DNA from: Caldisericia bacterium
Lineage (GTDB): Bacteria; Caldisericota; Caldisericia; JAAYUI01
Assembly: GCA_040768585.1 (NCBI GenBank)
Contig: JAXGMQ010000001.1
Coordinates: 746,392-810,391, forward strand
Direction: 5' to 3'
DNA: 64,000 bases
The notes under the pieces are model-generated. The model ran no database searches, was not told where the DNA came from, and was given only the letters and a program-made list of their open reading frames with translations. Below are positions 1 to 64,000 of this stretch, in pieces; within the stretch, counting starts at the first letter, position 1; each line of letters starts with the position of its first letter. The position numbers were made by a program, and so were the translations under genes.

Positions 1-161
1 TTTCAGTTTCAGAAAGAGAATTCACACAAAGTCTACAAATAAACCCAACGGAATGTTTTCTGGTTTGGCGATGAGAAGAGGATTGAGATAGAGTATCCGA
101 AGGATGAGTAAGTAGAATTGCCCTTTTAGTTATTGATACGAACTAGGTTATAATATTAAAA

Positions 162-197
162 ACCCAGGCTGGTCAAAGCACACCAAGCCTGGGTTTT
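162..197. terminator. Bidirectional rho-independent terminator candidate
   Basis: Stem ACCCAGGCT (162-170) pairs with AGCCTGGGT (186-194). It is preceded by an A-run and followed by TTTT, and lies just past the 3' end of the minus-strand gene 262..1695. Confidence 0.55.
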
Positions 198-261
198 CTT
201 GTATTTTGACGGTCAATAACTCTGTGCTACAAGTTAACTCTATCTATAAACCATTTCAATT

Positions 262-1695
262 TTATTTGAAATGGCGATATAGTGTATGACCCTCTACCAT
301 TACTCCACACTCATCAATAGCCACTACATCGATATCAAAATACTCACTATCAGCTGCCTCAGGAAACTCACTCATCGGTATCTCCCAGGTTCGTTTGCCA
401 CTGTATGTGTTGATGCCATAAATCGACTTGCCATCATATCCATAATAATTGTGCCATCCATACCACATACCCTCGTTGTAGTACGATGTATCAATGTGGT
501 AATCCACCTTAAATGAGTTCCCTGGGTTGAAGGGATTGAAGATATATTTTTCTTTTTCCGCAACCTCACAAACAAACGGATGATCACTTGGACTTATGGC
601 TGTGAATTCTGCACCACTGATGTGGTCTTCTAGTTTAAGTTCATTTTCCAAAACCCCCGTTTCAGGGTCGGTTATGTAGATGCTCTTAGAGTCATTTGAG
701 ATTATCATAAGTTTACCATCAACCAGTGAGACTCTCTGAGGCCTCTCGATATCGTATCTCAGCACTTCAAGGGTTTCTGGATTGATTCTGTAAAGAATTC
801 TGTCATAAGCAAGGATATCAGTCCATAGACTCCAGAAGTACTTATCATTGAAAACCTGGACATAATTGAAATAGTTGATGCTGTCGTCGTTTGTGCAGCT
901 TAGACATGTGGCAAATTCAAGGTTCTCAAGATCATAGATGCAATAGCCAACATTATCATGACCTATGATAAGCCACTTTCCGCAGACAATATATCTTGGG
1001 TCACGCGCATTAAGTTCTCTGAGACTCCAATGAATATTTCCCTCGAAATCCATCATTGCGATTGAGTCATAATCAGCTTCATCTCTATCTAAGCTTCTGA
1101 TTGTCAACTTTTGTTTGTCATCAATAAAGATGGTTTTTCCCAGCTGATCTTGTGTATCCAGTTCTTTATTTTCAATTGGATCATAACCAAACACTTCCTC
1201 TTCACAGTTGAACAACCAAAAGTTGGGATACACGACACCACTCTCACCAACGCACATCGGTGTCTTTCTTTCCCACACTTTTGTTAGTCTTCCATCTTTT
1301 TCAAATGGTTCGGGTTTCCAGTTCTCAAATGATTCAATTTCCGGATTAGAGATGATTTCAAACCTTGGAATTGAATTATGGAACATCTCCTTGAATAATT
1401 TATCATCGCGGATTTCAATGAAATCATCTGTTTCTCTGAACAGTGTGTCTTCCGTATAATCATTTGGCACCACAGAGGTTCTGGCTTTATTTCTTTCCTC
1501 GGCTGAATTTTCAAGAATCTCATATGGAGTTAGTTCGTCAGCTTGAACACCATTACCCCTCTCAGATTGTTCTTCTTGCCATTCCTTTGTTGTGATACCT
1601 TCATCATCAACAACTTCCCTCGTAGCATCTGCAAGACTGCAACCCACAAAACACAAAACCACAAATAACAAAGTAAGATTCCTCCAAATATTCAT
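262..1695 (-). CDS. Putative lipoprotein of unknown function
   Basis: 477-aa ORF. N-terminal signal peptide with lipobox-like FVGC. AAGGAG-type RBS upstream of the ATG at 1695. No family recognised. Confidence 0.7.
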   Translation of the reverse strand: MNIWRNLTLLFVVLCFVGCSLADATREVVDDEGITTKEWQEEQSERGNGVQADELTPYEILENSAEERNKARTSVVPNDYTEDTLFRETDDFIEIRDDKLFKEMFHNSIPRFEIISNPEIESFENWKPEPFEKDGRLTKVWERKTPMCVGESGVVYPNFWLFNCEEEVFGYDPIENKELDTQDQLGKTIFIDDKQKLTIRSLDRDEADYDSIAMMDFEGNIHWSLRELNARDPRYIVCGKWLIIGHDNVGYCIYDLENLEFATCLSCTNDDSINYFNYVQVFNDKYFWSLWTDILAYDRILYRINPETLEVLRYDIERPQRVSLVDGKLMIISNDSKSIYITDPETGVLENELKLEDHISGAEFTAISPSDHPFVCEVAEKEKYIFNPFNPGNSFKVDYHIDTSYYNEGMWYGWHNYYGYDGKSIYGINTYSGKRTWEIPMSEFPEAADSEYFDIDVVAIDECGVMVEGHTLYRHFK

Positions 1696-1903
1696 TCCTA
1701 TCCACTCCTTTAAAACTTAGATTCATTCTCACATAGAATATTATCCATCTATTTTAAAAAGACAAATTTTTGGAGCGACAAATTTTTTAGATTTGGGAGT
1801 CTACATCAGTGCCATCTGGTAGGTCAACGTGTGTTAGTCTGTTCTCTTTGTCATTTTGAGCTCGAATAACTCACATTGACCCTAGCCCTTGAGTGTTTCA
1901 AAT

Positions 1904-3196
1904 CTATTTCAAAAAAATACGTTCATCGTAGAAACTATCGTAACAAATTTCCTTAGAAATAAGTATTGAGTCGTTCATTGGTCTATAGAAGTATCCCCTA
2001 TATGCTTCGAATCTTGGGATTAGGTCAAGTACTGGGAAAATTGATGCATAAAACACTGGATCGAATATATTTACTTTTCCAACGTTCTCTTCATCGGGCT
2101 CATTAACAAAAACCTTTATTGGCAGTTCAATATCGTCGCCGTATCTTGTCTTTACTGTCTTGCTGCCAAGCTCGAACGTGATTCTTTGGTTTATGCTCAA
2201 AAAAACATAGTGTTCGAAGTAAAAGTGTTTATTACTTGATTTATTATTCTCGAAATCCCAAGAGCCGGAGTACATTCCAAGATCATCAGCAAATGTCATT
2301 GGGTCAATAAATAGATTGTCGTTTATTCTCCTGAATGGAATGCCGTGTTTGACTCTGCCCTCGTCAAGATATGTGTTTCTATTGGCAAAATACTCCACAT
2401 AACCATGGTATGGATTTGCTCCATAATAATCCGAACCAAATAGACCGAGTATCCGTTGGCATTTAGGTGGATTTACACTCGAATCAATAATCATAAGGTT
2501 GGGATTGAGCGCTTCTCTTTGTGTAAGTTTGTGGCTGTATTTGCCTTCATATGGGACCCTGTAACCATCTGGTATATCCCACTGCTCAAACTGAAGGTTC
2601 TCATCAAATATCTGGATTGTTCCAATCCTTGGATCAAAGGCAAAATAGCTGTTCTCTTCTAATGCATAATCAATGAAATTGCTACTAGTGTAGATATTCT
2701 TGTTTTCGTCTGACCTGACAAATGAAAATGATTTCTGATATATATAAAAGTAACCATTATATTCACCACCACCAATATAGGTGGGTAAACAGAAGTGATT
2801 GATTTTGAACCTATCGCTGTAGAAATTCGCGTTTGCCTGATAAACTACATCAAAATCAAAGACCTTTGACAGCATCTCATGGAACGCTTGCCTATCATCT
2901 GGTGTGGTTTCGATTGGAAGACCTTTATCATCGAGCATGATCCGGTACTTGTTCTTTGCGTTCTCAACTGGGTTTGGCTCAACTTTGTAGAATTCCCAAC
3001 CTTCTTCGGGGTTATATTTGACAATGGGCAGGTTGTCTCTGGCTGTGTCGGGATTCTCAGGATCGGGTATATACTGAATCGTGAATGGCTCAAATGGCGG
3101 TTTCACAGGGGGTTTGTCCGACTCCCCAACGGCAGTGAATGCAACAGACCCAACAATCAACAACAGTCCAAGACATACGAGCGCTACTTTTTTCAT
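1904..3196 (-). CDS. Secreted protein of unknown function
   Basis: 430-aa ORF. Signal peptide MKKVALVCLGLLLIVGSVAFTAVG and AGGAGG RBS. The C-terminal motif YFYRPMNDSILISKE is shared with the next gene. Confidence 0.7.
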   Translation of the reverse strand: MKKVALVCLGLLLIVGSVAFTAVGESDKPPVKPPFEPFTIQYIPDPENPDTARDNLPIVKYNPEEGWEFYKVEPNPVENAKNKYRIMLDDKGLPIETTPDDRQAFHEMLSKVFDFDVVYQANANFYSDRFKINHFCLPTYIGGGEYNGYFYIYQKSFSFVRSDENKNIYTSSNFIDYALEENSYFAFDPRIGTIQIFDENLQFEQWDIPDGYRVPYEGKYSHKLTQREALNPNLMIIDSSVNPPKCQRILGLFGSDYYGANPYHGYVEYFANRNTYLDEGRVKHGIPFRRINDNLFIDPMTFADDLGMYSGSWDFENNKSSNKHFYFEHYVFLSINQRITFELGSKTVKTRYGDDIELPIKVFVNEPDEENVGKVNIFDPVFYASIFPVLDLIPRFEAYRGYFYRPMNDSILISKEICYDSFYDERIFLK

Positions 3197-3289
3197 TTTT
3201 CCTCCTTTTTATATCAAAGCCTTTTCTCAATGATTAAAACTCAGAAAAATCTCCTCTTAAAGCGACTCTACACTATCTTTTTCACTTTA

Positions 3290-4375
3290 TCAATAGTCTT
3301 CAAATCTCTGTATCAATATCGAATTGTCAAATGGTCTGTAGTGATACTTTAGCTTGAGGGCATCACAAAGTTGGAATAGTGGTACCATGCTGTAATTGAA
3401 TATCGGTGTTGGTAGTTCGACTTTTTCACCATTGACTGTCATAAACTTGTCGCCCTCACGCATTTCAATCTTTATGAGGTTGACATTCTTGTCGCTGGTC
3501 TTGTCAAATTTGTAGTAGATTTTTTTTATCGGCCCCCCTGGGTTGTCGTTTATATATCCATTCTCACCATAAACTGCTTCATTGAGCCAGGATGCACCAA
3601 TATAGATTATTCCATCTTTTGTAATTGGTTCATATACTGGAATTGAGCCTTCAAAACCGCCAGCTGTAAATTTGTCACTATCTGGATGTAGGAGTAGATA
3701 ACCTTTTGATACATTTTCTGATATATCCCAATAGTTTGGTATTGTGTAGTCTTTCCGTAATGTGGGATACTTGCCAAAGTCTGTATCTGGATTCAACGCC
3801 CTCTGTTCATACATCTTATAACCATCCTTGGTATACAGATAGCAGATATAGTTGAAGTTTTCATCCATTATAGAAATACTGTTGTACACAATATCCGGTC
3901 GAAGGCTTGAGTTGTAGCTTCCACCCCAGAAGCCGCCACCATGATTTCCTATCCCAACAAGTATGTTATAATCATTTCCACTGTGTTCGGTTTTTTTGTA
4001 ACAATGCGTACCAAGATAAATTGTTGATGGTCTTGTGGAATCTGATAGAGTCAGTCTTGATGTTCTGGTTCCATTCAGTCCATCAACTAGATTCTCAACG
4101 AAATTGGAATCACTTGTTCTCGATTCAATTGGAATACCATCTTCATCAACAATAACATTTATTGATTCTCCATCTTCGCTTCTTTCAACCCTATTTATTC
4201 GAATACCATCTCCATGCGTATGTTCAATAAACACCTTTCCATTTAGTAACACTGAAAACTCCCCAACAGCAAACTTGTTCGGCACATCCTCGTGTCCTGA
4301 TGTTTGACCAACAAGGGTGCTCATTGCCAGCAGGAAAACCAGAGCCAGCCTAAAGAAACTCATGTGTTTTTTCAT
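3290..4375 (-). CDS. Secreted protein of unknown function, C-terminal paralog of 1904..3196
   Basis: The ORF track starts at 4420, but AGGAGG sits 7 nt upstream of the ATG at 4375 (MKKHMSFFRLALVFLLAMS signal peptide). C-terminus NGEKVELPTPIF...YHYRPFDNSILIQ resembles the neighbour. Confidence 0.7.
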   Translation of the reverse strand: MKKHMSFFRLALVFLLAMSTLVGQTSGHEDVPNKFAVGEFSVLLNGKVFIEHTHGDGIRINRVERSEDGESINVIVDEDGIPIESRTSDSNFVENLVDGLNGTRTSRLTLSDSTRPSTIYLGTHCYKKTEHSGNDYNILVGIGNHGGGFWGGSYNSSLRPDIVYNSISIMDENFNYICYLYTKDGYKMYEQRALNPDTDFGKYPTLRKDYTIPNYWDISENVSKGYLLLHPDSDKFTAGGFEGSIPVYEPITKDGIIYIGASWLNEAVYGENGYINDNPGGPIKKIYYKFDKTSDKNVNLIKIEMREGDKFMTVNGEKVELPTPIFNYSMVPLFQLCDALKLKYHYRPFDNSILIQRFEDY

Positions 4376-4487
4376 TTTACTCCTCCTAATGAATATGTTT
4401 ATAAGACGAATAAGAAGCATAATTGGTTCGAGCGACTACTGTATATCTATAAATTACTATTATAAATCCCGCCAATATCTAATAAAT

Positions 4488-5303
4488 CTACTTGATTACT
4501 TGAGTTGTTCCTTCTTGGTTTAGCTTATCATCCTCATCCACAACTTGAACATCGTTTATTTCATCCGTATCGCATGTTTCATCTGCGGATAAATCAAGCG
4601 TCACTATATCCTCAAACACCTTCCGTACCTCAAGCATGTTGTCCAGGAACCACTGGGAAAGTCTGTCTCTTGGGTGGGTTGCGGATAACACAAACTCACT
4701 TTGAATCCTTTTGTTGCCCATCACCACAACCCTGTCGGCAAGGTACACCGCCTCTTCGATGTTGTGGGTTACGAAAACAACAGTCATGTTGTTTCTGTCT
4801 GCTATCTCCCGAAGCTGATTCTGAAGGGTATATCGGGTCTTCTCATCAAGCGAGACAAACGGCTCATCAGCAAGCAAAACCGACGGATTTGAAACAAGCG
4901 CACGGGCCAACTGAACCCTCTGCTGCATACCTCCTGAGAGTTCGTACACCCTTTTTTTCATGACATTAGAAAGCCCTACCTCAGAGAGTCTTGCCTTTGC
5001 CATCTCAACCCGCTCTCTTTTGGGGTAGCCGGAAAGCTCAAGCGGGAAACATACATTTGACAAAACCGACCTCCAGGGGAAGAGTGTTTGTTGCTGGAAT
5101 ATCATAGACATCGACTGAGAGGGCGTTTGCACCACCCCAGAGTCAGGCTCAAGGAGTCCTGCGATTATTCGAAGGAGTGTTGTCTTTCCACAGCCTGTTG
5201 GGCCAAGAATACAGGTGAACTCACCCGGCAAAAACTTAATACTCATGCCAGAGAGAACCTGGAGGGAGTCAAAGCTTTTTGTGATAGCGCTGAGATTAAC
5301 CAT
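4488..5303 (-). CDS. ABC transporter ATP-binding protein (NitT/TauT-type)
   Basis: Walker A GPTGCGKTT, signature LSGGMQQRV, Walker B LLADEP. Operon with permease and binding protein. Confidence 0.9.
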   Translation of the reverse strand: MVNLSAITKSFDSLQVLSGMSIKFLPGEFTCILGPTGCGKTTLLRIIAGLLEPDSGVVQTPSQSMSMIFQQQTLFPWRSVLSNVCFPLELSGYPKRERVEMAKARLSEVGLSNVMKKRVYELSGGMQQRVQLARALVSNPSVLLADEPFVSLDEKTRYTLQNQLREIADRNNMTVVFVTHNIEEAVYLADRVVVMGNKRIQSEFVLSATHPRDRLSQWFLDNMLEVRKVFEDIVTLDLSADETCDTDEINDVQVVDEDDKLNQEGTTQVIK

Positions 5304-5306
5304 GTC

Positions 5307-6194
5307 TTATCTTTCCTTCGCCTGCCAGTTGGCAAACAACATGTGAACGACCCACAAAATGGCGTTTAGGAGAGCGCCAATAACTCCAACAGTGATGAGT
5401 CCTGCGGCAAGGATTTGTATCTCCGTTTGGGCATAGGCTTCCATCATGATATAGCCAACACCCGCTGTTGGCCCAGGGAAGAGTTCAGCTGCGATAACGA
5501 CCATCCAAGAGACACCAAGACCAACCTTGAGACCTGTGAGTATCTGCGGAAAAGAGGCAGGCAAAATAACCTTTGCCCACTTCTGCACTCTGTTTGCACC
5601 CATCGTATGCGCCGCCTCAAGCCACAGCTGCCTTACTCCCCTGACGCCATCGATTGTGTTGATGAGCACTGGGAAAAAAGCGCCCCACGCGATGATGAAA
5701 AGCTGGGCTGTCTGGATATGGTCAAATATCGTCATCGTAAATCTCTGCCCAAAGAGGTTTGAGATTGTTGTACCACCAAAGATGATGATGGCAAACGGAA
5801 TCCAGGCAACGGGACACAATGGTCTCATCAGTTCGATGAACGGAGTCACAAAATTTCTGAGCCTTTCTGACAGACCCATCGCCATGCCAAGTGGTACCGC
5901 AACAAGAGCTCCCAGCACAAAACCCATCAGAACACGGATTGTTGAGATGTACACATGGTAGAGCAGTGACCCTTGACCAAGAAGGTCACGTGTCGGATTT
6001 GCAAGCACTTCAAATACATCACCAACCCTTGGCAGAAGGGTGTTTGAACCAAGCCTAACAGCCGCAAGTTCCCACACAAGAAACAAGATGGCGGGTAGAA
6101 TAATGGCTCCGCCCACCATCCACAGGACTCTAGCAACTGTCTCTCTTCTTTTGCTTGTTCCGTTGCGCTTTATATAATCTGAGTCTGTACTCAC
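5307..6194 (-). CDS. ABC transporter permease (NitT/TauT-type)
   Basis: 295-aa polytopic membrane protein located between the ATPase and the binding protein. General BPD-type permease appearance. Confidence 0.85.
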   Translation of the reverse strand: MSTDSDYIKRNGTSKRRETVARVLWMVGGAIILPAILFLVWELAAVRLGSNTLLPRVGDVFEVLANPTRDLLGQGSLLYHVYISTIRVLMGFVLGALVAVPLGMAMGLSERLRNFVTPFIELMRPLCPVAWIPFAIIIFGGTTISNLFGQRFTMTIFDHIQTAQLFIIAWGAFFPVLINTIDGVRGVRQLWLEAAHTMGANRVQKWAKVILPASFPQILTGLKVGLGVSWMVVIAAELFPGPTAGVGYIMMEAYAQTEIQILAAGLITVGVIGALLNAILWVVHMLFANWQAKER

Positions 6195-6201
6195 TGTTAT
6201 T

Positions 6202-7356
6202 TTATTTTTGCTCCTTCAGCAGTTCTTCGTATATCGAGAAGTCAACACACATATCAACAGCTTTTTCGTCAGTCACACCCTTAAGTTCTCCACTGTATTT
6301 GCCCATCTCATTCATGACCTCTGCCCATGTTGCGACGCCGTCCCGCCAGGTTTCGCTTGGAGTGTTATGATAAATAATAGTTGGAATCGACATGTCTTCA
6401 ACACCCTCTTTGAGTCCCAGGAATTCGTAGGCAACAGCAACCGCATCAACCGGATTTGCGTTGATGTAGTCAGTAGCATTCATTATAAGCCTGAGGAATT
6501 CCTTGACATAAGCTCTGTTACCATCGACAAAACCTGTTGTGCTACAAACCATGCAACAAGGGTGATTTTCCCACATCCCCTCTGGCGGAAGCACCGAAAG
6601 CTCTGTGATAAACTTAGCCACACCCTCAACAATAGCCTGGGCTGGGGTTGGCTGGTTGGCAACAAACCCGTCAATCAAACCGGCTGCTAGGTTTGTGGTC
6701 ATGTTGTCCTGTCCCTTTTGGTTAATCCAGAGTACCATCGCGTCGGTGTTGGTCGGATCCTCTGTTTGTGTAATACCAACCTCGATAAATGCTTTCTGGG
6801 CAATGATGTACTGAACGGCAGTCGGAGCCTTGTAGCCCAATTTTATCTGCTCTGTCGAGTTTTTAACAAACTCCACAAACTCATTCCAGTTCTCCACGGG
6901 CATTTCATTTTTGACAACAAGCTGGTCACCTGAGTTCTGCAAAGGCATAAGGATTCTGACGTTCTTACCCTTATCAACCACACCCATAACGGCAGGAACT
7001 CCACCAAACCCAACATCAAAAAGGTCAGCTAAGAGGTTGTTGGTCATCTCAGCGCCCCCCTTTGACTTCACAAGCTGCACCTGGGCTATTGGCCCACCGT
7101 TTTCTGTGTGAAGAACATAAAGCTCTTTGGGCTTGGTTTCTGTGAGCCACACACCACTGTCTTTGAAACCTTCACCCTTCAATGCAGCCACATAGAGAGC
7201 CAGGTGATGATCCTGGTTGACATGCCCAACCCTCAGAAGAGGCAGCTCATTAACATCGACCTTTTCTTGTGGAGCAGGCTCATCAACACCACAAGCCGCA
7301 AAAAGAGTCAGGAAAAGCAATCCAACTAGAACAAACGACAAAAAACGTTTCATCAA
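6202..7356 (-). CDS. ABC transporter substrate-binding lipoprotein (NMT1/THI5-like)
   Basis: Signal peptide with lipobox LFAAC. Size and operon position fit an NMT1/SsuA-like periplasmic binding protein. AGGAGG RBS. Confidence 0.7.
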   Translation of the reverse strand: MMKRFLSFVLVGLLFLTLFAACGVDEPAPQEKVDVNELPLLRVGHVNQDHHLALYVAALKGEGFKDSGVWLTETKPKELYVLHTENGGPIAQVQLVKSKGGAEMTNNLLADLFDVGFGGVPAVMGVVDKGKNVRILMPLQNSGDQLVVKNEMPVENWNEFVEFVKNSTEQIKLGYKAPTAVQYIIAQKAFIEVGITQTEDPTNTDAMVLWINQKGQDNMTTNLAAGLIDGFVANQPTPAQAIVEGVAKFITELSVLPPEGMWENHPCCMVCSTTGFVDGNRAYVKEFLRLIMNATDYINANPVDAVAVAYEFLGLKEGVEDMSIPTIIYHNTPSETWRDGVATWAEVMNEMGKYSGELKGVTDEKAVDMCVDFSIYEELLKEQK

Positions 7357-7553
7357 ATCAACCTCCTAAGGTTTAGTTTGGCGCTTAGGCGGTTGATAAA
7401 GTGCAACAAACCGCCTTGCCTGGCAGGAAAACTTCCTGCCCAAGTTTTGCTCAAAGCGATCTGTTTTTCATAAATAACTCATCCTTTGTCATATCAACGG
7501 TACAAATTGTAGAACAAAAGTCAGTATTTTCAACAAGCCCTGATTCAGTGTGT

Positions 7554-10500
7554 CTATTTCACAAGCAGGGAAAGAGAATTGTTGATTTCTAATATATTCT
7601 CCTTCCTGTAGGTGTAGCCTGTCTTTCTATAGAATCCAAACAAACTCTCCATCTGCTCAACTGCAAAGTTGTAGAGTCTCCTTTTTTCAAAAGCATCAAG
7701 ATTGTCATCCTGAGCAATCCTGTCTCTCGTCAAAGCAATCACATTCTCGGTGACACGGATCCTTTTCTCTGCGTACTTGAGTTCGCTCATCAATAGAATA
7801 GAAATTGCGGAATTCACCTTACTTACCGTGAGTTTCCACTTTGAGTAATCATGCTTCACGCCAAAAATTCTTGTCTTGTGCCCATTGGAATGAAACATTC
7901 TTAGGTAGTATATTTCGGCATCCAGTAACTCTATTGTTGCATCGTCGTCATTCAAATTTTGTACCAATTCGGTGACCCTATCCAGATTTCTTCTCGCTTT
8001 TACCATCTCATTGCCGTTGATGTTAACGGTGGCAAGTTTGGTGAACATCTTGGCGTCAAAAAGTCTTCTGCTTGTTTTGTCTGGCGCCGGGAAAAACTTC
8101 TGTAGACGATTTACCAATTTTGCCAATTCGCTTTTGTCCTCAATGTAGTTGTGTAATTCTAGTTCACACATCAACACCTTAACAAACCAGCGCTCATTCG
8201 AGAGTTCAAGGCACTTTTGCTTTACGAATTCTACTAAATCAACCGCCAATTGGCTGCACCCCGAAAGGCAATGGTGATCTAGCAGTAATTCCACCCATCC
8301 AATGACGTACTTGTCCAACGGCACCTTGTATATCAATTCATTCAAATAAAGGAGGTGCTTTTGATATTTATCAAACTCTCCCACGTCTCTTATCGCATGG
8401 GCATAAATCAGCAACAACTGGGTGGGCAACGAATCGGTGTCACAATCATCAGTCAGATTGAGTGCTTTCTCGCATGTCTTTGAGGCTTCCCTGTATTTGC
8501 CCATATGAAATTGCGTTGTGGCGACCTGGGCAAGAAGATCGATTTCTTCTTTCTTGGTTGGACATTTAACAACATACTGCAACGCCTTTTCAAAATAGTT
8601 TAGGCCAATGTCATGATTCCCCAAACTACATTGAACGGTCGCAAACATACTTAAACCCCTCATATACATTAGGGGGTTGTCTTCCTTGTCGACAAGGTCA
8701 AGATAGGCAAACAAACACTCCTCAGCCTCTTCATGTCTGTCCAACTGCATTAGATATCTCGCTTTTACGGATAGAAACCTTGTTTTCAGACTACGATCTT
8801 CAACCTTGTCAAAATAGCGCTCAGCCTCTCTAAGGCTTTCCAAATCCATCCCTTCACAATCATCGATGAAGGAAAATGTAAAAAGCGATGCATAAACACT
8901 GGGCAACAAACCACCCGGAATCGCGCCTTTTTTTATGTCCCGTAAAATTCTTTTCGTAAGTAATAAATTCTTTTCTGTGTCACCAAGATTGAAATACAAC
9001 TCTTTCAAGCGGCAGAGAAGGCGACAATACACATTCACATCCGTCACCAAATCCAAAAATGGTTCAATTTCAGAGAGAATTTTAAGCGCTTTCTCGTGAT
9101 GCATGATAAAAGCACTTATCTTATCGTAGAAATAGGCTGCCTTGTTGTGGTTACCTGATTTCAGATATTGTCTGGCGATTGTGATGTTTAAATCAGTATC
9201 TTGGCACCCATTACTTTGCAGCTCAAGAGTTGATGCAACATCCGCTGCTATCTTTGCATGCCTCATATCATCGAGTCTATCAAGAACTACTTCCTGCAAA
9301 TGACTTGTGGCAGACTCAACAAGAATCACGCCATCGTGCATCTCTTCTTTTATTAGTCCGCTCAACTGCAAGTTTTTGATTGTCTGCTCAAACTCGTAAT
9401 TAAAAAGTCTTGACACCGGTCTTAGAAATTTGTAATTAACGGGTCTGCCAACTACCGCCAATATGTTCAATATGAGCGCAGCTTCCCTTGAGACTCCATC
9501 CAGAATAAGTGTATAGTGCTGTTTAAGGCTATCTTCGGTATCATCGATTATTACGCTATCAGCTCCTGTTTTCAGGATATCCAACAGCCTCACTATCCTT
9601 TGTGGTTCACCATTTGATAGTCTTTCAATCCAATTGAGCTCTCCTTCTTCAGGTGGTCTTTTTAAAAATGATTCCGCCATTGCAAATATGTCAGCTTTTG
9701 AGAGGCAACCAAGCTCAATCTTTGTGACATATGGACTAACTTCAGACAAATCCAAAATGTTGCTCTCGCCGGTTACACAAACCAGCGTCTTTCGATTTTT
9801 TATTTTTTTTGTCAGTTTGTTGACAACATCGATTGTGAGTTTGTCCATAGGCTCATCAAAGGCAAAAACCGCTGGAATATCAGGGAGCACCGACAAGAGA
9901 ATATCGCAGATAAAATCAGAACAGTCTACCTGCTCAAACAATCTTGACTCCTTCGCTGGTATTTCGAGCTTTGCAGCAAACTTTGGCGACAAATCTCTTA
10001 TAAAGTTTGCATGGTTGTCCCAGGATTTCGTGTCCATTTGAAGTTCAGATTCCGCAAGGCAGTCAAGAAGATAACCCACTGCAGGTCTTGCCAAGTATTC
10101 ATCCCTCGGCTTACAGGAGAAATATCTTCCCCCCTGGGCAAGAACTTCAATTTTTATCTCATCGAGCATCCTAGATTTTCCGAAACCCTTCGACCCAAGA
10201 ATCTCGATGATCTGCCCTTTCCCCAAACCGATTTGTGAAAGGGATCTCAAGACACGCTCAAATTCAGCGCTCCTCCCAACAAAAGGCACACGAGCAATCC
10301 CTTCATCTCGAAGCGGTGTTGGATTCCACAAATCCTGCAATTCTCCGTTTTTGTTACAGCGCACAAGCTCTTTTTTGAGTTCTTCTGGTGTTTGGAATCT
10401 GTCCTCAGGATTCTTTTCCAGGAGTTTCATCACAATTTTCTCAATAAATGGGGATATATCAGGATTTTTTACACCTGGCCTCGGAAGGGGTTCGTTTAGT

Positions 10501-11147
10501 ATCTTCTGCACCTGGTTTGATAGACCCAATCCTTCAAAAGGATTTTCACCAGTCAACACCTCGTACATGAGCATGCCCAGGGAATACAAGTCTGAGCGAA
10601 TATCTAGGGTATAGCCTATCACGTGTTCTGGTGACATATATGGCACCGTCCCCACCAATGCGTCTTGCCTTGCAATCCTTGCGCCTCTGGCGCAATCAAA
10701 CGCAATTGAGAAATCAACAAGCACAGGTTTTCCTTCATCAATGAGGATGTTATCAGGCTTCAAGTCCCTATGAACAATCGACAGACTATTCAACTCTGAG
10801 AGTGCGTCTGCAATGTCTATGAAAATCTTTGTGAATAGATCAAACGAGAACTGAGAGTTGGCAAACCACTCGATGAGCGGTACCCCAGACACATACTCCA
10901 TCGCACACCAATACAGCCCACCCGCTTCGTCGAATCCACTCCCTATGAACTCTACAACGTTATCGTGTCTTATCCTGGAGAGTAAATCGACCTCCTTAAC
11001 AAAGCGTTCTCTGGCTCTCTCGTTTGGGGGTGTAACAACCTTGACCGCCACCTTCCTGCCGGTGGCGTTATCGTGCGCAAGGTAAACCTTACCCATACCA
11101 CCAACGCCCAACACCTTCTCAACGAAAAACCGCGAAGCTATAAACAT
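7554..11147 (-). CDS. Ser/Thr protein kinase fused to P-loop NTPase and TPR-like helical repeats
   Basis: N-terminal Hanks kinase motifs (GVGGMGKVY, AVK, HRDLKPDNILI, DFS). These are followed by FVGR...GSKGFGKSR (Walker A, AAA_16/STAND-like) and a ~700-aa helical repeat region. Confidence 0.85.
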   Translation of the reverse strand: MFIASRFFVEKVLGVGGMGKVYLAHDNATGRKVAVKVVTPPNERARERFVKEVDLLSRIRHDNVVEFIGSGFDEAGGLYWCAMEYVSGVPLIEWFANSQFSFDLFTKIFIDIADALSELNSLSIVHRDLKPDNILIDEGKPVLVDFSIAFDCARGARIARQDALVGTVPYMSPEHVIGYTLDIRSDLYSLGMLMYEVLTGENPFEGLGLSNQVQKILNEPLPRPGVKNPDISPFIEKIVMKLLEKNPEDRFQTPEELKKELVRCNKNGELQDLWNPTPLRDEGIARVPFVGRSAEFERVLRSLSQIGLGKGQIIEILGSKGFGKSRMLDEIKIEVLAQGGRYFSCKPRDEYLARPAVGYLLDCLAESELQMDTKSWDNHANFIRDLSPKFAAKLEIPAKESRLFEQVDCSDFICDILLSVLPDIPAVFAFDEPMDKLTIDVVNKLTKKIKNRKTLVCVTGESNILDLSEVSPYVTKIELGCLSKADIFAMAESFLKRPPEEGELNWIERLSNGEPQRIVRLLDILKTGADSVIIDDTEDSLKQHYTLILDGVSREAALILNILAVVGRPVNYKFLRPVSRLFNYEFEQTIKNLQLSGLIKEEMHDGVILVESATSHLQEVVLDRLDDMRHAKIAADVASTLELQSNGCQDTDLNITIARQYLKSGNHNKAAYFYDKISAFIMHHEKALKILSEIEPFLDLVTDVNVYCRLLCRLKELYFNLGDTEKNLLLTKRILRDIKKGAIPGGLLPSVYASLFTFSFIDDCEGMDLESLREAERYFDKVEDRSLKTRFLSVKARYLMQLDRHEEAEECLFAYLDLVDKEDNPLMYMRGLSMFATVQCSLGNHDIGLNYFEKALQYVVKCPTKKEEIDLLAQVATTQFHMGKYREASKTCEKALNLTDDCDTDSLPTQLLLIYAHAIRDVGEFDKYQKHLLYLNELIYKVPLDKYVIGWVELLLDHHCLSGCSQLAVDLVEFVKQKCLELSNERWFVKVLMCELELHNYIEDKSELAKLVNRLQKFFPAPDKTSRRLFDAKMFTKLATVNINGNEMVKARRNLDRVTELVQNLNDDDATIELLDAEIYYLRMFHSNGHKTRIFGVKHDYSKWKLTVSKVNSAISILLMSELKYAEKRIRVTENVIALTRDRIAQDDNLDAFEKRRLYNFAVEQMESLFGFYRKTGYTYRKENILEINNSLSLLVK

Positions 11148-11189
11148 TGAGCGTCAGAGGCAGTTTTTATGCTGTGCGCATCACGTACA

Positions 11190-12191
11190 TCAATAAAAGA
11201 GTTTTGCGTACTCAAACAGTTTTGGGTCTGGTTTTCTGCGTTCTCTAGTGGCTGCATCCATGTCGGCGGGTACGATGAGTCCCGCCTTGAGCGCTGTCAT
11301 CTTGCCGACCTCACCACGCTTTAGCAACTCGACCGCCTCATAGCCAAATCTTGTTGCAAGAGTCCTGTCTGTGACGGTTGGAGACCCACCACGCTGGAGG
11401 TGACCAAGGACTGTGTATCTCGAATCGATATTGGCTCTCTTCTCAATCTCCGTTGCCAGCTTTGCACCGACTCCCGTCTGAGGGGAATCACCTGGTGTGA
11501 AAGGCATTCCATCGACTTGTGCGCAATCTGTTATCACGATTATTGAAAAGTTTTTGCCTGCGGCGTTTCTGTGCTCGATGTGACGAACAACATCATCAAA
11601 CGAAACGTGAATCTCAGGCGTGATAATGTAGTCAGCTCCACCGGCCAAACCACCCATCAGGGCAATCCAACCAGAACCACCGCCCATCACCTCTACAACC
11701 ATGACGCGGTGGTGCGATGATGCCGTGGTGTGCAGCCTATCAAGTGATTCGGTCACAAAATTAGAGGCAGAATCAAAACCGATGCAAGATTCTGTGCAAG
11801 AGACATCATTGTCAATCGTCGCTGGGATGCCAACCGTTGCATAACCCGCCTCGTTGAGCCTTGAGGCGATGCGAAGCGAGGCAAATCCACCAATGACAAC
11901 AAGAGATGTCAGTGAGTACTTTTTGAAATTCTCCTGGAATGCTTCAAACTCGCTCTCGGATGTGAAGGGATCCCACCTGCCGGAACCGAGGATTGAACCG
12001 CCAAGATAGAGGATACCTGAGACGTGTCTTTTGTGCATGACAAAGACGTCGTCTTTGATGAGACCTTTCCAGCCATTTCTGACGCCAACGACCTCATAAC
12101 CGAGATCGAGACCCTTCCTGACGACAGCTCTAATTGCAGCGTTGAGACCTGGGCAATCTGCTCCTGATGTGACGACTCCGATTCTTCTCAT
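11190..12191 (-). CDS. 6-phosphofructokinase family protein (phosphoryl donor uncertain)
   Basis: PFK motifs TSGADCPGLNAAIRAVV, PATIDNDV and LGHLQRGGSP. AGGAGG RBS. Several ATP-site residues are atypical (see findings). Confidence 0.85.
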   Translation of the reverse strand: MRRIGVVTSGADCPGLNAAIRAVVRKGLDLGYEVVGVRNGWKGLIKDDVFVMHKRHVSGILYLGGSILGSGRWDPFTSESEFEAFQENFKKYSLTSLVVIGGFASLRIASRLNEAGYATVGIPATIDNDVSCTESCIGFDSASNFVTESLDRLHTTASSHHRVMVVEVMGGGSGWIALMGGLAGGADYIITPEIHVSFDDVVRHIEHRNAAGKNFSIIVITDCAQVDGMPFTPGDSPQTGVGAKLATEIEKRANIDSRYTVLGHLQRGGSPTVTDRTLATRFGYEAVELLKRGEVGKMTALKAGLIVPADMDAATRERRKPDPKLFEYAKLFY

Positions 12192-12202
12192 TTATAATCC
12201 TC

Positions 12203-14239
12203 CTATCCTGCAATCATATTAATGATAAACGGGATAAACAGCAATGATATAACTGACATGAGTTTTATCAAAATATTAATCGATGGGCCAGTGGTATCCT
12301 TGAGCGGGTCACCAACCGTGTCCCCGACTACTGTTGCCTTGTGCTCATCTGAACCTTTGCCAGCGCCTTTTGGATCTGCTTCAATGAACTTCTTAGCGTT
12401 ATCCCACGCACCACCAGCGTTTGCCATAAAGATTGCAAGCAATACACCTGTAAGGGTAGCTCCTGCCAACATTCCACCAAGCGCTTCTTTGCCATGACCT
12501 CCAAAAACGAAGTACACGGCAAAAGGTACCGTAACCATGAGAACCGACGGCACAACCATCTGCTTGAGGGCACCACTCGTCGCAATTGAGACAGTTCTCT
12601 TGTAGTCTGGGTCTGCTTTGCCAGACAGCAATCCAACGGTTTCCTTGAATTGTCTCCTGACCTCAGCGACGACAAGGCTGGCTGATGAACCAACAGCGCT
12701 CATCGTCATAGCAGAAAAGAGAGCGGGCATCGCAACACCCACGAATCCACCAGCAAGAACATAGGGGTTGAGGAAGTTGAGTTCTGTCAGCCCAACCGCC
12801 TGAGTGTAAGCAACAAAGAGCGCAAGCGCGGTGAGGGCTGCTGAGCCAATCGCAAACCCTTTGCCCATGGCAGCCGTTGTGTTGCCTAGTGAATCCAGAT
12901 TGTCGGTTATCTCTCTGACACTCTCTGGTAATCCACCCATCTGAGCGATACCACCAGCGTTATCGGCTATCGGGCCATAGGCATCCACCGCGAGGGTTGC
13001 CGCGAGGGTTGAGAGCATACCAACACCAGCCAAGGCAATTCCGAAGATGCCGGCAGCAGAGAAGGCGACAACGATTGCACCAGCGATAATAAGAATCGGC
13101 AAAACAGCTGATTCCATACCAACACCAAGTCCGGCAATAATGTTAGTGGCGGGTCCACCTTTACTCTGACTGGCAATATATCTGATAGGCTTTGCCGAGG
13201 TGTAGTATGTTGTGACAATACCAATGGCAATACCAGCGATCAATCCACCTGCTGTTGCCATGAAATAACTTGGCTCTCCCCATTCTGTGAAGTTTGCCAG
13301 GTAGTACTGCGCCGCAAGCGAGAGAGCTCCCGCAATATACGTCCCAAGTTGAAGTCCCAGAGACGGTTTTACCTTGCCCGTCTTGGCTCCAAATTTGACA
13401 ACCAGTATACCAATTATTGATGAAAGCAGACCGAGAGCAGCAAGCAGGAGAATGAAGATAACCTTGTCTGCATCAAAACCAGTTGCCACAGAGGCAAGCA
13501 CAAGCGAGGATACAATCGCGCCAACATAAGATTCATAAAGATCAGCGCCCATACCAGCGACATCGCCAACGTTATCACCGACGTTATCAGCAATGACTGC
13601 GGGATTTCTTGGGTCATCCTCTGGGATGCCGGCTTCAACCTTACCCACAAGGTCAGCGCCTACATCAGCAGCCTTTGTGAAGATGCCACCACCGACTCTG
13701 GCAAAAAGAGCAACAAACGAAGCGCCGACGGAGAATCCAACAAGGATTCCTGTCATCTCCGCAACACTGATATCAGGAATATTAGAGAATATGGTGAAGA
13801 AACCCGTGACACCAATAATTCCAAGCGATGAGACAACGAGACCCATGACAGCTCCGCCCGAGTACGCCATCTCAAGGGCTTTTCCTTCACCTTGTTTGAA
13901 AGCTGCCTGGCTCGTGCGGTTGTTGGCAAGAGTTGCTATGTTCATACCAATAAAACCTGCAAGTATTGAGAACATGGCTCCGCACAAGAATGCAAGGAGG
14001 GCCCAGCCTCCGATTATAAGATAAATGCCTATCGCAAACGGAACAGCGGCAACAAGCATGTACTGGTATTCTTTGACAAGAAAGGCGAAAGCTCCGGAAC
14101 GGATGGCTCCTGCTATCTTTCTGAGTTTCCCATCCCCAGGGTCACCTTTTGCAATCCCTACTCCCAGCGCCAACGCAGTGAGAAGCCCAAGCACACCAAC
14201 ACCAATCGGCACCAAGTATTGAAACACGAGACCCCGCAC
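12203..14239 (-). CDS. hppA: Membrane-bound ion-translocating pyrophosphatase, K+-dependent type
   Basis: 678-aa polytopic protein with [32 protein letters not shown] and [10 protein letters not shown] motifs. GTG start at 14239. Confidence 0.95.
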
Positions 14240-14256
14240 CCCTTTTTTTTGTGGAA

Positions 14257-14331
14257 TGGTGGGCGAAACAGGATTCGAACCTGTGACCTCTTCCGTGTGA
14301 GGGAAGCGCTCTACCGCTGAGCCATTCGCCC
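14257..14331 (-). tRNA. tRNA-Val (anticodon CAC), CCA encoded
   Basis: Reverse complement reads GGGCGAATGGCTCAGCGGTAGAGCGCTTCCCTCACACGGAAGAGGTCACAGGTTCGAATCCTGTTTCGCCCACCA. It has a 7-bp acceptor stem, anticodon loop CTCACAC and T-loop GGTTCGAATCC. Confidence 0.9.
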
Positions 14332-14391
14332 GACAAAATCACATTCTAATTCTATCTCTTACCAAGTCAATATTCGTTTTTAATAAGACAA

Positions 14392-14419
14392 TTGACAAAA
14401 TGGAAATTTAGACTAGACT
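14392..14419 (+). promoter_or_regulatory. Sigma70-like promoter candidate for the TetR operon
   Basis: TTGACA (14392-14397), a 16-nt spacer, then TAGACT (14414-14419). Confidence 0.45.
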
Positions 14420-14447
14420 GAGTTACAACTCACTGAGTAATAACTCA
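14419..14447 (+). promoter_or_regulatory. Two tandem palindromic operator candidates (TetR-type)
   Basis: TGAGTTACAACTCA (14419-14432; 6-2-6 perfect dyad) and TGAGTAATAACTCA (14434-14447; 5-bp perfect arms). They are separated by 1 nt and end 2 nt before the TetR ATG. Confidence 0.55.
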
Positions 14448-14449
14448 TT

Positions 14450-15043
14450 ATGACACAATCACTGAAAACAAGAGACCAGAAAAGGAAAGAGACTCAAACT
14501 AAAATCCTTCGAGTTACTCTCGACAGGGTTTCAGTAGACGGATTCATGGGAGTCAACACATACGATATTGCAAGAGACGCTGGCGTATCGCACGGGACGG
14601 TGTTTCTTCACTACCCCACCAAGGAAAAACTCATCACATCAGCTATGATGAAATTTGCTGATGATGTCACAACCAGGATGCGAAAACTCACAAACTGCGA
14701 CATGGGATTGAAATCACTCCTATTGGCTCATCTTGACGTGCTTTGTGAATTCGAGGATATCTATACAAAATTCATAGCCGAGACTCCCCATATGTCCGAG
14801 GAGATGAGAGTAACACTCATCACGGTTCAAGGCGCAATCTCACACACGCTGTACGTAACAGCAAAGAGGGAAATAGAAAAGGGTGTTATCAAACCATTCC
14901 CAATGGATATGCTGTTTAACAGCTGGATTGGACTGGTGCATCACTATCTCCTGAACAAAGAACTCTTTGCGCCGGGAAGGTCTGTGATAAAAGAGAGAGG
15001 CAATTCACTCGTTGACCATTTCTTCGAGATGGTCAAAAAATAG
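14450..15043 (+). CDS. TetR/AcrR family transcriptional regulator
   Basis: N-terminal HTH region (ILRVTLDRVSVDGFMGVNTYDIARDAGVSHGTVFLHYPTKEKL) and typical ~200-aa size. Confidence 0.85.
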   Translation: MTQSLKTRDQKRKETQTKILRVTLDRVSVDGFMGVNTYDIARDAGVSHGTVFLHYPTKEKLITSAMMKFADDVTTRMRKLTNCDMGLKSLLLAHLDVLCEFEDIYTKFIAETPHMSEEMRVTLITVQGAISHTLYVTAKREIEKGVIKPFPMDMLFNSWIGLVHHYLLNKELFAPGRSVIKERGNSLVDHFFEMVKK

Positions 15044-15063
15044 GAAGATTTAAAAAATGGAGG

Positions 15064-15318
15064 ATGAAAAACATGGACAAAGTTTGTATTTCATGCGGAA
15101 TGCCGATGAGAAACGCAGAAGATTTCCCAAATGGTGACACCACCAAGGATTACTGCGTCTATTGCGCAAGGCCAGACGGCACAATGAAATCCTGGGATGA
15201 GGCGGTTGAGGGCATGACGGGATTCCTGGTCAGCTCACAGGGGCTTGACAAGGAGGTCGCAAAAGAGATGGCGGAGAAAAATCTTGCCAAACTTCCAGCC
15301 TGGAAAGACAGAAAATAA
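15064..15318 (+). CDS. Zinc-ribbon domain protein
   Basis: CISCGMPM ... DYCVYC four-Cys pattern at the N-terminus. 84 aa. GGAGG RBS. Confidence 0.6.
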   Translation: MKNMDKVCISCGMPMRNAEDFPNGDTTKDYCVYCARPDGTMKSWDEAVEGMTGFLVSSQGLDKEVAKEMAEKNLAKLPAWKDRK

Positions 15319-15762
15319 ATGCCAAAAACCACAAGAGAAAAACTCGCCACAAAAACCAAACGCGAGGTCAAGGAGACTTCTGAGGGTTTACTCTTGATTC
15401 CATCCGCTCCTGATGTCGAGGAGCAGATGAGAAGACCAAAAAATGGACAGCTCATTACAACTGGTATCATCAGAGAAGCTCTTACAAAAAAACATGGCGC
15501 CAAGAGGGCTTGTCCACTTGTGACAGGAATATTTTCCAAGATGGTCGCCCAAGCTGCCGAGGAGGACAGAGCTGACGGTATCGAGGATATCGTGCCGTGG
15601 TGGAGAACCCTCAAACCCGACGGGAGTCTGAACGAGAAGTACCCAGATGGCCCAGATTATCAGGCGGATTTACTCACAGAGGAGGGGTTTGAGATCGAAC
15701 GGGGCAAGGGGAGAAGCAAAAAACTCAGAGTAGTTGACTTCGAAAAGTTCCTTGTGAAATAG
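15319..15762 (+). CDS. MGMT/ATL-like DNA-binding domain protein (tentative)
   Basis: 147 aa. The VPWWRTLKPDGSL segment resembles the (I/V)PWHRV helix-turn-wing motif of Cys-less MGMT-family proteins. The start abuts the stop of the previous gene. Confidence 0.4.
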   Translation: MPKTTREKLATKTKREVKETSEGLLLIPSAPDVEEQMRRPKNGQLITTGIIREALTKKHGAKRACPLVTGIFSKMVAQAAEEDRADGIEDIVPWWRTLKPDGSLNEKYPDGPDYQADLLTEEGFEIERGKGRSKKLRVVDFEKFLVK

Positions 15763-15767
15763 GTGCT

Positions 15768-17219
15768 CTAGTCCCTCAATACCCTTGCGCCGAGGCATTC
15801 GCCATTTTTGCCTGTGACTATCGCAAATGCGACGGTCGGATGGGAGGGAATGTCCACCTCTGCTTGAAGCACTCTGCTTCTGTCTGTTGCGTGCCTTGTG
15901 ATTGATTCAACCAACAGGGGAGACATGTAACCCTTGACCTCGACCACTGAGAGTCTTGTCTCAAACGGGTAGGGTGCATCTTCAAGGTCGACTGTGACCA
16001 CACCACCATCGAAGCTCATGTCGGTGCTGCACATTTCGCTCTTGCACTCTGTAAGGTCATCCTTGACTGAATTGATCGATTCCTTCGAGACCTCTTCGGT
16101 AATTATCTTTCCGTCGATCATTACGTACTCACCGTGAGGGAAGAAGTCCGTTTCACCAGTCACGACAAAGACGAGTGCTTTGGGGTAAACGTCCTGCTGA
16201 AGCTGCCAGATATCTGAAACCAGTTCCTTGTATTTTTTTGTCGTTGTTGAGATGGCAACATAGCTTGTTTGAGTGTCCGCCACTCTTGTGACAACCCATT
16301 TTTCAACGGCAACTGCATAACCAGAGTCTCTTGTGCAATAGAAATAATCGTCTGACACATCAATTGTTCTTGGGACAAAGCTGCCGTTTGAGCCTGCAAT
16401 CGGGTCTCCGCCGATCTTTGCGTTCTCTGTATCTCTTGAAGACGCCGTCTCTCCCCAGACTCCATATGAACCATCTTCGAACCACACCGTCACACGATTA
16501 TTACCGGCATCGGAAAACCAGAAATTACCCTCTCCATCAATTGCAAAGTCGGTTGGGTTTTTCAGTGCATTGACAGCTGAGCCGAAGTGTGTGGTCTCAC
16601 TCACAAGGTTGAGTTCGGTGTCAAACTTTAAAATCTTAGAATCAAAAGTAAGTGCCCAGACATAGTCGTCATAGAGTTCAAGCGCAACAACATCTCTCTC
16701 GACCTGGTCGTAAATTTCCATGTCATAACCGAGTGAGACTACTGGTCCACCCTCATATCCGACATATATTCCATAATCATCAGCAACGATTGCCACAGGG
16801 GTTTTGTCAAACAAACCTAGATCATCAGAATAAACGACATCCGTTATCTCACCATTCGATAGGACTTTTACAGACTTGTCATGCTTGTCTGTGGCAAACA
16901 CAAAACCATCAACGCCGGCAATCTTGTCTGGTTTAAATCCCTTTGGCCCAACACATTCACCGGAACGCTTGAGGTTTCCGTTGAACTGGCCATCGAGGGT
17001 ATAGGTGTATATCTGCCCAACATCTTTTGCACCGACTAGTACCCACTTGTCCATCACAGACACTTCGCTTGGTTGGAAGGGGCATGAACACCACGCTAGA
17101 CCAATAGGAACAACGGGGCCTGAGGGAGCTGAGAAACCTTGCAGCAGGAGAGCTGCGGCAATGATTATGTTACCAAACAGATAGTTTATCTGGTGTCGTG
17201 TTCTTGATTCTCGCTTCAT
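15768..17219 (-). CDS. Secreted NHL-repeat beta-propeller-like protein
   Basis: Hydrophobic N-terminus. NHL-like repeat GNFWFSDAGNNRVTVW. The start overlaps the upstream gene by 50 nt, so the start is uncertain. Confidence 0.6.
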   Translation of the reverse strand: MKRESRTRHQINYLFGNIIIAAALLLQGFSAPSGPVVPIGLAWCSCPFQPSEVSVMDKWVLVGAKDVGQIYTYTLDGQFNGNLKRSGECVGPKGFKPDKIAGVDGFVFATDKHDKSVKVLSNGEITDVVYSDDLGLFDKTPVAIVADDYGIYVGYEGGPVVSLGYDMEIYDQVERDVVALELYDDYVWALTFDSKILKFDTELNLVSETTHFGSAVNALKNPTDFAIDGEGNFWFSDAGNNRVTVWFEDGSYGVWGETASSRDTENAKIGGDPIAGSNGSFVPRTIDVSDDYFYCTRDSGYAVAVEKWVVTRVADTQTSYVAISTTTKKYKELVSDIWQLQQDVYPKALVFVVTGETDFFPHGEYVMIDGKIITEEVSKESINSVKDDLTECKSEMCSTDMSFDGGVVTVDLEDAPYPFETRLSVVEVKGYMSPLLVESITRHATDRSRVLQAEVDIPSHPTVAFAIVTGKNGECLGARVLRD

Positions 17220-19479
17220 CTAGGAGTTCATCTTCGTTGCTTGGTGTTAGTGTGTATCGAACCGTTGGGAGGCTGTTGAATCTAGTGTCTCTTCTCGGAG
17301 AAAGCAGAATCAACGAACCGGTGTGCGTCGTTAGAACCAACCTATTCTCAGCGAGGACACCACCCACAATGTCGAAACCAAATTCATGTGTATAGCGTTT
17401 ATCCTCGTCTTCAAGGGCAATAATGGTTATAGACTTCCCACTTAACACACACAGATGATCGAGTGTAACAAAGCAACTGACGAAACTGCCATCTATCACG
17501 ACTTTAACATCACTTCCCCAGACTGACCTACCGCTTCTCTTGTTGAGAGCTTGGACGGTGCCATCTGAGGTGATACAATAGAGCCTATCACCTGCCGTTG
17601 CCAGGTTTGAAACGATTTTGTAATCGAAGGCTCTTGTCCAGATCGGTTTGATGTATTTAAGTTTTGAGTCAATGCATTTTATTTTCTCACCGGAGGGAAC
17701 AAATATTCGGCTATCATCTGAGGTAGAGGTAAGTTTTATCTTCCCAGATGGGTCAAACCACTCAAGTTTTCCGGTGAGTCTGTTGTACTTGCTGAAACTG
17801 CCATCTTGTGAACCGATAAAGATACTATCGTTTGTTATAGTCGGGGTTGAAGTGATAACTCCGCTTGTTCTGAAAAAGTTTTGGAAACTACCCCTCCGTA
17901 AATCGAACGAATAAACATAATCCTTCCAGACGCCGACGAAAACCTGGTTGCCATTGATTGTTGGGGGGGCATAGATGTATTCATACATCTTGTAGTCCCA
18001 TATGTAGTCGCCATTGCTGGCATCGAGACAGACTATGGGGCTGTTGCAAGGCGCAACAACAATCTTCCCGTCAGAGTATGCGGGGGAGCCAATTATCTTC
18101 GAGCCGTCAAATTCTCTCTGCCAAATAAGCTCTGCTTTGGACAGCGAAACGCAACGAACCGTGCCATCGGTGAGACAGTAATAAACCTTATCACCAACAA
18201 CAATTGGAGGGCTTTCGCAGAGACCACCGACCTCTGTTCGCCACTTCACATCCTTACCGTTTGCAAGCGAGATACACACACCCTTGCCGGCCTCAGGCAG
18301 AGCAAGCACACCTGATGAGCCAGCCGCAATACCAGCATCGAGGGGGACACCGGGATTGCTCGTCCAGACATGCTGTCCGGCGGCTTGGGTTAGGCAGTAG
18401 AGACGTCCTGTGTTTGATGAGCCAACGTAAACCTTTCCCTCTGCAAGAGCAAGATGTTGACCAGTTACACCGCCATTCAACTGATAGGGTTTCTTCCAGG
18501 CACTGGCGCAAGACTTGATCTCAACACAGTGAACCTCTCCAGAATAAGTCGCAAAGTAGAGATACCACCCATCCGACAAAACGCCAGTGAGAACCCTGTC
18601 TCCAATCGGAAGGGTACAGACATCTTCACCAGTTTCCCACGATTTAATTCGAAGAATCCCATCGGCGTCGACAAACGCAACGCCCTCTGACGCTGAGCAG
18701 AGTGCGTTCTGTCCTGAAACGATTGAAGCTTTCTTTCTCCAAAGTATCGAATCTCTGCTGTAGACCTCTCCTCTTGAGATGTCCACACAGATGAGTTCAT
18801 CAGAAACTGTCGCGAAAACCAGTCTGGCTTTCCCGTCAGAATCTGTGTACGTAACAGGATTCGTGAAATCCTTCACGGTTATATTTTCGCCAAGTTCTTT
18901 GGCAAGATCACAGTAGCCTTTGATAAAAAGCCCCGACAGAGTCCACTCGGTCAGGACGGCATCGTCTGTTATGGTGAATATTGATGAACCGGCGGAAACG
19001 GGTGCCGTAGAAATTTTGCCGCCCAAATCCCGCCTCTGGTTGAGTTTGCCGTCGTCGGTCATGAGGCAACTCAGTATCCCCTCATATGTTGTCTGGAAAA
19101 CAAAGTTGCCAATAACAAGGGGTTTTGCGACGTTTACGGAGTGTGAGAGTATCTTCCTCCATACCAGTTCTCCAGTTCGACCATCTATGCAGGAGAGAGA
19201 ACCTGAGGTTTGTTGGACAAAGAAACACCCCTTGTAGTAGGAGGGCACTGCCTCCTTGTGAACACCACCACCGCTGTGATAGGAGACGCTACCCCAGTCA
19301 GAGATGTCATGTTTATCTGAGATATTGAGCATGCGCTCAGTGGTGGCAAATGTGTGGGCTGAGTCGTAGCCAAACATCTGCCAGGAATGGGTATCAGAAC
19401 GAACACCAGGGGAGAAAAAAGCCGACAGGAACACAGCACAAACTAGCACCGTTGCTATTCTCGCGGCATGTCTTCTCAT
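17170..19479 (-). CDS. Secreted PQQ-like (BamB-like) beta-propeller repeat protein
   Basis: 769 aa with a signal peptide. Many repeats of the type G.l.ald..tGe..W (e.g. IDGRTGELVWRK, SLSKAELIWQRE, DASNGDYIWDY, NKRSGRSVWGS). Confidence 0.75.
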   Translation of the reverse strand: MRRHAARIATVLVCAVFLSAFFSPGVRSDTHSWQMFGYDSAHTFATTERMLNISDKHDISDWGSVSYHSGGGVHKEAVPSYYKGCFFVQQTSGSLSCIDGRTGELVWRKILSHSVNVAKPLVIGNFVFQTTYEGILSCLMTDDGKLNQRRDLGGKISTAPVSAGSSIFTITDDAVLTEWTLSGLFIKGYCDLAKELGENITVKDFTNPVTYTDSDGKARLVFATVSDELICVDISRGEVYSRDSILWRKKASIVSGQNALCSASEGVAFVDADGILRIKSWETGEDVCTLPIGDRVLTGVLSDGWYLYFATYSGEVHCVEIKSCASAWKKPYQLNGGVTGQHLALAEGKVYVGSSNTGRLYCLTQAAGQHVWTSNPGVPLDAGIAAGSSGVLALPEAGKGVCISLANGKDVKWRTEVGGLCESPPIVVGDKVYYCLTDGTVRCVSLSKAELIWQREFDGSKIIGSPAYSDGKIVVAPCNSPIVCLDASNGDYIWDYKMYEYIYAPPTINGNQVFVGVWKDYVYSFDLRRGSFQNFFRTSGVITSTPTITNDSIFIGSQDGSFSKYNRLTGKLEWFDPSGKIKLTSTSDDSRIFVPSGEKIKCIDSKLKYIKPIWTRAFDYKIVSNLATAGDRLYCITSDGTVQALNKRSGRSVWGSDVKVVIDGSFVSCFVTLDHLCVLSGKSITIIALEDEDKRYTHEFGFDIVGGVLAENRLVLTTHTGSLILLSPRRDTRFNSLPTVRYTLTPSNEDELLDEARIKNTTPDKLSVW

Positions 19480-19511
19480 TTAACCAATGCTTTAAGTGTA
19501 AGTCATTTGTA

Positions 19512-20972
19512 TCAAAAATCAAGCTGGTCAAAGATGTTGAATGATTGTAGCTTTTCGAAGTCTCCTGTCACATTCAATCTTATCCACACCATCTCATCCT
19601 GCTCAAACACTCTCAGATTCAGCTTTATGTCTGCCTGTCTAATCATCTCAACAAACATTTCGGGATACATGTCCAACACCGGGTTTGAGATATCTGACTC
19701 CGTCATTGACTCAAGCAAAAGACTGTAGTCCAGAGAGGCAAAGAGAATAGACGGTTCGGGCAGGTCATATCGGGTCGATTCCCAGTTGTTGATGATACTG
19801 GCATTGCTTCCAACAAACAGATAGTCACCCTCTGGTTTTGCAAACGCTTGTACAGACGGAGCTGCCATGCTTGGAGCGAAGAAATCCTCATCAATATCTA
19901 TTTTATCATAAACCAGATAGCCTCCATCGTCCTGGACAAGGTTGTACTCATCCTCAACAAATATGCTATTCATCAGTTCGCTTGCGGTCATATCATCTGG
20001 CAGGAAAATTGCGCCGATGTAATCACCGATGTCCCGCTCAAAATCAATCATATCGACCCAAAGACCCATGAGTCCATCAATTGCGATGTTCTCCTCGGTT
20101 TCAATTCCAGCAAAATCCGGGATGAAGGAGAGCGCTCCTCTGATAGGGCTGTTTGGTGTCATCGAGAGGATATCGGACAAATCTCTGGCGCTGTCAAAGA
20201 CCGAGTCGATTAACCCTGCAAACTCCTCGTTTTTAGGGTCAATGTCTTTGATTTGGTCTCTGCCTTCGATGAGTGCAATGGCAAATCCGGCTTCTTCACT
20301 TGCTTCGTCAATATAGATTGAACCCGCAACCTGAACTCTTTTCTCTCTTTCGATTACAGGTTGGGCATAGAAGGAGAGGTAAGGTGATTCCATGACTGAA
20401 TCGATCTTATCCCAATTATCCAACTGCGTGATGGATGGAGTATCACCGTTTTTTACGCCAAGAACATACTCAATCGGGTCCTTATCCTGTGAGATAAGCA
20501 CATACCCCTTATCAAGATAAAGCACCACATCATCGCTAATGTAGTAATCTTCCTCTGAGGCTATCTTCATGCCTTGTATTTCACTGAATACATCAACAAT
20601 TTTATCAATCTCCCTCTTGGGATTTCCCTCCCCTGAAAGCCTGATTCCAATGACGAGTTTCCCATCATCGTCAGTTGTAAAAAACCCAGCTATATCGAGG
20701 AAATCATAGTCGATATCAAGAAATCCCTGAAACTCTTCGTCTATCTCTTCCTTGAAAAGACCGAGTAGAGGCTTCGCCTGATCATAGACTTCACCCAGGT
20801 TGGCTGTGGTGTCAAACTTCAAAAAAACATCACAATCGATTCCAGCGTAGTTTTCTGGTGGAAGGAATTCGTAATCTCCGCCTCCCCTAAGCATGATGTA
20901 GAGGGCAACAGCACCACCAATCAACACTACCACCAAAGCAACAGCAACCGCCACAGCAACACTGTTTTTCAT
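19512..20972 (-). CDS. N-terminally anchored acidic protein of unknown function
   Basis: 486 aa with a single N-terminal TM (VAVAVAVALVVVLIGGAVALYIML). Strongly acidic. Same size and organisation as the next gene. Confidence 0.65.
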   Translation of the reverse strand: MKNSVAVAVAVALVVVLIGGAVALYIMLRGGGDYEFLPPENYAGIDCDVFLKFDTTANLGEVYDQAKPLLGLFKEEIDEEFQGFLDIDYDFLDIAGFFTTDDDGKLVIGIRLSGEGNPKREIDKIVDVFSEIQGMKIASEEDYYISDDVVLYLDKGYVLISQDKDPIEYVLGVKNGDTPSITQLDNWDKIDSVMESPYLSFYAQPVIEREKRVQVAGSIYIDEASEEAGFAIALIEGRDQIKDIDPKNEEFAGLIDSVFDSARDLSDILSMTPNSPIRGALSFIPDFAGIETEENIAIDGLMGLWVDMIDFERDIGDYIGAIFLPDDMTASELMNSIFVEDEYNLVQDDGGYLVYDKIDIDEDFFAPSMAAPSVQAFAKPEGDYLFVGSNASIINNWESTRYDLPEPSILFASLDYSLLLESMTESDISNPVLDMYPEMFVEMIRQADIKLNLRVFEQDEMVWIRLNVTGDFEKLQSFNIFDQLDF

Positions 20973-21073
20973 CCAGATCCTCCTAAATCAAATCCACAAA
21001 TCGTATAGAACAAACCACGCTGGCAGCTGCAAGCAACCTACCACAGAACGTTGCAGCTGCCAAGTAGGACAAA

Positions 21074-22504
21074 CTAGTATGTCATTCTGAATTCTATCTT
21101 GACAGCCTCACCATCAAGATAGAGTCTGGCTGATGCAGTGAGATTCATTTCACTCAGATATTTCATGCACTCCTTAAGTGTCATCATTCCCTTCTCATCA
21201 TTTATCGGGGACATAACCAACAAGTCATAGAGCTCATCGATGGTTGGGTTTAAATCAATATGCGCTGCAACAAGCCCCTCTCCTGAGAGTGGAAACACTA
21301 TTTCAGGCTCTGCTTTAAGTGAATTGAGCTTCTCAGAGAATACCATGCTTGTATCCGAAATCTTCACATAGTTATAGAGCCAACTCAAATCACCCCAATG
21401 GTAGTCTTCTCCAATAGGAGACATGGCATAAATTCCTTCTTCGTCCTCAATCTCTTCGAGTTCAACCTCGTCCTCAGGTAGATACTTGTCCCTGAATAAA
21501 CCGATATCCTCCATGCTACCAAACCACCCCAGACACGTTTTGGGCATAAAATTCATGAAATCTATGTCCACAGAATAAGCGGTTGAGCCATCCTTGATGT
21601 CATAGCCAGAGTCACCGTATGGGATATCAAAACCGTATTCACTCCAATAGAGAGAACTCATCGCCATCTTTAAAAGAGCGTCTGGCATCGTGTTTATAAA
21701 TCCTGAGACGTCACTTTGGTTTGCTATGAACGTGTTGAATAAGTCTGTGTATTCCTCTGGCACTAATTTTTTCACAGCGTTGATGCCACCAACGAGCTCC
21801 ACGTCTGCATATTCCTCACCATCCCCGCCTCTTGAACTTGAAGCGATTGTGAGTGAGTTGTCCTGGTCAACCGCGAATCTGTTGAAACCACAGCTTGGAG
21901 TACCACCCATTATTCGCTCAATCTCTGCCCACTCTGGGTCAGCTTTGAAACTGTCATGGTTGCCCTCTTTTGTGGCAAGGCAGTTGTCAAGCAGGGACGA
22001 GTCTTGTCCAAGGTCTATGAACAGCTTGTTGTCAGTGGTACGGATTGTGACATAGAGGTCATAATCAACTTCAATCACCCAGAAACCACCCTCTTTTTCC
22101 TCGACCTCAAACATGAACATGTCGGCAAGTGAATTGATAAAATCGCCTGTCCAGGATGCGCTGTCCTCTGATTCGATGTCGAAGACGAATATCGTAGACT
22201 CAGACTCGTCGCCAATTGAGAAACCATCGAACTTCAATACGCTGTAGTCGACATCACCATCTCTGAAGTCATACTCGGGGAACTCAGTGAAAAACGTGTT
22301 GACTAACTCATGTTCTAGCATGTCGGCAAGCGTCGTATTGGTGAAAAACTGGCTGTATGACGTTGCCTCGATCGGCAGATAGTCCAAACCAACAGTTCCT
22401 ACCTTTTCAATCTCCTCATCAGCCTGTGTGGAGAGAACGACGACTCCACAGAGCAGCACCAGAGCAATAGTAGAAGAGATGATAATTTTCCAGATGTTCT
22501 TCAT
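21074..22504 (-). CDS. N-terminally anchored acidic protein of unknown function (probable distant paralog of 19512..20972)
   Basis: 476 aa with an N-terminal TM (IIISSTIALVLLCGVVVL). Acidic composition. Confidence 0.65.
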   Translation of the reverse strand: MKNIWKIIISSTIALVLLCGVVVLSTQADEEIEKVGTVGLDYLPIEATSYSQFFTNTTLADMLEHELVNTFFTEFPEYDFRDGDVDYSVLKFDGFSIGDESESTIFVFDIESEDSASWTGDFINSLADMFMFEVEEKEGGFWVIEVDYDLYVTIRTTDNKLFIDLGQDSSLLDNCLATKEGNHDSFKADPEWAEIERIMGGTPSCGFNRFAVDQDNSLTIASSSRGGDGEEYADVELVGGINAVKKLVPEEYTDLFNTFIANQSDVSGFINTMPDALLKMAMSSLYWSEYGFDIPYGDSGYDIKDGSTAYSVDIDFMNFMPKTCLGWFGSMEDIGLFRDKYLPEDEVELEEIEDEEGIYAMSPIGEDYHWGDLSWLYNYVKISDTSMVFSEKLNSLKAEPEIVFPLSGEGLVAAHIDLNPTIDELYDLLVMSPINDEKGMMTLKECMKYLSEMNLTASARLYLDGEAVKIEFRMTY

Positions 22505-22695
22505 AATATCCTCCTCAAAAGAGTGATTTTTTTCCTATGGTGTTGGACACATGCTTATCCATTCGATTTCAAACTTGAGCCAAACACCGTCACGCCCGGG
22601 CATTGTACCCATTTTTTATGAAAATACTACCCATGCCCCAGAATAAAAAGTTACCAAAACATGAACAAATCTAGATTTATCTAAAATTTCTGTAC

Positions 22696-22723
22696 TTGAC
22701 AGCGACCTCGCTATCCCTAATAT
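22696..22723 (+). promoter_or_regulatory. Sigma70-like promoter candidate for the rpsP operon
   Basis: TTGACA (22696-22701), a 16-nt spacer, then TAATAT (22718-22723). About 40 nt upstream of rpsP. Confidence 0.5.
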
Positions 22724-22765
22724 ATTCCAGTTGACTATTATCAAAACGAAAGGGGACACAAAGAA

Positions 22766-23068
22766 TTGGCCGCAAAACTCAAACTAATGCGCGTAGGCAA
22801 GAAGCACGCTCCCAGCTTCCGACTCGTGGTTACAGATTCGAGAAAACCAACAAACAGTGACTATATCGAACTGCTTGGTCACATCGATTTTGTCCACGAC
22901 AATGCAGTCACCAACTTCAAGGAAGATAGAGCTCTGTACTGGCTTGGTGTCGGAGTAGAATTCACTGAAGGCGCCAAGGCTGTGCTGCGTAAGACTGGAA
23001 CATGGGCAAAGTTTGTCGCTTCTAAAAAAGACGCCAACAACCAAGAGGCTCCCAAGCCCGAAAACTAG
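22766..23068 (+). CDS. rpsP: 30S ribosomal protein S16
   Basis: The N-terminus AAKLKLMRVGKKHAPSFRLVV aligns with the canonical S16 N-terminus (MAVKIRLAR.G.KK.PFYRVV). TTG start at 22766. Confidence 0.9.
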   Translation: MAAKLKLMRVGKKHAPSFRLVVTDSRKPTNSDYIELLGHIDFVHDNAVTNFKEDRALYWLGVGVEFTEGAKAVLRKTGTWAKFVASKKDANNQEAPKPEN

Positions 23069-23086
23069 AATCCAAGGAGGAATTCA

Positions 23087-23326
23087 ATGTTTAAAGACAC
23101 ACTACTCTACATCGTTAAGCAGCTAGTCGACAATGGTGACAAGGTTGACATCAACGAACTCGTCGGTGAGCAGCATCTTACTTATGAGATCAAGGTTGAC
23201 CCAGCAGATCTTGGCAAGGTGATTGGAAAACAGGGACGCACAATCAACGCCCTTAGAGTCCTCATTCGCGCCGTCTCAAACAAGCACGGTAAAAAAGCTG
23301 AGGTTAACGTAATAGAGGCTAACTAA
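23087..23326 (+). CDS. KH-domain RNA-binding protein (YlqC/UPF0109 family)
   Basis: 79 aa with GKVIGKQGRTINALRVLI (GXXG KH motif). Canonical position after rpsP. Confidence 0.85.
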   Translation: MFKDTLLYIVKQLVDNGDKVDINELVGEQHLTYEIKVDPADLGKVIGKQGRTINALRVLIRAVSNKHGKKAEVNVIEAN

Positions 23327-23731
23327 GTGCAACTGACTCGCAAGGTCATCCTCAAAGCGATTGTGACTGAGGATTTCAAAAGGCGCTTTGACGCCCAGAT
23401 TGGCAGTCTTATCTCCGAGATAAAGATTGAACTCGACAAGATCAAGAGCTCCGAGCAACAACTCATGCTCAAGGTCGGCAGCCTGGACTACAACCAGGTG
23501 ATGCAGGTTCGAGAACAGCTCGAGGGCGAAAAGCACAGCCGAGAAAGCACCATCAAGGAACTTGAGACGAGACTGAAACAGGTCAAGGATATGAAAGAGG
23601 GAGACCTCTTTACTCAAGGCACACTCGACAGCATCGTTGATGTCGAGATTGGTGATAATCTCGACACAAAGCTTGCAAGAGCGGAAATCGTCGTAAAAGA
23701 CGGTGTCGTTCAAAGCATTAAAGAAGGCTAA
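23327..23731 (+). CDS. YlqD family protein
   Basis: 134 aa with a GTG start. Coiled-coil middle and a C-terminal VEIGDNLD...AEIVVKDGVVQSI, as in Bacillus YlqD. Lies between the KH protein and trmD. Confidence 0.6.
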   Translation: MQLTRKVILKAIVTEDFKRRFDAQIGSLISEIKIELDKIKSSEQQLMLKVGSLDYNQVMQVREQLEGEKHSRESTIKELETRLKQVKDMKEGDLFTQGTLDSIVDVEIGDNLDTKLARAEIVVKDGVVQSIKEG

Positions 23732-23740
23732 GATTTTAAG

Positions 23741-24490
23741 TTGAGGCTGGTTTTTGCCACAACCTTTCCAGAGTTCTTTGAGGACTCGTGCAAAGTTTCC
23801 ATCATGGGAAGGGCGGTAGGGGCTGGCCTCATTGAATTTCAAGCTCTTAATATTAGAAATTTTGCAACTGATTCCCACAAGACCACCGATGACAGACCTT
23901 TTGGCGGTGGAGCTGGGATGCTCCTCAAACCAGAACCTGTCCTAAAACTCATCGATTCACTCAATCTACCTACAGGCTCAAGAGTTGTTCTGACAAGTCC
24001 TGCTGGCAAGACCTTCACTCAAGAGATTGCCCATGAGATGTCAAACGCTCCAGCAATTGCTTTCATATGCGGTCATTATGAAGGGGTAGATGAGCGGATA
24101 TCTGAGGTTTGCACTGACTGGCTTTCAATTGGAGACTTTGTCATGACAGGCGGCGAGTTTGCAGCACTTTGCATGGCTGACGCTATCACAAGGCTCATCC
24201 CTGGTGTGCTTGGCAAGGAAGACTCTCTTAATTTCGAATCATTCTCTGAGGGGTTGCTCGAATACCCTCAATACACAAGACCAGCGGAACTTGACGACAA
24301 GGTTGTTCCAGAGGTGCTTCGTTCTGGTGACCACACGAGAATTGCAAAGTGGAGACGAGAGCAAGCGCTCAGACGAACGCTTCTGCTTCGGCCAGAACTT
24401 CTTCTAGATGCCAACCTCACCAAAGAGGACAAAGAAATCCTCAAAACAATTGTTGAGCAGATGAAATCTGTCACAAAGGATTTGTTCTGA
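23741..24490 (+). CDS. trmD: tRNA (guanine37-N1)-methyltransferase
   Basis: TTG start. Motifs include DDRPFGGGAGMLLKPEP, ICGHYEGVDERI, SIGDFVMTGGE and LEYPQYTRP. Confidence 0.95.
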   Translation: MRLVFATTFPEFFEDSCKVSIMGRAVGAGLIEFQALNIRNFATDSHKTTDDRPFGGGAGMLLKPEPVLKLIDSLNLPTGSRVVLTSPAGKTFTQEIAHEMSNAPAIAFICGHYEGVDERISEVCTDWLSIGDFVMTGGEFAALCMADAITRLIPGVLGKEDSLNFESFSEGLLEYPQYTRPAELDDKVVPEVLRSGDHTRIAKWRREQALRRTLLLRPELLLDANLTKEDKEILKTIVEQMKSVTKDLF

Positions 24491-25032
24491 TGTTTGCAAT
24501 CTCGCTGGTTCACCATCCCGTGCTTGACCGCAGGGGAGACATCCAAGCGTCATCTGTGACACCATTTGATATCCATGACATTTCAAGATCATCAAAAACC
24601 TATGGCATCTCAAAGTTCTATGTCACACATCCTGCCCCTCTCCAGCGGGGGATTGTCGAGAGAATCCTGGGATTTTGGGAGATTGGCGGGGGCAAGCAGT
24701 GGAACCCACACCGCTCAAACGCCCTGCAGGTCGCTTGTGTTATTCCAACCCTCAAGATGGCAATCGAGGATTTCACCAAAGTATCGGGACAAGTCCCTCA
24801 GCTTGTGGCAACAACCGCCAGAGAAACACCAAACTCAATCTCATATGAAGATATAAAAAAGAGGTTTGACAAGCCCACCATGTTTGTCTTTGGCACAGGA
24901 TGGGGCTTGACTCAGGAAACACTTGATATGTGCGACCTCATCCTCAAACCAATCTATGGCCCAACCGACTTCAATCACCTCTCGGTCAGGGCAGCGGTTG
25001 CTATCATCCTTGATAGGCTTTTTGGTAGATAA
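24490..25032 (+). CDS. SPOUT-class predicted RNA methyltransferase (TM1570 / Methyltrn_RNA_4-like)
   Basis: 180 aa. The start overlaps the trmD stop (TGATG). HHPVLDRRGD...DIHDISRS...GTGWGL...DFNHLSVRAAVAIILDRL resembles my recollection of the trmD-linked Thermotoga TM1570 family. Confidence 0.65.
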   Translation: MFAISLVHHPVLDRRGDIQASSVTPFDIHDISRSSKTYGISKFYVTHPAPLQRGIVERILGFWEIGGGKQWNPHRSNALQVACVIPTLKMAIEDFTKVSGQVPQLVATTARETPNSISYEDIKKRFDKPTMFVFGTGWGLTQETLDMCDLILKPIYGPTDFNHLSVRAAVAIILDRLFGR

Positions 25033-25126
25033 ATGGTTTTGACACCAAATAATATTTAGTATACCACGCGGGCAGCAACACCGGTGTGAGTAATGCCGGC
25101 GCCCCGAAGAGGGGTTTTTTCTGGCT

Positions 25127-25345
25127 CTAAATCATTTTGTGGGCTATTTTCATTGAATCTTCGATTATCTGGATTTCTTTGTCGGACAAACCACAGAGTT
25201 CGTAGACAAGGCTGTCAAAGTCACGGTTGGTTTCTGGTGACATGCTCTGGTTCCACACACTATCAGTTTTTTGTATAAATCGTTGTGTCTCTGGAGAATC
25301 ACATGACTTCGAGTAATGAGAATAATACTCGTGTATCAGAAGCAT
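25127..25345 (-). pseudogene. Possible remnant of the C-terminal tail of a restriction-modification N6-methylase / type IIG enzyme
   Basis: The 72-aa ORF ends ...FDSLVYELCGLSDKEIQIIEDS. This matches the widespread LVYELYGLTEEEI.IIE tail of such enzymes. No catalytic domain is present. Confidence 0.3.
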
Positions 25346-25495
25346 TTTTGAGAATCTTTATCCTTTTGCTGTTTACTGTGTCGGCAATATCGAAGGATTT
25401 CCATAAGTTTGTATTCACATAGATTGTACAATGCTGTATCAATAATCATTACACAAAAGAGAATATCTTCAAAAAAGAGTTCCGTATGATATGAA

Positions 25496-25544
25496 AAACC
25501 TCCTCACCCCAACCCCTCTCCTCCTGAAGGAGGAGAGGGGGAAG
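25496..25544 (-). repeat. GC-rich hairpin repeat, copy A (inverted relative to copy B)
   Basis: CCCCTCTCCTCC-TGAA-GGAGGAGAGGGG hairpin (25513-25540). It is flanked by CCTCACCCCAACCCC and an A-run. Confidence 0.7.
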
Positions 25545-25737
25545 TTGAAAAGACAACTCGCATCCTTTTGGGTTGGAAAAGGAATAGACCGGAATCAACC
25601 CACTAAGAAAGGAGGAAGGAGAATAGGGCTAGCAGGCACCTTATTCGGAAAACCAACTTGATTGATCTATAGTGAATTAAAAAATGTAGAACCAGATATC
25701 GTTACTTCATTGTTTTCGATCTTGGTTTTGACACACA

Positions 25738-25787
25738 TTTCCCCTCTCCCTTATAAGGGAGAGGGGGTAGGGGTGAGGGTTTTTTTA
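25738..25787 (+). repeat. GC-rich hairpin repeat, copy B
   Basis: CCCCTCTCCC-TTATAA-GGGAGAGGGG hairpin (25741-25766), followed by GTAGGGGTGAGGG and a T-run. The reverse complement of copy A aligns along its length. Confidence 0.7.
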
Positions 25788-25879
25788 TGCCAAATATTTA
25801 AATGACATTGAAAAAACTAACTGTAAGAAGGCAATTTTATGCCTGTGAAGATCTAGATTTAACAGGTAACCAATCCAAA

Positions 25880-26434
25880 CTATGGGAGTATATGAACCCT
25901 ATTTATCGGCATAAATGTGATGAATGCTCTGCCGATGATCTGATTGCCTTTTATTGGGCCAAATGCCCTTGAGTCTCTTGACTGTGACGAATTGTCGCCC
26001 AACACATAGAACTCATCCTCTTGAAGCCTTACGCCTACCTGGTTCTTTGGGTCTTCTGGGTTCGGCAAACCGCCCTCAGGCTCGATAAAGTTAAAATTAC
26101 CAGCTTCTGTGAGTTCAACCCCATTGATTGTCACATGACCGCCGGCTACCTCAATCCACTCGCCCGGCAATCCAACGATACGCTTGATATAGTCGTCACC
26201 TGCTGAATTCGCGGGTTCAAAGACAATGATGTCGTTTCTCTTAGGTGAATTTGTTGCGTATGCGAGTTTGTTTACAAGCACAAAGTCGCCGTCCTCGATG
26301 GTTGGGAACATCGAGCTCATCTGCACAAGTCTTGGTTCAATCACAAACATCCTGATGGAGAGCGCTAGGAGCACCGCGACAACAGTGATTACGCCCCACT
26401 CCACCGATTTTCTAGTTTTGTCTTTTTCAGTCAT
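25880..26434 (-). CDS. lepB: Signal peptidase I (paralog 3 of a tandem triplet)
   Basis: 184 aa with an N-terminal TM. S26 motifs SMFPTI, YIKRIVGLPGE and GDNSSQSRDSR. Confidence 0.9.
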   Translation of the reverse strand: MTEKDKTRKSVEWGVITVVAVLLALSIRMFVIEPRLVQMSSMFPTIEDGDFVLVNKLAYATNSPKRNDIIVFEPANSAGDDYIKRIVGLPGEWIEVAGGHVTINGVELTEAGNFNFIEPEGGLPNPEDPKNQVGVRLQEDEFYVLGDNSSQSRDSRAFGPIKGNQIIGRAFITFMPINRVHILP

Positions 26435-26989
26435 TTATTTGAATGTGCCAAATCTATCGATTGGCCAGAACACAAGGAAGACCTTGCCGACAATCTTCTC
26501 AAACGGCACAGGCCCAAACGCTCTTGAGTCCCTCGACACATCGCGGTTGTCACCAAGAACGTAGTATTCATCTTCTGCCAGCTGTTCGCCGACCTTACAG
26601 GACTCATCATCACAGAGGTAATCGACCGTGTAGTCCGTGTTGTTCTTGTTACCGCTCTCTACAAGAAGCTTACCATTGATGTAGACTTCTTTACCTCTGA
26701 TATCAATCCACTCCCCTGGCAGACCAATAACACGCTTTATCAGATCTTCATCGCTGTGTCCCTTTGCAACCGGGTGGAAAACGATTATGTCTCCTCGTAT
26801 CGGCTCGCCAAAGGCGTAGGCGAGTTTGTTTATCACAATCTGGTCGTGTTCAAGCACTGTTGGAACCATCGAATTCTGGAGTACTTCCCGTGGCTCGATG
26901 GCAAATGTTCTTGTCGCCCATGCCATTGACACAGCTACGACAATGAGGAGTCCCCAACTTATCAGTTCCCGTTTTGCATTCTTACTCAT
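26435..26989 (-). CDS. lepB: Signal peptidase I (paralog 2 of a tandem triplet)
   Basis: 184 aa. Motifs SMVPTV, LIKRVIGLPGE and GDNRDVSRDSR. Its stop abuts the start of the next paralog. Confidence 0.9.
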   Translation of the reverse strand: MSKNAKRELISWGLLIVVAVSMAWATRTFAIEPREVLQNSMVPTVLEHDQIVINKLAYAFGEPIRGDIIVFHPVAKGHSDEDLIKRVIGLPGEWIDIRGKEVYINGKLLVESGNKNNTDYTVDYLCDDESCKVGEQLAEDEYYVLGDNRDVSRDSRAFGPVPFEKIVGKVFLVFWPIDRFGTFK

Positions 26990-27005
26990 CTATGTATCAT
27001 CCCTC

Positions 27006-27560
27006 TTATTTGACAGCACCAATGCGACCAAATGGCCAGACGATTGCAAAAACCTCGCCTTTTATCTGTGATTTCTCAATTGGCCCGAATGACCTTGAGT
27101 CCTTGGAGAGTTCTCTGTTATCCCCAACGACATAGTACTGGTCTACATCAAGCGTTTCACCGCCACTTGATGTGAATGCGGCATTGTCAAATATCTCTTT
27201 CTCAAACCAAAGCATATCAGCATCATTCTCATCGAGTAGATTGCCATTGATGAAAACCTTGCCGTATCTGATGTCGACGTTATCCCCGGGCACCCCAACA
27301 ATTCGCTTGACCATGTCGTTTTCCTCAACACCACCGAAGACGATAACATCACCCCTGTCCGGGGGGTTGAGGGTGTATGCGAGCTTGTTGACAAGGATCA
27401 GGTCTCCGTCGTGAAGGGTTGGCATCATGGAACGCTGCTCAACCTGTCTTGGCTCAAGCACAAACATCCGAACCGACACCAGCACGAGCGCCAACACAAT
27501 AACAGACACCGCAAGCAGGATTGAGTTTCTAACTGATTTGCTGTAGGTCATATCACTCAT
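27006..27560 (-). CDS. lepB: Signal peptidase I (paralog 1 of a tandem triplet)
   Basis: 184 aa. Motifs SMMPTL, MVKRIVGVPGD and GDNRELSKDSR. Confidence 0.9.
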   Translation of the reverse strand: MSDMTYSKSVRNSILLAVSVIVLALVLVSVRMFVLEPRQVEQRSMMPTLHDGDLILVNKLAYTLNPPDRGDVIVFGGVEENDMVKRIVGVPGDNVDIRYGKVFINGNLLDENDADMLWFEKEIFDNAAFTSSGGETLDVDQYYVVGDNRELSKDSRSFGPIEKSQIKGEVFAIVWPFGRIGAVK

Positions 27561-27623
27561 ACATCTTTCTTCGTCTGTTTACTCCCAAGTTGGGTTTATG
27601 TCGATAAAGAAATGAATATTGGT

Positions 27624-27664
27624 TGTAATACACATCTGTAAACGAATAGAAAATTGATTATAAT
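27624..27664 (+). promoter_or_regulatory. Candidate operator/promoter upstream of umuD
   Basis: TGTA-A-TACA-CATC-TGTA (27624-27640) gives overlapping short dyads. TGATTATAAT (27655-27664) resembles a -10 element and ends 6 nt before the ATG. No SD sequence is visible. Confidence 0.3.
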
Positions 27665-27670
27665 AAAACT

Positions 27671-28135
27671 ATGGCAAAAATATCCGACTGGATTAAGAGA
27701 ATCTCAACGGTTGAGGCAAGATATAATGTAAAATTGCCATTGATTGAATCAAAGCTCAAAGCAGGCTTTCCCTCACCAGCCGATGATTTCTCAGAACACA
27801 GTATTGACTTGAATGAGTTACTGATCAGGCACCCTAAACAAACGTACTTAATCCAAACATCAGGCGATTCGATGATAGGGATTGGTATTTTTGAGGATGA
27901 CATCCTGGTTGTAGACACAAGCTTGACTGCCATAAACGGTGATATCGTTGTTGCCTCGGTTGGTGGCGAGTTCACCCTTAAGAGACTCAAGCTTGTCGAA
28001 GGTCAGCCGTATCTCATGCCAGAAAACCCGCGCTATGTGCCAATAGAGATAACAGAGGAGATGGATTTAAGCATATGGGGAGTAGTGACCAATGTGATAC
28101 ATCCTATACGAGGCGGAAATCTTACGCTCTCCTAG
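27671..28135 (+). CDS. umuD: UmuD-like S24 peptidase (Pol V accessory subunit / LexA-like C-terminal domain)
   Basis: AGFPSPADDF cleavage-site region, SGDSM (nucleophile Ser) and TLKRL (Lys). Confidence 0.85.
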   Translation: MAKISDWIKRISTVEARYNVKLPLIESKLKAGFPSPADDFSEHSIDLNELLIRHPKQTYLIQTSGDSMIGIGIFEDDILVVDTSLTAINGDIVVASVGGEFTLKRLKLVEGQPYLMPENPRYVPIEITEEMDLSIWGVVTNVIHPIRGGNLTLS

Positions 28136-29379
28136 ACTGCGACAGCTTCTACGCTTCATGTGAGAAGGTCTTTCGTCCAGACCTTGTTGATCGACCTGTT
28201 GTTGTGCTTTCTAACAATGATGGATTCATAATTGCTGCTTGTCGGAAGGCTAAAGCTCTTGGCATAAAAGTTATCTCTGACCCATACTTCAAGGTTGAGC
28301 CGTTTGTAAAAAAGCACAACATGGCAGTGTTCTCTGCTAACTTCGAACTCTACGGGGATATGTCTCGCCGTGTGATGGGATCATTGAGGGACTTTGTAAA
28401 AGATGTTGAGGTTTACTCAATAGATGAAGCCTTCATGATTCTTGAGGGCATAAACATGAGACATGCCAACTATTGCCGATTCATCAGGAAAAAGATTGCC
28501 CAGTGGTATAAACTTCCTGTGTCTGTTGGCATCGGCCCCACAAAAACACTTGCCAAGATTGCAAACAGAATAGCCAAGAAGACTCCAGAGTTTGAGGGGG
28601 TGTTTGATATCGGAGAGCAGGACATTGACGCATTTCTTGAAAGATTCCCGGTTGAGGATATCTGGGGGGTAGGTAGGGCGTACTCAAAATTTCTTCAAAG
28701 CAAAGGAATTACAAATAGTCTACAGCTAAAAAACGTCTCAGATGATTTTGCGAGACAACATATGACAGTGGTGGGACTTCGAACAGTGAAAGAGCTCCAA
28801 GGGATTCCTTGTTTTGAGCTTGACCAAAGTCCACCTCCACAAAAAAACATCACCCGCTCTCGCTCTTTTGGATTTTTGGTAGAAACACATAAAGCTCTGG
28901 CTGAGGCAACAGCAGCTTATATGGCAAGAGCTTGTGAGAAACTCAGGGAGCAACGTTCTGTTGCATGGGTTGTAAGTGTCTTCATCTCGACACACCCCCA
29001 CAAAGAAGAACCCCAGTATTCTAATTTTGCATATACAAGACTCCCTTTGCCAACGGCTGACACACCGACGCTTATTAGGGCTGCACTTAAGGTACTAAAA
29101 AGAATCTACAAACCAGGATACAGATACCTTCGGTGTGGGGTGATACTCTCTGACCTTATCTCTGAGGCTGATGCACCTCGGAACCTCTTTACTACACCTT
29201 ATCCCGATTCTAGAACCAAAGACCTCATGAATTCTATTGATCTTTTGAATAAGAATATGCAACCAGGTATAATCAAGTTTGGTTCTGTTGGATTGGAAGG
29301 AAAGCCCTGGAAAATGAGACAAGCTCACAGAAGCCCACGATATACGACAAGGTTTGAAGAGATTCCAAAGGCAAAGTAG
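28075..29379 (+). CDS. umuC: Y-family DNA polymerase (UmuC-like)
   Basis: ALLDCDSFYASCEKVFRPDL, VVVLSNNDG and SIDEAF motifs. The only in-frame ATG/GTG/TTG start is the ATG at 28075, which gives a 61-nt overlap with umuD. Confidence 0.85.
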   Translation: MGSSDQCDTSYTRRKSYALLDCDSFYASCEKVFRPDLVDRPVVVLSNNDGFIIAACRKAKALGIKVISDPYFKVEPFVKKHNMAVFSANFELYGDMSRRVMGSLRDFVKDVEVYSIDEAFMILEGINMRHANYCRFIRKKIAQWYKLPVSVGIGPTKTLAKIANRIAKKTPEFEGVFDIGEQDIDAFLERFPVEDIWGVGRAYSKFLQSKGITNSLQLKNVSDDFARQHMTVVGLRTVKELQGIPCFELDQSPPPQKNITRSRSFGFLVETHKALAEATAAYMARACEKLREQRSVAWVVSVFISTHPHKEEPQYSNFAYTRLPLPTADTPTLIRAALKVLKRIYKPGYRYLRCGVILSDLISEADAPRNLFTTPYPDSRTKDLMNSIDLLNKNMQPGIIKFGSVGLEGKPWKMRQAHRSPRYTTRFEEIPKAK

Positions 29380-29390
29380 GGAGAGATACA

Positions 29391-30023
29391 ATGTGTGGAA
29401 GAATCACTCTTACTCATAAACTCGAAGAAATATACAAACGCTTTAAGGTTGATCTTCATGGTGAATACGATGAGATATATCAAGCTGAGATGAGTAAGCC
29501 AAGATACAACATCGCCCCATCTCAACATATTACTTGTATTACATCGGATAGGAAACTCGAATACATGAAGTGGGGTCTTGTGCCAAGTTGGGCAACTGAC
29601 TCATCTATTGGATACAAAACATTTAACGCCAGAGCAGAGACAGTAGACACAAAACCTGCTTTCAGAGCCTCTTTTGCAAAGAGAAGGTGCCTTATTCCAG
29701 TGTCTGGTTTCTATGAGTGGAAGCGAGAAGGCAAGAAGAAATCGCAACCTTTCCTTATTGGCATGAAAAGTGGTGAATTGTTTGCTCTTGCAGGGCTTTG
29801 GGATAGCTGGAAAAGTCCCGATGGAGTAGAACTCAAATCGTGTACAATCATCACGACAACACCAAACGAAATGATGAAACCGATTCATGATAGGATGCCG
29901 GTAATTCTACAACAAGAATTCGAGGATGAGTGGTTTGTTGCCAATATACAGGCTGCAAAAAGGCTTTTAAGACCATTTGATGTCCAATCTATGTTAGATA
30001 TTAAATCAGTATCGATATTGTAA
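29391..30023 (+). CDS. SOS response-associated peptidase (SRAP/YedK-like abasic-site sensor)
   Basis: The N-terminus MCGR (catalytic Cys2), NIAPSQ, NARAETV and the FYEW...PF pattern are typical of SRAP. Confidence 0.85.
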   Translation: MCGRITLTHKLEEIYKRFKVDLHGEYDEIYQAEMSKPRYNIAPSQHITCITSDRKLEYMKWGLVPSWATDSSIGYKTFNARAETVDTKPAFRASFAKRRCLIPVSGFYEWKREGKKKSQPFLIGMKSGELFALAGLWDSWKSPDGVELKSCTIITTTPNEMMKPIHDRMPVILQQEFEDEWFVANIQAAKRLLRPFDVQSMLDIKSVSIL

Positions 30024-30170
30024 TAGTGTTACACATAATCAACCTTTAATAACCTTTCAGGTCTTGTTTGTTTGTATCAGCTTCAATATATTTGAACCTC
30101 TGTGCGAAGGCATACTACGCTTTTGCATGCAAAAAACGAGATAAACCCAAGAAGGGAAATGAGGAAGAAT

Positions 30171-30551
30171 ATGAAGCAGCTACTTAGAGATCTAACAGCA
30201 GACCAGCTTAGAAAAGAACCTGATTGCTTCGAGATTGGCGATACGGTGAAGGTTCACCAGAAGGTAGTCGAAGGCTCAAAGACAAGAATCCAGGTTTTCC
30301 AGGGAACAGTCATCTCCCGCAAACACGGCGGAGTACATGAGTCCTTTACCGTCAGAAAGATCTCCAATGGCGTCGGTGTTGAGAAGATTTATCCGCTTCA
30401 CTCTCCGAGAGTCGACAAGATAGAGATCGTAAGACACGGTAAAATCAGAAGAGCAAAACTTTACTTCCTTCGCGACAGAATCGGCAAAGCTCAGAGACTC
30501 AAAGACCGTATTGTTTTGAAGAAAAAAGACAAAAAAGAACAGAACGCGTAG
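30171..30551 (+). CDS. rplS: 50S ribosomal protein L19
   Basis: [29 protein letters not shown]...[26 protein letters not shown]. The start at 30171 is preferred (GAGGA RBS) over the ORF-track start at 30102. Confidence 0.9.
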
Positions 30552-31133
30552 ATGACAGAGGGAATGAGCAAACCCTCAAACAGACAACGTGACTTTATCG
30601 AATGGGTGGCGGTCGTTGTGCTGGCACTCGGTCTTGCGTTTGGCGTCAGGACGATTATTCTGCAGCCTTTCAGGGTGCAGATGGGTTCGATGATGCCCAC
30701 AATTCGCAACGATGATCTGATTCTTGTAAACAAACTCGCATACCTAACACATGGCCCTGACAGGGGGGACATAATAGTTTTCCGTCCCCCAAACTCTCCA
30801 AGCCACGACGAGGAGTACATTAAGCGTGTCATCGGTCTGCCTGGCGAGTGGGTGGACTACGACCGCGACACAAAGAGTGTCTATATCAACGGCATTCTTC
30901 TTATCGAAAATATGAAGCTCTCTGAGTCTGACTACACCCAAGAAATCAGCCCCCCCTCAACCGAAGGACACAAGCGAGGTATCAAGCTCGAAGAAGGCGA
31001 ATACTACGTTCTTGGTGACAACAGGGACTCCTCCAAAGACTCAAGATTCTTTGGCGCCATCTCAGATGATAGCATCATCGGTGAGGCATTTATCATTTTC
31101 TGGCCCGCGAATCGTTTTTCAGTTCTGCAATAG
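30552..31133 (+). CDS. lepB: Signal peptidase I (syntenic copy after rplS)
   Basis: 193 aa. Motifs SMMPTI, YIKRVIGLPGE and GDNRDSSKDSR. Confidence 0.9.
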   Translation: MTEGMSKPSNRQRDFIEWVAVVVLALGLAFGVRTIILQPFRVQMGSMMPTIRNDDLILVNKLAYLTHGPDRGDIIVFRPPNSPSHDEEYIKRVIGLPGEWVDYDRDTKSVYINGILLIENMKLSESDYTQEISPPSTEGHKRGIKLEEGEYYVLGDNRDSSKDSRFFGAISDDSIIGEAFIIFWPANRFSVLQ

Positions 31134-31139
31134 ATTTTC

Positions 31140-31721
31140 ATGCTCAAATTTTCTCCCGGCACAATAGGCGTTGACGAGGCCGGAAGAGGCCCTCTGGCAG
31201 GTCCGGTTGTTGTTTGTGCTTGCTTGCTTTTTCAACCAATCGAGGGACTCAACGACTCAAAAAAACTGACCGAGAAGAAACGGATGGAGCTTATGCCGTT
31301 GATTCTCCGCAACTCGGTCTCGGAGATTGCGATAGCCAGTTCAGAATCAATTGATGAATCGGACATCCTGTCCTGCACACTCTCCTGTATGGAAAGGGCA
31401 ATCAGAAACCTTACTTGTAGAACCGATAGGTTTGAGCAAATCCTAGTCGATGGTAATTTTACCCCAAAATCCTATAAAAACATTGCTGAATCCGTCGTAA
31501 AGGGGGACTCGCTCTATCAATCAATCGCAGCAGCCTCTATTGTGGCAAAAGTTACGAGAGATTATATAATGACTCTGTACGACAGCTTGTATCCAGAGTA
31601 TGGTTTCAAAGAAAACAAGGGATACGGGACATCTTACCACACCGAGGCTATAAAAAGGGTGGGTTTGTCCGAAATACACAGAAGGAGTTTCAGGCTACAT
31701 GGTGATAATAAACAAAAGTGA
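31140..31721 (+). CDS. rnhB: Ribonuclease HII
   Basis: GVDEAGRGPLAGPVV, DSKKL and ASIVAKV motifs. Confidence 0.9.
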   Translation: MLKFSPGTIGVDEAGRGPLAGPVVVCACLLFQPIEGLNDSKKLTEKKRMELMPLILRNSVSEIAIASSESIDESDILSCTLSCMERAIRNLTCRTDRFEQILVDGNFTPKSYKNIAESVVKGDSLYQSIAAASIVAKVTRDYIMTLYDSLYPEYGFKENKGYGTSYHTEAIKRVGLSEIHRRSFRLHGDNKQK

Positions 31722-32433
31722 CTTTGTAAGAAAAAAGATATTTGTTGAAATACTTCTCATAATTGCTGGCATTATCCTTATCATCTTCAGCCTGGGAGCG
31801 ATAGCATTTGGACTGAGTTCCTCTAACCCAATATGGCTCATCATCCTATCCGGTATGATACTCTACATCTTTGGTGGCATACTGCTTGTCAATCGGGCAA
31901 GCGAAATCTCCATCTGGAGAGCCGGACTCTCTGGGCAAAAGGTTGTACCTGAGAAACTTGTCGGGTTGTCCAACGACTACATCCTCATCAACAACGTTTC
32001 CCTCAAAGGCAGGAACTGCGACATTGACCACATAATCATTGGGCCCGACGCGCTTTTTGCTATCGAAAGCAAACACTACAACGGAGAAATATTTGGTCAG
32101 GGTGAGGAGTGGAGCTATCTTAAACGCGGCAGAGCTGGTGGCTTTTACAGGGGACATATTGGTAACCCCTCAAGACAGATAAAACGCTCAACCTGGGAGC
32201 TCAAGGAAATGATTGAGGAAGAACTTGAGAAGAAGGGGTACGCTGATTCGAAGGTCTGGATTGAGCCGCTCGTTGTTTTTACCCACCCAAAGACAGCGCT
32301 CCGAATAACTGACTCTCCAATTCCAGCCATTCATGTAAACGACCTCATCGCCTTCCTTCAAGATTTCAAAGCGAAGGAAGAACTGTCAGAAAAAGTTCGG
32401 CAGGAGATAGTTGAACTCATCAAGGCGCAGTAA
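31699..32433 (+). CDS. NERD domain membrane protein
   Basis: Two N-terminal TM helices, then IDHIIIGPDALFAIESKHYNGEI (NERD nuclease-related signature). Confidence 0.7.
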   Translation: MVIINKSDFVRKKIFVEILLIIAGIILIIFSLGAIAFGLSSSNPIWLIILSGMILYIFGGILLVNRASEISIWRAGLSGQKVVPEKLVGLSNDYILINNVSLKGRNCDIDHIIIGPDALFAIESKHYNGEIFGQGEEWSYLKRGRAGGFYRGHIGNPSRQIKRSTWELKEMIEEELEKKGYADSKVWIEPLVVFTHPKTALRITDSPIPAIHVNDLIAFLQDFKAKEELSEKVRQEIVELIKAQ

Positions 32434-32776
32434 AACCTCAAATACCCATAAAGGGAGACTCGGAGAGGACATATCCTGCAAACACCTTCAGTCTCGCGGC
32501 TTCGTGGTTCAAGAAAGAAATCACAAGACCAGGGAGGGTGAGATTGACGTTATCGCGTCAAACGACTCCCTGATTCTGTTTGTCGAGGTTAAACGCAGGA
32601 CGAGTAAGACATTTGGTTTGCCCATAGAATCATTACCAAAGAGGCGCATTGAAAGACTCTTCAACGCAAGCCTTCTCTACCTTGAACAGAATCCTCAATT
32701 TCAAAAACTCGAACGAGGGTACCTGCTGCACGCAATCTATGGCGAGAAACTTACCGAGATTGAGATAACCTCATGA
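32411..32776 (+). CDS. yraN: YraN family (UPF0102) endonuclease-like protein
   Basis: GRLGEDISCKHLQSRGF.V..RN......GEIDVIA.....ILFVEVKRR. The start codon is uncertain (TTG at 32411 and no in-frame ATG). Confidence 0.75.
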   Translation: MNSSRRSKTSNTHKGRLGEDISCKHLQSRGFVVQERNHKTREGEIDVIASNDSLILFVEVKRRTSKTFGLPIESLPKRRIERLFNASLLYLEQNPQFQKLERGYLLHAIYGEKLTEIEITS

Positions 32777-33244
32777 ATGCTCAAGTATTACCTTCATAAC
32801 TTGTTGCTGTCAGGGAAACGTAATCTTAAATATTCCTCGATGAGTTCAAACTGAAGGCCACCAATATTCCTTATCAAAGAAGACATTCATCACCCGTTTA
32901 TTCACTTTAATAGCAGAGACATTCGATGGTTCTTTAGGACTCTCAATTGTTATTTACTAAAGCCATTAATTAGTGCAAAGTTGCGGTTTTTCCAAAGGTA
33001 ATCCCAATACATCCACCATAATCGGTGGATAATGCTTACATCATCAAACACCAGACTACTTATCTTACTTTCAACTGAAAAATCACTTCCCGAAGAAATA
33101 ATCAATACTCGTTGGGCACAATCCAATCTCGCCCTTCTACGGGTAAAATCTCAACCCAAATCATTCAATTTAAAGTGTGTCAGAGTATATATGAGTCCTG
33201 ACTTAATTGCTCAAAATAAGCACCGGTATAGTCTAATCACCGTT

Positions 33245-33568
33245 ATGGATGAGAGTATCATAAAACAGGTATCTGAGGCTGAGGAGGAAGCGAAAGCGAT
33301 CCTCGAAAACGCAAGACTCGATGCGCTCGAAATAATCGATGATGCCAAACGTCACGCTCAAGGTGACCTTGAGGCAGAGGTGGGCTCTGCTCATGACAAA
33401 CTCATACGAGACTACCACAAGAAAGAGCGTGACACCAAGCAGAAGCTTTCAGAGCTTGAACACGGCATCGATTCGCATGCATCAAAAATACGAGTTGAAC
33501 TCGAACCTGGCATCAAGAACATAGCAACGAAACTGGCAAAACAGATAGCTGAGACATGGCGATACTGA
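33245..33568 (+). CDS. V/A-type ATPase small coiled-coil stalk subunit (G/H-like), tentative
   Basis: Charged helical protein of ~107 aa (SEAEEEAKAILENARLDALEIIDDAKRHAQ) directly preceding subunit I. The start at M72 of the tracked ORF is chosen; the ATG at 33191 is also possible. Confidence 0.5.
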   Translation: MDESIIKQVSEAEEEAKAILENARLDALEIIDDAKRHAQGDLEAEVGSAHDKLIRDYHKKERDTKQKLSELEHGIDSHASKIRVELEPGIKNIATKLAKQIAETWRY

Positions 33569-35538
33569 AGATGAAAAAAGCCCTGGTGGCGACACCAAGG
33601 GACAGAGAGAAAGCAACTTTTCAGACACTCGTCGAACTCGGTACGCTCCACATCAGGCGTCTCGATGGCACAAAGCCTGTGGTTGAGTCCGAGGACGAAT
33701 CGTCCCTCCTTCTCTCACATTCAATCAAAGCACACGACAGACTCCAAAAGTTCTTCCCAGAAAAACTTCCCTTTGTGGCTAACTTCTTTTGGCCCCGCCC
33801 TAGGATGACCAAGGAACGGTACCAAGATGCTCTTTCTGAGATTGATATTCACAATTTCGTTGATAGATTCCTTGAACTCTCAAAGGAGTATGATCACGGA
33901 CAAGACACAATATTGAGGCTAAGTTCAGAGATTCAACTTCTTCAAAGATTCAAATCACTCCCAATTCCAACAAAACTCGACCCGACAGACGGCATAGAAT
34001 TTATGCTTGGCACAATCCCAAGACGTAACATCAAAGACGCCCTGAAGTTAAACAAAAGCCCAGACTGTGCTGTCACAAAATACGGCGCAAACATCGTCCT
34101 CCTGGCATGCGCAAAAGGCAACTCACCAAACTACAAAACGACCCTCCACAAGCTTGGTTTGGAAGCGCTTCCCATCCCATCATCAGATAAATCTCCATCA
34201 ATGCAGATTGAGGAAATAAACGACAAGATAAACTCAATCAAAACCAGAGCTAGTGAGATTCTAACAAACATAAAAAGCGAGTTCCTCCCACATAAAACAG
34301 CACTTCTTGCCCACATCGACAACCTCGAACTAGCCAGAGAACATAAGAGGTTCATGAATCAAGGACTCTCAACGGACCATGCGACCGTCTTTCTTGGCTA
34401 CATCCCAGAGGCAAAAACCTCCGATTTGGTCAAAGCCCTAAAACAAAGCTCCGATGAGCTGCTTGTTCAGATTGATGACATCCCCAATGGTGAAGAACCC
34501 CCTGTAATCCTGAAAAACAACGCATACTCCAAACAGTTTGAGATGCTCTCTGGCATGTACAGCCTCCCAGCGTATCGTGGAATCGACAGCACTCCCATCG
34601 TCTCTCTCATCTTCCCAATATTCTTTGGGTTCTGTTTTGGTGATGTGCTCTACGGACTCATGCTCCTGTTTTTCTCGCTGTGGTTTGGCAGGCTCTACAA
34701 ACACGAAGAATCAGCAAGGAAATTCTTTGGCACATTCCTCATAAGCTCAATCTTTGTAATCGTGATTGGAGCTCTCACTGGAGCGTGGGGCGGCAACCTC
34801 GTTGGAGAGACTGGAATCATTACATGGGCACCGCTTATCAATTTTAAAAACTCAATTGCCCTGATTGACCCCATCAATCAAACCATTCCATTCTTTGTTC
34901 TCACGCTCTACATCGGTATCGGTACACAGTTTCTTGGCATCATTTACAAGGCATGGCAGCACATCAAAAACCGCGAGTGGCACATGGCGCTGCTTGACTC
35001 TGGTGGTTGGATTCTCTTCCTCTCTGGTCTTACCCTCTTTGCAATCAACTTCCTAACTCCCGGTGGAATCTCAAAAACTCTCACAACCATTATGTACACA
35101 ATCCTTGGCGTTGGAGCGTTATTCCTCATCATCTCGCAGGGACGAGACGCCAAATCGATTGCCGGTAGGCTTGGGGTTGGAGTAATTTCACTCTATGGAA
35201 TCCTGGGTGGATATGGCACAACGGCTTATCTATCCGATGTTATGAGCTACTCAAGATTGCTTGCTCTTGGTCTTACCACCTCGATTGTAGCCCAGGCTTT
35301 CAACGCCATTGCAGGCGGATTTGATACCACAAACGCAGTTGGAATAATGGTCTGTGTCGCCATCCTCATAGTTGGACACTTATTCAACTTCTTCCTAAAC
35401 ATTGTCGGAAGCTTCGTTCACCCGGCAAGACTCATTTTCCTTGAGTTCTATTCCCGCTTCTACGAAAGCGGTGGCAAAAAATACAATCCTGTCTCAGAGC
35501 GTCACATAAGAATCAATGTGACAGACGAGGCGGCATGA
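33556..35538 (+). CDS. ntpI: V/A-type ATPase subunit I (a-subunit)
   Basis: 660 aa with a soluble N-terminal half and a polytopic C-terminal half containing SYSRLLALGL and FLEFYSRFY motifs. Confidence 0.9.
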   Translation: MAILKMKKALVATPRDREKATFQTLVELGTLHIRRLDGTKPVVESEDESSLLLSHSIKAHDRLQKFFPEKLPFVANFFWPRPRMTKERYQDALSEIDIHNFVDRFLELSKEYDHGQDTILRLSSEIQLLQRFKSLPIPTKLDPTDGIEFMLGTIPRRNIKDALKLNKSPDCAVTKYGANIVLLACAKGNSPNYKTTLHKLGLEALPIPSSDKSPSMQIEEINDKINSIKTRASEILTNIKSEFLPHKTALLAHIDNLELAREHKRFMNQGLSTDHATVFLGYIPEAKTSDLVKALKQSSDELLVQIDDIPNGEEPPVILKNNAYSKQFEMLSGMYSLPAYRGIDSTPIVSLIFPIFFGFCFGDVLYGLMLLFFSLWFGRLYKHEESARKFFGTFLISSIFVIVIGALTGAWGGNLVGETGIITWAPLINFKNSIALIDPINQTIPFFVLTLYIGIGTQFLGIIYKAWQHIKNREWHMALLDSGGWILFLSGLTLFAINFLTPGGISKTLTTIMYTILGVGALFLIISQGRDAKSIAGRLGVGVISLYGILGGYGTTAYLSDVMSYSRLLALGLTTSIVAQAFNAIAGGFDTTNAVGIMVCVAILIVGHLFNFFLNIVGSFVHPARLIFLEFYSRFYESGGKKYNPVSERHIRINVTDEAA

Positions 35539-35563
35539 AAAGCAAAGTAGGAGGATAGATTAT

Positions 35564-36049
35564 ATGGAACAGACAGCAACAAACATTGTTTTCAGCCCAG
35601 TCACATGGATTGTGCTTGGAATGATTGTGAATGTTTTCCTGAGCGGTATGGGCTCCGCCAGAGGCCTAAGGACTGCGTCAGTCCAGACAACTGGCATCAT
35701 GTCAGAGCGACCAGAGCTTTTTGGAAAGCTCTTCATCCTGACAGTACTTCCAGGAACACAGGGATTCTACGGTTTCATCGCCTCGTTCCTTGCAGGCTCT
35801 CAAACATTCATGAGCGGCAACATCCCAGACATGGGAGGGGCGCTTGCTCTGATGTTCCTGCTTATCGGTATGGGAGTTGTGTGCTACTTCTCAGCTGTTG
35901 ACCAGGGACAAACATCGGCAGCTGCAATCAACATGGTCGCCAAGCAGGAGCAGACCTTCGGTCAGGCAATCATCATGCCAGCTCTCGTTGAAACATACGC
36001 CGTTCTTGGACTCCTCATCACAATCATCCTCATGGGAGCAATCATCTAG
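35564..36049 (+). CDS. ntpK: V/A-type ATPase proteolipid subunit K (c)
   Basis: 161 aa, four-helix proteolipid. PGTQGFYGF and PALVETYAVLGLL motifs. Confidence 0.9.
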   Translation: MEQTATNIVFSPVTWIVLGMIVNVFLSGMGSARGLRTASVQTTGIMSERPELFGKLFILTVLPGTQGFYGFIASFLAGSQTFMSGNIPDMGGALALMFLLIGMGVVCYFSAVDQGQTSAAAINMVAKQEQTFGQAIIMPALVETYAVLGLLITIILMGAII

Positions 36050-36053
36050 CAAA

Positions 36054-36638
36054 ATGAGCCTTGAATCACTGAAACAACTCATACTGGGTGAAGCTCAAAA
36101 AGAGGCTGACAAGATAATCTCTGATGCCAGACAAAAAGTCTGTGAAATCAAAGAAGAATCTCAGGCAAAAGCGAAGGACAGGATAAAACAGCTTGAGAAA
36201 GAGTTTGAGAGGAAAACCAACACCCTCGAAGCATCATACAACTCCAAACAGAGCTCTTTCCAAAAATCAGCGGAGCTCTCGGCAGTTCACAGTGCTGTCG
36301 AATCAGCGGTTATGCGCTCCTGCGACATCCTGCTTTCCAACTCAGTTATAAGAGACTCTGTAAGAAACTGGGCAGAAAAAATGATTGCCAATCAAGATGC
36401 TCAAAGTGAACCCACTCGCATCCTGCAGATTGGCAAGAGGATAGACGAGTCACTCCCAGAGATAAGAGACATCGCCAAAAAAAGCGGAGTCCCGGTTGAG
36501 ATTTGTCCAAGAGATTATGCACTAATATACGTTGGCAAAGGATACAATGAGGTGCTTGATCTGGTGGCAGAATGTAGGAGGGTAGTTGATGAAAACATGG
36601 CAGAGTATGTTGCCATCCTCAAAAACACCCAATCCTGA
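36054..36638 (+). CDS. ntpE: V/A-type ATPase subunit E
   Basis: Starts at MSLESLKQLILGEAQKEADKIISDARQK, a typical E-subunit N-terminal helix. The ORF-track start at 35877 lies inside ntpK and is rejected. Confidence 0.8.
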   Translation: MSLESLKQLILGEAQKEADKIISDARQKVCEIKEESQAKAKDRIKQLEKEFERKTNTLEASYNSKQSSFQKSAELSAVHSAVESAVMRSCDILLSNSVIRDSVRNWAEKMIANQDAQSEPTRILQIGKRIDESLPEIRDIAKKSGVPVEICPRDYALIYVGKGYNEVLDLVAECRRVVDENMAEYVAILKNTQS

Positions 36639-37503
36639 AGACTTCAGGTACACCTCGGCGAGGGTCAAGGTTCTTGAAACCAGACTCCTTTCTGAGACTG
36701 ATTTTCTGAGGTTTAGAAACCTGGCACCTGGAGCTCGAGTTAGCGCCATGCAAGACACATTTGGCTGGTTTGATGGTGTTGCCTCAAACTTCAGAAATCA
36801 AGCCAACGCCCACCTCTACGATGTGGCCATGAGACTGGCAAGTGAGTGTAATGCTCCCGATCTTGCAGCATACTTCCTTTTGCCAAAGGGTTTCGAGCAG
36901 GCGCAGGCTGTGCTAGAGGGTGCTCCTTGCCCAAAGGTGCTTGTGCCACAATTTTCGATGTATTGCTCAACTGGCAGCATCTCAGACTTGCCCACCGAAG
37001 CCCAAGACTGTTTCGAGAAAGCTTCCAGGTTACACGATCTGGGACTTGTTGGAAGCGCAAGGAGACTCATCACATCAACCCTTATCTCGCTCATGAAACA
37101 ATCTCGATTCACGAAACTCCCTTACTTTTCCAAGCTCCTCACCCACTGGATAGACACACTCGATGTGAGATTACTCATCTCATCAATGCTGAGAGTAGGC
37201 ACATACAAGGGATTAAAAGGTGGAAGCCTGAATCTCAGGTCAGATACCGACCTCTCCCAGATTGCCAGAAAACTTGGCATCAGAGATGCTGACCCATTCT
37301 CAATAGAGAAGAAGCTTGATGATATGCTGTTCGAGTCGGTTGTCGAATCACGAAAGATGCCGTATGGTCCCGAGGTTGTGTTTGGCTACCTCTGGGAGCT
37401 TGAGCGAGAGTTCAGGAATGCCTCCATGTTGGTTGTTGGCGCCGAAGTTGCCATCCCACCTGAGGAGTTAGAGCGTGCCTACAGGAGCGCTTATGCAAAC
37501 TGA
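36589..37503 (+). CDS. ntpC: V/A-type ATPase subunit C (eukaryotic d-like)
   Basis: AGGAGG (36576-36581) lies 7 nt before the ATG at 36589. The N-terminal DFRYTSARVKVLETRLLS matches the C/d-subunit pattern. Operon position also fits. Confidence 0.8.
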   Translation: MKTWQSMLPSSKTPNPEDFRYTSARVKVLETRLLSETDFLRFRNLAPGARVSAMQDTFGWFDGVASNFRNQANAHLYDVAMRLASECNAPDLAAYFLLPKGFEQAQAVLEGAPCPKVLVPQFSMYCSTGSISDLPTEAQDCFEKASRLHDLGLVGSARRLITSTLISLMKQSRFTKLPYFSKLLTHWIDTLDVRLLISSMLRVGTYKGLKGGSLNLRSDTDLSQIARKLGIRDADPFSIEKKLDDMLFESVVESRKMPYGPEVVFGYLWELEREFRNASMLVVGAEVAIPPEELERAYRSAYAN

Positions 37504-37831
37504 TAACCCCGCCAAGAGACTCGATGTTGTGGCATTCGGTAACTCCCTCCAAGTATCGCCCTGGGGCTACATGGGAGCAAAGGTTATAACAACAGATGAT
37601 ATCGACGCAGAATCGACACTTAAGCGGCTGCTTAGCGATAAAAATATTGGCATACTCTTAATCTCAGAAGAAGTTGCCAAAGCATATGAGGAAATACTTT
37701 CGATATCAGGACTCACAGGGCCTGTTGTGCTGGTTTTGCCCTCTGGATTTGATGAAGTCGACCCCGCCTGGAAAACACTTCGAAAGCTTGTTACCGAGGC
37801 TGTCGGCGTGGACTTATTAGGAAAAGAGTAG
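37493..37831 (+). CDS. ntpF: V/A-type ATPase subunit F
   Basis: ~112 aa with IGILLISEEVA, which is typical of F subunits. The ATG at 37493 has an AGGAG RBS and overlaps the ntpC stop. Confidence 0.75.
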   Translation: MQTDNPAKRLDVVAFGNSLQVSPWGYMGAKVITTDDIDAESTLKRLLSDKNIGILLISEEVAKAYEEILSISGLTGPVVLVLPSGFDEVDPAWKTLRKLVTEAVGVDLLGKE

Positions 37832-37837
37832 ATAAAT

Positions 37838-39580
37838 ATGGGAATAATCAAGACAATATCAGGACCGCTTGTGAAGGCAACCGACCTACCCGAAGCGCAG
37901 ATGTACGAACTCGTGAGAGTCGGTGAGATCGGTTTGTTTGGCGAGATAATCGAGATGAAATCAGGTGTCGCCTCAATCCAAGTCTACGAAGACACAGATG
38001 GATTGAAGCCAGGTGAACCTGTCACATGCACCGGCATGCCCCTATCGATCCTGATGGGGCCTGGTCTCATTGGTTCAATATATGATGGCATCGGCAGACC
38101 ACTCCCAACCCTCCAGAACAAACACGGTGACTATATCGCAAGGGGAGCAATCGAGCAGTCGCTCGACGCAGCGAAGGTTTGGCATTTTGATGTTAACCCT
38201 GATATTGCAGAGGTGGTCAAAACGGGTGATGTGCTGGGTTGGGTGCAAGAGACCGAGGTTGTCAAACATTCAATTATGGTTCCTCCAGGATTCGAAGGCA
38301 AACTTGAGGGACTCTCATCAGGCGACTTCACAGTCATGCAGCCTATTGCAAAAGTTGGCGGCAAAGAGGTAAAACTCGCCAACGATTGGCCAGTTAGACA
38401 CAGAAGGCCGATTGCTGAGAGACTGCCCCCATTCAAACCAATGATAACAGGTCAGCGTGTTCTCGACTGCCTTTTCCCAATTGCTCAGGGTGGCACAGCT
38501 TGTGTTCCTGGCCCGTTTGGCTCTGGCAAGACTGTTGTTCAACACCAGCTGGCGAAGTGGGCTGACGCTGACATCATCGTCTATGTCGGCTGCGGCGAGC
38601 GCGGCAACGAGATGACCGATGTATTGAACGAGTTCCCGGAGCTTGTTGACCCAAAGACAAACGCACCACTTATGAAACGAACCGTGCTTATTGCCAACAC
38701 CTCCAACATGCCAGTGGCTGCTCGTGAGGCTTCCGTTTTCTCAGGGGCTGCTATTGCTGAGTATTACCGCGACATGGGTTATAGAGTCGCGCTTATGGCT
38801 GATTCGACCTCCCGTTGGGCTGAGGCTATGAGAGAAATCTCGGGCAGGCTTGAGGAGATGCCAGGTGAGGAAGGATTCCCGGCATACTTAGCCTCAAGAA
38901 TAGCCAGCTTCTACGAAAGAGCTGGCATGGTTCGCTGCCTTGGCACTCCTGAGCGTGAAGGTTCGCTCTCGATGATTGGCGCTGTCTCACCCCCCGGTGG
39001 TGATTTGTCAGAACCAGTCGTGCAAGCAACCCTTCGCGCTGTTAAGGTTTTCTGGGCACTTGACTCTCAGCTTGCATACAAACGCCACTTCCCCTCAATC
39101 AACTGGCTCAACTCATACTCGCTCTACGCCGAGGATGTCGGGCCATATTTTGACGAAAACATCGGCTCAGAGTGGACAACGCTCCGCAGGAAAATCATGG
39201 CGATACTTGACGAAGAGTCACACCTTGAGGAGATAGTCAGGCTCGTTGGTCAAGACGCGCTCTCCTCTAAGCAGAAACTCACAATCGAGTTTGCCAGGTC
39301 AATCAGGGAGGACTTTCTCCAGCAGAACGCCTTCAACGAGGACGACACCTACACCCCAGCCTCAAAACAGCTTGGGCTGTTGAAGGCAATCTGCAAACTC
39401 TACGAAGGAGCTGAGATTGTTCTTTCTGACAATCCAGACGCATTTGATAAATTTATGCAACTTGAGGTCAGAGACACCATCGCCAAATCCAAATTTGTAC
39501 CAGAACCATCTGAAACTCACTTTGTGGCACTGATGGATGAAATCGATAAAGCACTAGATTCTATTGGAGGTTCGAGATGA
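37838..39580 (+). CDS. ntpA: V/A-type ATPase catalytic subunit A
   Basis: Walker [10 protein letters not shown], plus the non-homologous insert region and [22 protein letters not shown] motifs. Confidence 0.95.
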
Positions 39581-40947
39581 GAGAATACCTAACCACAAAA
39601 GATGTCGTCGGGCCTCTCATGCTTGTGACTGATTGCGGTGACATCCCTTACTCTGAGATTGCTGAGATCGAGCTGCCAAGCGGTGAGGTTCGCCATGCTC
39701 AGGTACTTGAGACCTCTCACAACACAGCGCTTCTGCAGGTTTTTGAAGGGACATCGGGCATCAACCCCGGCAAGACAAAGGTCAGATTCACAGGCAAACC
39801 CCTGACAATCGGACTCACTCCCGACATGCTAGGCAGAGCCTTCGATGGACTCGGTAGACCAAAGGATGGGCTGCCCCCACCAATCCCAACAAAACGTTTG
39901 CCAATTAACGGTCAGCCACTCAATCCAGTCTCAAGAGCCTATCCAAATGAATACATCAACACAGGAATATCTGCAATTGACGGACTCAACTCCCTCGTTC
40001 GCGGACAGAAACTCCCCATCTTCTCAGGCTCCGGACTCCCTCATGCAAGGATTGCGGCATCGATTGCAAGACAAGCCTCCATCAGGTCGGGTGAGGATTT
40101 CTCTGTTGTGTTTGCCGCCCTTGGCGTTACGTTTGAGGAAGCGGACTACTTCATGAGAAGCTTCCGCGACACGGGGGCGTCCGCTCGTGCTGTCATGTTT
40201 ATCAACCTTGCCTCAGACCCTGTTATTGAGCGAATCGCTATTCCTCGCATGGCTTTGACAACGGCTGAGTTTTTGGCATTTGAGCTTGGTCACCACGTGC
40301 TTGTCATCATGACTGATATGACCAACTATTGTGAGGCTCTTCGCGAGGTGGGCGCAGCGAGGCGTGAGATTCCAGGTAGAAGAGGATATCCCGGATATAT
40401 GTACACCGACCTGGCAACACTCTACGAACGGGCAGGGCGTGTTGTTTGCAAACCTGGGTCTATTACTCAGATGCCAATCCTCACCATGCCAGACGATGAT
40501 AAAACTCACCCAATCCCAGACCTCACAGGATATATCACAGAAGGTCAGATAATCCTCTCAAGGTCGCTTGAGCGCGCTGGTATCTATCCCCCGATTGACG
40601 TTTTGCCATCGCTATCTAGGCTTCGCGACAAGGGAATAGGAGAGGGCAAAACAAGAGGGGACCATGCAGCTCTCTCGTCCCAGCTTTTTGCCAGCTATGC
40701 CAGGGGGCGTGACGCTCGTGAACTCGCTGTCATTCTTGGTGAATCCGCTCTCTCTGAAATTGATGTGAAGTATGTAAGGTTTGCAGAGGAGTTTGAGAGG
40801 CAGTTTGTAGCACAAGGATCCGAGGAGAACCGCACAGTCGAGGACACACTCGACATCGGTTGGAGGCTGCTCTCGATGCTGCCAAAATCTGAGCTAAAGA
40901 GAATCAAACCAGAGATGATAGAAAAATACATGAAGGTGGAGGAGTAG
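39577..40947 (+). CDS. ntpB: V/A-type ATPase subunit B
   Basis: ATGA overlap with ntpA. Motifs [28 protein letters not shown] and [11 protein letters not shown]. Confidence 0.95.
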
Positions 40948-40951
40948 ACGG

Positions 40952-41566
40952 GTGTCACTGAATCTGCCAGCAAACAGAATGGAGCTTTTCAAGCGGAAGC
41001 GTTCGCTTGCTCAAGCAACAAAGGGCTTGAAGCTCCTTCGGGACAAGCTTGAGGCTGTGATGGCTGAGTTTTTGGTCATCGCTCGTGAATATAAAACCGA
41101 GAAAAAGAAACTCATTAAGAAACTCACCATCTCCCAGGCCAGGTTTGCGCTTGCTGCTGCATCAACCCCATTCCTTGAATTTGGAGGCAAAACCACCTCT
41201 GGCAAACTTCTTGTAGCCAAGGGGCAAAAACGCGTAATGACGCTCGTTTTGCCAAAACTCGATATTGCAGAGTTCGAGCCAGACACAGCACTGCCACCGC
41301 AGGCGGCAACCGCTGACGCGCTAGATTCTCTTGTGTCATACCGTGAGCTTGTCCCTATTGTTATCAAGGTGGCGGAGCTTGAGACCTCGATGAGAGAGCT
41401 GGCACTTGAGATTCAACGTACCCGCCGAAGGGTGAACGCATTAGAACACGTCATGGTGCCAAGGCTCGAAGGGGATGTCCGTTCAATCCAGTCCAAACTC
41501 GACGAAGCTGAGAGGGCGAACATGTCGAGACTGCAGAGGGTGAAGGCGATATTGGAGAATAAATAG
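40952..41566 (+). CDS. ntpD: V/A-type ATPase subunit D
   Basis: GTG start. PANRMELFKRKRSLAQATKGLKLLRDK and RRRVNALEHVMVPRL are canonical D-subunit motifs. Confidence 0.9.
   Translation: MSLNLPANRMELFKRKRSLAQATKGLKLLRDKLEAVMAEFLVIAREYKTEKKKLIKKLTISQARFALAAASTPFLEFGGKTTSGKLLVAKGQKRVMTLVLPKLDIAEFEPDTALPPQAATADALDSLVSYRELVPIVIKVAELETSMRELALEIQRTRRRVNALEHVMVPRLEGDVRSIQSKLDEAERANMSRLQRVKAILENK
41543..41566 (+). repeat. Direct repeat copy 1 (last 24 nt of ntpD)
   Basis: AAGGCGATATTGGAGAATAAATAG. An identical copy lies at 42266-42289. Confidence 0.9.
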
Positions 41567-41631
41567 ATTCAATTCGTTTTGGGTCTAAGTTTTTGATTCA
41601 AGAAGTATGGCTCTTATTTTGAGGAGGTGAC

Positions 41632-42198
41632 ATGGTTTTAATTGAGGGAACTTTGCAAAATGTTTTTATGAGGTATGTGGTAGGTTTCGTTCTATTGGGT
41701 GTTATCCTCGTGGCTCTTCCAATATTATCATCATTCCTGACCCCCTTCTCGCCTGTTGATCCGGTTGTACCCATAGCAATGTCATTTGCCTTTCTTTTGT
41801 TATTCGTATTTATCTTGTATTTACCTATCTCATATTTCCTGTTCAGATTCAAATTGACTTATCTTCTTATTGATGGAAAACCAACAATCATCGTGAAAAC
41901 GCCAACAACGCAGCGACAATTCGGTGCCAGCTCAAACTACCATATCTCATTCACAACCTTAAGCACATTCTATGGCTATAGAGTCACTTATTTGAAGCTA
42001 GACATCTGGGATTCATGGAGCAGGAAAACATTCTTTGAGCGTTTGCCACCAGGAATTGAGATAAAGAACCTCTCAGAATACACACAAGGTGGAGGATATT
42101 TGACAGCTCAGTTAGTTTCAGTTGGTAGACACCCGGGGATTGTGTGGAGGATATGCAAGGAGCTTGAGAAGAATTCTGGTGTAAAAAAGCTTCCGTAG
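41632..42198 (+). CDS. 2-TM membrane protein of unknown function (membrane-flanked PH-like architecture?)
   Basis: GAGGAGG RBS. Two N-terminal TM helices, then FRFKLTYLLIDGKPTIIVKTP. The paralog is at 43691..44383. Confidence 0.7.
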   Translation: MVLIEGTLQNVFMRYVVGFVLLGVILVALPILSSFLTPFSPVDPVVPIAMSFAFLLLFVFILYLPISYFLFRFKLTYLLIDGKPTIIVKTPTTQRQFGASSNYHISFTTLSTFYGYRVTYLKLDIWDSWSRKTFFERLPPGIEIKNLSEYTQGGGYLTAQLVSVGRHPGIVWRICKELEKNSGVKKLP

Positions 42199-42241
42199 GA
42201 ATCTCTAGTAAAATGAGCACGATAAACACGTGATGACATAA

Positions 42242-42289
42242 AAGCTCAACGAAGTCGAGAAGACAAAGGCGATATTGGAGAATAAATAG
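42242..42289 (+). pseudogene. Degenerate duplicate of the ntpD 3' end (includes direct repeat copy 2)
   Basis: Reads KLNEVEKTKAILENK*, versus the authentic KLDEAERANMSRLQRVKAILENK*. The last 24 nt are identical to 41543-41566. Confidence 0.8.
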
Positions 42290-42325
42290 TAATTGTTTAT
42301 ACTGTAGACACTGGGAGGTGTTGAT

Positions 42326-43528
42326 GTGCATTTGACAGGCAAACAAGTTGGAGAATACAGTAAAACTATCTATTTGTTAAAATACTATATCAAGGTGCTG
42401 AATAGATTGACTCCATTTAAGTTATCCATCGAAGATGATAAATTTCTAGAACAAAAAACAATAATTCGAACAAGGTGCGACTATACAGAAATTCTTCTTC
42501 ATATTAGGAGAATTATTAGAAAGTTTACTACGCACTTTTATCCAATAAAACCAATAACTGAAATAGTGAAAAAATACAGATCATTTGAATCTAATGGGAA
42601 TGTAAAAGAATTTATGCTACCTTTGGGATTCTTCAGAGATAGTTTTAAGCCAATTGTAACATTCAGTGATGATCCAAATACACCTTGTGATGTCGAAGTG
42701 ACCTTATCTTTTGGTTGGAAGATGGAAGCAAATCAAAATGGGATAATGGAATCAGATACTTTGAATTTAAGGATACTTGCTCCGGAAAAAATTGCCCTTG
42801 ATGAAGCCGGTTTTTTATATAAGAAAATTGAGATGTTCCAATATACCCACAAAAATTTTCTTGAAAAAATCAGGACTTATGGGAATAATACAGGAAATGA
42901 AAATCCTAATATTTATAATGAAATCATTAGAGAATATCAAAAATTGGGTCATTTGATCATGATTTATTCAAATAGTTTCATCCTCAGAATTCACTCATTC
43001 CTTGATAAGTTCCTAAACAGAGTAATCAATACACAATACTCAAAAATTCAAATACCTTCTGGCGTATCATTGGATGAATTTATGCGTAAGAATTTTGATT
43101 CAAGACTAGACGCAGTATTGTGGCAGCCTACTCAGATTGATACAAATAATAATCAACTGTATATAGATTTTGACAAATATAAAAATCTGAGAAATAAAAT
43201 AACTCACGGTCTTAAACTTAGCGAAATGGATACTATACTTCTAGAATATAATGATCTGGAATCTTTGAATATTACTTACATTAAAATTGCAAGAATGTTG
43301 TGGAAGCATTATTACGCCGAAGAATATCCACAATATCTCCAATATCTTGGTAGAGATTACTCTGACAAAGTCTTCAACCTCGACACCGAAGTTATCTCTA
43401 TGCTTGACTATGCCATGAGAGTAAAAGGTAAGATGATCACCAGGATGAATAACAAACTTAGAGAATATGGATATCAGATATCAAGAATCCCTATCGCAAA
43501 CGATGACCAAAAACCACAACTTACCTAG
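42326..43528 (+). CDS. AT-rich orphan protein with Rx4H (HEPN-like) motif
   Basis: 400 aa with a GTG start and a GGAGG RBS 7 nt upstream. Sampled 60-nt lines are roughly 22-32% G+C, versus ~50% in the ntp genes. The motif FDKYKNLRNKITHG has its R codon at 43190 and its H codon at 43205. Confidence 0.65.
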   Translation: MHLTGKQVGEYSKTIYLLKYYIKVLNRLTPFKLSIEDDKFLEQKTIIRTRCDYTEILLHIRRIIRKFTTHFYPIKPITEIVKKYRSFESNGNVKEFMLPLGFFRDSFKPIVTFSDDPNTPCDVEVTLSFGWKMEANQNGIMESDTLNLRILAPEKIALDEAGFLYKKIEMFQYTHKNFLEKIRTYGNNTGNENPNIYNEIIREYQKLGHLIMIYSNSFILRIHSFLDKFLNRVINTQYSKIQIPSGVSLDEFMRKNFDSRLDAVLWQPTQIDTNNNQLYIDFDKYKNLRNKITHGLKLSEMDTILLEYNDLESLNITYIKIARMLWKHYYAEEYPQYLQYLGRDYSDKVFNLDTEVISMLDYAMRVKGKMITRMNNKLREYGYQISRIPIANDDQKPQLT

Positions 43529-43690
43529 TACATTCCATGAAATAAACTCTCCTCACACCGACAATATCCACCAACAAACAGTGCAAACATAATCATCCAA
43601 ATTCTCGCCATTCCCCATACTCCAGTTCTTTGATTAACCCTGCCCACGTGCTACAATGCACCAAAAGAATCAAATGGATATAGAGCTTTC

Positions 43691-44383
43691 GTGGATGAAA
43701 TCACAACAATAATTACAGGCAGATCGGATAAGATCACATGCACGTCGAAGGGGTGCGCAATCACCGGCTTCATTGTGCTCATGGCAATTATTATATTTGC
43801 TGTCGGTTCCTTTAGACACCTGAGTGCGAAAACCCTCTCCGTTTATTTGTTTCCTGCCATTATCATCATCTCTGTTTTACTAGCCTCCGTTCTAATTGTG
43901 AACTCTGTGCGAAATCGACGCACTCTCACCCTCAAATATGTCGACGGTAAACCTGTAATATCAGTTGCGCGTGCGAACAACAGCATCATCTTCACCTGGC
44001 CATTCGAGTTTAGAGCAAGATTATTTGATTTGCAGACAATCTTTCGGCATCAGTACGGCCCAAACGGCTATATATATCTTGAGATAGCGCAGGACAATAA
44101 TCGCTTGAAGGTAACTGAAAAGCTCCAATATGGCTGCCCTATGCCAACTGACATTGAGTTCGAGGGGATTGACGAGGAACAGCTTGCGCTTTTTGATAAA
44201 CCAATCGACGCTCAGTCTACCGCAATCTATCTGATATTTAAAAGTCTTTATGACTACAAAAATCCCCAAAAACGTGCCAACGAGGCAAAAGACAAAAATC
44301 GGGGATCAAATCACTTTCGATACGATGAGTCACAAATCTTCTCCAGCGATGATCGTGAAATTATCGATCCGTTCCTCGACTAG
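43691..44383 (+). CDS. 2-TM membrane protein, paralog of 41632..42198
   Basis: GTG start. Two TM helices, then RRTLTLKYVDGKPVISVARANN, which matches the LTYLLIDGKPTIIVKTP segment of the paralog. Confidence 0.65.
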   Translation: MDEITTIITGRSDKITCTSKGCAITGFIVLMAIIIFAVGSFRHLSAKTLSVYLFPAIIIISVLLASVLIVNSVRNRRTLTLKYVDGKPVISVARANNSIIFTWPFEFRARLFDLQTIFRHQYGPNGYIYLEIAQDNNRLKVTEKLQYGCPMPTDIEFEGIDEEQLALFDKPIDAQSTAIYLIFKSLYDYKNPQKRANEAKDKNRGSNHFRYDESQIFSSDDREIIDPFLD

Positions 44384-44529
44384 CATTAATTAGTAAATAT
44401 TCCCATTTATATCTGCACTGTAACATCTATTGGTGATAATACTGTTATATCCTATATTATTTAACTCTACTAGCTCTCGTAGTTTACATCTATTGTAATG
44501 TGTTAAACATTCTTAATACATTTGTGTCA

Positions 44530-44846
44530 GAGTTTGTGAGAAAGGAGACAGACATCAAAAAGATAACAGGCGCGACTCCAGACCACCTCTCAAGGCGGGA
44601 ATGTTCTTCGACCCAGAGGGTCGTCAGCTAGAGGAAGTCATGAGATGGAGGGGTTGAAGGAGTCAACCTCAGATGACACAACTCAATCTGTTGGTGAGAG
44701 TTTCGAAGAACCACCGAGATCCACCCAGGTACCGGGTCAGCAACATACAAGGAACTAGGGAGGTACAGGTGGATGAAGTCGAAAAAACGGCGTCAGTAAC
44801 TGCACACAAGAGGTGAGACATAGAGCTTAATCTTGTGAGTGTTTTT
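44530..44846 (+). other. Candidate structured RNA and/or 47-aa small ORF inside a 700-bp ORF-free gap
   Basis: The core has higher G+C than its flanks. Hairpins at 44609-44623 and 44652-44668. A small ORF at 44673..44816 has AAGGAG 10 nt upstream. The stem CACAAGA/TCTTGTG (44805-44837) is followed by a T-rich run. Confidence 0.25.
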
Positions 44847-45082
44847 CAAAGTTTTTCTTTTTGCATCGGCAGTACAAGGAAATATCGGCTGTAAATATTT
44901 GGAAGACAACAGATGTGGCAATAGGGTCAAACTATTGTAAGTTTTCAAAAACAAGGCCTTATTGCCGAAACTGCGGGGATTGTTAGTTTTGGTTGCTTGC
45001 GGTTTTTTGCTCCCTTTTCCGTGACACCAGAACGGGTCACACAAAAACAATCCCCCACCCTGATTAAAAACCTAAAAAAATG

Positions 45083-45907
45083 CTATCTCCAGAGCCCATG
45101 TTCCACCAGGTGATTTCTCAGTCTTCGCCTTGAGTAGTTGATGAAATCAGATAATTCATCGGTTGGCAAGTCAAGGTTATCAGCACTCTTATAATCGAGT
45201 GACGCAAGTTCAATAAGGTGATGATATCTTCTGTCAATATTCTCACTTGCCCAATTTGCGCTCTCAAGCTTAGACAAGATTAGTCTTCTCTCAACGAATG
45301 CGATAATTCTGCATGTATTTAGAACTGAATATATCGGAAATTCCTCAGACTGCTCTCCCAACCAAATAAAATCCTGCAATATAGAGTCATCAACATCAAA
45401 ATCCGGCACATCTGGCAATGTATCATCGTCTAAACCAAACAGTCTCATCCCTCGAGTTTTGCAGACCCTAAAATGAACCGCCAGGTCGGAGTCAACTGGA
45501 TCTTTACCCCACAATTCCTCGACTATCGAATCTGGTTTTTCATTGACGAGTTTAGTCAACCTTTCACGGTAGCTGGAACTGTAGTGAAAATCGAACCTCG
45601 CTGGGTGTTTCCAGGGAGAGATATCACGGAGATTGACAAAACTCAACTCAATCGGTCGAGGGTTCCCCGAAAATCTCAACGTCAACTTGGATATCTTAAG
45701 AACACCCTCTCGTGACAACGGACTCTTAGTCACAAAAAGCAAGTCCACATCACTCTTGGACTCGTTGAAACATCCAAGCGAAAGGGAACCATGAAGCCAG
45801 ACTGACGAAAGGTTATCCCCGAATAAACAGGAAACCACGCCCCCCACGAAACCACAAACCTGCTCCCTAACGGTCTTCGGACAGCTCTCCCCTAACACTA
45901 GATTCAT
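45083..45907 (-). CDS. Nucleotidyltransferase with DUF4111-like C-terminal domain (aminoglycoside adenylyltransferase-like)
   Basis: The N-terminal GSLSLGCFNESKSDVDLLFV motif (G[SG]-X-D-X-D polymerase-beta-type NTase) and the ~270-aa size match ANT(3'')/AadA-like proteins. Confidence 0.65.
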   Translation of the reverse strand: MNLVLGESCPKTVREQVCGFVGGVVSCLFGDNLSSVWLHGSLSLGCFNESKSDVDLLFVTKSPLSREGVLKISKLTLRFSGNPRPIELSFVNLRDISPWKHPARFDFHYSSSYRERLTKLVNEKPDSIVEELWGKDPVDSDLAVHFRVCKTRGMRLFGLDDDTLPDVPDFDVDDSILQDFIWLGEQSEEFPIYSVLNTCRIIAFVERRLILSKLESANWASENIDRRYHHLIELASLDYKSADNLDLPTDELSDFINYSRRRLRNHLVEHGLWR

Positions 45908-45972
45908 TTAAAACCCACCGGGCGGCGAGGGAATCTCTCTATGAGCAAACCCTCACCATAACTAATACACAA

Positions 45973-46377
45973 CTAGTACTTAATTATCCTTGGCAACTCT
46001 TTCGCTTGAGCCACCCAGTCTGTGACCTTATTCAAGGATGGGAGCTGTCTGACGAGTTTTTTGCTCTCGTTCACCTCAACCATCTTCGCATGCAGATTCT
46101 CAGCGTTTCTCTGCGCGAGCTCTGGGATAGTGTCGACACCAGACTCCTCGAGAAGATCCGCATACTCCTGGCCAACACCCTTGATTCTGAAAAGATCGAC
46201 ATGATTAACCCACTCAAGAATGAGTTTTCCGCTGATTCCAGATTTCTTCTCAATCTCTTTTCTACCACTTGGTGTTGAGCCCACATCGAGTAGGTCGTTG
46301 GTCGTTGAAATACCGCCTGCAGCAAGCTTCTTTGCGTACTTTTCGCCAATACCCTCTACATACTCCAGTTTTGCCAT
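45973..46377 (-). CDS. DUF4332 domain protein (tandem helix-hairpin-helix-like)
   Basis: Starts at MAKLEYVEGIGEKYAKKL with an AGGAGG RBS; the ORF-track start at 46461 is rejected. ILEWVNHVDLFRIKGVGQEYADLLEESGVDT...AENLHAKMVEVN is typical of the family. Confidence 0.75.
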   Translation of the reverse strand: MAKLEYVEGIGEKYAKKLAAGGISTTNDLLDVGSTPSGRKEIEKKSGISGKLILEWVNHVDLFRIKGVGQEYADLLEESGVDTIPELAQRNAENLHAKMVEVNESKKLVRQLPSLNKVTDWVAQAKELPRIIKY

Positions 46378-46567
46378 ATCGTCTCTCCATCCTCCTTTAA
46401 ATTTTGTCGTGTCCAAGAATACACACTCTGAACACAGGCACAGGCGGTGCCATAAACTCATAAAGGCTAAACAGAATCAAACGCCATTAAAAGCTGTCAG
46501 CACCCTCACCGGCAGAGTATATCAAAATGATTACTAGTTGGCAAATCAAATTTTTTGGGTCAATAAA

Positions 46568-47794
46568 TTACCATGAAGCCAGGTACTTCTTCTGTTGTTC
46601 TGTTAATTTGTCAATTTTTATTCCATGAGACTCAAGCTTCAACACTGCCACTCTTCTGTCCACATCATCAGGTACCCTATGAAGTGACTTTGGCATCTTC
46701 AGCCCATTTGTGAGTCCATAATGCAGTGAGAGTAGTTGAAGCGCAAAGGACAGATCCATTATCTCAGCAGGATGCCCATCACCACAGGCAAGATTCACAA
46801 GCCTTCCTTCACCAAGCACGTTTATCTTTTTCCCTGACGGGAGCGTGTATTCGGTAATATTTCTTCTAACCTCTCGGCTTGACACGGCGTAGTCGCGAAG
46901 CTCATTCATCGCAACCTCAACATCAAAGTGACCTGCATTGGAGAGAATTGAGCCTTCCTTTAGAAGTTCGAAGTGTCTCTTATCAATAATGTTTGTGTCA
47001 CCTGTCGCTGTCACAAAAATGTCTCCAACAGGGGCAGCTTCCTCCATCGTCTTCACGACAAAACCATCAAAGTGCGCTTCCATCGCTCGAATCGGGTCAA
47101 CCTCAGTGACAACAACCCTTGCACCAAGACCAGAGGCTCTCATGGCAAGCCCCCTGCCAACCCAACCATAACCGGCAACAACAACAGTTTTACCGCACAC
47201 CGTCAGGTTTGTGGTTCTCATGATTCCGTCCCAGCTTGACTGACCCGTGCCATATCTGTTGTCAAACAGATATTTTGACTGAGCGTCATTGACAGTGATA
47301 ACGGGGCATGGCAACCTTTTGGCTGTCTCCAATGCCCTCATACGAGTTATACCCGATGTTGTCTCCTCTGTTGCGCACAAGACATTGTATCGCTTCGCGT
47401 TCTCTGAAATCTCAACCACCAAATCGGCTCCATCATCAAGCACAAGGGTCGGATGATTTGACAGTGTAGACTTTATGTTTTCCTTATGCTCTTTTTCTGT
47501 CTCGCCATGTTTGGCATAGACGTCGACTCCAGAGCTTGCCAGCGCTGCAGCAACATCATCTTGAGTGGAAAGGGGATTGGAACCACATATGGCAACCTTT
47601 GCTCCACAATCAGAAACGACCTGAGCAAGGTAGGCTGTCTTTGCCTCAAGGTGAATTGACATCGAGATAGACACTCTGTCAAAAGCGCCTTTCATCTCCG
47701 AAGCAAGCTTCGTCAGAACAGGCATGCGGGGTTTTACCCATTCGATCTTCTGTCTGCCAGAAGGCGCTAACTTGATGTCTCTGATTCTACACAT
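46568..47794 (-). CDS. ahcY: Adenosylhomocysteinase
   Basis: Motifs SGRQKIEW...MPVL, DDGADL, TEETTSGI, VNDAQSKYLFDNRYGTGQS, VVAGYGWVGRG (NAD site) and NAGHFDVE. The start at the internal ATG 47794 is preferred. Confidence 0.95.
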   Translation of the reverse strand: MCRIRDIKLAPSGRQKIEWVKPRMPVLTKLASEMKGAFDRVSISMSIHLEAKTAYLAQVVSDCGAKVAICGSNPLSTQDDVAAALASSGVDVYAKHGETEKEHKENIKSTLSNHPTLVLDDGADLVVEISENAKRYNVLCATEETTSGITRMRALETAKRLPCPVITVNDAQSKYLFDNRYGTGQSSWDGIMRTTNLTVCGKTVVVAGYGWVGRGLAMRASGLGARVVVTEVDPIRAMEAHFDGFVVKTMEEAAPVGDIFVTATGDTNIIDKRHFELLKEGSILSNAGHFDVEVAMNELRDYAVSSREVRRNITEYTLPSGKKINVLGEGRLVNLACGDGHPAEIMDLSFALQLLSLHYGLTNGLKMPKSLHRVPDDVDRRVAVLKLESHGIKIDKLTEQQKKYLASW

Positions 47795-47909
47795 ATTCCT
47801 TGTAAACCTCCGACCATATTGCTCTCTAACCAAAGCATATCCACATTGCCATTATCAAACCATAAAATCAGCATTGATTGATTCCTCCCATGATGATAAT
47901 CTCTTTGAC

Positions 47910-48602
47910 ATGAAAGGTTTTAAATATAAGGGTATCCTCGTATTCGCTTTCGTTTTTGTTCTAGTAATCGGATTACAGGAACTTGGGATTCTACCAGATC
48001 TCTCAATGCCAACGGGCAATGAGTGGTTTTTCCATGTTTTCGGCATCCTGATGCCCACCTTTGTCGCTGTCTTTGCGTGGTGGAAAAGGGTGACACTCGT
48101 TGGAATCTCAACGACTATCATCTTCTCTGCATATCTGCTCAAGCTTCTCTATGCTCTGGGTTTGACGTCGGGTTCTTGGGTTATCCAGTACGCCTTTCCA
48201 CTGCTTCTTGCGGTTGGACTTATTATTCTCCTCTACTACTCATATCAGATTCAGATACACAAGAACCTCGTCCCATGGACATATGTCTGCTGGGTTGTTC
48301 TCGTTGTTCCAGCCCTTTATCTCCCTCAAACCATCACATTCTACCCATACCATCTTGCCATGTGGGCACCAACTCTTGTTGCAATCCCCGCCCTCATCAT
48401 ACTTTCCTTCAACGGCAGAGGCGGTCTGGCGGCTGTTTCAGTGGTTGTTTTTTCTGTGTTTTTCCCGCTCTCCGTCTACATTGGCTTCGTGTCCCAGATT
48501 CTAGAGGTACTAGGTTTTCTGCTTCTTGGCTTCCATCTTGCTGGCATTCACTGGGCTAATCGAGAATCCGAAGATCCACCTCAAAAGGAACAAATCCTAT
48601 AA
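47910..48602 (+). CDS. Polytopic membrane protein of unknown function
   Basis: About 230 aa from MKGFKYKGILVFAFVFVLVIG with multiple TM helices. The upstream part of the tracked ORF overlaps ahcY and is rejected. Confidence 0.6.
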   Translation: MKGFKYKGILVFAFVFVLVIGLQELGILPDLSMPTGNEWFFHVFGILMPTFVAVFAWWKRVTLVGISTTIIFSAYLLKLLYALGLTSGSWVIQYAFPLLLAVGLIILLYYSYQIQIHKNLVPWTYVCWVVLVVPALYLPQTITFYPYHLAMWAPTLVAIPALIILSFNGRGGLAAVSVVVFSVFFPLSVYIGFVSQILEVLGFLLLGFHLAGIHWANRESEDPPQKEQIL

Positions 48603-50100
48603 CACCAGGTATATACCTCCAAAAGACCACCTTATCAGGCGGCTGTTCATCACCCCACAACCTCTTGACTCGAAGTGTTACCTCTGGCCAATTCTCAACA
48701 TCGAGCCACATGTGAAACGACGGCTTCGATTGCACCGGAAGCAAGAGCTCGCCTCTATTCATTGAGCCAACAACGAACTTACCAGTAAACAGGTCATCTG
48801 ACTTTGAGAGAACAATCTCTTTCGGGAGATATCCCTCTGGGGCAACATACCCAGACACTGTGATCGTTTTTTGAGTGTTGTAGTCAGTCAATGCGACCGT
48901 AAGATGTCCTTTGAGAATTGCGTTCTTCTGCTCGTCTGATTGTACCCTCAGGGTCACCTCTCCCGGACCAACACCTGAGGTTACCGATGACACTATCCAG
49001 GAGCTCGAATCTACAACACTCCACTTTACACCCTCCAAAACATCAACAAACAACTGCGTTGGGGGCGCAATGTCTGGGGTGGAGATGAAAATATTTTCTG
49101 GTGTTACCTCGAAGTTATCAGCTGGGTTGGGAACGAGTTTTACAGCCACTACCTTCTCTACTGATATTTTGCCGGGGAATGTGAGCTCAATCACTCCATC
49201 TTGAGCGTCGTCTGTCAATCCTTCCTGGAACACAGTGACCTTTATTCTGCCTTTTCCCCTTCCCTGTTTGGGTTCTATATCAATCCATGGGACGGTAGGC
49301 AGGGCTTCCCAGACAAACAGATTCTCATCGGCTGTTGGTATAACATCGATGTATTCAGTCTGTCCGCTTACACCCTTTGTAAATTTTATCGAGTCAGTTG
49401 AGATGTCAGCTTCTGGATTTTCTGGCAATGTTTCCTCTCCCACCACATCAGAGGTCATTGTGGCAGTTTGTTTGTAATTTTTGGTCGAGGCTTCGATCTC
49501 AAGCGAGAAAAGCTTTGGCTCTGTGTAGGTAGTTGATCCCATGCCAGTCGTTGCTATACCTGGAAGGTCAATATAAGTGGGTGCCACTCCAACTCTGCCT
49601 GAAACGGGGTCTTTGGGTTTTGTGAATGTAACAGTGCCACAGGCTTCAGAATCGGGGCAAGTTAAAAGGATTGTAAACTTTCCGGAGCCACCCGGATAGA
49701 ATGTTCTTTTCCCTGGGAAGATTCTCATTGTGAACTTCTGAATCTTCTCTCTGACAACATTGATTGTCACGGTTCGGGTAATTTCACCAACCTTGATTTC
49801 AAGCATCGAGACATCGTCAGCCCTCGCAAGGTTTCCAAGCGGGTACACCCTGAGCGTTGCAGAGCCTGTCCCTTCCGTTTCTCCTCCAAACCCAAATGGG
49901 TACTCGACGCTCCAACCATCACCATCTGCACAGTCAATATATATCTCATGATATTTTGGACTCGGCTTGTTTGATCTTACTTCAAAGGTAATCTCTGACG
50001 GTGAAACTACAAAATCAAAGTTGAGACCAACAAGAAAAGAGGCGCACAATATCGCGCACAAAACGACAGAAAAAACATGTTTTATTCTTTGCACACCCAA
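48556..50100 (-). CDS. Secreted protein with repeated Ig-like/BACON-like modules
   Basis: Signal peptide. Repeats of the pattern W.v....sW....p..G.G.g.i.v.v (e.g. VKWSVVDSSSWIVSSVTSGVGPGEVTLRV, EALPTVPWIDIEPKQGRGKGRIKVTV). Confidence 0.6.
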   Translation of the reverse strand: MGVQRIKHVFSVVLCAILCASFLVGLNFDFVVSPSEITFEVRSNKPSPKYHEIYIDCADGDGWSVEYPFGFGGETEGTGSATLRVYPLGNLARADDVSMLEIKVGEITRTVTINVVREKIQKFTMRIFPGKRTFYPGGSGKFTILLTCPDSEACGTVTFTKPKDPVSGRVGVAPTYIDLPGIATTGMGSTTYTEPKLFSLEIEASTKNYKQTATMTSDVVGEETLPENPEADISTDSIKFTKGVSGQTEYIDVIPTADENLFVWEALPTVPWIDIEPKQGRGKGRIKVTVFQEGLTDDAQDGVIELTFPGKISVEKVVAVKLVPNPADNFEVTPENIFISTPDIAPPTQLFVDVLEGVKWSVVDSSSWIVSSVTSGVGPGEVTLRVQSDEQKNAILKGHLTVALTDYNTQKTITVSGYVAPEGYLPKEIVLSKSDDLFTGKFVVGSMNRGELLLPVQSKPSFHMWLDVENWPEVTLRVKRLWGDEQPPDKVVFWRYIPGVIGFVPFEVDLRILD

Positions 50101-50201
50101 TCATTTATCACATTTGCCAGACTGTCAACCATTATTTAAAATCAGCCCACCTAAGATTGTCATATTGACAACATTAGCATACAAAAATAGAATTGTTTCA
50201 A

Positions 50202-50636
50202 ATGGAAGAAATGTATATCTGCCCGAATTGCAATGCGCTTGTCAACAGCAGCGAAGACGCCTGTCCAGAGTGCGATGAAGACCTCACACTTTACAGCGAT
50301 GAAGATCTTCAGGCCGGATTCATCCCAGAGATTATCTTCTCAGCGGAATCTCTTGCCGAAGCTCAGGCAATCGTGGAGTTTCTCAGAAACAACGACATCC
50401 CATCCACATACCTCGACTTCGACTCACCATTAAGGGAGCAATTGCGAGAGACATCCTCAGACAGTGTCCCCGTAATTGTGCACAAGGACACGGCCGAGAA
50501 GGCGATAGAGCTTGTGGATGAGTACATGTCAGTTGTCCCGGTTGGTGACTCCGATGATGAGGATTGGAGCGACGAAGAGGGTGAAATCGAGGATGACGAC
50601 GAGTACAACGATATCGGTCACAACCAAATCGCCTAG
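50202..50636 (+). CDS. Zinc-ribbon protein with acidic tail
   Basis: CPNC...CPEC at the N-terminus, a small alpha/beta-like middle (possibly DUF2007-like) and a D/E-rich C-terminus. Confidence 0.5.
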   Translation: MEEMYICPNCNALVNSSEDACPECDEDLTLYSDEDLQAGFIPEIIFSAESLAEAQAIVEFLRNNDIPSTYLDFDSPLREQLRETSSDSVPVIVHKDTAEKAIELVDEYMSVVPVGDSDDEDWSDEEGEIEDDDEYNDIGHNQIA

Positions 50637-51119
50637 CAAGTAATCTTCAAAGCTCTCTGTCCTTTCGAGGAAGTCACAGGGGCATAATTTTAATGGCAAG
50701 TCTGCCTTCTTGCTCCTCCGGTTTGATGCCGGACGGTTTGAAGGCCGCAGTGTCCGTGGTCTCTATGGATTTTTGTGGCTCTGGTTTCATCCTACCCATC
50801 GAATTAGCGGTCTTTCCGAGATTTTGTGTGTGTCTTGCGCGCACGAAATACACTTTTTGAAATATTTATTAGGGATATGAGTAAGCACTATCTCGTATTA
50901 AATAAATCTGTGGTTGAAGAAGTCGATTGTCTTTTATAATGCATAGGGTCTGAATAATCACTTTTTTGGAACAATTCACAGAAAACACTAAATTACTCGG
51001 TTGGCATTTGACACTCGGGGATTCTAAACGTCGGTTGGAGTTATTTTATTAAGATGTTTATTTCTGATGCAGAAAACAATCCAAGAAGATTCCTGCTGCA
51101 TCTAACGCAAAAAACAAAA

Positions 51120-51148
51120 ATGCCCTCCATTGTATGGAGGGCATTTTT
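51120..51148. terminator. Bidirectional rho-independent terminator
   Basis: A perfect 10-bp stem TGCCCTCCAT / ATGGAGGGCA (51121-51143) with a 3-nt loop. It is flanked by an A-run upstream and TTTTT downstream, just past the 3' end of the minus-strand gene. Confidence 0.8.
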
Positions 51149-51166
51149 ATGTGTATTACCTATGAT

Positions 51167-51688
51167 TTACTCGCGGTCAATTCCCTCTGGAACGATGTAG
51201 ACATTGAGCGGTCTCTTGCGGAGTCTGACGTCAACGTTCGGGTTGACGGTTCTCTCAATCCTACCACTCTTGTCAGTCGCTCGAGAAATCAAGTTGTAGA
51301 CGCCACCTGGTCCTGGAGGTGCTGACATATGGAACGACCATTCACCGGTCTTCTCATCAACATCGCAGTTGAACCAAGTCTGTCCGCCATCGGGCGAGAT
51401 CTCTATTGAAGAGATCCTGGCCTGTGCCTTGAACTCACCAAGAACGGTGAAAGGTGTCTGAATTGTATCCATATCAAGAACATTGTTGAACCATGTTCTT
51501 GGTGTTGGATCATTGGCGAGGTCTTCGGCACTACCGCCGCCTCCAGAGGAGGGGGCTGGTGGTGGTGGTGGAGCTGCAACGCAGCCGCCGCCGCCGCCTC
51601 AACCAAATGTACCGCCCGACACCGAGCTCAAGACGAATCCGCCAGCAAGCATCAGCAATACAGTTGCTATAACTATCGTCTTTTTCAT
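51167..51688 (-). pseudogene. Secreted Gly/Pro-linker plus Ig-like-domain protein gene interrupted by one in-frame TGA
   Basis: The ATG at 51688 has an AAGGAG RBS and encodes MKKTIVIATVLLMLAGGFVLSSVSGGTFG. TGA follows at 51601-51599. The same frame then continues GGGGGCVAAPPPPPAPSSGGGGSAED... into the tracked ORF 51167..51472. Confidence 0.65.
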
Positions 51689-52000
51689 AGGCTTCTCCTT
51701 TCTACGAATCTGCATCGATTCTACACCATCTGAGAACACAAGGTCAATAGTCCAATCAGTAGAAGTTTTCTCCTTGCGTTCCCAAACTAACTTCTACATC
51801 ATAAATACTGCGCAAACACTGGCCGGTTCATGTTTATTAAAATACGAGAGTTGAATCAGAAGCAGAAAACTCGGAAGTGTCCATGCGTTTTAAACATTGC
51901 GTTGGAAAACGTAAATCGGCTTGTCTCCACAATATACCGAAACATTACCGAATATATTACAGAAACGTACTCAAAATGGCTCAATAGACCAAATGAAACA

Positions 52001-52774
52001 CTAACCCACAGGGGCTTGTATCTCAATCATTGGTATTTCCGTTTTATCAGGGTGTCTCAGGTGAATCATGCGAAGAGGGGCAATCACTTTCAAACCACGC
52101 TCCTCTATATAATCAAAGAGTTTTTTGAAGCCATTTCCACATTCATCGTAGGAACCCTCATACACAACAGACACAACGTTGGCCTGGGGCATTGTCGCAT
52201 CTCCGTCCTTCGTCACACCTCTTATCGCTTCGATATCGGTTGGTTCGGTTGAATATTCGGGTGTGTGGTAGACCGTCATGATTATTCCATTCTGGTTTTT
52301 TAGCTTTTCAGACTTGGCTTTTGCAAGCTCCTCGAACAATTGATGTTCACCGTCATACGTCGCCATTTTACGAACAGAAACGTATTCAAACGACGGGGAC
52401 ACCTTTTCAATTGGGTCATGTACTTTCATGTAAGTCTCCTTTTGTGTTTTTTGAAGTAGTGTGTCACACACAAGAAGATAAGAATCCACAAGGTCTTTTC
52501 TCTTCTGTAGTTCATTTCTGTGTTCAGACAATACTTGTGTGGTATCGAGTCCCTGATTCATCCGCTCAAGATAGCGCGCAATATCTCGAAGCGGTAGATC
52601 GGCTCTTCGGAGTTTTGCAATAGTCCTTGCAGTATCAGCCTGGTCTTTGCTGTAGTACCTGTATGCATTACCCCAACCAACCTTCGCAGGTCGCAGCAGA
52701 CCGATTTTGTCGTAATGCCTGAGCATCTTTGTCGTGATTCCGACAATCAATGAGAATTGACCAATTGTGTACAC
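52001..52774 (-). CDS. MerR family regulator with GyrI-like effector-binding domain (BmrR-like)
   Basis: GTG start with a GGAGGTG RBS. N-terminal YTIGQFSLIVGITTKMLRHYDKIGLL (MerR HTH) and a ~150-aa C-terminal GyrI-like region. Confidence 0.85.
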   Translation of the reverse strand: MYTIGQFSLIVGITTKMLRHYDKIGLLRPAKVGWGNAYRYYSKDQADTARTIAKLRRADLPLRDIARYLERMNQGLDTTQVLSEHRNELQKRKDLVDSYLLVCDTLLQKTQKETYMKVHDPIEKVSPSFEYVSVRKMATYDGEHQLFEELAKAKSEKLKNQNGIIMTVYHTPEYSTEPTDIEAIRGVTKDGDATMPQANVVSVVYEGSYDECGNGFKKLFDYIEERGLKVIAPLRMIHLRHPDKTEIPMIEIQAPVG

Positions 52775-52796
52775 CTATCTCTCACCTCCAAAGAAG

Positions 52797-52827
52797 AGAC
52801 TAGAGGTTACCATAGTGGTAAAGTCAA
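52797..52827 (-). promoter_or_regulatory. MerR-type promoter with 19-bp spacer and dyad operator
   Basis: On the minus strand: TTGACT, a 19-nt spacer containing TTACCA-CTA-TGGTAA, then TAGTCT. It lies ~20 nt upstream of the merR-like gene's RBS. Confidence 0.6.
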
Positions 52828-53009
52828 GTGTTTTGAAGAACTATGCAAAAACTTAGAATTCATGCAATCTTTTGTGAAATAAAATCAAAAACTACGTATA
52901 AAATGCATCTCGTAGATACAATCCCTGTGCAATATTTTACAATCATTATACAAACAGCAACTTGACTCCACTGTTTGCTGTATATAGCTTTGCATGTAGG
53001 AGGTGCACA

Positions 53010-54134
53010 ATGCTAGGGAAAATCTTTGGAGCTGTCTTGGTTCTTATCATTTCAACAACATCACCTGTTTGTCTTACTCCAATTGAAATCAGCCAGGAGC
53101 AGTTTGGTGTTTATGATGTTTCTGAGGGGATAATCGTTTATAAGGCATTCGATGAGTCTGGAAAAATTGAAGTGTTTACAAAGAATGTTGACACAAACGA
53201 GGAGAAGAAGATTTCAAAAAACGGAGCCAAGAAATGGACTCCTTTCATTTGTAATAACTATGTTTTATGGACTCAACGTGTAGGTAGAAATTATGAGATG
53301 GTGTTATACAACATGAAATCAGAGGAAACCGAAGTAATCGCGGAAAATACATTCAATTTTTCAATTAGACCGGCACTAACCGATAAATGGATTGTGTGGA
53401 TAGAAAGAAAATTAGAAGAAAACGACATGCTTGCCTACAATCTCGAAACAAAAGAGAAAATCTCTCTGATAGAAGACAAGACAATCATGGTGGGTAAACC
53501 TGTTGTTGTTGGTGATAATGCTTTCTATGTTTACTCAGGCAAGAGTGATTGCGAAGAAACAGAGAGAGTTTTTCACCTTAACTCATTCAATCTTATGACA
53601 GGGGAAACAGAACTAGTTCACACAGGCTTAGGGAGTCAGGTAAATATGCATGGACAAGGTGATTGGGTTGTATGGAATGAAAAAATCGACATGAATTCAT
53701 TTAAGCTATTTCTATACCAGATAAGCGAAAAGAAGACCATTCAAGTTGAAACATCTGACCACTTGCCAATCGATTTAGCGATGTGCGGTGAAACAGTTGT
53801 TTATATCGCAAGCACAGATTCAAGTGAGTTCTCGGCCATTTACATGCTTAACGTACCAGATGAAAACCCAACACCAAAAGTAATTTATTCCTCTGATTCT
53901 CAAAAATTTTTCCCAGAGTGTGGTGATAATGTTGTGCTTTGGCATGATATCATCGAGCCTGGGGGAAGGAACAAAATTAAAGGAATTGTGATATCAACTG
54001 GTGATGTTTTTTCTGTATCAGATTCACCCAAAAGCCAGTATCTGTCATTTTTTAAGGATGGCATCATAGACTGGGTGGAAGGTCAACCCGAAGATGGAAG
54101 AGTCGAGAAGATTTACAAACTTTCTGTTCGATAA
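53010..54134 (+). CDS. Secreted beta-propeller-like repeat protein of unknown function
   Basis: AGGAGG RBS before the ATG at 53010. Signal peptide MLGKIFGAVLVLIISTTSP. Recurring blade-like strings (YNMKSEETEVI, YNLETKEKISL, FNLMTGETELV, LYQISEKKTIQV). Confidence 0.6.
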   Translation: MLGKIFGAVLVLIISTTSPVCLTPIEISQEQFGVYDVSEGIIVYKAFDESGKIEVFTKNVDTNEEKKISKNGAKKWTPFICNNYVLWTQRVGRNYEMVLYNMKSEETEVIAENTFNFSIRPALTDKWIVWIERKLEENDMLAYNLETKEKISLIEDKTIMVGKPVVVGDNAFYVYSGKSDCEETERVFHLNSFNLMTGETELVHTGLGSQVNMHGQGDWVVWNEKIDMNSFKLFLYQISEKKTIQVETSDHLPIDLAMCGETVVYIASTDSSEFSAIYMLNVPDENPTPKVIYSSDSQKFFPECGDNVVLWHDIIEPGGRNKIKGIVISTGDVFSVSDSPKSQYLSFFKDGIIDWVEGQPEDGRVEKIYKLSVR

Positions 54135-54311
54135 AAAATATTGGAGAAATACTGCTAAAATGTTGGATGACGTCCACAGAATAACGAAATCGATAAGCAT
54201 AGAAATCCAGTACAGCAGGTTCCGAATCACAAACAAAAGAAATGAATTGTGATAATTCAGTAAACATTCCTAATACAAAGATAATGACCATACTAAAAAA
54301 GAAAACGAGTG

Positions 54312-54596
54312 CTATTTTGCCAAAATGTGGTTCAGTTCTTCTATGACCTGTTCAAGTCGCTTCAGCTCCGGGTAATATTTTATCTTCTGAGCGTTTTTTT
54401 CAGTTGTGACAAAACCCTGATACCGCAACACCCTGAGGTGCTGAGAAACTATCGCCTGCTCAAGGTTCAGTTTCTTTGTTATTTCACTCACATTTATCAT
54501 TGGGTTGCGAATGAGCAGCTCCATCATCGCCATTCGAGTCGGATGCGCAAGAGCCTTCAATCCCCCCACAAGATTTGAACTTGTCTCTACCTTCAT
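54312..54596 (-). CDS. ArsR/SmtB family transcriptional regulator
   Basis: LKALAHPTRMAMMELL....MINVSEITKKLNLEQAIVSQHLRVLRYQGFV. The internal start at 54596 is preferred. Confidence 0.8.
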   Translation of the reverse strand: MKVETSSNLVGGLKALAHPTRMAMMELLIRNPMINVSEITKKLNLEQAIVSQHLRVLRYQGFVTTEKNAQKIKYYPELKRLEQVIEELNHILAK

Positions 54597-54639
54597 GGGT
54601 ACTATGATATGTGGGTAAAATGGAGTGTGAAAGAGCGAC

Positions 54640-55359
54640 ATGATCAAAAAGATATATAAATTTGTTAACATTTGTCTGCTATTGCTCATTATTGCTTGCT
54701 TATCTGGGTTTACAAATTCGGATGAAACAACGATAAAAATCGCAACCCCACCATCTGGTCTTCACACAAGAGAAACCAGCCTCTTTCTTAGAGGCAGCGT
54801 GTCAAACACCAACATAAACTCGGTCGATCTCTTACTCGACGGAGCGACTATAGGTCGAATCAGCACTTCTTGCAAAGATGGCACTTTTTCAAACACTGTA
54901 ACACTGGGTGCTGGCAAGACTGCCATCACAGCCCAAGCATTTTCAGATGGTCAATATATCGAGGCTGGAATCGTTGTATACAGAGACTGCTCTGTGACAG
55001 CTGGAATCGGTGAGAGTCAAGTGTATGTAAACTCCGGAATAGACTACCTGGCAAACCCCATCCTGATAATTTATGGCAGGTCACTTGTGCCGCTTCGCGA
55101 GTTTGCCAATTTCTTTGGAGCCGAGGTTGGCTGGGATGATGTAAATCGGGAGATCACAGTCACACTTGGAAGACTCAAATCGAGTATCAAACTCGGTTCA
55201 GATCAGGGAACAATTGACGGGGTGAAAACCAAATGCGACCCCCCAGCAAAGTCAATCAACAGTACAGCATATGTCCCTTCGAGGTTCCTTGCCTCTATGG
55301 TTGGCGGGGGGGTGTCCTGGAACGGCAGCACAAAGATGCTCACAGTTGCAGTTCCGTAG
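54640..55359 (+). CDS. Lipoprotein with Ig-like region and copper-amine-oxidase-N-terminal-like (stalk) domain
   Basis: Lipobox LIIAC. The C-terminal half has GRSLVPLREFANFFGAEVGWDDVNREITVTLG and AYVPSRFLASMVGGGVSWNGSTKMLTV. Confidence 0.7.
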   Translation: MIKKIYKFVNICLLLLIIACLSGFTNSDETTIKIATPPSGLHTRETSLFLRGSVSNTNINSVDLLLDGATIGRISTSCKDGTFSNTVTLGAGKTAITAQAFSDGQYIEAGIVVYRDCSVTAGIGESQVYVNSGIDYLANPILIIYGRSLVPLREFANFFGAEVGWDDVNREITVTLGRLKSSIKLGSDQGTIDGVKTKCDPPAKSINSTAYVPSRFLASMVGGGVSWNGSTKMLTVAVP

Positions 55360-55788
55360 GGTTCCCAAAATATTTTAATAAAAATCTGGGGAGTGGTATC
55401 CGGCAGGTTGGTTATTGAAATCCCATACCACACGTTTTATCGTTGTTCGAATTGCACGTTAATCTTATCAGTTGATAAATCCTGAAAGTTTGGGCTTTCC
55501 TTAAAGAGAAAAATCAAATCCCCAACTGCAAGCAGACAGTCCGGTGAATGAAGTTTTCTCAATGAGAACTGTCTAAATAACTCAGACTATTTTTAGGGTT
55601 ACCTTCCCTCAAACTCCCTCGAATAATACTTACAAGTCTTCATGCCTCAAATTGAATCCACAAGTGTTCTCTTTCAAATATAGAAGAAATGCATATTGGT
55701 AACTGGTGAATTTGATCTGTGTTTGTTTTGCAGATGATTAACTATTTAGATCTACGCACCCCCCACTAGTGAGGGGTGAAACGGTACA

Positions 55789-55831
55789 CATAGGTGCATA
55801 TCGAAGTTACAAACTTCGATATGCGCCTATG
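55789..55831. repeat. 43-nt near-perfect palindrome
   Basis: CATAGG-T-GCATATCGAAGTT-ACA-AACTTCGATATGC-G-CCTATG. It lies 13 nt beyond the 3' end of the ccdA-like gene. No adjacent T-run on either strand. Confidence 0.7.
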
Positions 55832-55843
55832 AAATAATTATTG

Positions 55844-56530
55844 TTATGCCAGGTATAGCAAATACAGACCAACGATGACAATCAATAATCCAAAGACTAC
55901 TCTCAATACTCCAGATATTTTACTGAAACCTTTGTTGTTGATGTATGCCTGAAGCGATCCCGCTGTCATGCCAACAGCCAAAATCATCGCTGAATGACCA
56001 AGCGCATACACAAAGAACAAGAATGACCCCCAAACTATGTTGCCTGCTGATCCTGTGCCAACCAAAGCCATCAAGATGACAAGAATCGGAGCAGCACACG
56101 GAGTGGACACAAACCCAAAAAGAAGTCCAAGAACAAAAGCGCCAAATAGTCCTGTTTGAGGTTTTTTCAATACTTGAGGAACTGGAATATTGACGCTGAT
56201 AATATCAGCAAACATCAAACCCATTACGATACAAACCGCCGCCAGGAAATAATACACCCATGAACCCGTCAGATTTATGCTTGATCCTATTAGCGCTGTT
56301 ATAACTCCAAGAATAGAAAACGCGAGGACGAGTCCAAGCACAAAAATAAGGGTGAAAATAACTGATCTTTTATAATTGGTTTTTTCTCCCTGGTAAGCTC
56401 CTGCTGCGCCAATCATCAATGGGACAACAGCGAGTACGCAAGGATTGGAAGCTGTCAAAATACCTGCAAACAAAACAGCAAATGGAGACCACCAGACATA
56501 CGTTTCAACTATCTCTTTTAGCCCATTCAT
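55844..56530 (-). CDS. ccdA: CcdA/DsbD-family thiol:disulfide electron transporter
   Basis: Six-TM protein with conserved SNPCVLAVVPL and STPCAAPIL Cys motifs. Confidence 0.85.
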   Translation of the reverse strand: MNGLKEIVETYVWWSPFAVLFAGILTASNPCVLAVVPLMIGAAGAYQGEKTNYKRSVIFTLIFVLGLVLAFSILGVITALIGSSINLTGSWVYYFLAAVCIVMGLMFADIISVNIPVPQVLKKPQTGLFGAFVLGLLFGFVSTPCAAPILVILMALVGTGSAGNIVWGSFLFFVYALGHSAMILAVGMTAGSLQAYINNKGFSKISGVLRVVFGLLIVIVGLYLLYLA

Positions 56531-56929
56531 TTATTCAACCTCACAGCCAATGGAGTTCAACTGATCTATTATCCAATCACGAACCTCAGGCACCTCTTGC
56601 TCGGTAATAACCCTTCTGTACACCTCAACAGCATCCTCATCGAAGATAATAACGGTTGGAATGACGGTAACATCGAATAAATCCTTGACAGTGTTATTGA
56701 TAAAGTAGGTGTGAATCGTGACTCTGTCGCCAATATCCTCTTTCAGCTTCTCCATAACCGGCTGCATCAGTTGACAGGGGATACAAAGGTCAGCCCCTAT
56801 TTCTACAACCGTATACTCACCTTGTCTTGGCATTTCATACTCAGAGCCTGGTCTTGTAAACTTTGTGACAATTATTGCTATCACAATCAGTACAACGGCA
56901 GAAAGCACAATCATCTTCCACTTTTCCAT
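56531..56929 (-). CDS. Membrane-anchored thioredoxin-fold protein
   Basis: N-terminal TM, CIPC active-site motif and a cis-Pro region VIPTVIIF. Confidence 0.75.
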   Translation of the reverse strand: MEKWKMIVLSAVVLIVIAIIVTKFTRPGSEYEMPRQGEYTVVEIGADLCIPCQLMQPVMEKLKEDIGDRVTIHTYFINNTVKDLFDVTVIPTVIIFDEDAVEVYRRVITEQEVPEVRDWIIDQLNSIGCEVE

Positions 56930-56983
56930 GTATACCTCTTTTCGTATATCGACTATCAGTTCAATACCTGGCGTGTACCAAAC

Positions 56984-58492
56984 TTACTTTGCGGTCAGTA
57001 TTACCTCTTTTGTTTTGCTGATATATTCAACGTCGCACCCAAGGTTTTCTGCAATGAATCTCAGCGGGACAAGCGTTCTTCCATTGACGATAACTGGCGT
57101 AACACTGACATCATCAGATATCTGTTGTTCAACTCCATTTACGAGCGCAACTGATTTGCCAACAGTCAACACAATCTCTTTATCGTCAAGATCAATCGTT
57201 ATTTGCTTCAGATATTGATCCCACTTGATATCTCCACCAATGGGTTCGACAACGTATCTGGCAGGAAGGAAGGTTCTACTGTGGATGATCTCCGGTTTTG
57301 AATCCATCGTCACATTGTACTTGTCCCTTGTGTAGGAATTTGATCCGATTGTATATGTCAGCTTGTTTGGCTTCTGAGCAAAAACTATGAATTCATTACC
57401 ATCAGCCACAAAGATTCTGTTGGAACAGATTATGGTTTTATCAAGATCATACCCTAAATCCTCAGACCACTCGGTTTTGCCCGTTTCAATATCAATGCTA
57501 ACGATTTCATCAGATTCGCAGCAGACAAGTATTCTTTTGTCTGATATGTTCAGCACTGACATCTTGCCTTTCCCAACCAGGGCATACCAGAGCTCTTTGG
57601 CAGGCTTTATGCAACATGTACCACCACAGAATGTCCCATCGAGACACTGAATCCTAAAATTCGATGTTGTGCAAACAACCTTATTATCTACTATACCGAC
57701 GCTTGTGACATCAGCATAGGTTTGATACTTCCACCTCGCGGTTCCATCTAAATCAAAGGCAAACAGGGATGACCCGGATATTGCATACACCTTATCATCG
57801 CTTATCACAATCGGGGTGGTAATCATGCTTTCGCAAACGAAGCTCCACAATTTCTCGCCGTTCTCTTGATTCAGGCAATAAAGCTTTTTGTCTGTTGACC
57901 CAATAAATACTTTTCCATCACAAACACTTGGAATACTGACAATCGATTTATCCGTTTTAAAACTCCATTTATTTTCAAGATTATTAGCGTCAAGACATAC
58001 GAGTGTGCCGTCTCTCAAACCAACGAATATATCGTCATCTTGCTGCTGTGGTGGAGCTGTAATTCTAGAATCAGCCTTGTAGGTGTGTGAAATCTTTCCT
58101 GTTTTACGACTTAGTTTTATAACATCATTCCCCGATGCCTGGTACACACTATCTGAATTCACAAATGGAGCAAACTCAACTCGAGTTGATAGCTCTGATT
58201 GCTCCCATATGATCTCTCCAGTTGTTGCATCCTGTGAAATCAGTTTTCCACCTTCTGTTACAAGATAGACTGAATTGTCGTACAGAACTGGATGACAAAC
58301 CAATTTCTCATCAAATTCCCTCTTGTGAAGAATGGTGAGTTTTTCATTCGGTATGCATTGATTGTCTATCTCGGAGGTGTGTCCAATGTTTCCGCCATAA
58401 CAAATCCACGAACAGACCGACTCACCATTGCTGCTGGATATAAAGAGAGCCAAAATAACAATCAATGTGAGTATGTATGAGATTTTCTTCAT
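56984..58492 (-). CDS. Secreted PQQ-like beta-propeller protein with C-terminal stalk (Cu-amine-oxidase-N-like) domain
   Basis: The start MKKISYILTLIV at 58492 forms an ATGA overlap with the upstream stop. PQQ-like repeats (QDATTGEIIWEQ, DANNLENKWSF, NQENGEKLWSF, DIETGKTEWSE). C-terminus VNGRTLVPLRFIAENLGCDVEY. Confidence 0.75.
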   Translation of the reverse strand: MKKISYILTLIVILALFISSSNGESVCSWICYGGNIGHTSEIDNQCIPNEKLTILHKREFDEKLVCHPVLYDNSVYLVTEGGKLISQDATTGEIIWEQSELSTRVEFAPFVNSDSVYQASGNDVIKLSRKTGKISHTYKADSRITAPPQQQDDDIFVGLRDGTLVCLDANNLENKWSFKTDKSIVSIPSVCDGKVFIGSTDKKLYCLNQENGEKLWSFVCESMITTPIVISDDKVYAISGSSLFAFDLDGTARWKYQTYADVTSVGIVDNKVVCTTSNFRIQCLDGTFCGGTCCIKPAKELWYALVGKGKMSVLNISDKRILVCCESDEIVSIDIETGKTEWSEDLGYDLDKTIICSNRIFVADGNEFIVFAQKPNKLTYTIGSNSYTRDKYNVTMDSKPEIIHSRTFLPARYVVEPIGGDIKWDQYLKQITIDLDDKEIVLTVGKSVALVNGVEQQISDDVSVTPVIVNGRTLVPLRFIAENLGCDVEYISKTKEVILTAK

Positions 58493-58866
58493 TTTCCTAC
58501 TCCACATTCCGAAATGTATGAAACTACATCCTCTCTTTGAACAACACCCTCAAATCTGTATCTTTCGTTTCCACTAATATCGTAGAATATTGTTGTGGGT
58601 ATGACTCTAATTCCATATTTTGAGGCAGCGTCGGGGTCATCTCTCACATCAATAACCCTTATATCAACCTTATCACCCATCTGATCTCCAACACTCTCTA
58701 GAATCTTGTTCATCTCAATACATGGAATGCAGTTGTCTCTTCCAATCTTAACAACGATTGGAACAGCACCAACACTTGCTTTATCGCTGCTTACTCCACC
58801 TGAACAAGATACAAAAATCATCGAAACCAAAACCAGCAATACCGCATATCTTATTGCTTTCATCAC
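58489..58866 (-). CDS. Thioredoxin-fold lipoprotein
   Basis: Lipobox FVSC, CIPC motif and VIPTTIFY. Confidence 0.75.
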   Translation of the reverse strand: MMKAIRYAVLLVLVSMIFVSCSGGVSSDKASVGAVPIVVKIGRDNCIPCIEMNKILESVGDQMGDKVDIRVIDVRDDPDAASKYGIRVIPTTIFYDISGNERYRFEGVVQREDVVSYISECGVGK

Positions 58867-59102
58867 TGATGCTCCTTAATGAATTGAATAATCTCATTCA
58901 CGGAATTGATTTTTCCTGACGAGACCACAACTCCATCAAAAGCCAAAGCCGGCGTTACCATTACGCCAAAGCTCATAATCTCCGTTATCTGCGAAATCTT
59001 CACAATCTCGACATCGATACCGAGTTGTGCAACCGCCTCGAAAACGTTTTTTTCCAGTTTCTGACACTTGGGGCATCCAGTTCCAAGTACTTGTATCTTC
59101 AT
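58863..59102 (-). CDS. Small thioredoxin-family protein (redox-active disulfide protein 2-like)
   Basis: 79 aa. MKIQVLGTGCPKCQKLEKN ... VMVTPALAFDG is the classic pattern of the family. It is commonly encoded next to ArsP_1-type permeases. Confidence 0.8.
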   Translation of the reverse strand: MKIQVLGTGCPKCQKLEKNVFEAVAQLGIDVEIVKISQITEIMSFGVMVTPALAFDGVVVSSGKINSVNEIIQFIKEHQ

Positions 59103-59114
59103 GCTACCTCCTTT

Positions 59115-60242
59115 TTAGTAAATCATACCGAATATCCAACCAGCAAGGGCTGATAAGACGATTACGAGAAGAAAGAAAACGATGGCTTTTTTTGAACCCA
59201 ACACCTTGTAGACCACAAGCATTGATGGCAAGGACAGGGCGGGACCGGCGAGAAGGAGGGACAGAGCTGGGCCATTGCCCATACCAGATTTCATCAGGTT
59301 CTCAACGATTGGCACTTCGGTAAGGGTGGCGAAATACATGAATGCGCCAACCACGGAAGCCGCTAGATTAGAAAGGATTGAGTTGCCACCTACCGCATTT
59401 TGTATCCACTCCTGCGGAATTATCTTGAAGATAAATCCCGATATCAACACTCCAAAAAACAGAAGGGGCAATATCTGCTTGGTTAGTGTCCAGGTTTGGT
59501 CCATCCATCCATAGAATCTTTTCTTATTGAGGAACAAAATGGAAAAGATGAGTGTCAACAGAGTAAATCCGCCAACCAACCACCACTTGATGCTGTTGAT
59601 TGCCTCTCCCGCTTGTATGTTCCAGGTTGCAAATATCAGAACAAACACAATTGAAGTAAGAATCAAGGCTGACTTCCAGACAGGGAAATCGCCATTCTCT
59701 GGGATGACAATTTTGGATATCCTCTCGCTGTCCTCTCTTTTGAAGCTTTTTTCCATAATAATTCCGATGATCACGGCAAGGAGAATGGCAGACACGATTC
59801 TTGCCAATCCGATTTGCCAACCAAGTGCTTTGAACGACAAAACCATGGCAAGGATGTTTATGGCCGGGCCTGAGAACAAAAATGTGGTGGCTGGACCTAT
59901 CCCAGCTCCAGAGTTATATATACCCGCGAAGAGCGGGAGAACCGTACAGGAGCAGACAGCAAGAATCGACCCACTGACTGAAGCCATCAGATATGCCCAG
60001 AACTTTCCAAATGACCCAGACAGAATCCTGATGACAGAACTTGAGGAGATCATGTTGGTGATTCCACCTGCGATAAAAAGAGCTGGAACCAGACACGTAA
60101 GAATGTGTAATCTTGCGTACTCATTGAGCATCCTCAATGCTTCACTGATAGCTTCCAGGAAAAATGCGGTGTTTAGATCAATAAAGTACGCCAGCAAAAA
60201 AACACCAAGAAATATCAATCCGATCTTTATTTCATTCTTCAT
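59115..60242 (-). CDS. Predicted permease (ArsP_1/DUF318-like)
   Basis: 375-aa polytopic protein with SCTVLPLFAGIYNSGAGIGPATTFLFSGPAIN and a C-terminal-half duplicate LTEVPIVENLMKSGMGNGPALSLLLAGPALSLP. Confidence 0.75.
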   Translation of the reverse strand: MKNEIKIGLIFLGVFLLAYFIDLNTAFFLEAISEALRMLNEYARLHILTCLVPALFIAGGITNMISSSSVIRILSGSFGKFWAYLMASVSGSILAVCSCTVLPLFAGIYNSGAGIGPATTFLFSGPAINILAMVLSFKALGWQIGLARIVSAILLAVIIGIIMEKSFKREDSERISKIVIPENGDFPVWKSALILTSIVFVLIFATWNIQAGEAINSIKWWLVGGFTLLTLIFSILFLNKKRFYGWMDQTWTLTKQILPLLFFGVLISGFIFKIIPQEWIQNAVGGNSILSNLAASVVGAFMYFATLTEVPIVENLMKSGMGNGPALSLLLAGPALSLPSMLVVYKVLGSKKAIVFFLLVIVLSALAGWIFGMIY

Positions 60243-60248
60243 CTGTTA

Positions 60249-60554
60249 TCACCTCTTAAAATGGTCTAGAACACACCCCACACATAGGAATATGCACTTC
60301 ATGTTGAGAGAATAGATTACCTCCTGCCCCTTCTTTTCGTATATCACGATTTTCTTGGTTCGAAGGATTGCAAGGTGCTGAGAAACACAGGTTGGAGTGC
60401 AGTCCATAAGGTGCGCGAGCTGCGATACTGAATATGAGTCTGATGAAAGTAGTTCCACTATCTTGAGGCGTTTTTCTGACGATAGAGCGCCAAATATCTC
60501 ACTGAGATTCCTCAAATCCTCATCGGTCAGTTTCAGTTGTTCTAAAGTATTCAT
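60249..60554 (-). CDS. ArsR/SmtB family transcriptional regulator
   Basis: FGALSSEKRLKIVELL....YSVSQLAHLMDCTPTCVSQHLAILRTKKIV. The internal start at 60554 is preferred. Cys-rich C-terminus. Confidence 0.8.
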   Translation of the reverse strand: MNTLEQLKLTDEDLRNLSEIFGALSSEKRLKIVELLSSDSYSVSQLAHLMDCTPTCVSQHLAILRTKKIVIYEKKGQEVIYSLNMKCIFLCVGCVLDHFKR

Positions 60555-60887
60555 AACTTCGTATATACGCAGATATGCATATATGTCAACTACGCACTTC
60601 ACTATTGCAAAACAGGTTTAGAATCAATGAGAGTCTTTTGTCAATAGTGATTTAAGCCCGTAGATTTCAAAATTAAACCAGGGATGTTACTTTAGGCTTT
60701 CCCAAGGAATATCCTTTTCTTTTACCGCGGTGATATGCAATGATATCTGTTAATAAGGTTATTTGTGGGCGAAAAAGGGAGGCGCATTAAGCGACAAAAT
60801 AAGCTTAGAAAAACTTGCCATTTGAGGTAAGAGGTCGAAAGTACTACAGGTGACAGCACCATAGGTATAGGATTTACACCTAACGGA

Positions 60888-61997
60888 TCAATCACTTTCG
60901 TGATATGATTGCACTTTCTTTGTAAACCACTCCATTGCTCCAATAAAGGCATCAAATCTAGACTGGTCTTGAAGTTCCAAAATATCAAAACTCGGTCTTC
61001 TGTTTATGACACTCTCATCAAGTGAGATTATCCCAATTTTATTAAGCTCTCTGACAAATTCCATCCTATCTGCTTCAGTTTCAAAAGCTGGATTTTTTCT
61101 GATATACTCAAACTGAATCTCAATTTTACCATATGTCCAGAGTGTAATTGGATTGTAATTGATATCCCCAGCAGCGACAGTTGGTCTACATGAACCACTT
61201 CTAAGTCCCTGTCCATAAATATCCTTGTAGCCAATTTTGAGCATTTTATCTAAAAGCTTCGTTGTTACTTCTCTATATCTACTGTTATTCCTTTCCACCA
61301 GCTCCTCAAGAAATGAGATTTTGTCCCAATATTTCTTATTAATTTCTGCTCTTTGTGTCCTTATACTCGACGAAATAATCTTTGACAACACAACATCCCT
61401 GTGTCTGCAAATCTGCACTCCATACACATCTACTGTGTCCATATTTTCTGAAAGGAAATTGATTATCGTAATCAACTCACTGGGGAGTTCATCAGAGGCA
61501 AATACGAGCTTGAGATTGCCAGATCTCAGGTTGGATTTTACCTGTGCCCAAAATTCACTTTCTGTTAGATTATCTCCAATATGATTTTCAATCACATTGT
61601 CGTAATCAAGATTCCCTGACATGAGTCTTTTGTTAATAGCGTCCTTTAGAGAATCAATCGTCCAATAGATTGAGGCATTTGCAGCATAATCGAGCATCTG
61701 CCCAACAACACTCCTTCTAACCTCAGGGTTGTTGCTCCTTTTCACCTCCACAAGAACAGGCACCCCGTTTTCATCAATGAAAAGGTGATCAAGGCTGTAT
61801 TTATTCGCTCCGTCGTATGTGATTGGGATTCCAAGCTCTCGATCAACAAGCAAGAATTTCTGAGTTTTTGGGTCTTGCATAATCAATTTCGGATGCTTGG
61901 CAATCAGGACTTGCAACTCAGCTTCAGCTACAAAACAGCATTGTTCCAACTCTTCAAGTTCGCTATCACCAGTCAGCTTATATATTCGGTCTTCCAT
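60888..61997 (-). CDS. PD-(D/E)XK nuclease-like protein (NucS/DUF91-like N-terminal domain), function unknown
   Basis: GAGGAG RBS before the ATG at 61997. SLDHLFIDENGVPVLVEVKRS...VVGQMLDYA fits a D...E-x-K nuclease core. By eye it is lower in G+C than its neighbours. Confidence 0.55.
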   Translation of the reverse strand: MEDRIYKLTGDSELEELEQCCFVAEAELQVLIAKHPKLIMQDPKTQKFLLVDRELGIPITYDGANKYSLDHLFIDENGVPVLVEVKRSNNPEVRRSVVGQMLDYAANASIYWTIDSLKDAINKRLMSGNLDYDNVIENHIGDNLTESEFWAQVKSNLRSGNLKLVFASDELPSELITIINFLSENMDTVDVYGVQICRHRDVVLSKIISSSIRTQRAEINKKYWDKISFLEELVERNNSRYREVTTKLLDKMLKIGYKDIYGQGLRSGSCRPTVAAGDINYNPITLWTYGKIEIQFEYIRKNPAFETEADRMEFVRELNKIGIISLDESVINRRPSFDILELQDQSRFDAFIGAMEWFTKKVQSYHESD

Positions 61998-62022
61998 ATC
62001 TCCTCTTTCTTTGAAAATACAA

Positions 62023-64000
62023 CTAGCTGTCAAACTTGATTGTTGCCTGTCTCTTCATCGAATTCCAAGACACCTCACCACCGAGTGCATCAGTGACGAA
62101 CCTTAAGGGGACGTACGTCCTGCCATCTCGAATCATAGGAGCTGCGTCAAGCTCAATCTCAAACCCAGCAACAATCGCTGTCTTTGAGCCAATGGTCAAC
62201 ACGATGCTCTTGCCATCAAGGACATAAGAAACAGTTTTCACACCGCCTGAAACTTCATCGAGGGTGTAGTCAACCTTTGCACCAATTGACTCACCCAGGA
62301 ATCGAAATGGCACCATTGTCCTTCCAACACCGCTGACAAACGGAGTGCCTTTACAGTCCATCTCAACACCGTTGACTGTTGCTGTGGGCTTACCGATTGT
62401 AAAGACGACCTCGATGCTCTTTTTCCTCAGGTCGACCGTCAGTTTTGCGCTGCCCCCAGTAACTCCACCCTTTGTCGGGATAACCTCATACTCAATCAAG
62501 GTGTCAGCTTCAAATGTCGTATCAGCATAGAAAGTGTCGGCAGTCACGGTTAACACCACCCCGTTTCGCTTGACGATATAGCTTATCCCATCACCGCTTG
62601 AGTGCCAATAGACCAGGATTGTGCTTGATGTCACATCTGCATCAAGCCCAGTGACCGCATCCGGGGCATCGGGTGCTGGTGTGAGATCAACCACCACAGA
62701 AACAGGAGAACTCTTTTGTCCATTGACAAACGCCACAACAGTGTATGTCATCTTGGTTTTCTTGGGGCTATTATCTTTAAAATAGAGCTCATCAGTTTTG
62801 GTTATCTCAACCCCATCTCGTGTCACGATAAACTCAGCCTCACCGTCATACGACCACACAAGCAACACCGAATCTCCGATGATTTGATACTTCAAGTCAG
62901 AGACTGGCTCTGGGGGTTCAACAACAAACTCAATAATCACATGGGCCTCTGGGCCAATCTTGTCACCATCAGTTGGGAACACCTTATAAATAAGTGTGCC
63001 GGGTGGGGGATTCTCATGAGTGAAGTGCAAATCTGTTGTTCTGCCAACATCCTCTCCATTGCATTGAATCAAAAACTCCACACTCTGTTCTGACGTCCAA
63101 GTCAGAAGCACCTTGTCCCCCACAAATGTAGCAGCAAGGTTCTCAACAGCCACAAGCTTTTGCGGAACATACACACTTGCAGTATCTGAGAGGTCGGACT
63201 CAAGTCCGCCTGAGGCGAGAGAAACAAGAGCATAAATGTAGGTTTTCCCGCGCTCAACCTCTGTGTCTTTGTAGAATGTTTCCTTTATCGATACGTTATT
63301 GTATGGAGTTTTGGGCAGGTCTTCTCCCTCAAGAGCTCTGAAGATGTTGTATCCGGTCGCCTCAGCCCCTGTGGTCGGGGCATCCCAGTCAACCTCGACA
63401 TGGTCATACACCCAGGTTGCCTTCACATTGATTGGGGGATTCGGCGGCTCTTCCTTTGGAATTTCTTCCTCCTTTTCTGTGACGGTGATGTCAGCTGTTA
63501 CATACCCAAGGTTCCTGATCCCATACTCGCCATCATCAATATATATCCCCAGTTTCCCTGTGTATTTGCCCGGCCTGGCGTTGCCAGCCGAAACCTTCAC
63601 TCTCAGGGTGGTGTCCTCACCAGCTTTTAGATTCAAAGTCGAGATAGTTGATGAGAGGAACAGGTCTCCCTCAAACATCAGGTCAAGGTCGACCTTGCCT
63701 TCGTTGAATAACTCTACCTGTTTTACTGTCTCTCCCCTGTAGGGGATTCTCACATCAAAATCACCGTCTTTGACTCGGAGCTTTGGCTCCATGTCGGCTG
63801 GTCTGGGTTTTTTGCCAAAACAAGCGAGTTTTCTCGCTTTGTATTTCTCATTCTCCCCATACTCCACAAACATACGTTTCCAGGCAACAACAGGTTGGAA
63901 CACATAGGGCGTATCAAGAGGGATGTGTTTGATAATTGAGGCGTCCTCCGCTGAGACAATGTAGACTCCACCCGTCCCGTCCTCGCTGCCGTTGCCAACG
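62023..64000 (-). CDS. Large secreted multi-domain protein (FN3/Ig-like repeats plus two C-terminal stalk domains), 5' end outside the window
   Basis: The reading frame stays open from 63903 to the window edge (…VYVISAEDASIIKHIPLDTPYV-FQPVV…). It has an FN3-like INVKATWVYDHVEVDWDAPTTGAEATGYNIFRA and repeated ~90-aa modules. C-terminal motifs GRTMVPFRFLGESIGAKVDY and DGRTYVPLRFVTDALGGEVSW. Confidence 0.75.
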   Translation of the reverse strand, partial: VGNGSEDGTGGVYIVSAEDASIIKHIPLDTPYVFQPVVAWKRMFVEYGENEKYKARKLACFGKKPRPADMEPKLRVKDGDFDVRIPYRGETVKQVELFNEGKVDLDLMFEGDLFLSSTISTLNLKAGEDTTLRVKVSAGNARPGKYTGKLGIYIDDGEYGIRNLGYVTADITVTEKEEEIPKEEPPNPPINVKATWVYDHVEVDWDAPTTGAEATGYNIFRALEGEDLPKTPYNNVSIKETFYKDTEVERGKTYIYALVSLASGGLESDLSDTASVYVPQKLVAVENLAATFVGDKVLLTWTSEQSVEFLIQCNGEDVGRTTDLHFTHENPPPGTLIYKVFPTDGDKIGPEAHVIIEFVVEPPEPVSDLKYQIIGDSVLLVWSYDGEAEFIVTRDGVEITKTDELYFKDNSPKKTKMTYTVVAFVNGQKSSPVSVVVDLTPAPDAPDAVTGLDADVTSSTILVYWHSSGDGISYIVKRNGVVLTVTADTFYADTTFEADTLIEYEVIPTKGGVTGGSAKLTVDLRKKSIEVVFTIGKPTATVNGVEMDCKGTPFVSGVGRTMVPFRFLGESIGAKVDYTLDEVSGGVKTVSYVLDGKSIVLTIGSKTAIVAGFEIELDAAPMIRDGRTYVPLRFVTDALGGEVSWNSMKRQATIKFDS

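Follow-up and report, generated by a model that had tools for sequence, protein, structure and literature searches.

The region between atpD and the DUF4332 and SAHH genes (41567–45972) is best explained as a lineage-restricted, fast-evolving and AT-rich accessory island at a recurrent recombination hotspot, found in a small, uncultured Caldisericia clade. It lies in a 64,000-nt stretch of Caldisericia DNA, referred to here as the window. Its central gene, which encodes a 400-aa protein with an R-x4-H motif, would be an old resident beside atpD and may specify a strongly diverged HEPN-like protein. For this explanation as a whole, that of an old HEPN-like resident in an atpD-anchored variable island, our confidence is evenly balanced. 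The features of the locus are:

41543–41566, plus strand: last 24 nt of atpD including the stop codon; first copy of the window's sole exact 24-mer repeat
41632–42198, plus strand: 2TM-A, 188 aa; an N-terminal pair of TM helices, then a predicted cytoplasmic beta-rich domain, without a C-terminal PF tail
42241–42289, plus strand: decayed atpD 3'-end relic, with a perfect 24-nt copy at 42266–42289
42326–43528, plus strand: 400-aa orphan protein, 31.7% G+C
43152–43153, no strand: breakpoint of the alternative haplotype, inside codon 276 of the 400-aa gene
43190–43207, plus strand: codons of R289-N-K-I-T-H294, the conserved R-[ND]-x3-H motif
43691–44383, plus strand: 2TM-B, 230 aa; carries two TM helices, a DGKP strand and, at its C-terminus, an acidic PF tail (IIDPFLD)
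44384–45082, no strand: gene-less stretch of 699 nt, part of the variable island
45083–45907, minus strand: AadA/ANT(9)-like nucleotidyltransferase (NTP_transf_2 and AadA_C), 274 aa, within the variable island

Composition and variation of the island

All sequence-level statements of the original prediction were checked, and its three ORFs, its motif and its two-TM layout were confirmed. The 400-aa ORF starts with GTG and has a Shine–Dalgarno sequence (GGGAGGTG) 5 nt upstream; that of 2TM-A is strong (GAGGAGGTG), and 2TM-B starts with GTG and has no clear Shine–Dalgarno sequence. The predicted contrast in base composition stood for the 400-aa ORF, which has 31.7% G+C (GC3 29.9%) versus 51% for atpA/B/D (ntp genes), but not for the flanking genes, which had been put at 47–50% and measure 40.4% and 43.6%. 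The 42–43 kb bin is the lowest in G+C among the 1-kb bins of the window, and the island is AT-rich in all three species compared. Scans for promoters and terminators gave counts not above those of shuffles, and no plus-strand terminator-like site was seen between atpD and the island. The 699-nt stretch at 44384–45082 shows no relic of either protein family, matches nothing in Rfam and resembles nothing in the relatives.

A word-indexed search of 5.8 billion proteins, run both with the 400-aa protein as sole query and with a profile of two sequences, returned nothing but that protein itself and one relative, P0004, at ~30% identity. The P0004 gene is AT-rich to the same degree and lies in a related genome (L086) in the order atpD, P0004, six tandem two-TM genes, DUF4332 and SAHH. 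A sister genome (L006) has no R-x4-H gene, and its two two-TM genes are directly adjacent. Across genomes, the two-TM genes number from 2 to 6 and their order relative to the R-x4-H gene varies. A more distant relative carries a type III R-M system and ImmA/DUF4411 downstream of atpD, and its near-twin differs there. An AtpD-anchored metagenome search returned five loci, none with island homologs, and no relatives of the locus proteins were found in viral contig, phage and plasmid collections. Between species, the housekeeping neighbours are 73–85% identical, the R-x4-H protein ~28–31% and the two-TM proteins no more than 40%; the 400-aa ORF is intact across species whose housekeeping proteins have diverged by 15–27%. 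The R-x4-H and two-TM families share the same narrow phyletic range and compositional bias.

The 723-nt segment bearing 2TM-A is bracketed by the atpD-tail repeat. The relic at its downstream end reads KLNEVEK-TKAILENK*, where the atpD counterpart is KLDEAERANMSRLQRVKAILENK*, and the two align with a score of 50 versus 16.9 ± 2.4 for shuffles. An analogous atpD-tail scar (87 nt, 93% identity) is present in L006, and no repeats or scars were found flanking the 400-aa gene itself. The position of the relic, just upstream of the 400-aa gene, shows that this gene was formerly the direct neighbour of atpD and that 2TM-A was inserted afterwards. The ancestral layout would have been atpD, the R-x4-H gene, an array of two-TM paralogs and DUF4332. 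The 400-aa gene would be the old resident beside atpD, 2TM-A would have come later on the segment that duplicated the atpD tail, and the nucleotidyltransferase would be a separate addition.

The 400-aa gene also varies within the natural population, with 12 contigs carrying a disrupted allele versus 8 with the full-length gene. Both alleles are present in metagenomes such as ERZ27257410 and JGI 3300010350. Past the breakpoint at 43152/43153, the 12 contigs switch to an unrelated sequence that supplies a new RBS and the start of a new ORF, and they break off about k-1 nt further on. The cut falls 13 codons before R289, so the truncated protein lacks the motif. The joined sequence is absent from the window, the fetched loci and the viral contigs, and the breakpoint probably marks the insertion of a multi-copy (repeat) element. 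The disrupted haplotype, like L006, retains two-TM genes without an intact R-x4-H gene. We envisage the 400-aa gene as dispensable, and as costly enough for a repeat element to have knocked it out in much of the natural population.

The 400-aa protein and its proposed HEPN assignment

The 400-aa protein contains the predicted motif FDKYKNLRNKITHG, with R289 and H294. The motif is kept in P0004 (LRNKITH in the 400-aa protein, LRDNVTH at R226-DNVT-H231 in P0004), and among the four Rx4-6H occurrences of the 400-aa protein it alone is conserved there. HEPN active sites are expected to have a polar residue (N/D/H) directly following the motif arginine (PMC3710099); this residue is N290 in the 400-aa protein and D in P0004. 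Shuffles of the 400-aa protein contain R-x4-H in 37% of cases and R[NDH]x3H in 6.4%. Judged from sequence, what rises above chance is not the presence of the motif but its conservation in the sole homolog together with weak profile matches specific to HEPN. The conserved blocks of the two proteins are PEKIALD-AG, RIHSFLD and LR[ND]xxTH. The family has two members, so conservation statistics are thin.

The 400-aa protein had been described as belonging to no recognised family, and this held: scans of the three full-length proteins against Pfam, NCBIfam, PADLOC and PHROGs gave no match, and one relative is known. When the C-terminal region is scanned alone, and only then, two of 24,736 Pfam families match, namely HEPN_Cthe2314 (PF18730; E=0.0018; 18.7–18.9 bits versus a gathering cutoff of 27.1) and HEPN_RiboL-PSP (PF18735; E=0.0022; 17.1–18.4 bits versus 28.4). 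Both matches survive changes of the domain boundaries, are lost with R289A/H294A, and are absent in reversed and shuffled controls. An irrelevant family reaches E=0.015 on a control, so the noise floor is close to the HEPN scores. P0004 gave no match in the Pfam HEPN scan. PADLOC, empty for the full-length proteins, gave noise-level matches in domain-only scans, among them a third HEPN model, RTasHEPN, at the motif region (E=0.02–0.05), and GajB (E=0.004). PDB sequence and profile searches were empty or returned noise.

A model of the domain, built on an alignment of two sequences, is all-alpha (pLDDT 72.8, pTM 0.72) and is predicted by DSSP to have helices at 153–188, 194–240, 274–293 and 298–330, with an insert at 241–273. 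R289 is borne on helix 274–293, and H294 is the first loop residue after it. The published HEPN topology has two alpha-hairpins, an insert that separates helix 2 from helix 3, and the motif at the end of helix 3 or the start of the loop to helix 4 (PMC3710099). The modelled helix order and motif placement fit this topology. D227, in the RIHSFLD block of the second long helix, is invariant, and its context is D-x4-R, not E-x3-[KR]. Comparison of the domain model with PDB by Foldseek gave no significant neighbour (best E=0.14, designed helical bundles); the HepT chains 7bxo_F, 6m6w_D and 8xeh_D scored E 0.63–2.7 with TM 0.25–0.38, and nothing in PDB or BFVD fell below E=0.1. A full-length single-sequence AF2 model was unusable (pLDDT 36.5). 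The likely layout of the protein is a beta-containing N-terminal domain (~60–150), the modelled all-alpha HEPN-like domain (~153–330) and then the C-terminal 70 residues; its N-terminal and C-terminal parts, scanned separately, gave noise only.

The proposed HEPN-like nature is supported by the conserved motif and by faint profile matches in that region, confined to HEPN families, and the modelled helix order is compatible with it; the profile scores stay below cutoff, however, and Foldseek returned nothing significant. These indications are weak, though they cohere, and we consider the HEPN assignment plausible but unproven. Most likely, the 400-aa protein would be a very divergent, metal-independent RNase of the HEPN type, in which the HEPN-like domain is joined to an N-terminal domain with a presumed sensing or regulatory function. 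Its role would most likely be that of a conflict, defence or toxin-type effector.

The flanking two-TM proteins

Hydropathy analysis gives 2TM-A and 2TM-B two N-terminal TM helices each; K and R are enriched ahead of TM1 and behind TM2, which suggests an N-in/C-in topology. We expect both proteins to be membrane-anchored with cytoplasmic termini. Their pairwise BLAST match is weak (E=0.01). Of the 550 ORFs of the window, a leave-out HMM built from eight L006 and L086 homologs picks out 2TM-A (E=3e-13) and 2TM-B (E=6e-12) and no other. This bears out the predicted paralogy, and on profile comparison the two are true paralogs. They belong to a lineage-specific family, the two-TM 'DGKP' family, defined in the present analysis, and 2TM-B (230 aa) retrieved itself alone in the search of 5.8 billion proteins.

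A resemblance to bPH proteins (YdbS/YdbT-type) had also been proposed and gained no support from sequence: bPH profiles had no match at E up to 10 in ten family members, whether full-length or reduced to the soluble domain, and a PDB profile search with the two-TM proteins was empty. The gene linkage in question was found. Both genomes with an R-x4-H gene also carry two-TM genes beside it, but this is synteny inherited at a single locus and hence not independent evidence. The two-TM proteins are possibly partners of the RNase, as regulators or immunity factors, though able to exist without its gene.

Alternative explanations and known systems

Two alternatives were raised in the original prediction, and gene order and synteny speak against both. 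A HEPN–nucleotidyltransferase toxin–antitoxin pair (type VII, HepT/MntA-like) was suggested by the proximity, within 1.6 kb, of a nucleotidyltransferase to a HEPN-like motif. The nucleotidyltransferase does lie where it had been placed, about 700 bp downstream on the opposite strand: it begins 699 nt beyond 2TM-B and ~1.55 kb from the 400-aa gene. It is, however, a 274-aa AadA/ANT(9)-like enzyme with its own AadA_C domain, convergent with the 400-aa gene and separated from it by 2TM-B and the 699-nt gap. It occurs only in the species of the window and is absent from the islands of L086, which has an R-x4-H gene, and of L006. We rejected it as a partner, and give the type VII reading almost no credence. 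A recent foreign insertion splitting two tandem host paralogs would suit a gene that has the lowest G+C of the window, is a database orphan and is missing from L006, where two two-TM genes adjoin. Yet the sole homolog, equally AT-rich, lies at the same locus beside atpD in L086, the direct repeat brackets 2TM-A while the 400-aa gene has no flanking scars, and the phage, plasmid and viral collections gave no match. Because the 400-aa gene abutted atpD before 2TM-A arrived, as the upstream relic indicates, it was not dropped between paralogs as a foreign gene. This reading is largely refuted, and we consider it very improbable.

Two other alternatives carry more weight, although we regard each as unlikely. 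The 400-aa protein may not be a HEPN RNase but a fast-drifting, lineage-specific ORFan with a coincidental R-x4-H, in an island of weakly selected, AT-drifting hotspot DNA. The frequency of the motif in shuffles, HEPN matches that are below cutoff and depend on the motif, the insignificant Foldseek results and the silence of P0004 in the HEPN scan are all in keeping with this. So are AT-richness and rapid divergence, which fit relaxed selection, and the disruption of the gene in about half of the contigs, which marks it as dispensable. What the ORFan reading leaves unexplained is an ORF kept intact, with conserved blocks, across such diverged species, the fact that the sole Pfam matches are two HEPN families with a PADLOC HEPN model at the same spot, and the fit of helix order and motif placement to HEPN. 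It is likewise rather doubtful that the two-TM array shares the hotspot with the R-x4-H gene but has no functional tie to it. The two-TM proteins would then be an independently diversifying membrane family, for instance factors of the envelope, of exclusion or associated with the ATPase, expressed by read-through from the ntp operon. Two-TM genes that persist without an intact R-x4-H gene in L006 and the disrupted haplotype, their variable number and order, and the lack of a terminator-like site after atpD favour such independence. The presence of two-TM genes alongside in both R-x4-H genomes, and the shared phyletic range and compositional bias, oppose it, a case that is weak because all of it concerns one locus.

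Beyond the preferred reading of an old HEPN-like resident, we venture a more specific and distinctly speculative proposal. The R-x4-H protein and the diversifying two-TM array could form a previously undescribed conflict system restricted to one clade of Caldisericia. The membrane-anchored paralogs would control or neutralise a divergent HEPN RNase effector, perhaps via their conserved acidic C-terminal PF tails, and the system would occupy an atpD-anchored hotspot where single-gene segments are captured time and again. Should the HEPN assignment be right, the 400-aa protein and P0004 would be the two known members of a new, extremely divergent HEPN family with an extra N-terminal domain. They would come from Caldisericota, a phylum with almost no experimental genetics, and may link to a new family of tandemly diversifying membrane proteins. 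If it is wrong, this is an ordinary fast-evolving ORFan island. Whatever the function, the locus offers a clean natural case of island dynamics: in two lineages, recombination was anchored at the atpD 3' end, which left datable relics, and a candidate toxic gene segregates as intact and insertion-disrupted alleles in wild populations.

Compared with known systems, the two-TM proteins recall bPH proteins (YdbS/YdbT-type, PF03703) in their two N-terminal TM helices followed by a domain of ~100–120 aa, which opens with beta-strand-like segments and closes with a conserved helix, VWEIYxxLE. They differ in giving no HMM signal to any bPH family, and we know of no bPH feature that corresponds to the conserved acidic C-terminal PF tail of the family; we found no paper treating HEPN together with bPH. 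From HepT/MntA (HEPN-MNT) type VII systems, which the HEPN-like motif and nearby nucleotidyltransferase bring to mind, the locus is set apart by having no adjacent co-directional minimal MNT: its enzyme is AadA-like, convergent, 1.5 kb off and not conserved with the gene.

The 400-aa protein shares with HEPN RNases (PF18730, PF18735) the R-[N/D]-x3-H motif, whose R is followed by a polar residue, rapid evolution and a variable-island setting; the invariant acidic D227 in its predicted helix 2 may be a further common feature. Going by the model, it would also share the motif at a helix end with H starting the next loop, and an all-alpha domain of ~180 residues in which a variable insert parts helix 2 from helix 3 and the helices form two long hairpins. 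It differs in scoring ~18.5 bits versus Pfam cutoffs of 27–28, with no match for P0004, in lacking a significant Foldseek match to solved HEPN domains, in its extra N-terminal domain, and in having its acidic residue in D-x4-R instead of the usual E-x3-[KR]. Single-protein HEPN Abi and defence genes, including AbiD/AbiF/AbiJ/AbiU2/AbiV as well as ApeA, resemble the 400-aa gene in being AT-rich, sporadic and dispensable. No PADLOC or Pfam model of these families matches the 400-aa protein; it is like them in being a stand-alone protein of ~350–400 aa whose N-terminal part is non-HEPN and whose HEPN-like domain is C-terminal (PMC3710099).

At the level of the island, the closest parallel is 3'-end island integration or homology-facilitated illegitimate recombination. 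The locus has no integrase, attachment-site structure or mobile-element genes, and its segments measure just 0.7–1.5 kb. What it shares with such integration is the placement of single-gene segments straight after atpD, bracketed by a duplicated atpD 3' tail, and this in two lineages: as 24 perfect nt with a decayed flank in the window, and as 87 nt at 93% identity in L006.

A lineage-restricted island behind atpD

Between atpD, encoding the V/A-type ATPase D subunit, and the DUF4332 and SAHH genes lies an AT-rich island that evolves fast, is confined to one lineage and occupies a hotspot of recurrent insertion. Its features are as follows.

41567–45972: island
41632–42198, plus strand: 2TM-A, 188 aa, behind atpD
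42241–42289, upstream of the 400-aa gene: atpD-tail relic, a perfect 24-mer and a decayed flank with a 24–27-nt deletion
42326–43528, plus strand: 400-aa ORF, between the two 2-TM genes
43691–44383, plus strand: 2TM-B, 230 aa, after the 400-aa ORF
45083–45907, minus strand: AadA/ANT(9)-like nucleotidyltransferase (NTase), within the island

The three ORFs of the original prediction were all recovered on the plus strand, directly 3′ of atpD. The 400-aa ORF is intact, and its GTG start is backed by a strong Shine-Dalgarno sequence (GGGAGGTG) 5 nt upstream. It is as strikingly AT-rich as had been described, with 31.7% G+C (GC3 29.9%) versus 51% for atpA/B/D and 44.7% for the window, and the 1-kb bin with the lowest G+C of the 64-kb window falls within it. 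The flanking genes had been placed at 47–50% G+C, but we measured 40.4% and 43.6%. Low G+C is common to the island genes of all three species (the window species and the related species of loci L006 and L086), which makes it a long-established trait of the island rather than a mark of recent import.

By sequence, the 400-aa protein is nearly an orphan, though with one syntenic ortholog. It matched only itself in a word-indexed search of 5.8 billion proteins, and exhaustive phmmer against 1.84 billion representatives yielded a single true relative, P0004 of L086 (337 aa, E = 4e-10, about 28–31% identity). A two-sequence profile search added no further members, and viral contigs, phages and plasmids contained no relative. 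The P0004 locus, on a 2.23-Mb contig, is syntenic: ntp operon, atpD, P0004, six 2-TM genes, then DUF4332 and SAHH on the minus strand. An hmmsearch of all ORFs of 91 loci confined both families to the window species, L006 and L086; Caldisericia relatives with 57% identical AtpD have neither. NERD-domain and UPF0102 (YraN-like) genes directly 5′ of the ntp operon are conserved in the window species and L086 (window about 31699–32776; L001 1–451; L086 420–1498). The 699 nt at 44384–45082 hold no recognisable gene and a G+C-richer patch at about 44560–44830, and some pipelines call a 47-aa ORF there (44673–44816); this gap gave no Rfam match, no trace of a decayed gene from either family, and nothing similar in relatives.

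As predicted, 2TM-A and 2TM-B each begin with two TM helices, and their K/R distribution suggests an N-in/C-in topology with a cytoplasmic soluble domain. The two proteins match each other only marginally in pairwise BLAST (E = 0.01). Their predicted paralogy was confirmed with an HMM built from the eight non-window members only (an adjacent pair in L006, a tandem array of six in L086), which matched exactly these two among 550 window ORFs (E = 3e-13 and 6e-12). All ten proteins share an MKKIEG-type start, the two TM helices and a DGKP strand; further motifs across the family are PF.Y, YFKL.I.D, FFE and a P.P..VWEIY..LE helix. In eight of the ten the C-terminus is an acidic tail that finishes in a PF motif and could serve for docking. 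Examples are IIDPFLD (2TM-B, window 44363–44383), DSPFEE and ESPFVEDE; the tail is missing from 2TM-A and the last L086 copy. The first two L086 genes (L086 11205–12400) are far closer than other pairs (40% identical, E = 1e-40), and this similarity points to a comparatively recent tandem duplication inside the array. The suggested resemblance to bacterial PH (bPH, YdbS/YdbT-type) domains gained no support, as neither full-length proteins nor soluble domains matched Pfam, every bPH family included, and a PDB profile search with the family was empty.

History of the locus

AtpB, AtpD, DUF4332 and SAHH are 73–85% identical between the window and L006/L086 and 82–89% between L006 and L086, which makes the window species the outgroup to these two. 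Since the 400-aa (R-x4-H) gene occurs in the window species and L086, their common ancestor probably carried it, and L006 would have lost it.

The final 24 nt of atpD (41543–41566) recur perfectly at 42266–42289; no other 24-mer of the window is exactly repeated. The decayed flank preceding this copy reads KLNEVEK-TKAILENK* versus KLDEAERANMSRLQRVKAILENK* in atpD, and the relic aligns to atpD with a score of 50 (shuffles, 16.9 ± 2.4). Tail and relic bracket 2TM-A. Because the relic lies 5′ of the 400-aa gene, that gene once adjoined atpD, as P0004 does; a 723-nt segment with 2TM-A arrived later, with the 400-aa gene already in place behind atpD. A promoter-like site (TGGAGA, 16-nt spacer, TATACT; 42276–42303) overlaps the perfect part of the relic just 5′ of the gene and might explain why that part is intact; such sites are no commoner in the region than in shuffles.

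L006 also bears a scar of this kind, an 87-nt atpD-tail copy (93% identity; 12002–12088, functional tail 10528–10614) located 3′ of an inserted DUF1611 gene and 5′ of the first 2-TM gene. The L086 tail is 90% identical to this relic versus 87% to the live L006 tail, which suggests that the functional tail came with donor DNA; the scar would fit homology-anchored capture. In more distant Caldisericia, L008 12587–19411 (= L091 10130–16954; AtpD 57% identical to the window's) holds a type III R-M system (ResIII helicase, N6_N4 methylase) and an ImmA (Peptidase_M78)/DUF4411 pair 3′ of atpD, whereas L089, with a near-identical AtpD, has unrelated large unannotated proteins in their place (11257–18897). 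Hotspot behaviour therefore reaches beyond the clade. The alternative, in which a foreign gene had split two tandem paralogs, is rejected on the strength of the syntenic L086 ortholog, the atpD-tail relic 5′ of the gene and the low G+C shared by three species.

A disrupted allele and the proposed partners

At 90% clustering, the 400-aa protein groups with a 293-aa form, found on 12 contigs versus 8 with full-length forms. The short form is identical through residue 275 and then reads KAMFPLGTKNRILEEKWN*. Its contigs (L092 8826–8966, L093, L094) match the window to 43152 and continue into unrelated DNA, the breakpoint 43152/43153 falling inside codon 276; the joined sequence has its own RBS and ORF start (MELTIEIPDD...; MELTIEIPDDTNIDMKKYGPYDIEKEEEFDI...). 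Contigs of independent assemblies all end 140, 128 or 122 nt past the breakpoint. These distances are about k−1 for the assemblers (e.g. MEGAHIT k141), the hallmark of a contig that meets a repeat present in several copies; the likely cause is the insertion of a mobile element. Its effect is to cut off the R-x4-H motif, and natural knock-out alleles of the gene exist. Apart from this allele, contigs of the window species are 100% identical across the island.

The 2-TM genes adjoin the R-x4-H gene in both genomes that have it, with differing gene order, in line with the expected co-occurrence; yet the two represent one inherited locus, and both L006 and the disrupted haplotype retain 2-TM genes although their R-x4-H gene is missing or broken. 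This pattern is equally compatible with a toxin whose partners are dispensable and with mere co-residence, and we consider a functional link rather unlikely. The pairing of the 400-aa protein with the NTase as a HEPN–MNT toxin–antitoxin system did not hold. The NTase is AadA-like, scoring 68 bits against the ANT_9 subfamily model (far under the cutoff), and has a C-terminal domain of its own. It is convergent to the 400-aa gene with 2TM-B and the 699-nt gap intervening, and only the window species has it at this locus; L086 and L006 lack it. Within the island it represents a separate acquisition.

A possible HEPN domain in the 400-aa protein

The predicted R289-N-K-I-T-H294 is present. The R-x4-H motif alone is common by chance; of the four Rx4-6H occurrences, only R-[N/D]-x3-H is conserved in both members, and it lies in an all-alpha domain. 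Scanned alone, residues 200–342 matched only HEPN families in Pfam, HEPN_Cthe2314 (E = 0.0018, 18.7 bits) and HEPN_RiboL-PSP (E = 0.0022, 18.4 bits). Both matches persist with other boundaries, vanish on alanine substitution of R289 and H294, and never arise from reversed or shuffled sequences. The PADLOC HEPN model RTasHEPN also hits the motif region (E = 0.02–0.05). However, the Pfam scores are below the cutoffs, an unrelated control family reaches E = 0.015, leaving a margin over noise of about tenfold, and P0004 has no HEPN match. A model of residues 145–345 from the two-sequence alignment is all-alpha (pLDDT 72.8, pTM 0.72), with helices at 153–188, 194–240 and, after an insert, 274–293 and 298–330; helix 274–293 ends at R289 to T293, and H294 is the first loop residue. 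Against this, Foldseek gave no significant match for the model (HepT chains only at E ≥ 0.63, TM 0.25–0.38), and PDB profile searches with the 400-aa protein were empty. The HEPN idea is reasonable though unproven, and the balance tips narrowly towards it.

Of the new facts, the firmest are the syntenic ortholog P0004, the atpD-tail relics and the disrupted allele. Taken together, the variable island probably harbors a tiny new HEPN-like family. The 400-aa protein would be a metal-independent RNase of the HEPN type, with an N-terminal domain for regulation or sensing, and would act in a conflict, as defence or toxin; the 2-TM proteins may control or neutralise it through their cytoplasm-facing domains or PF tails.
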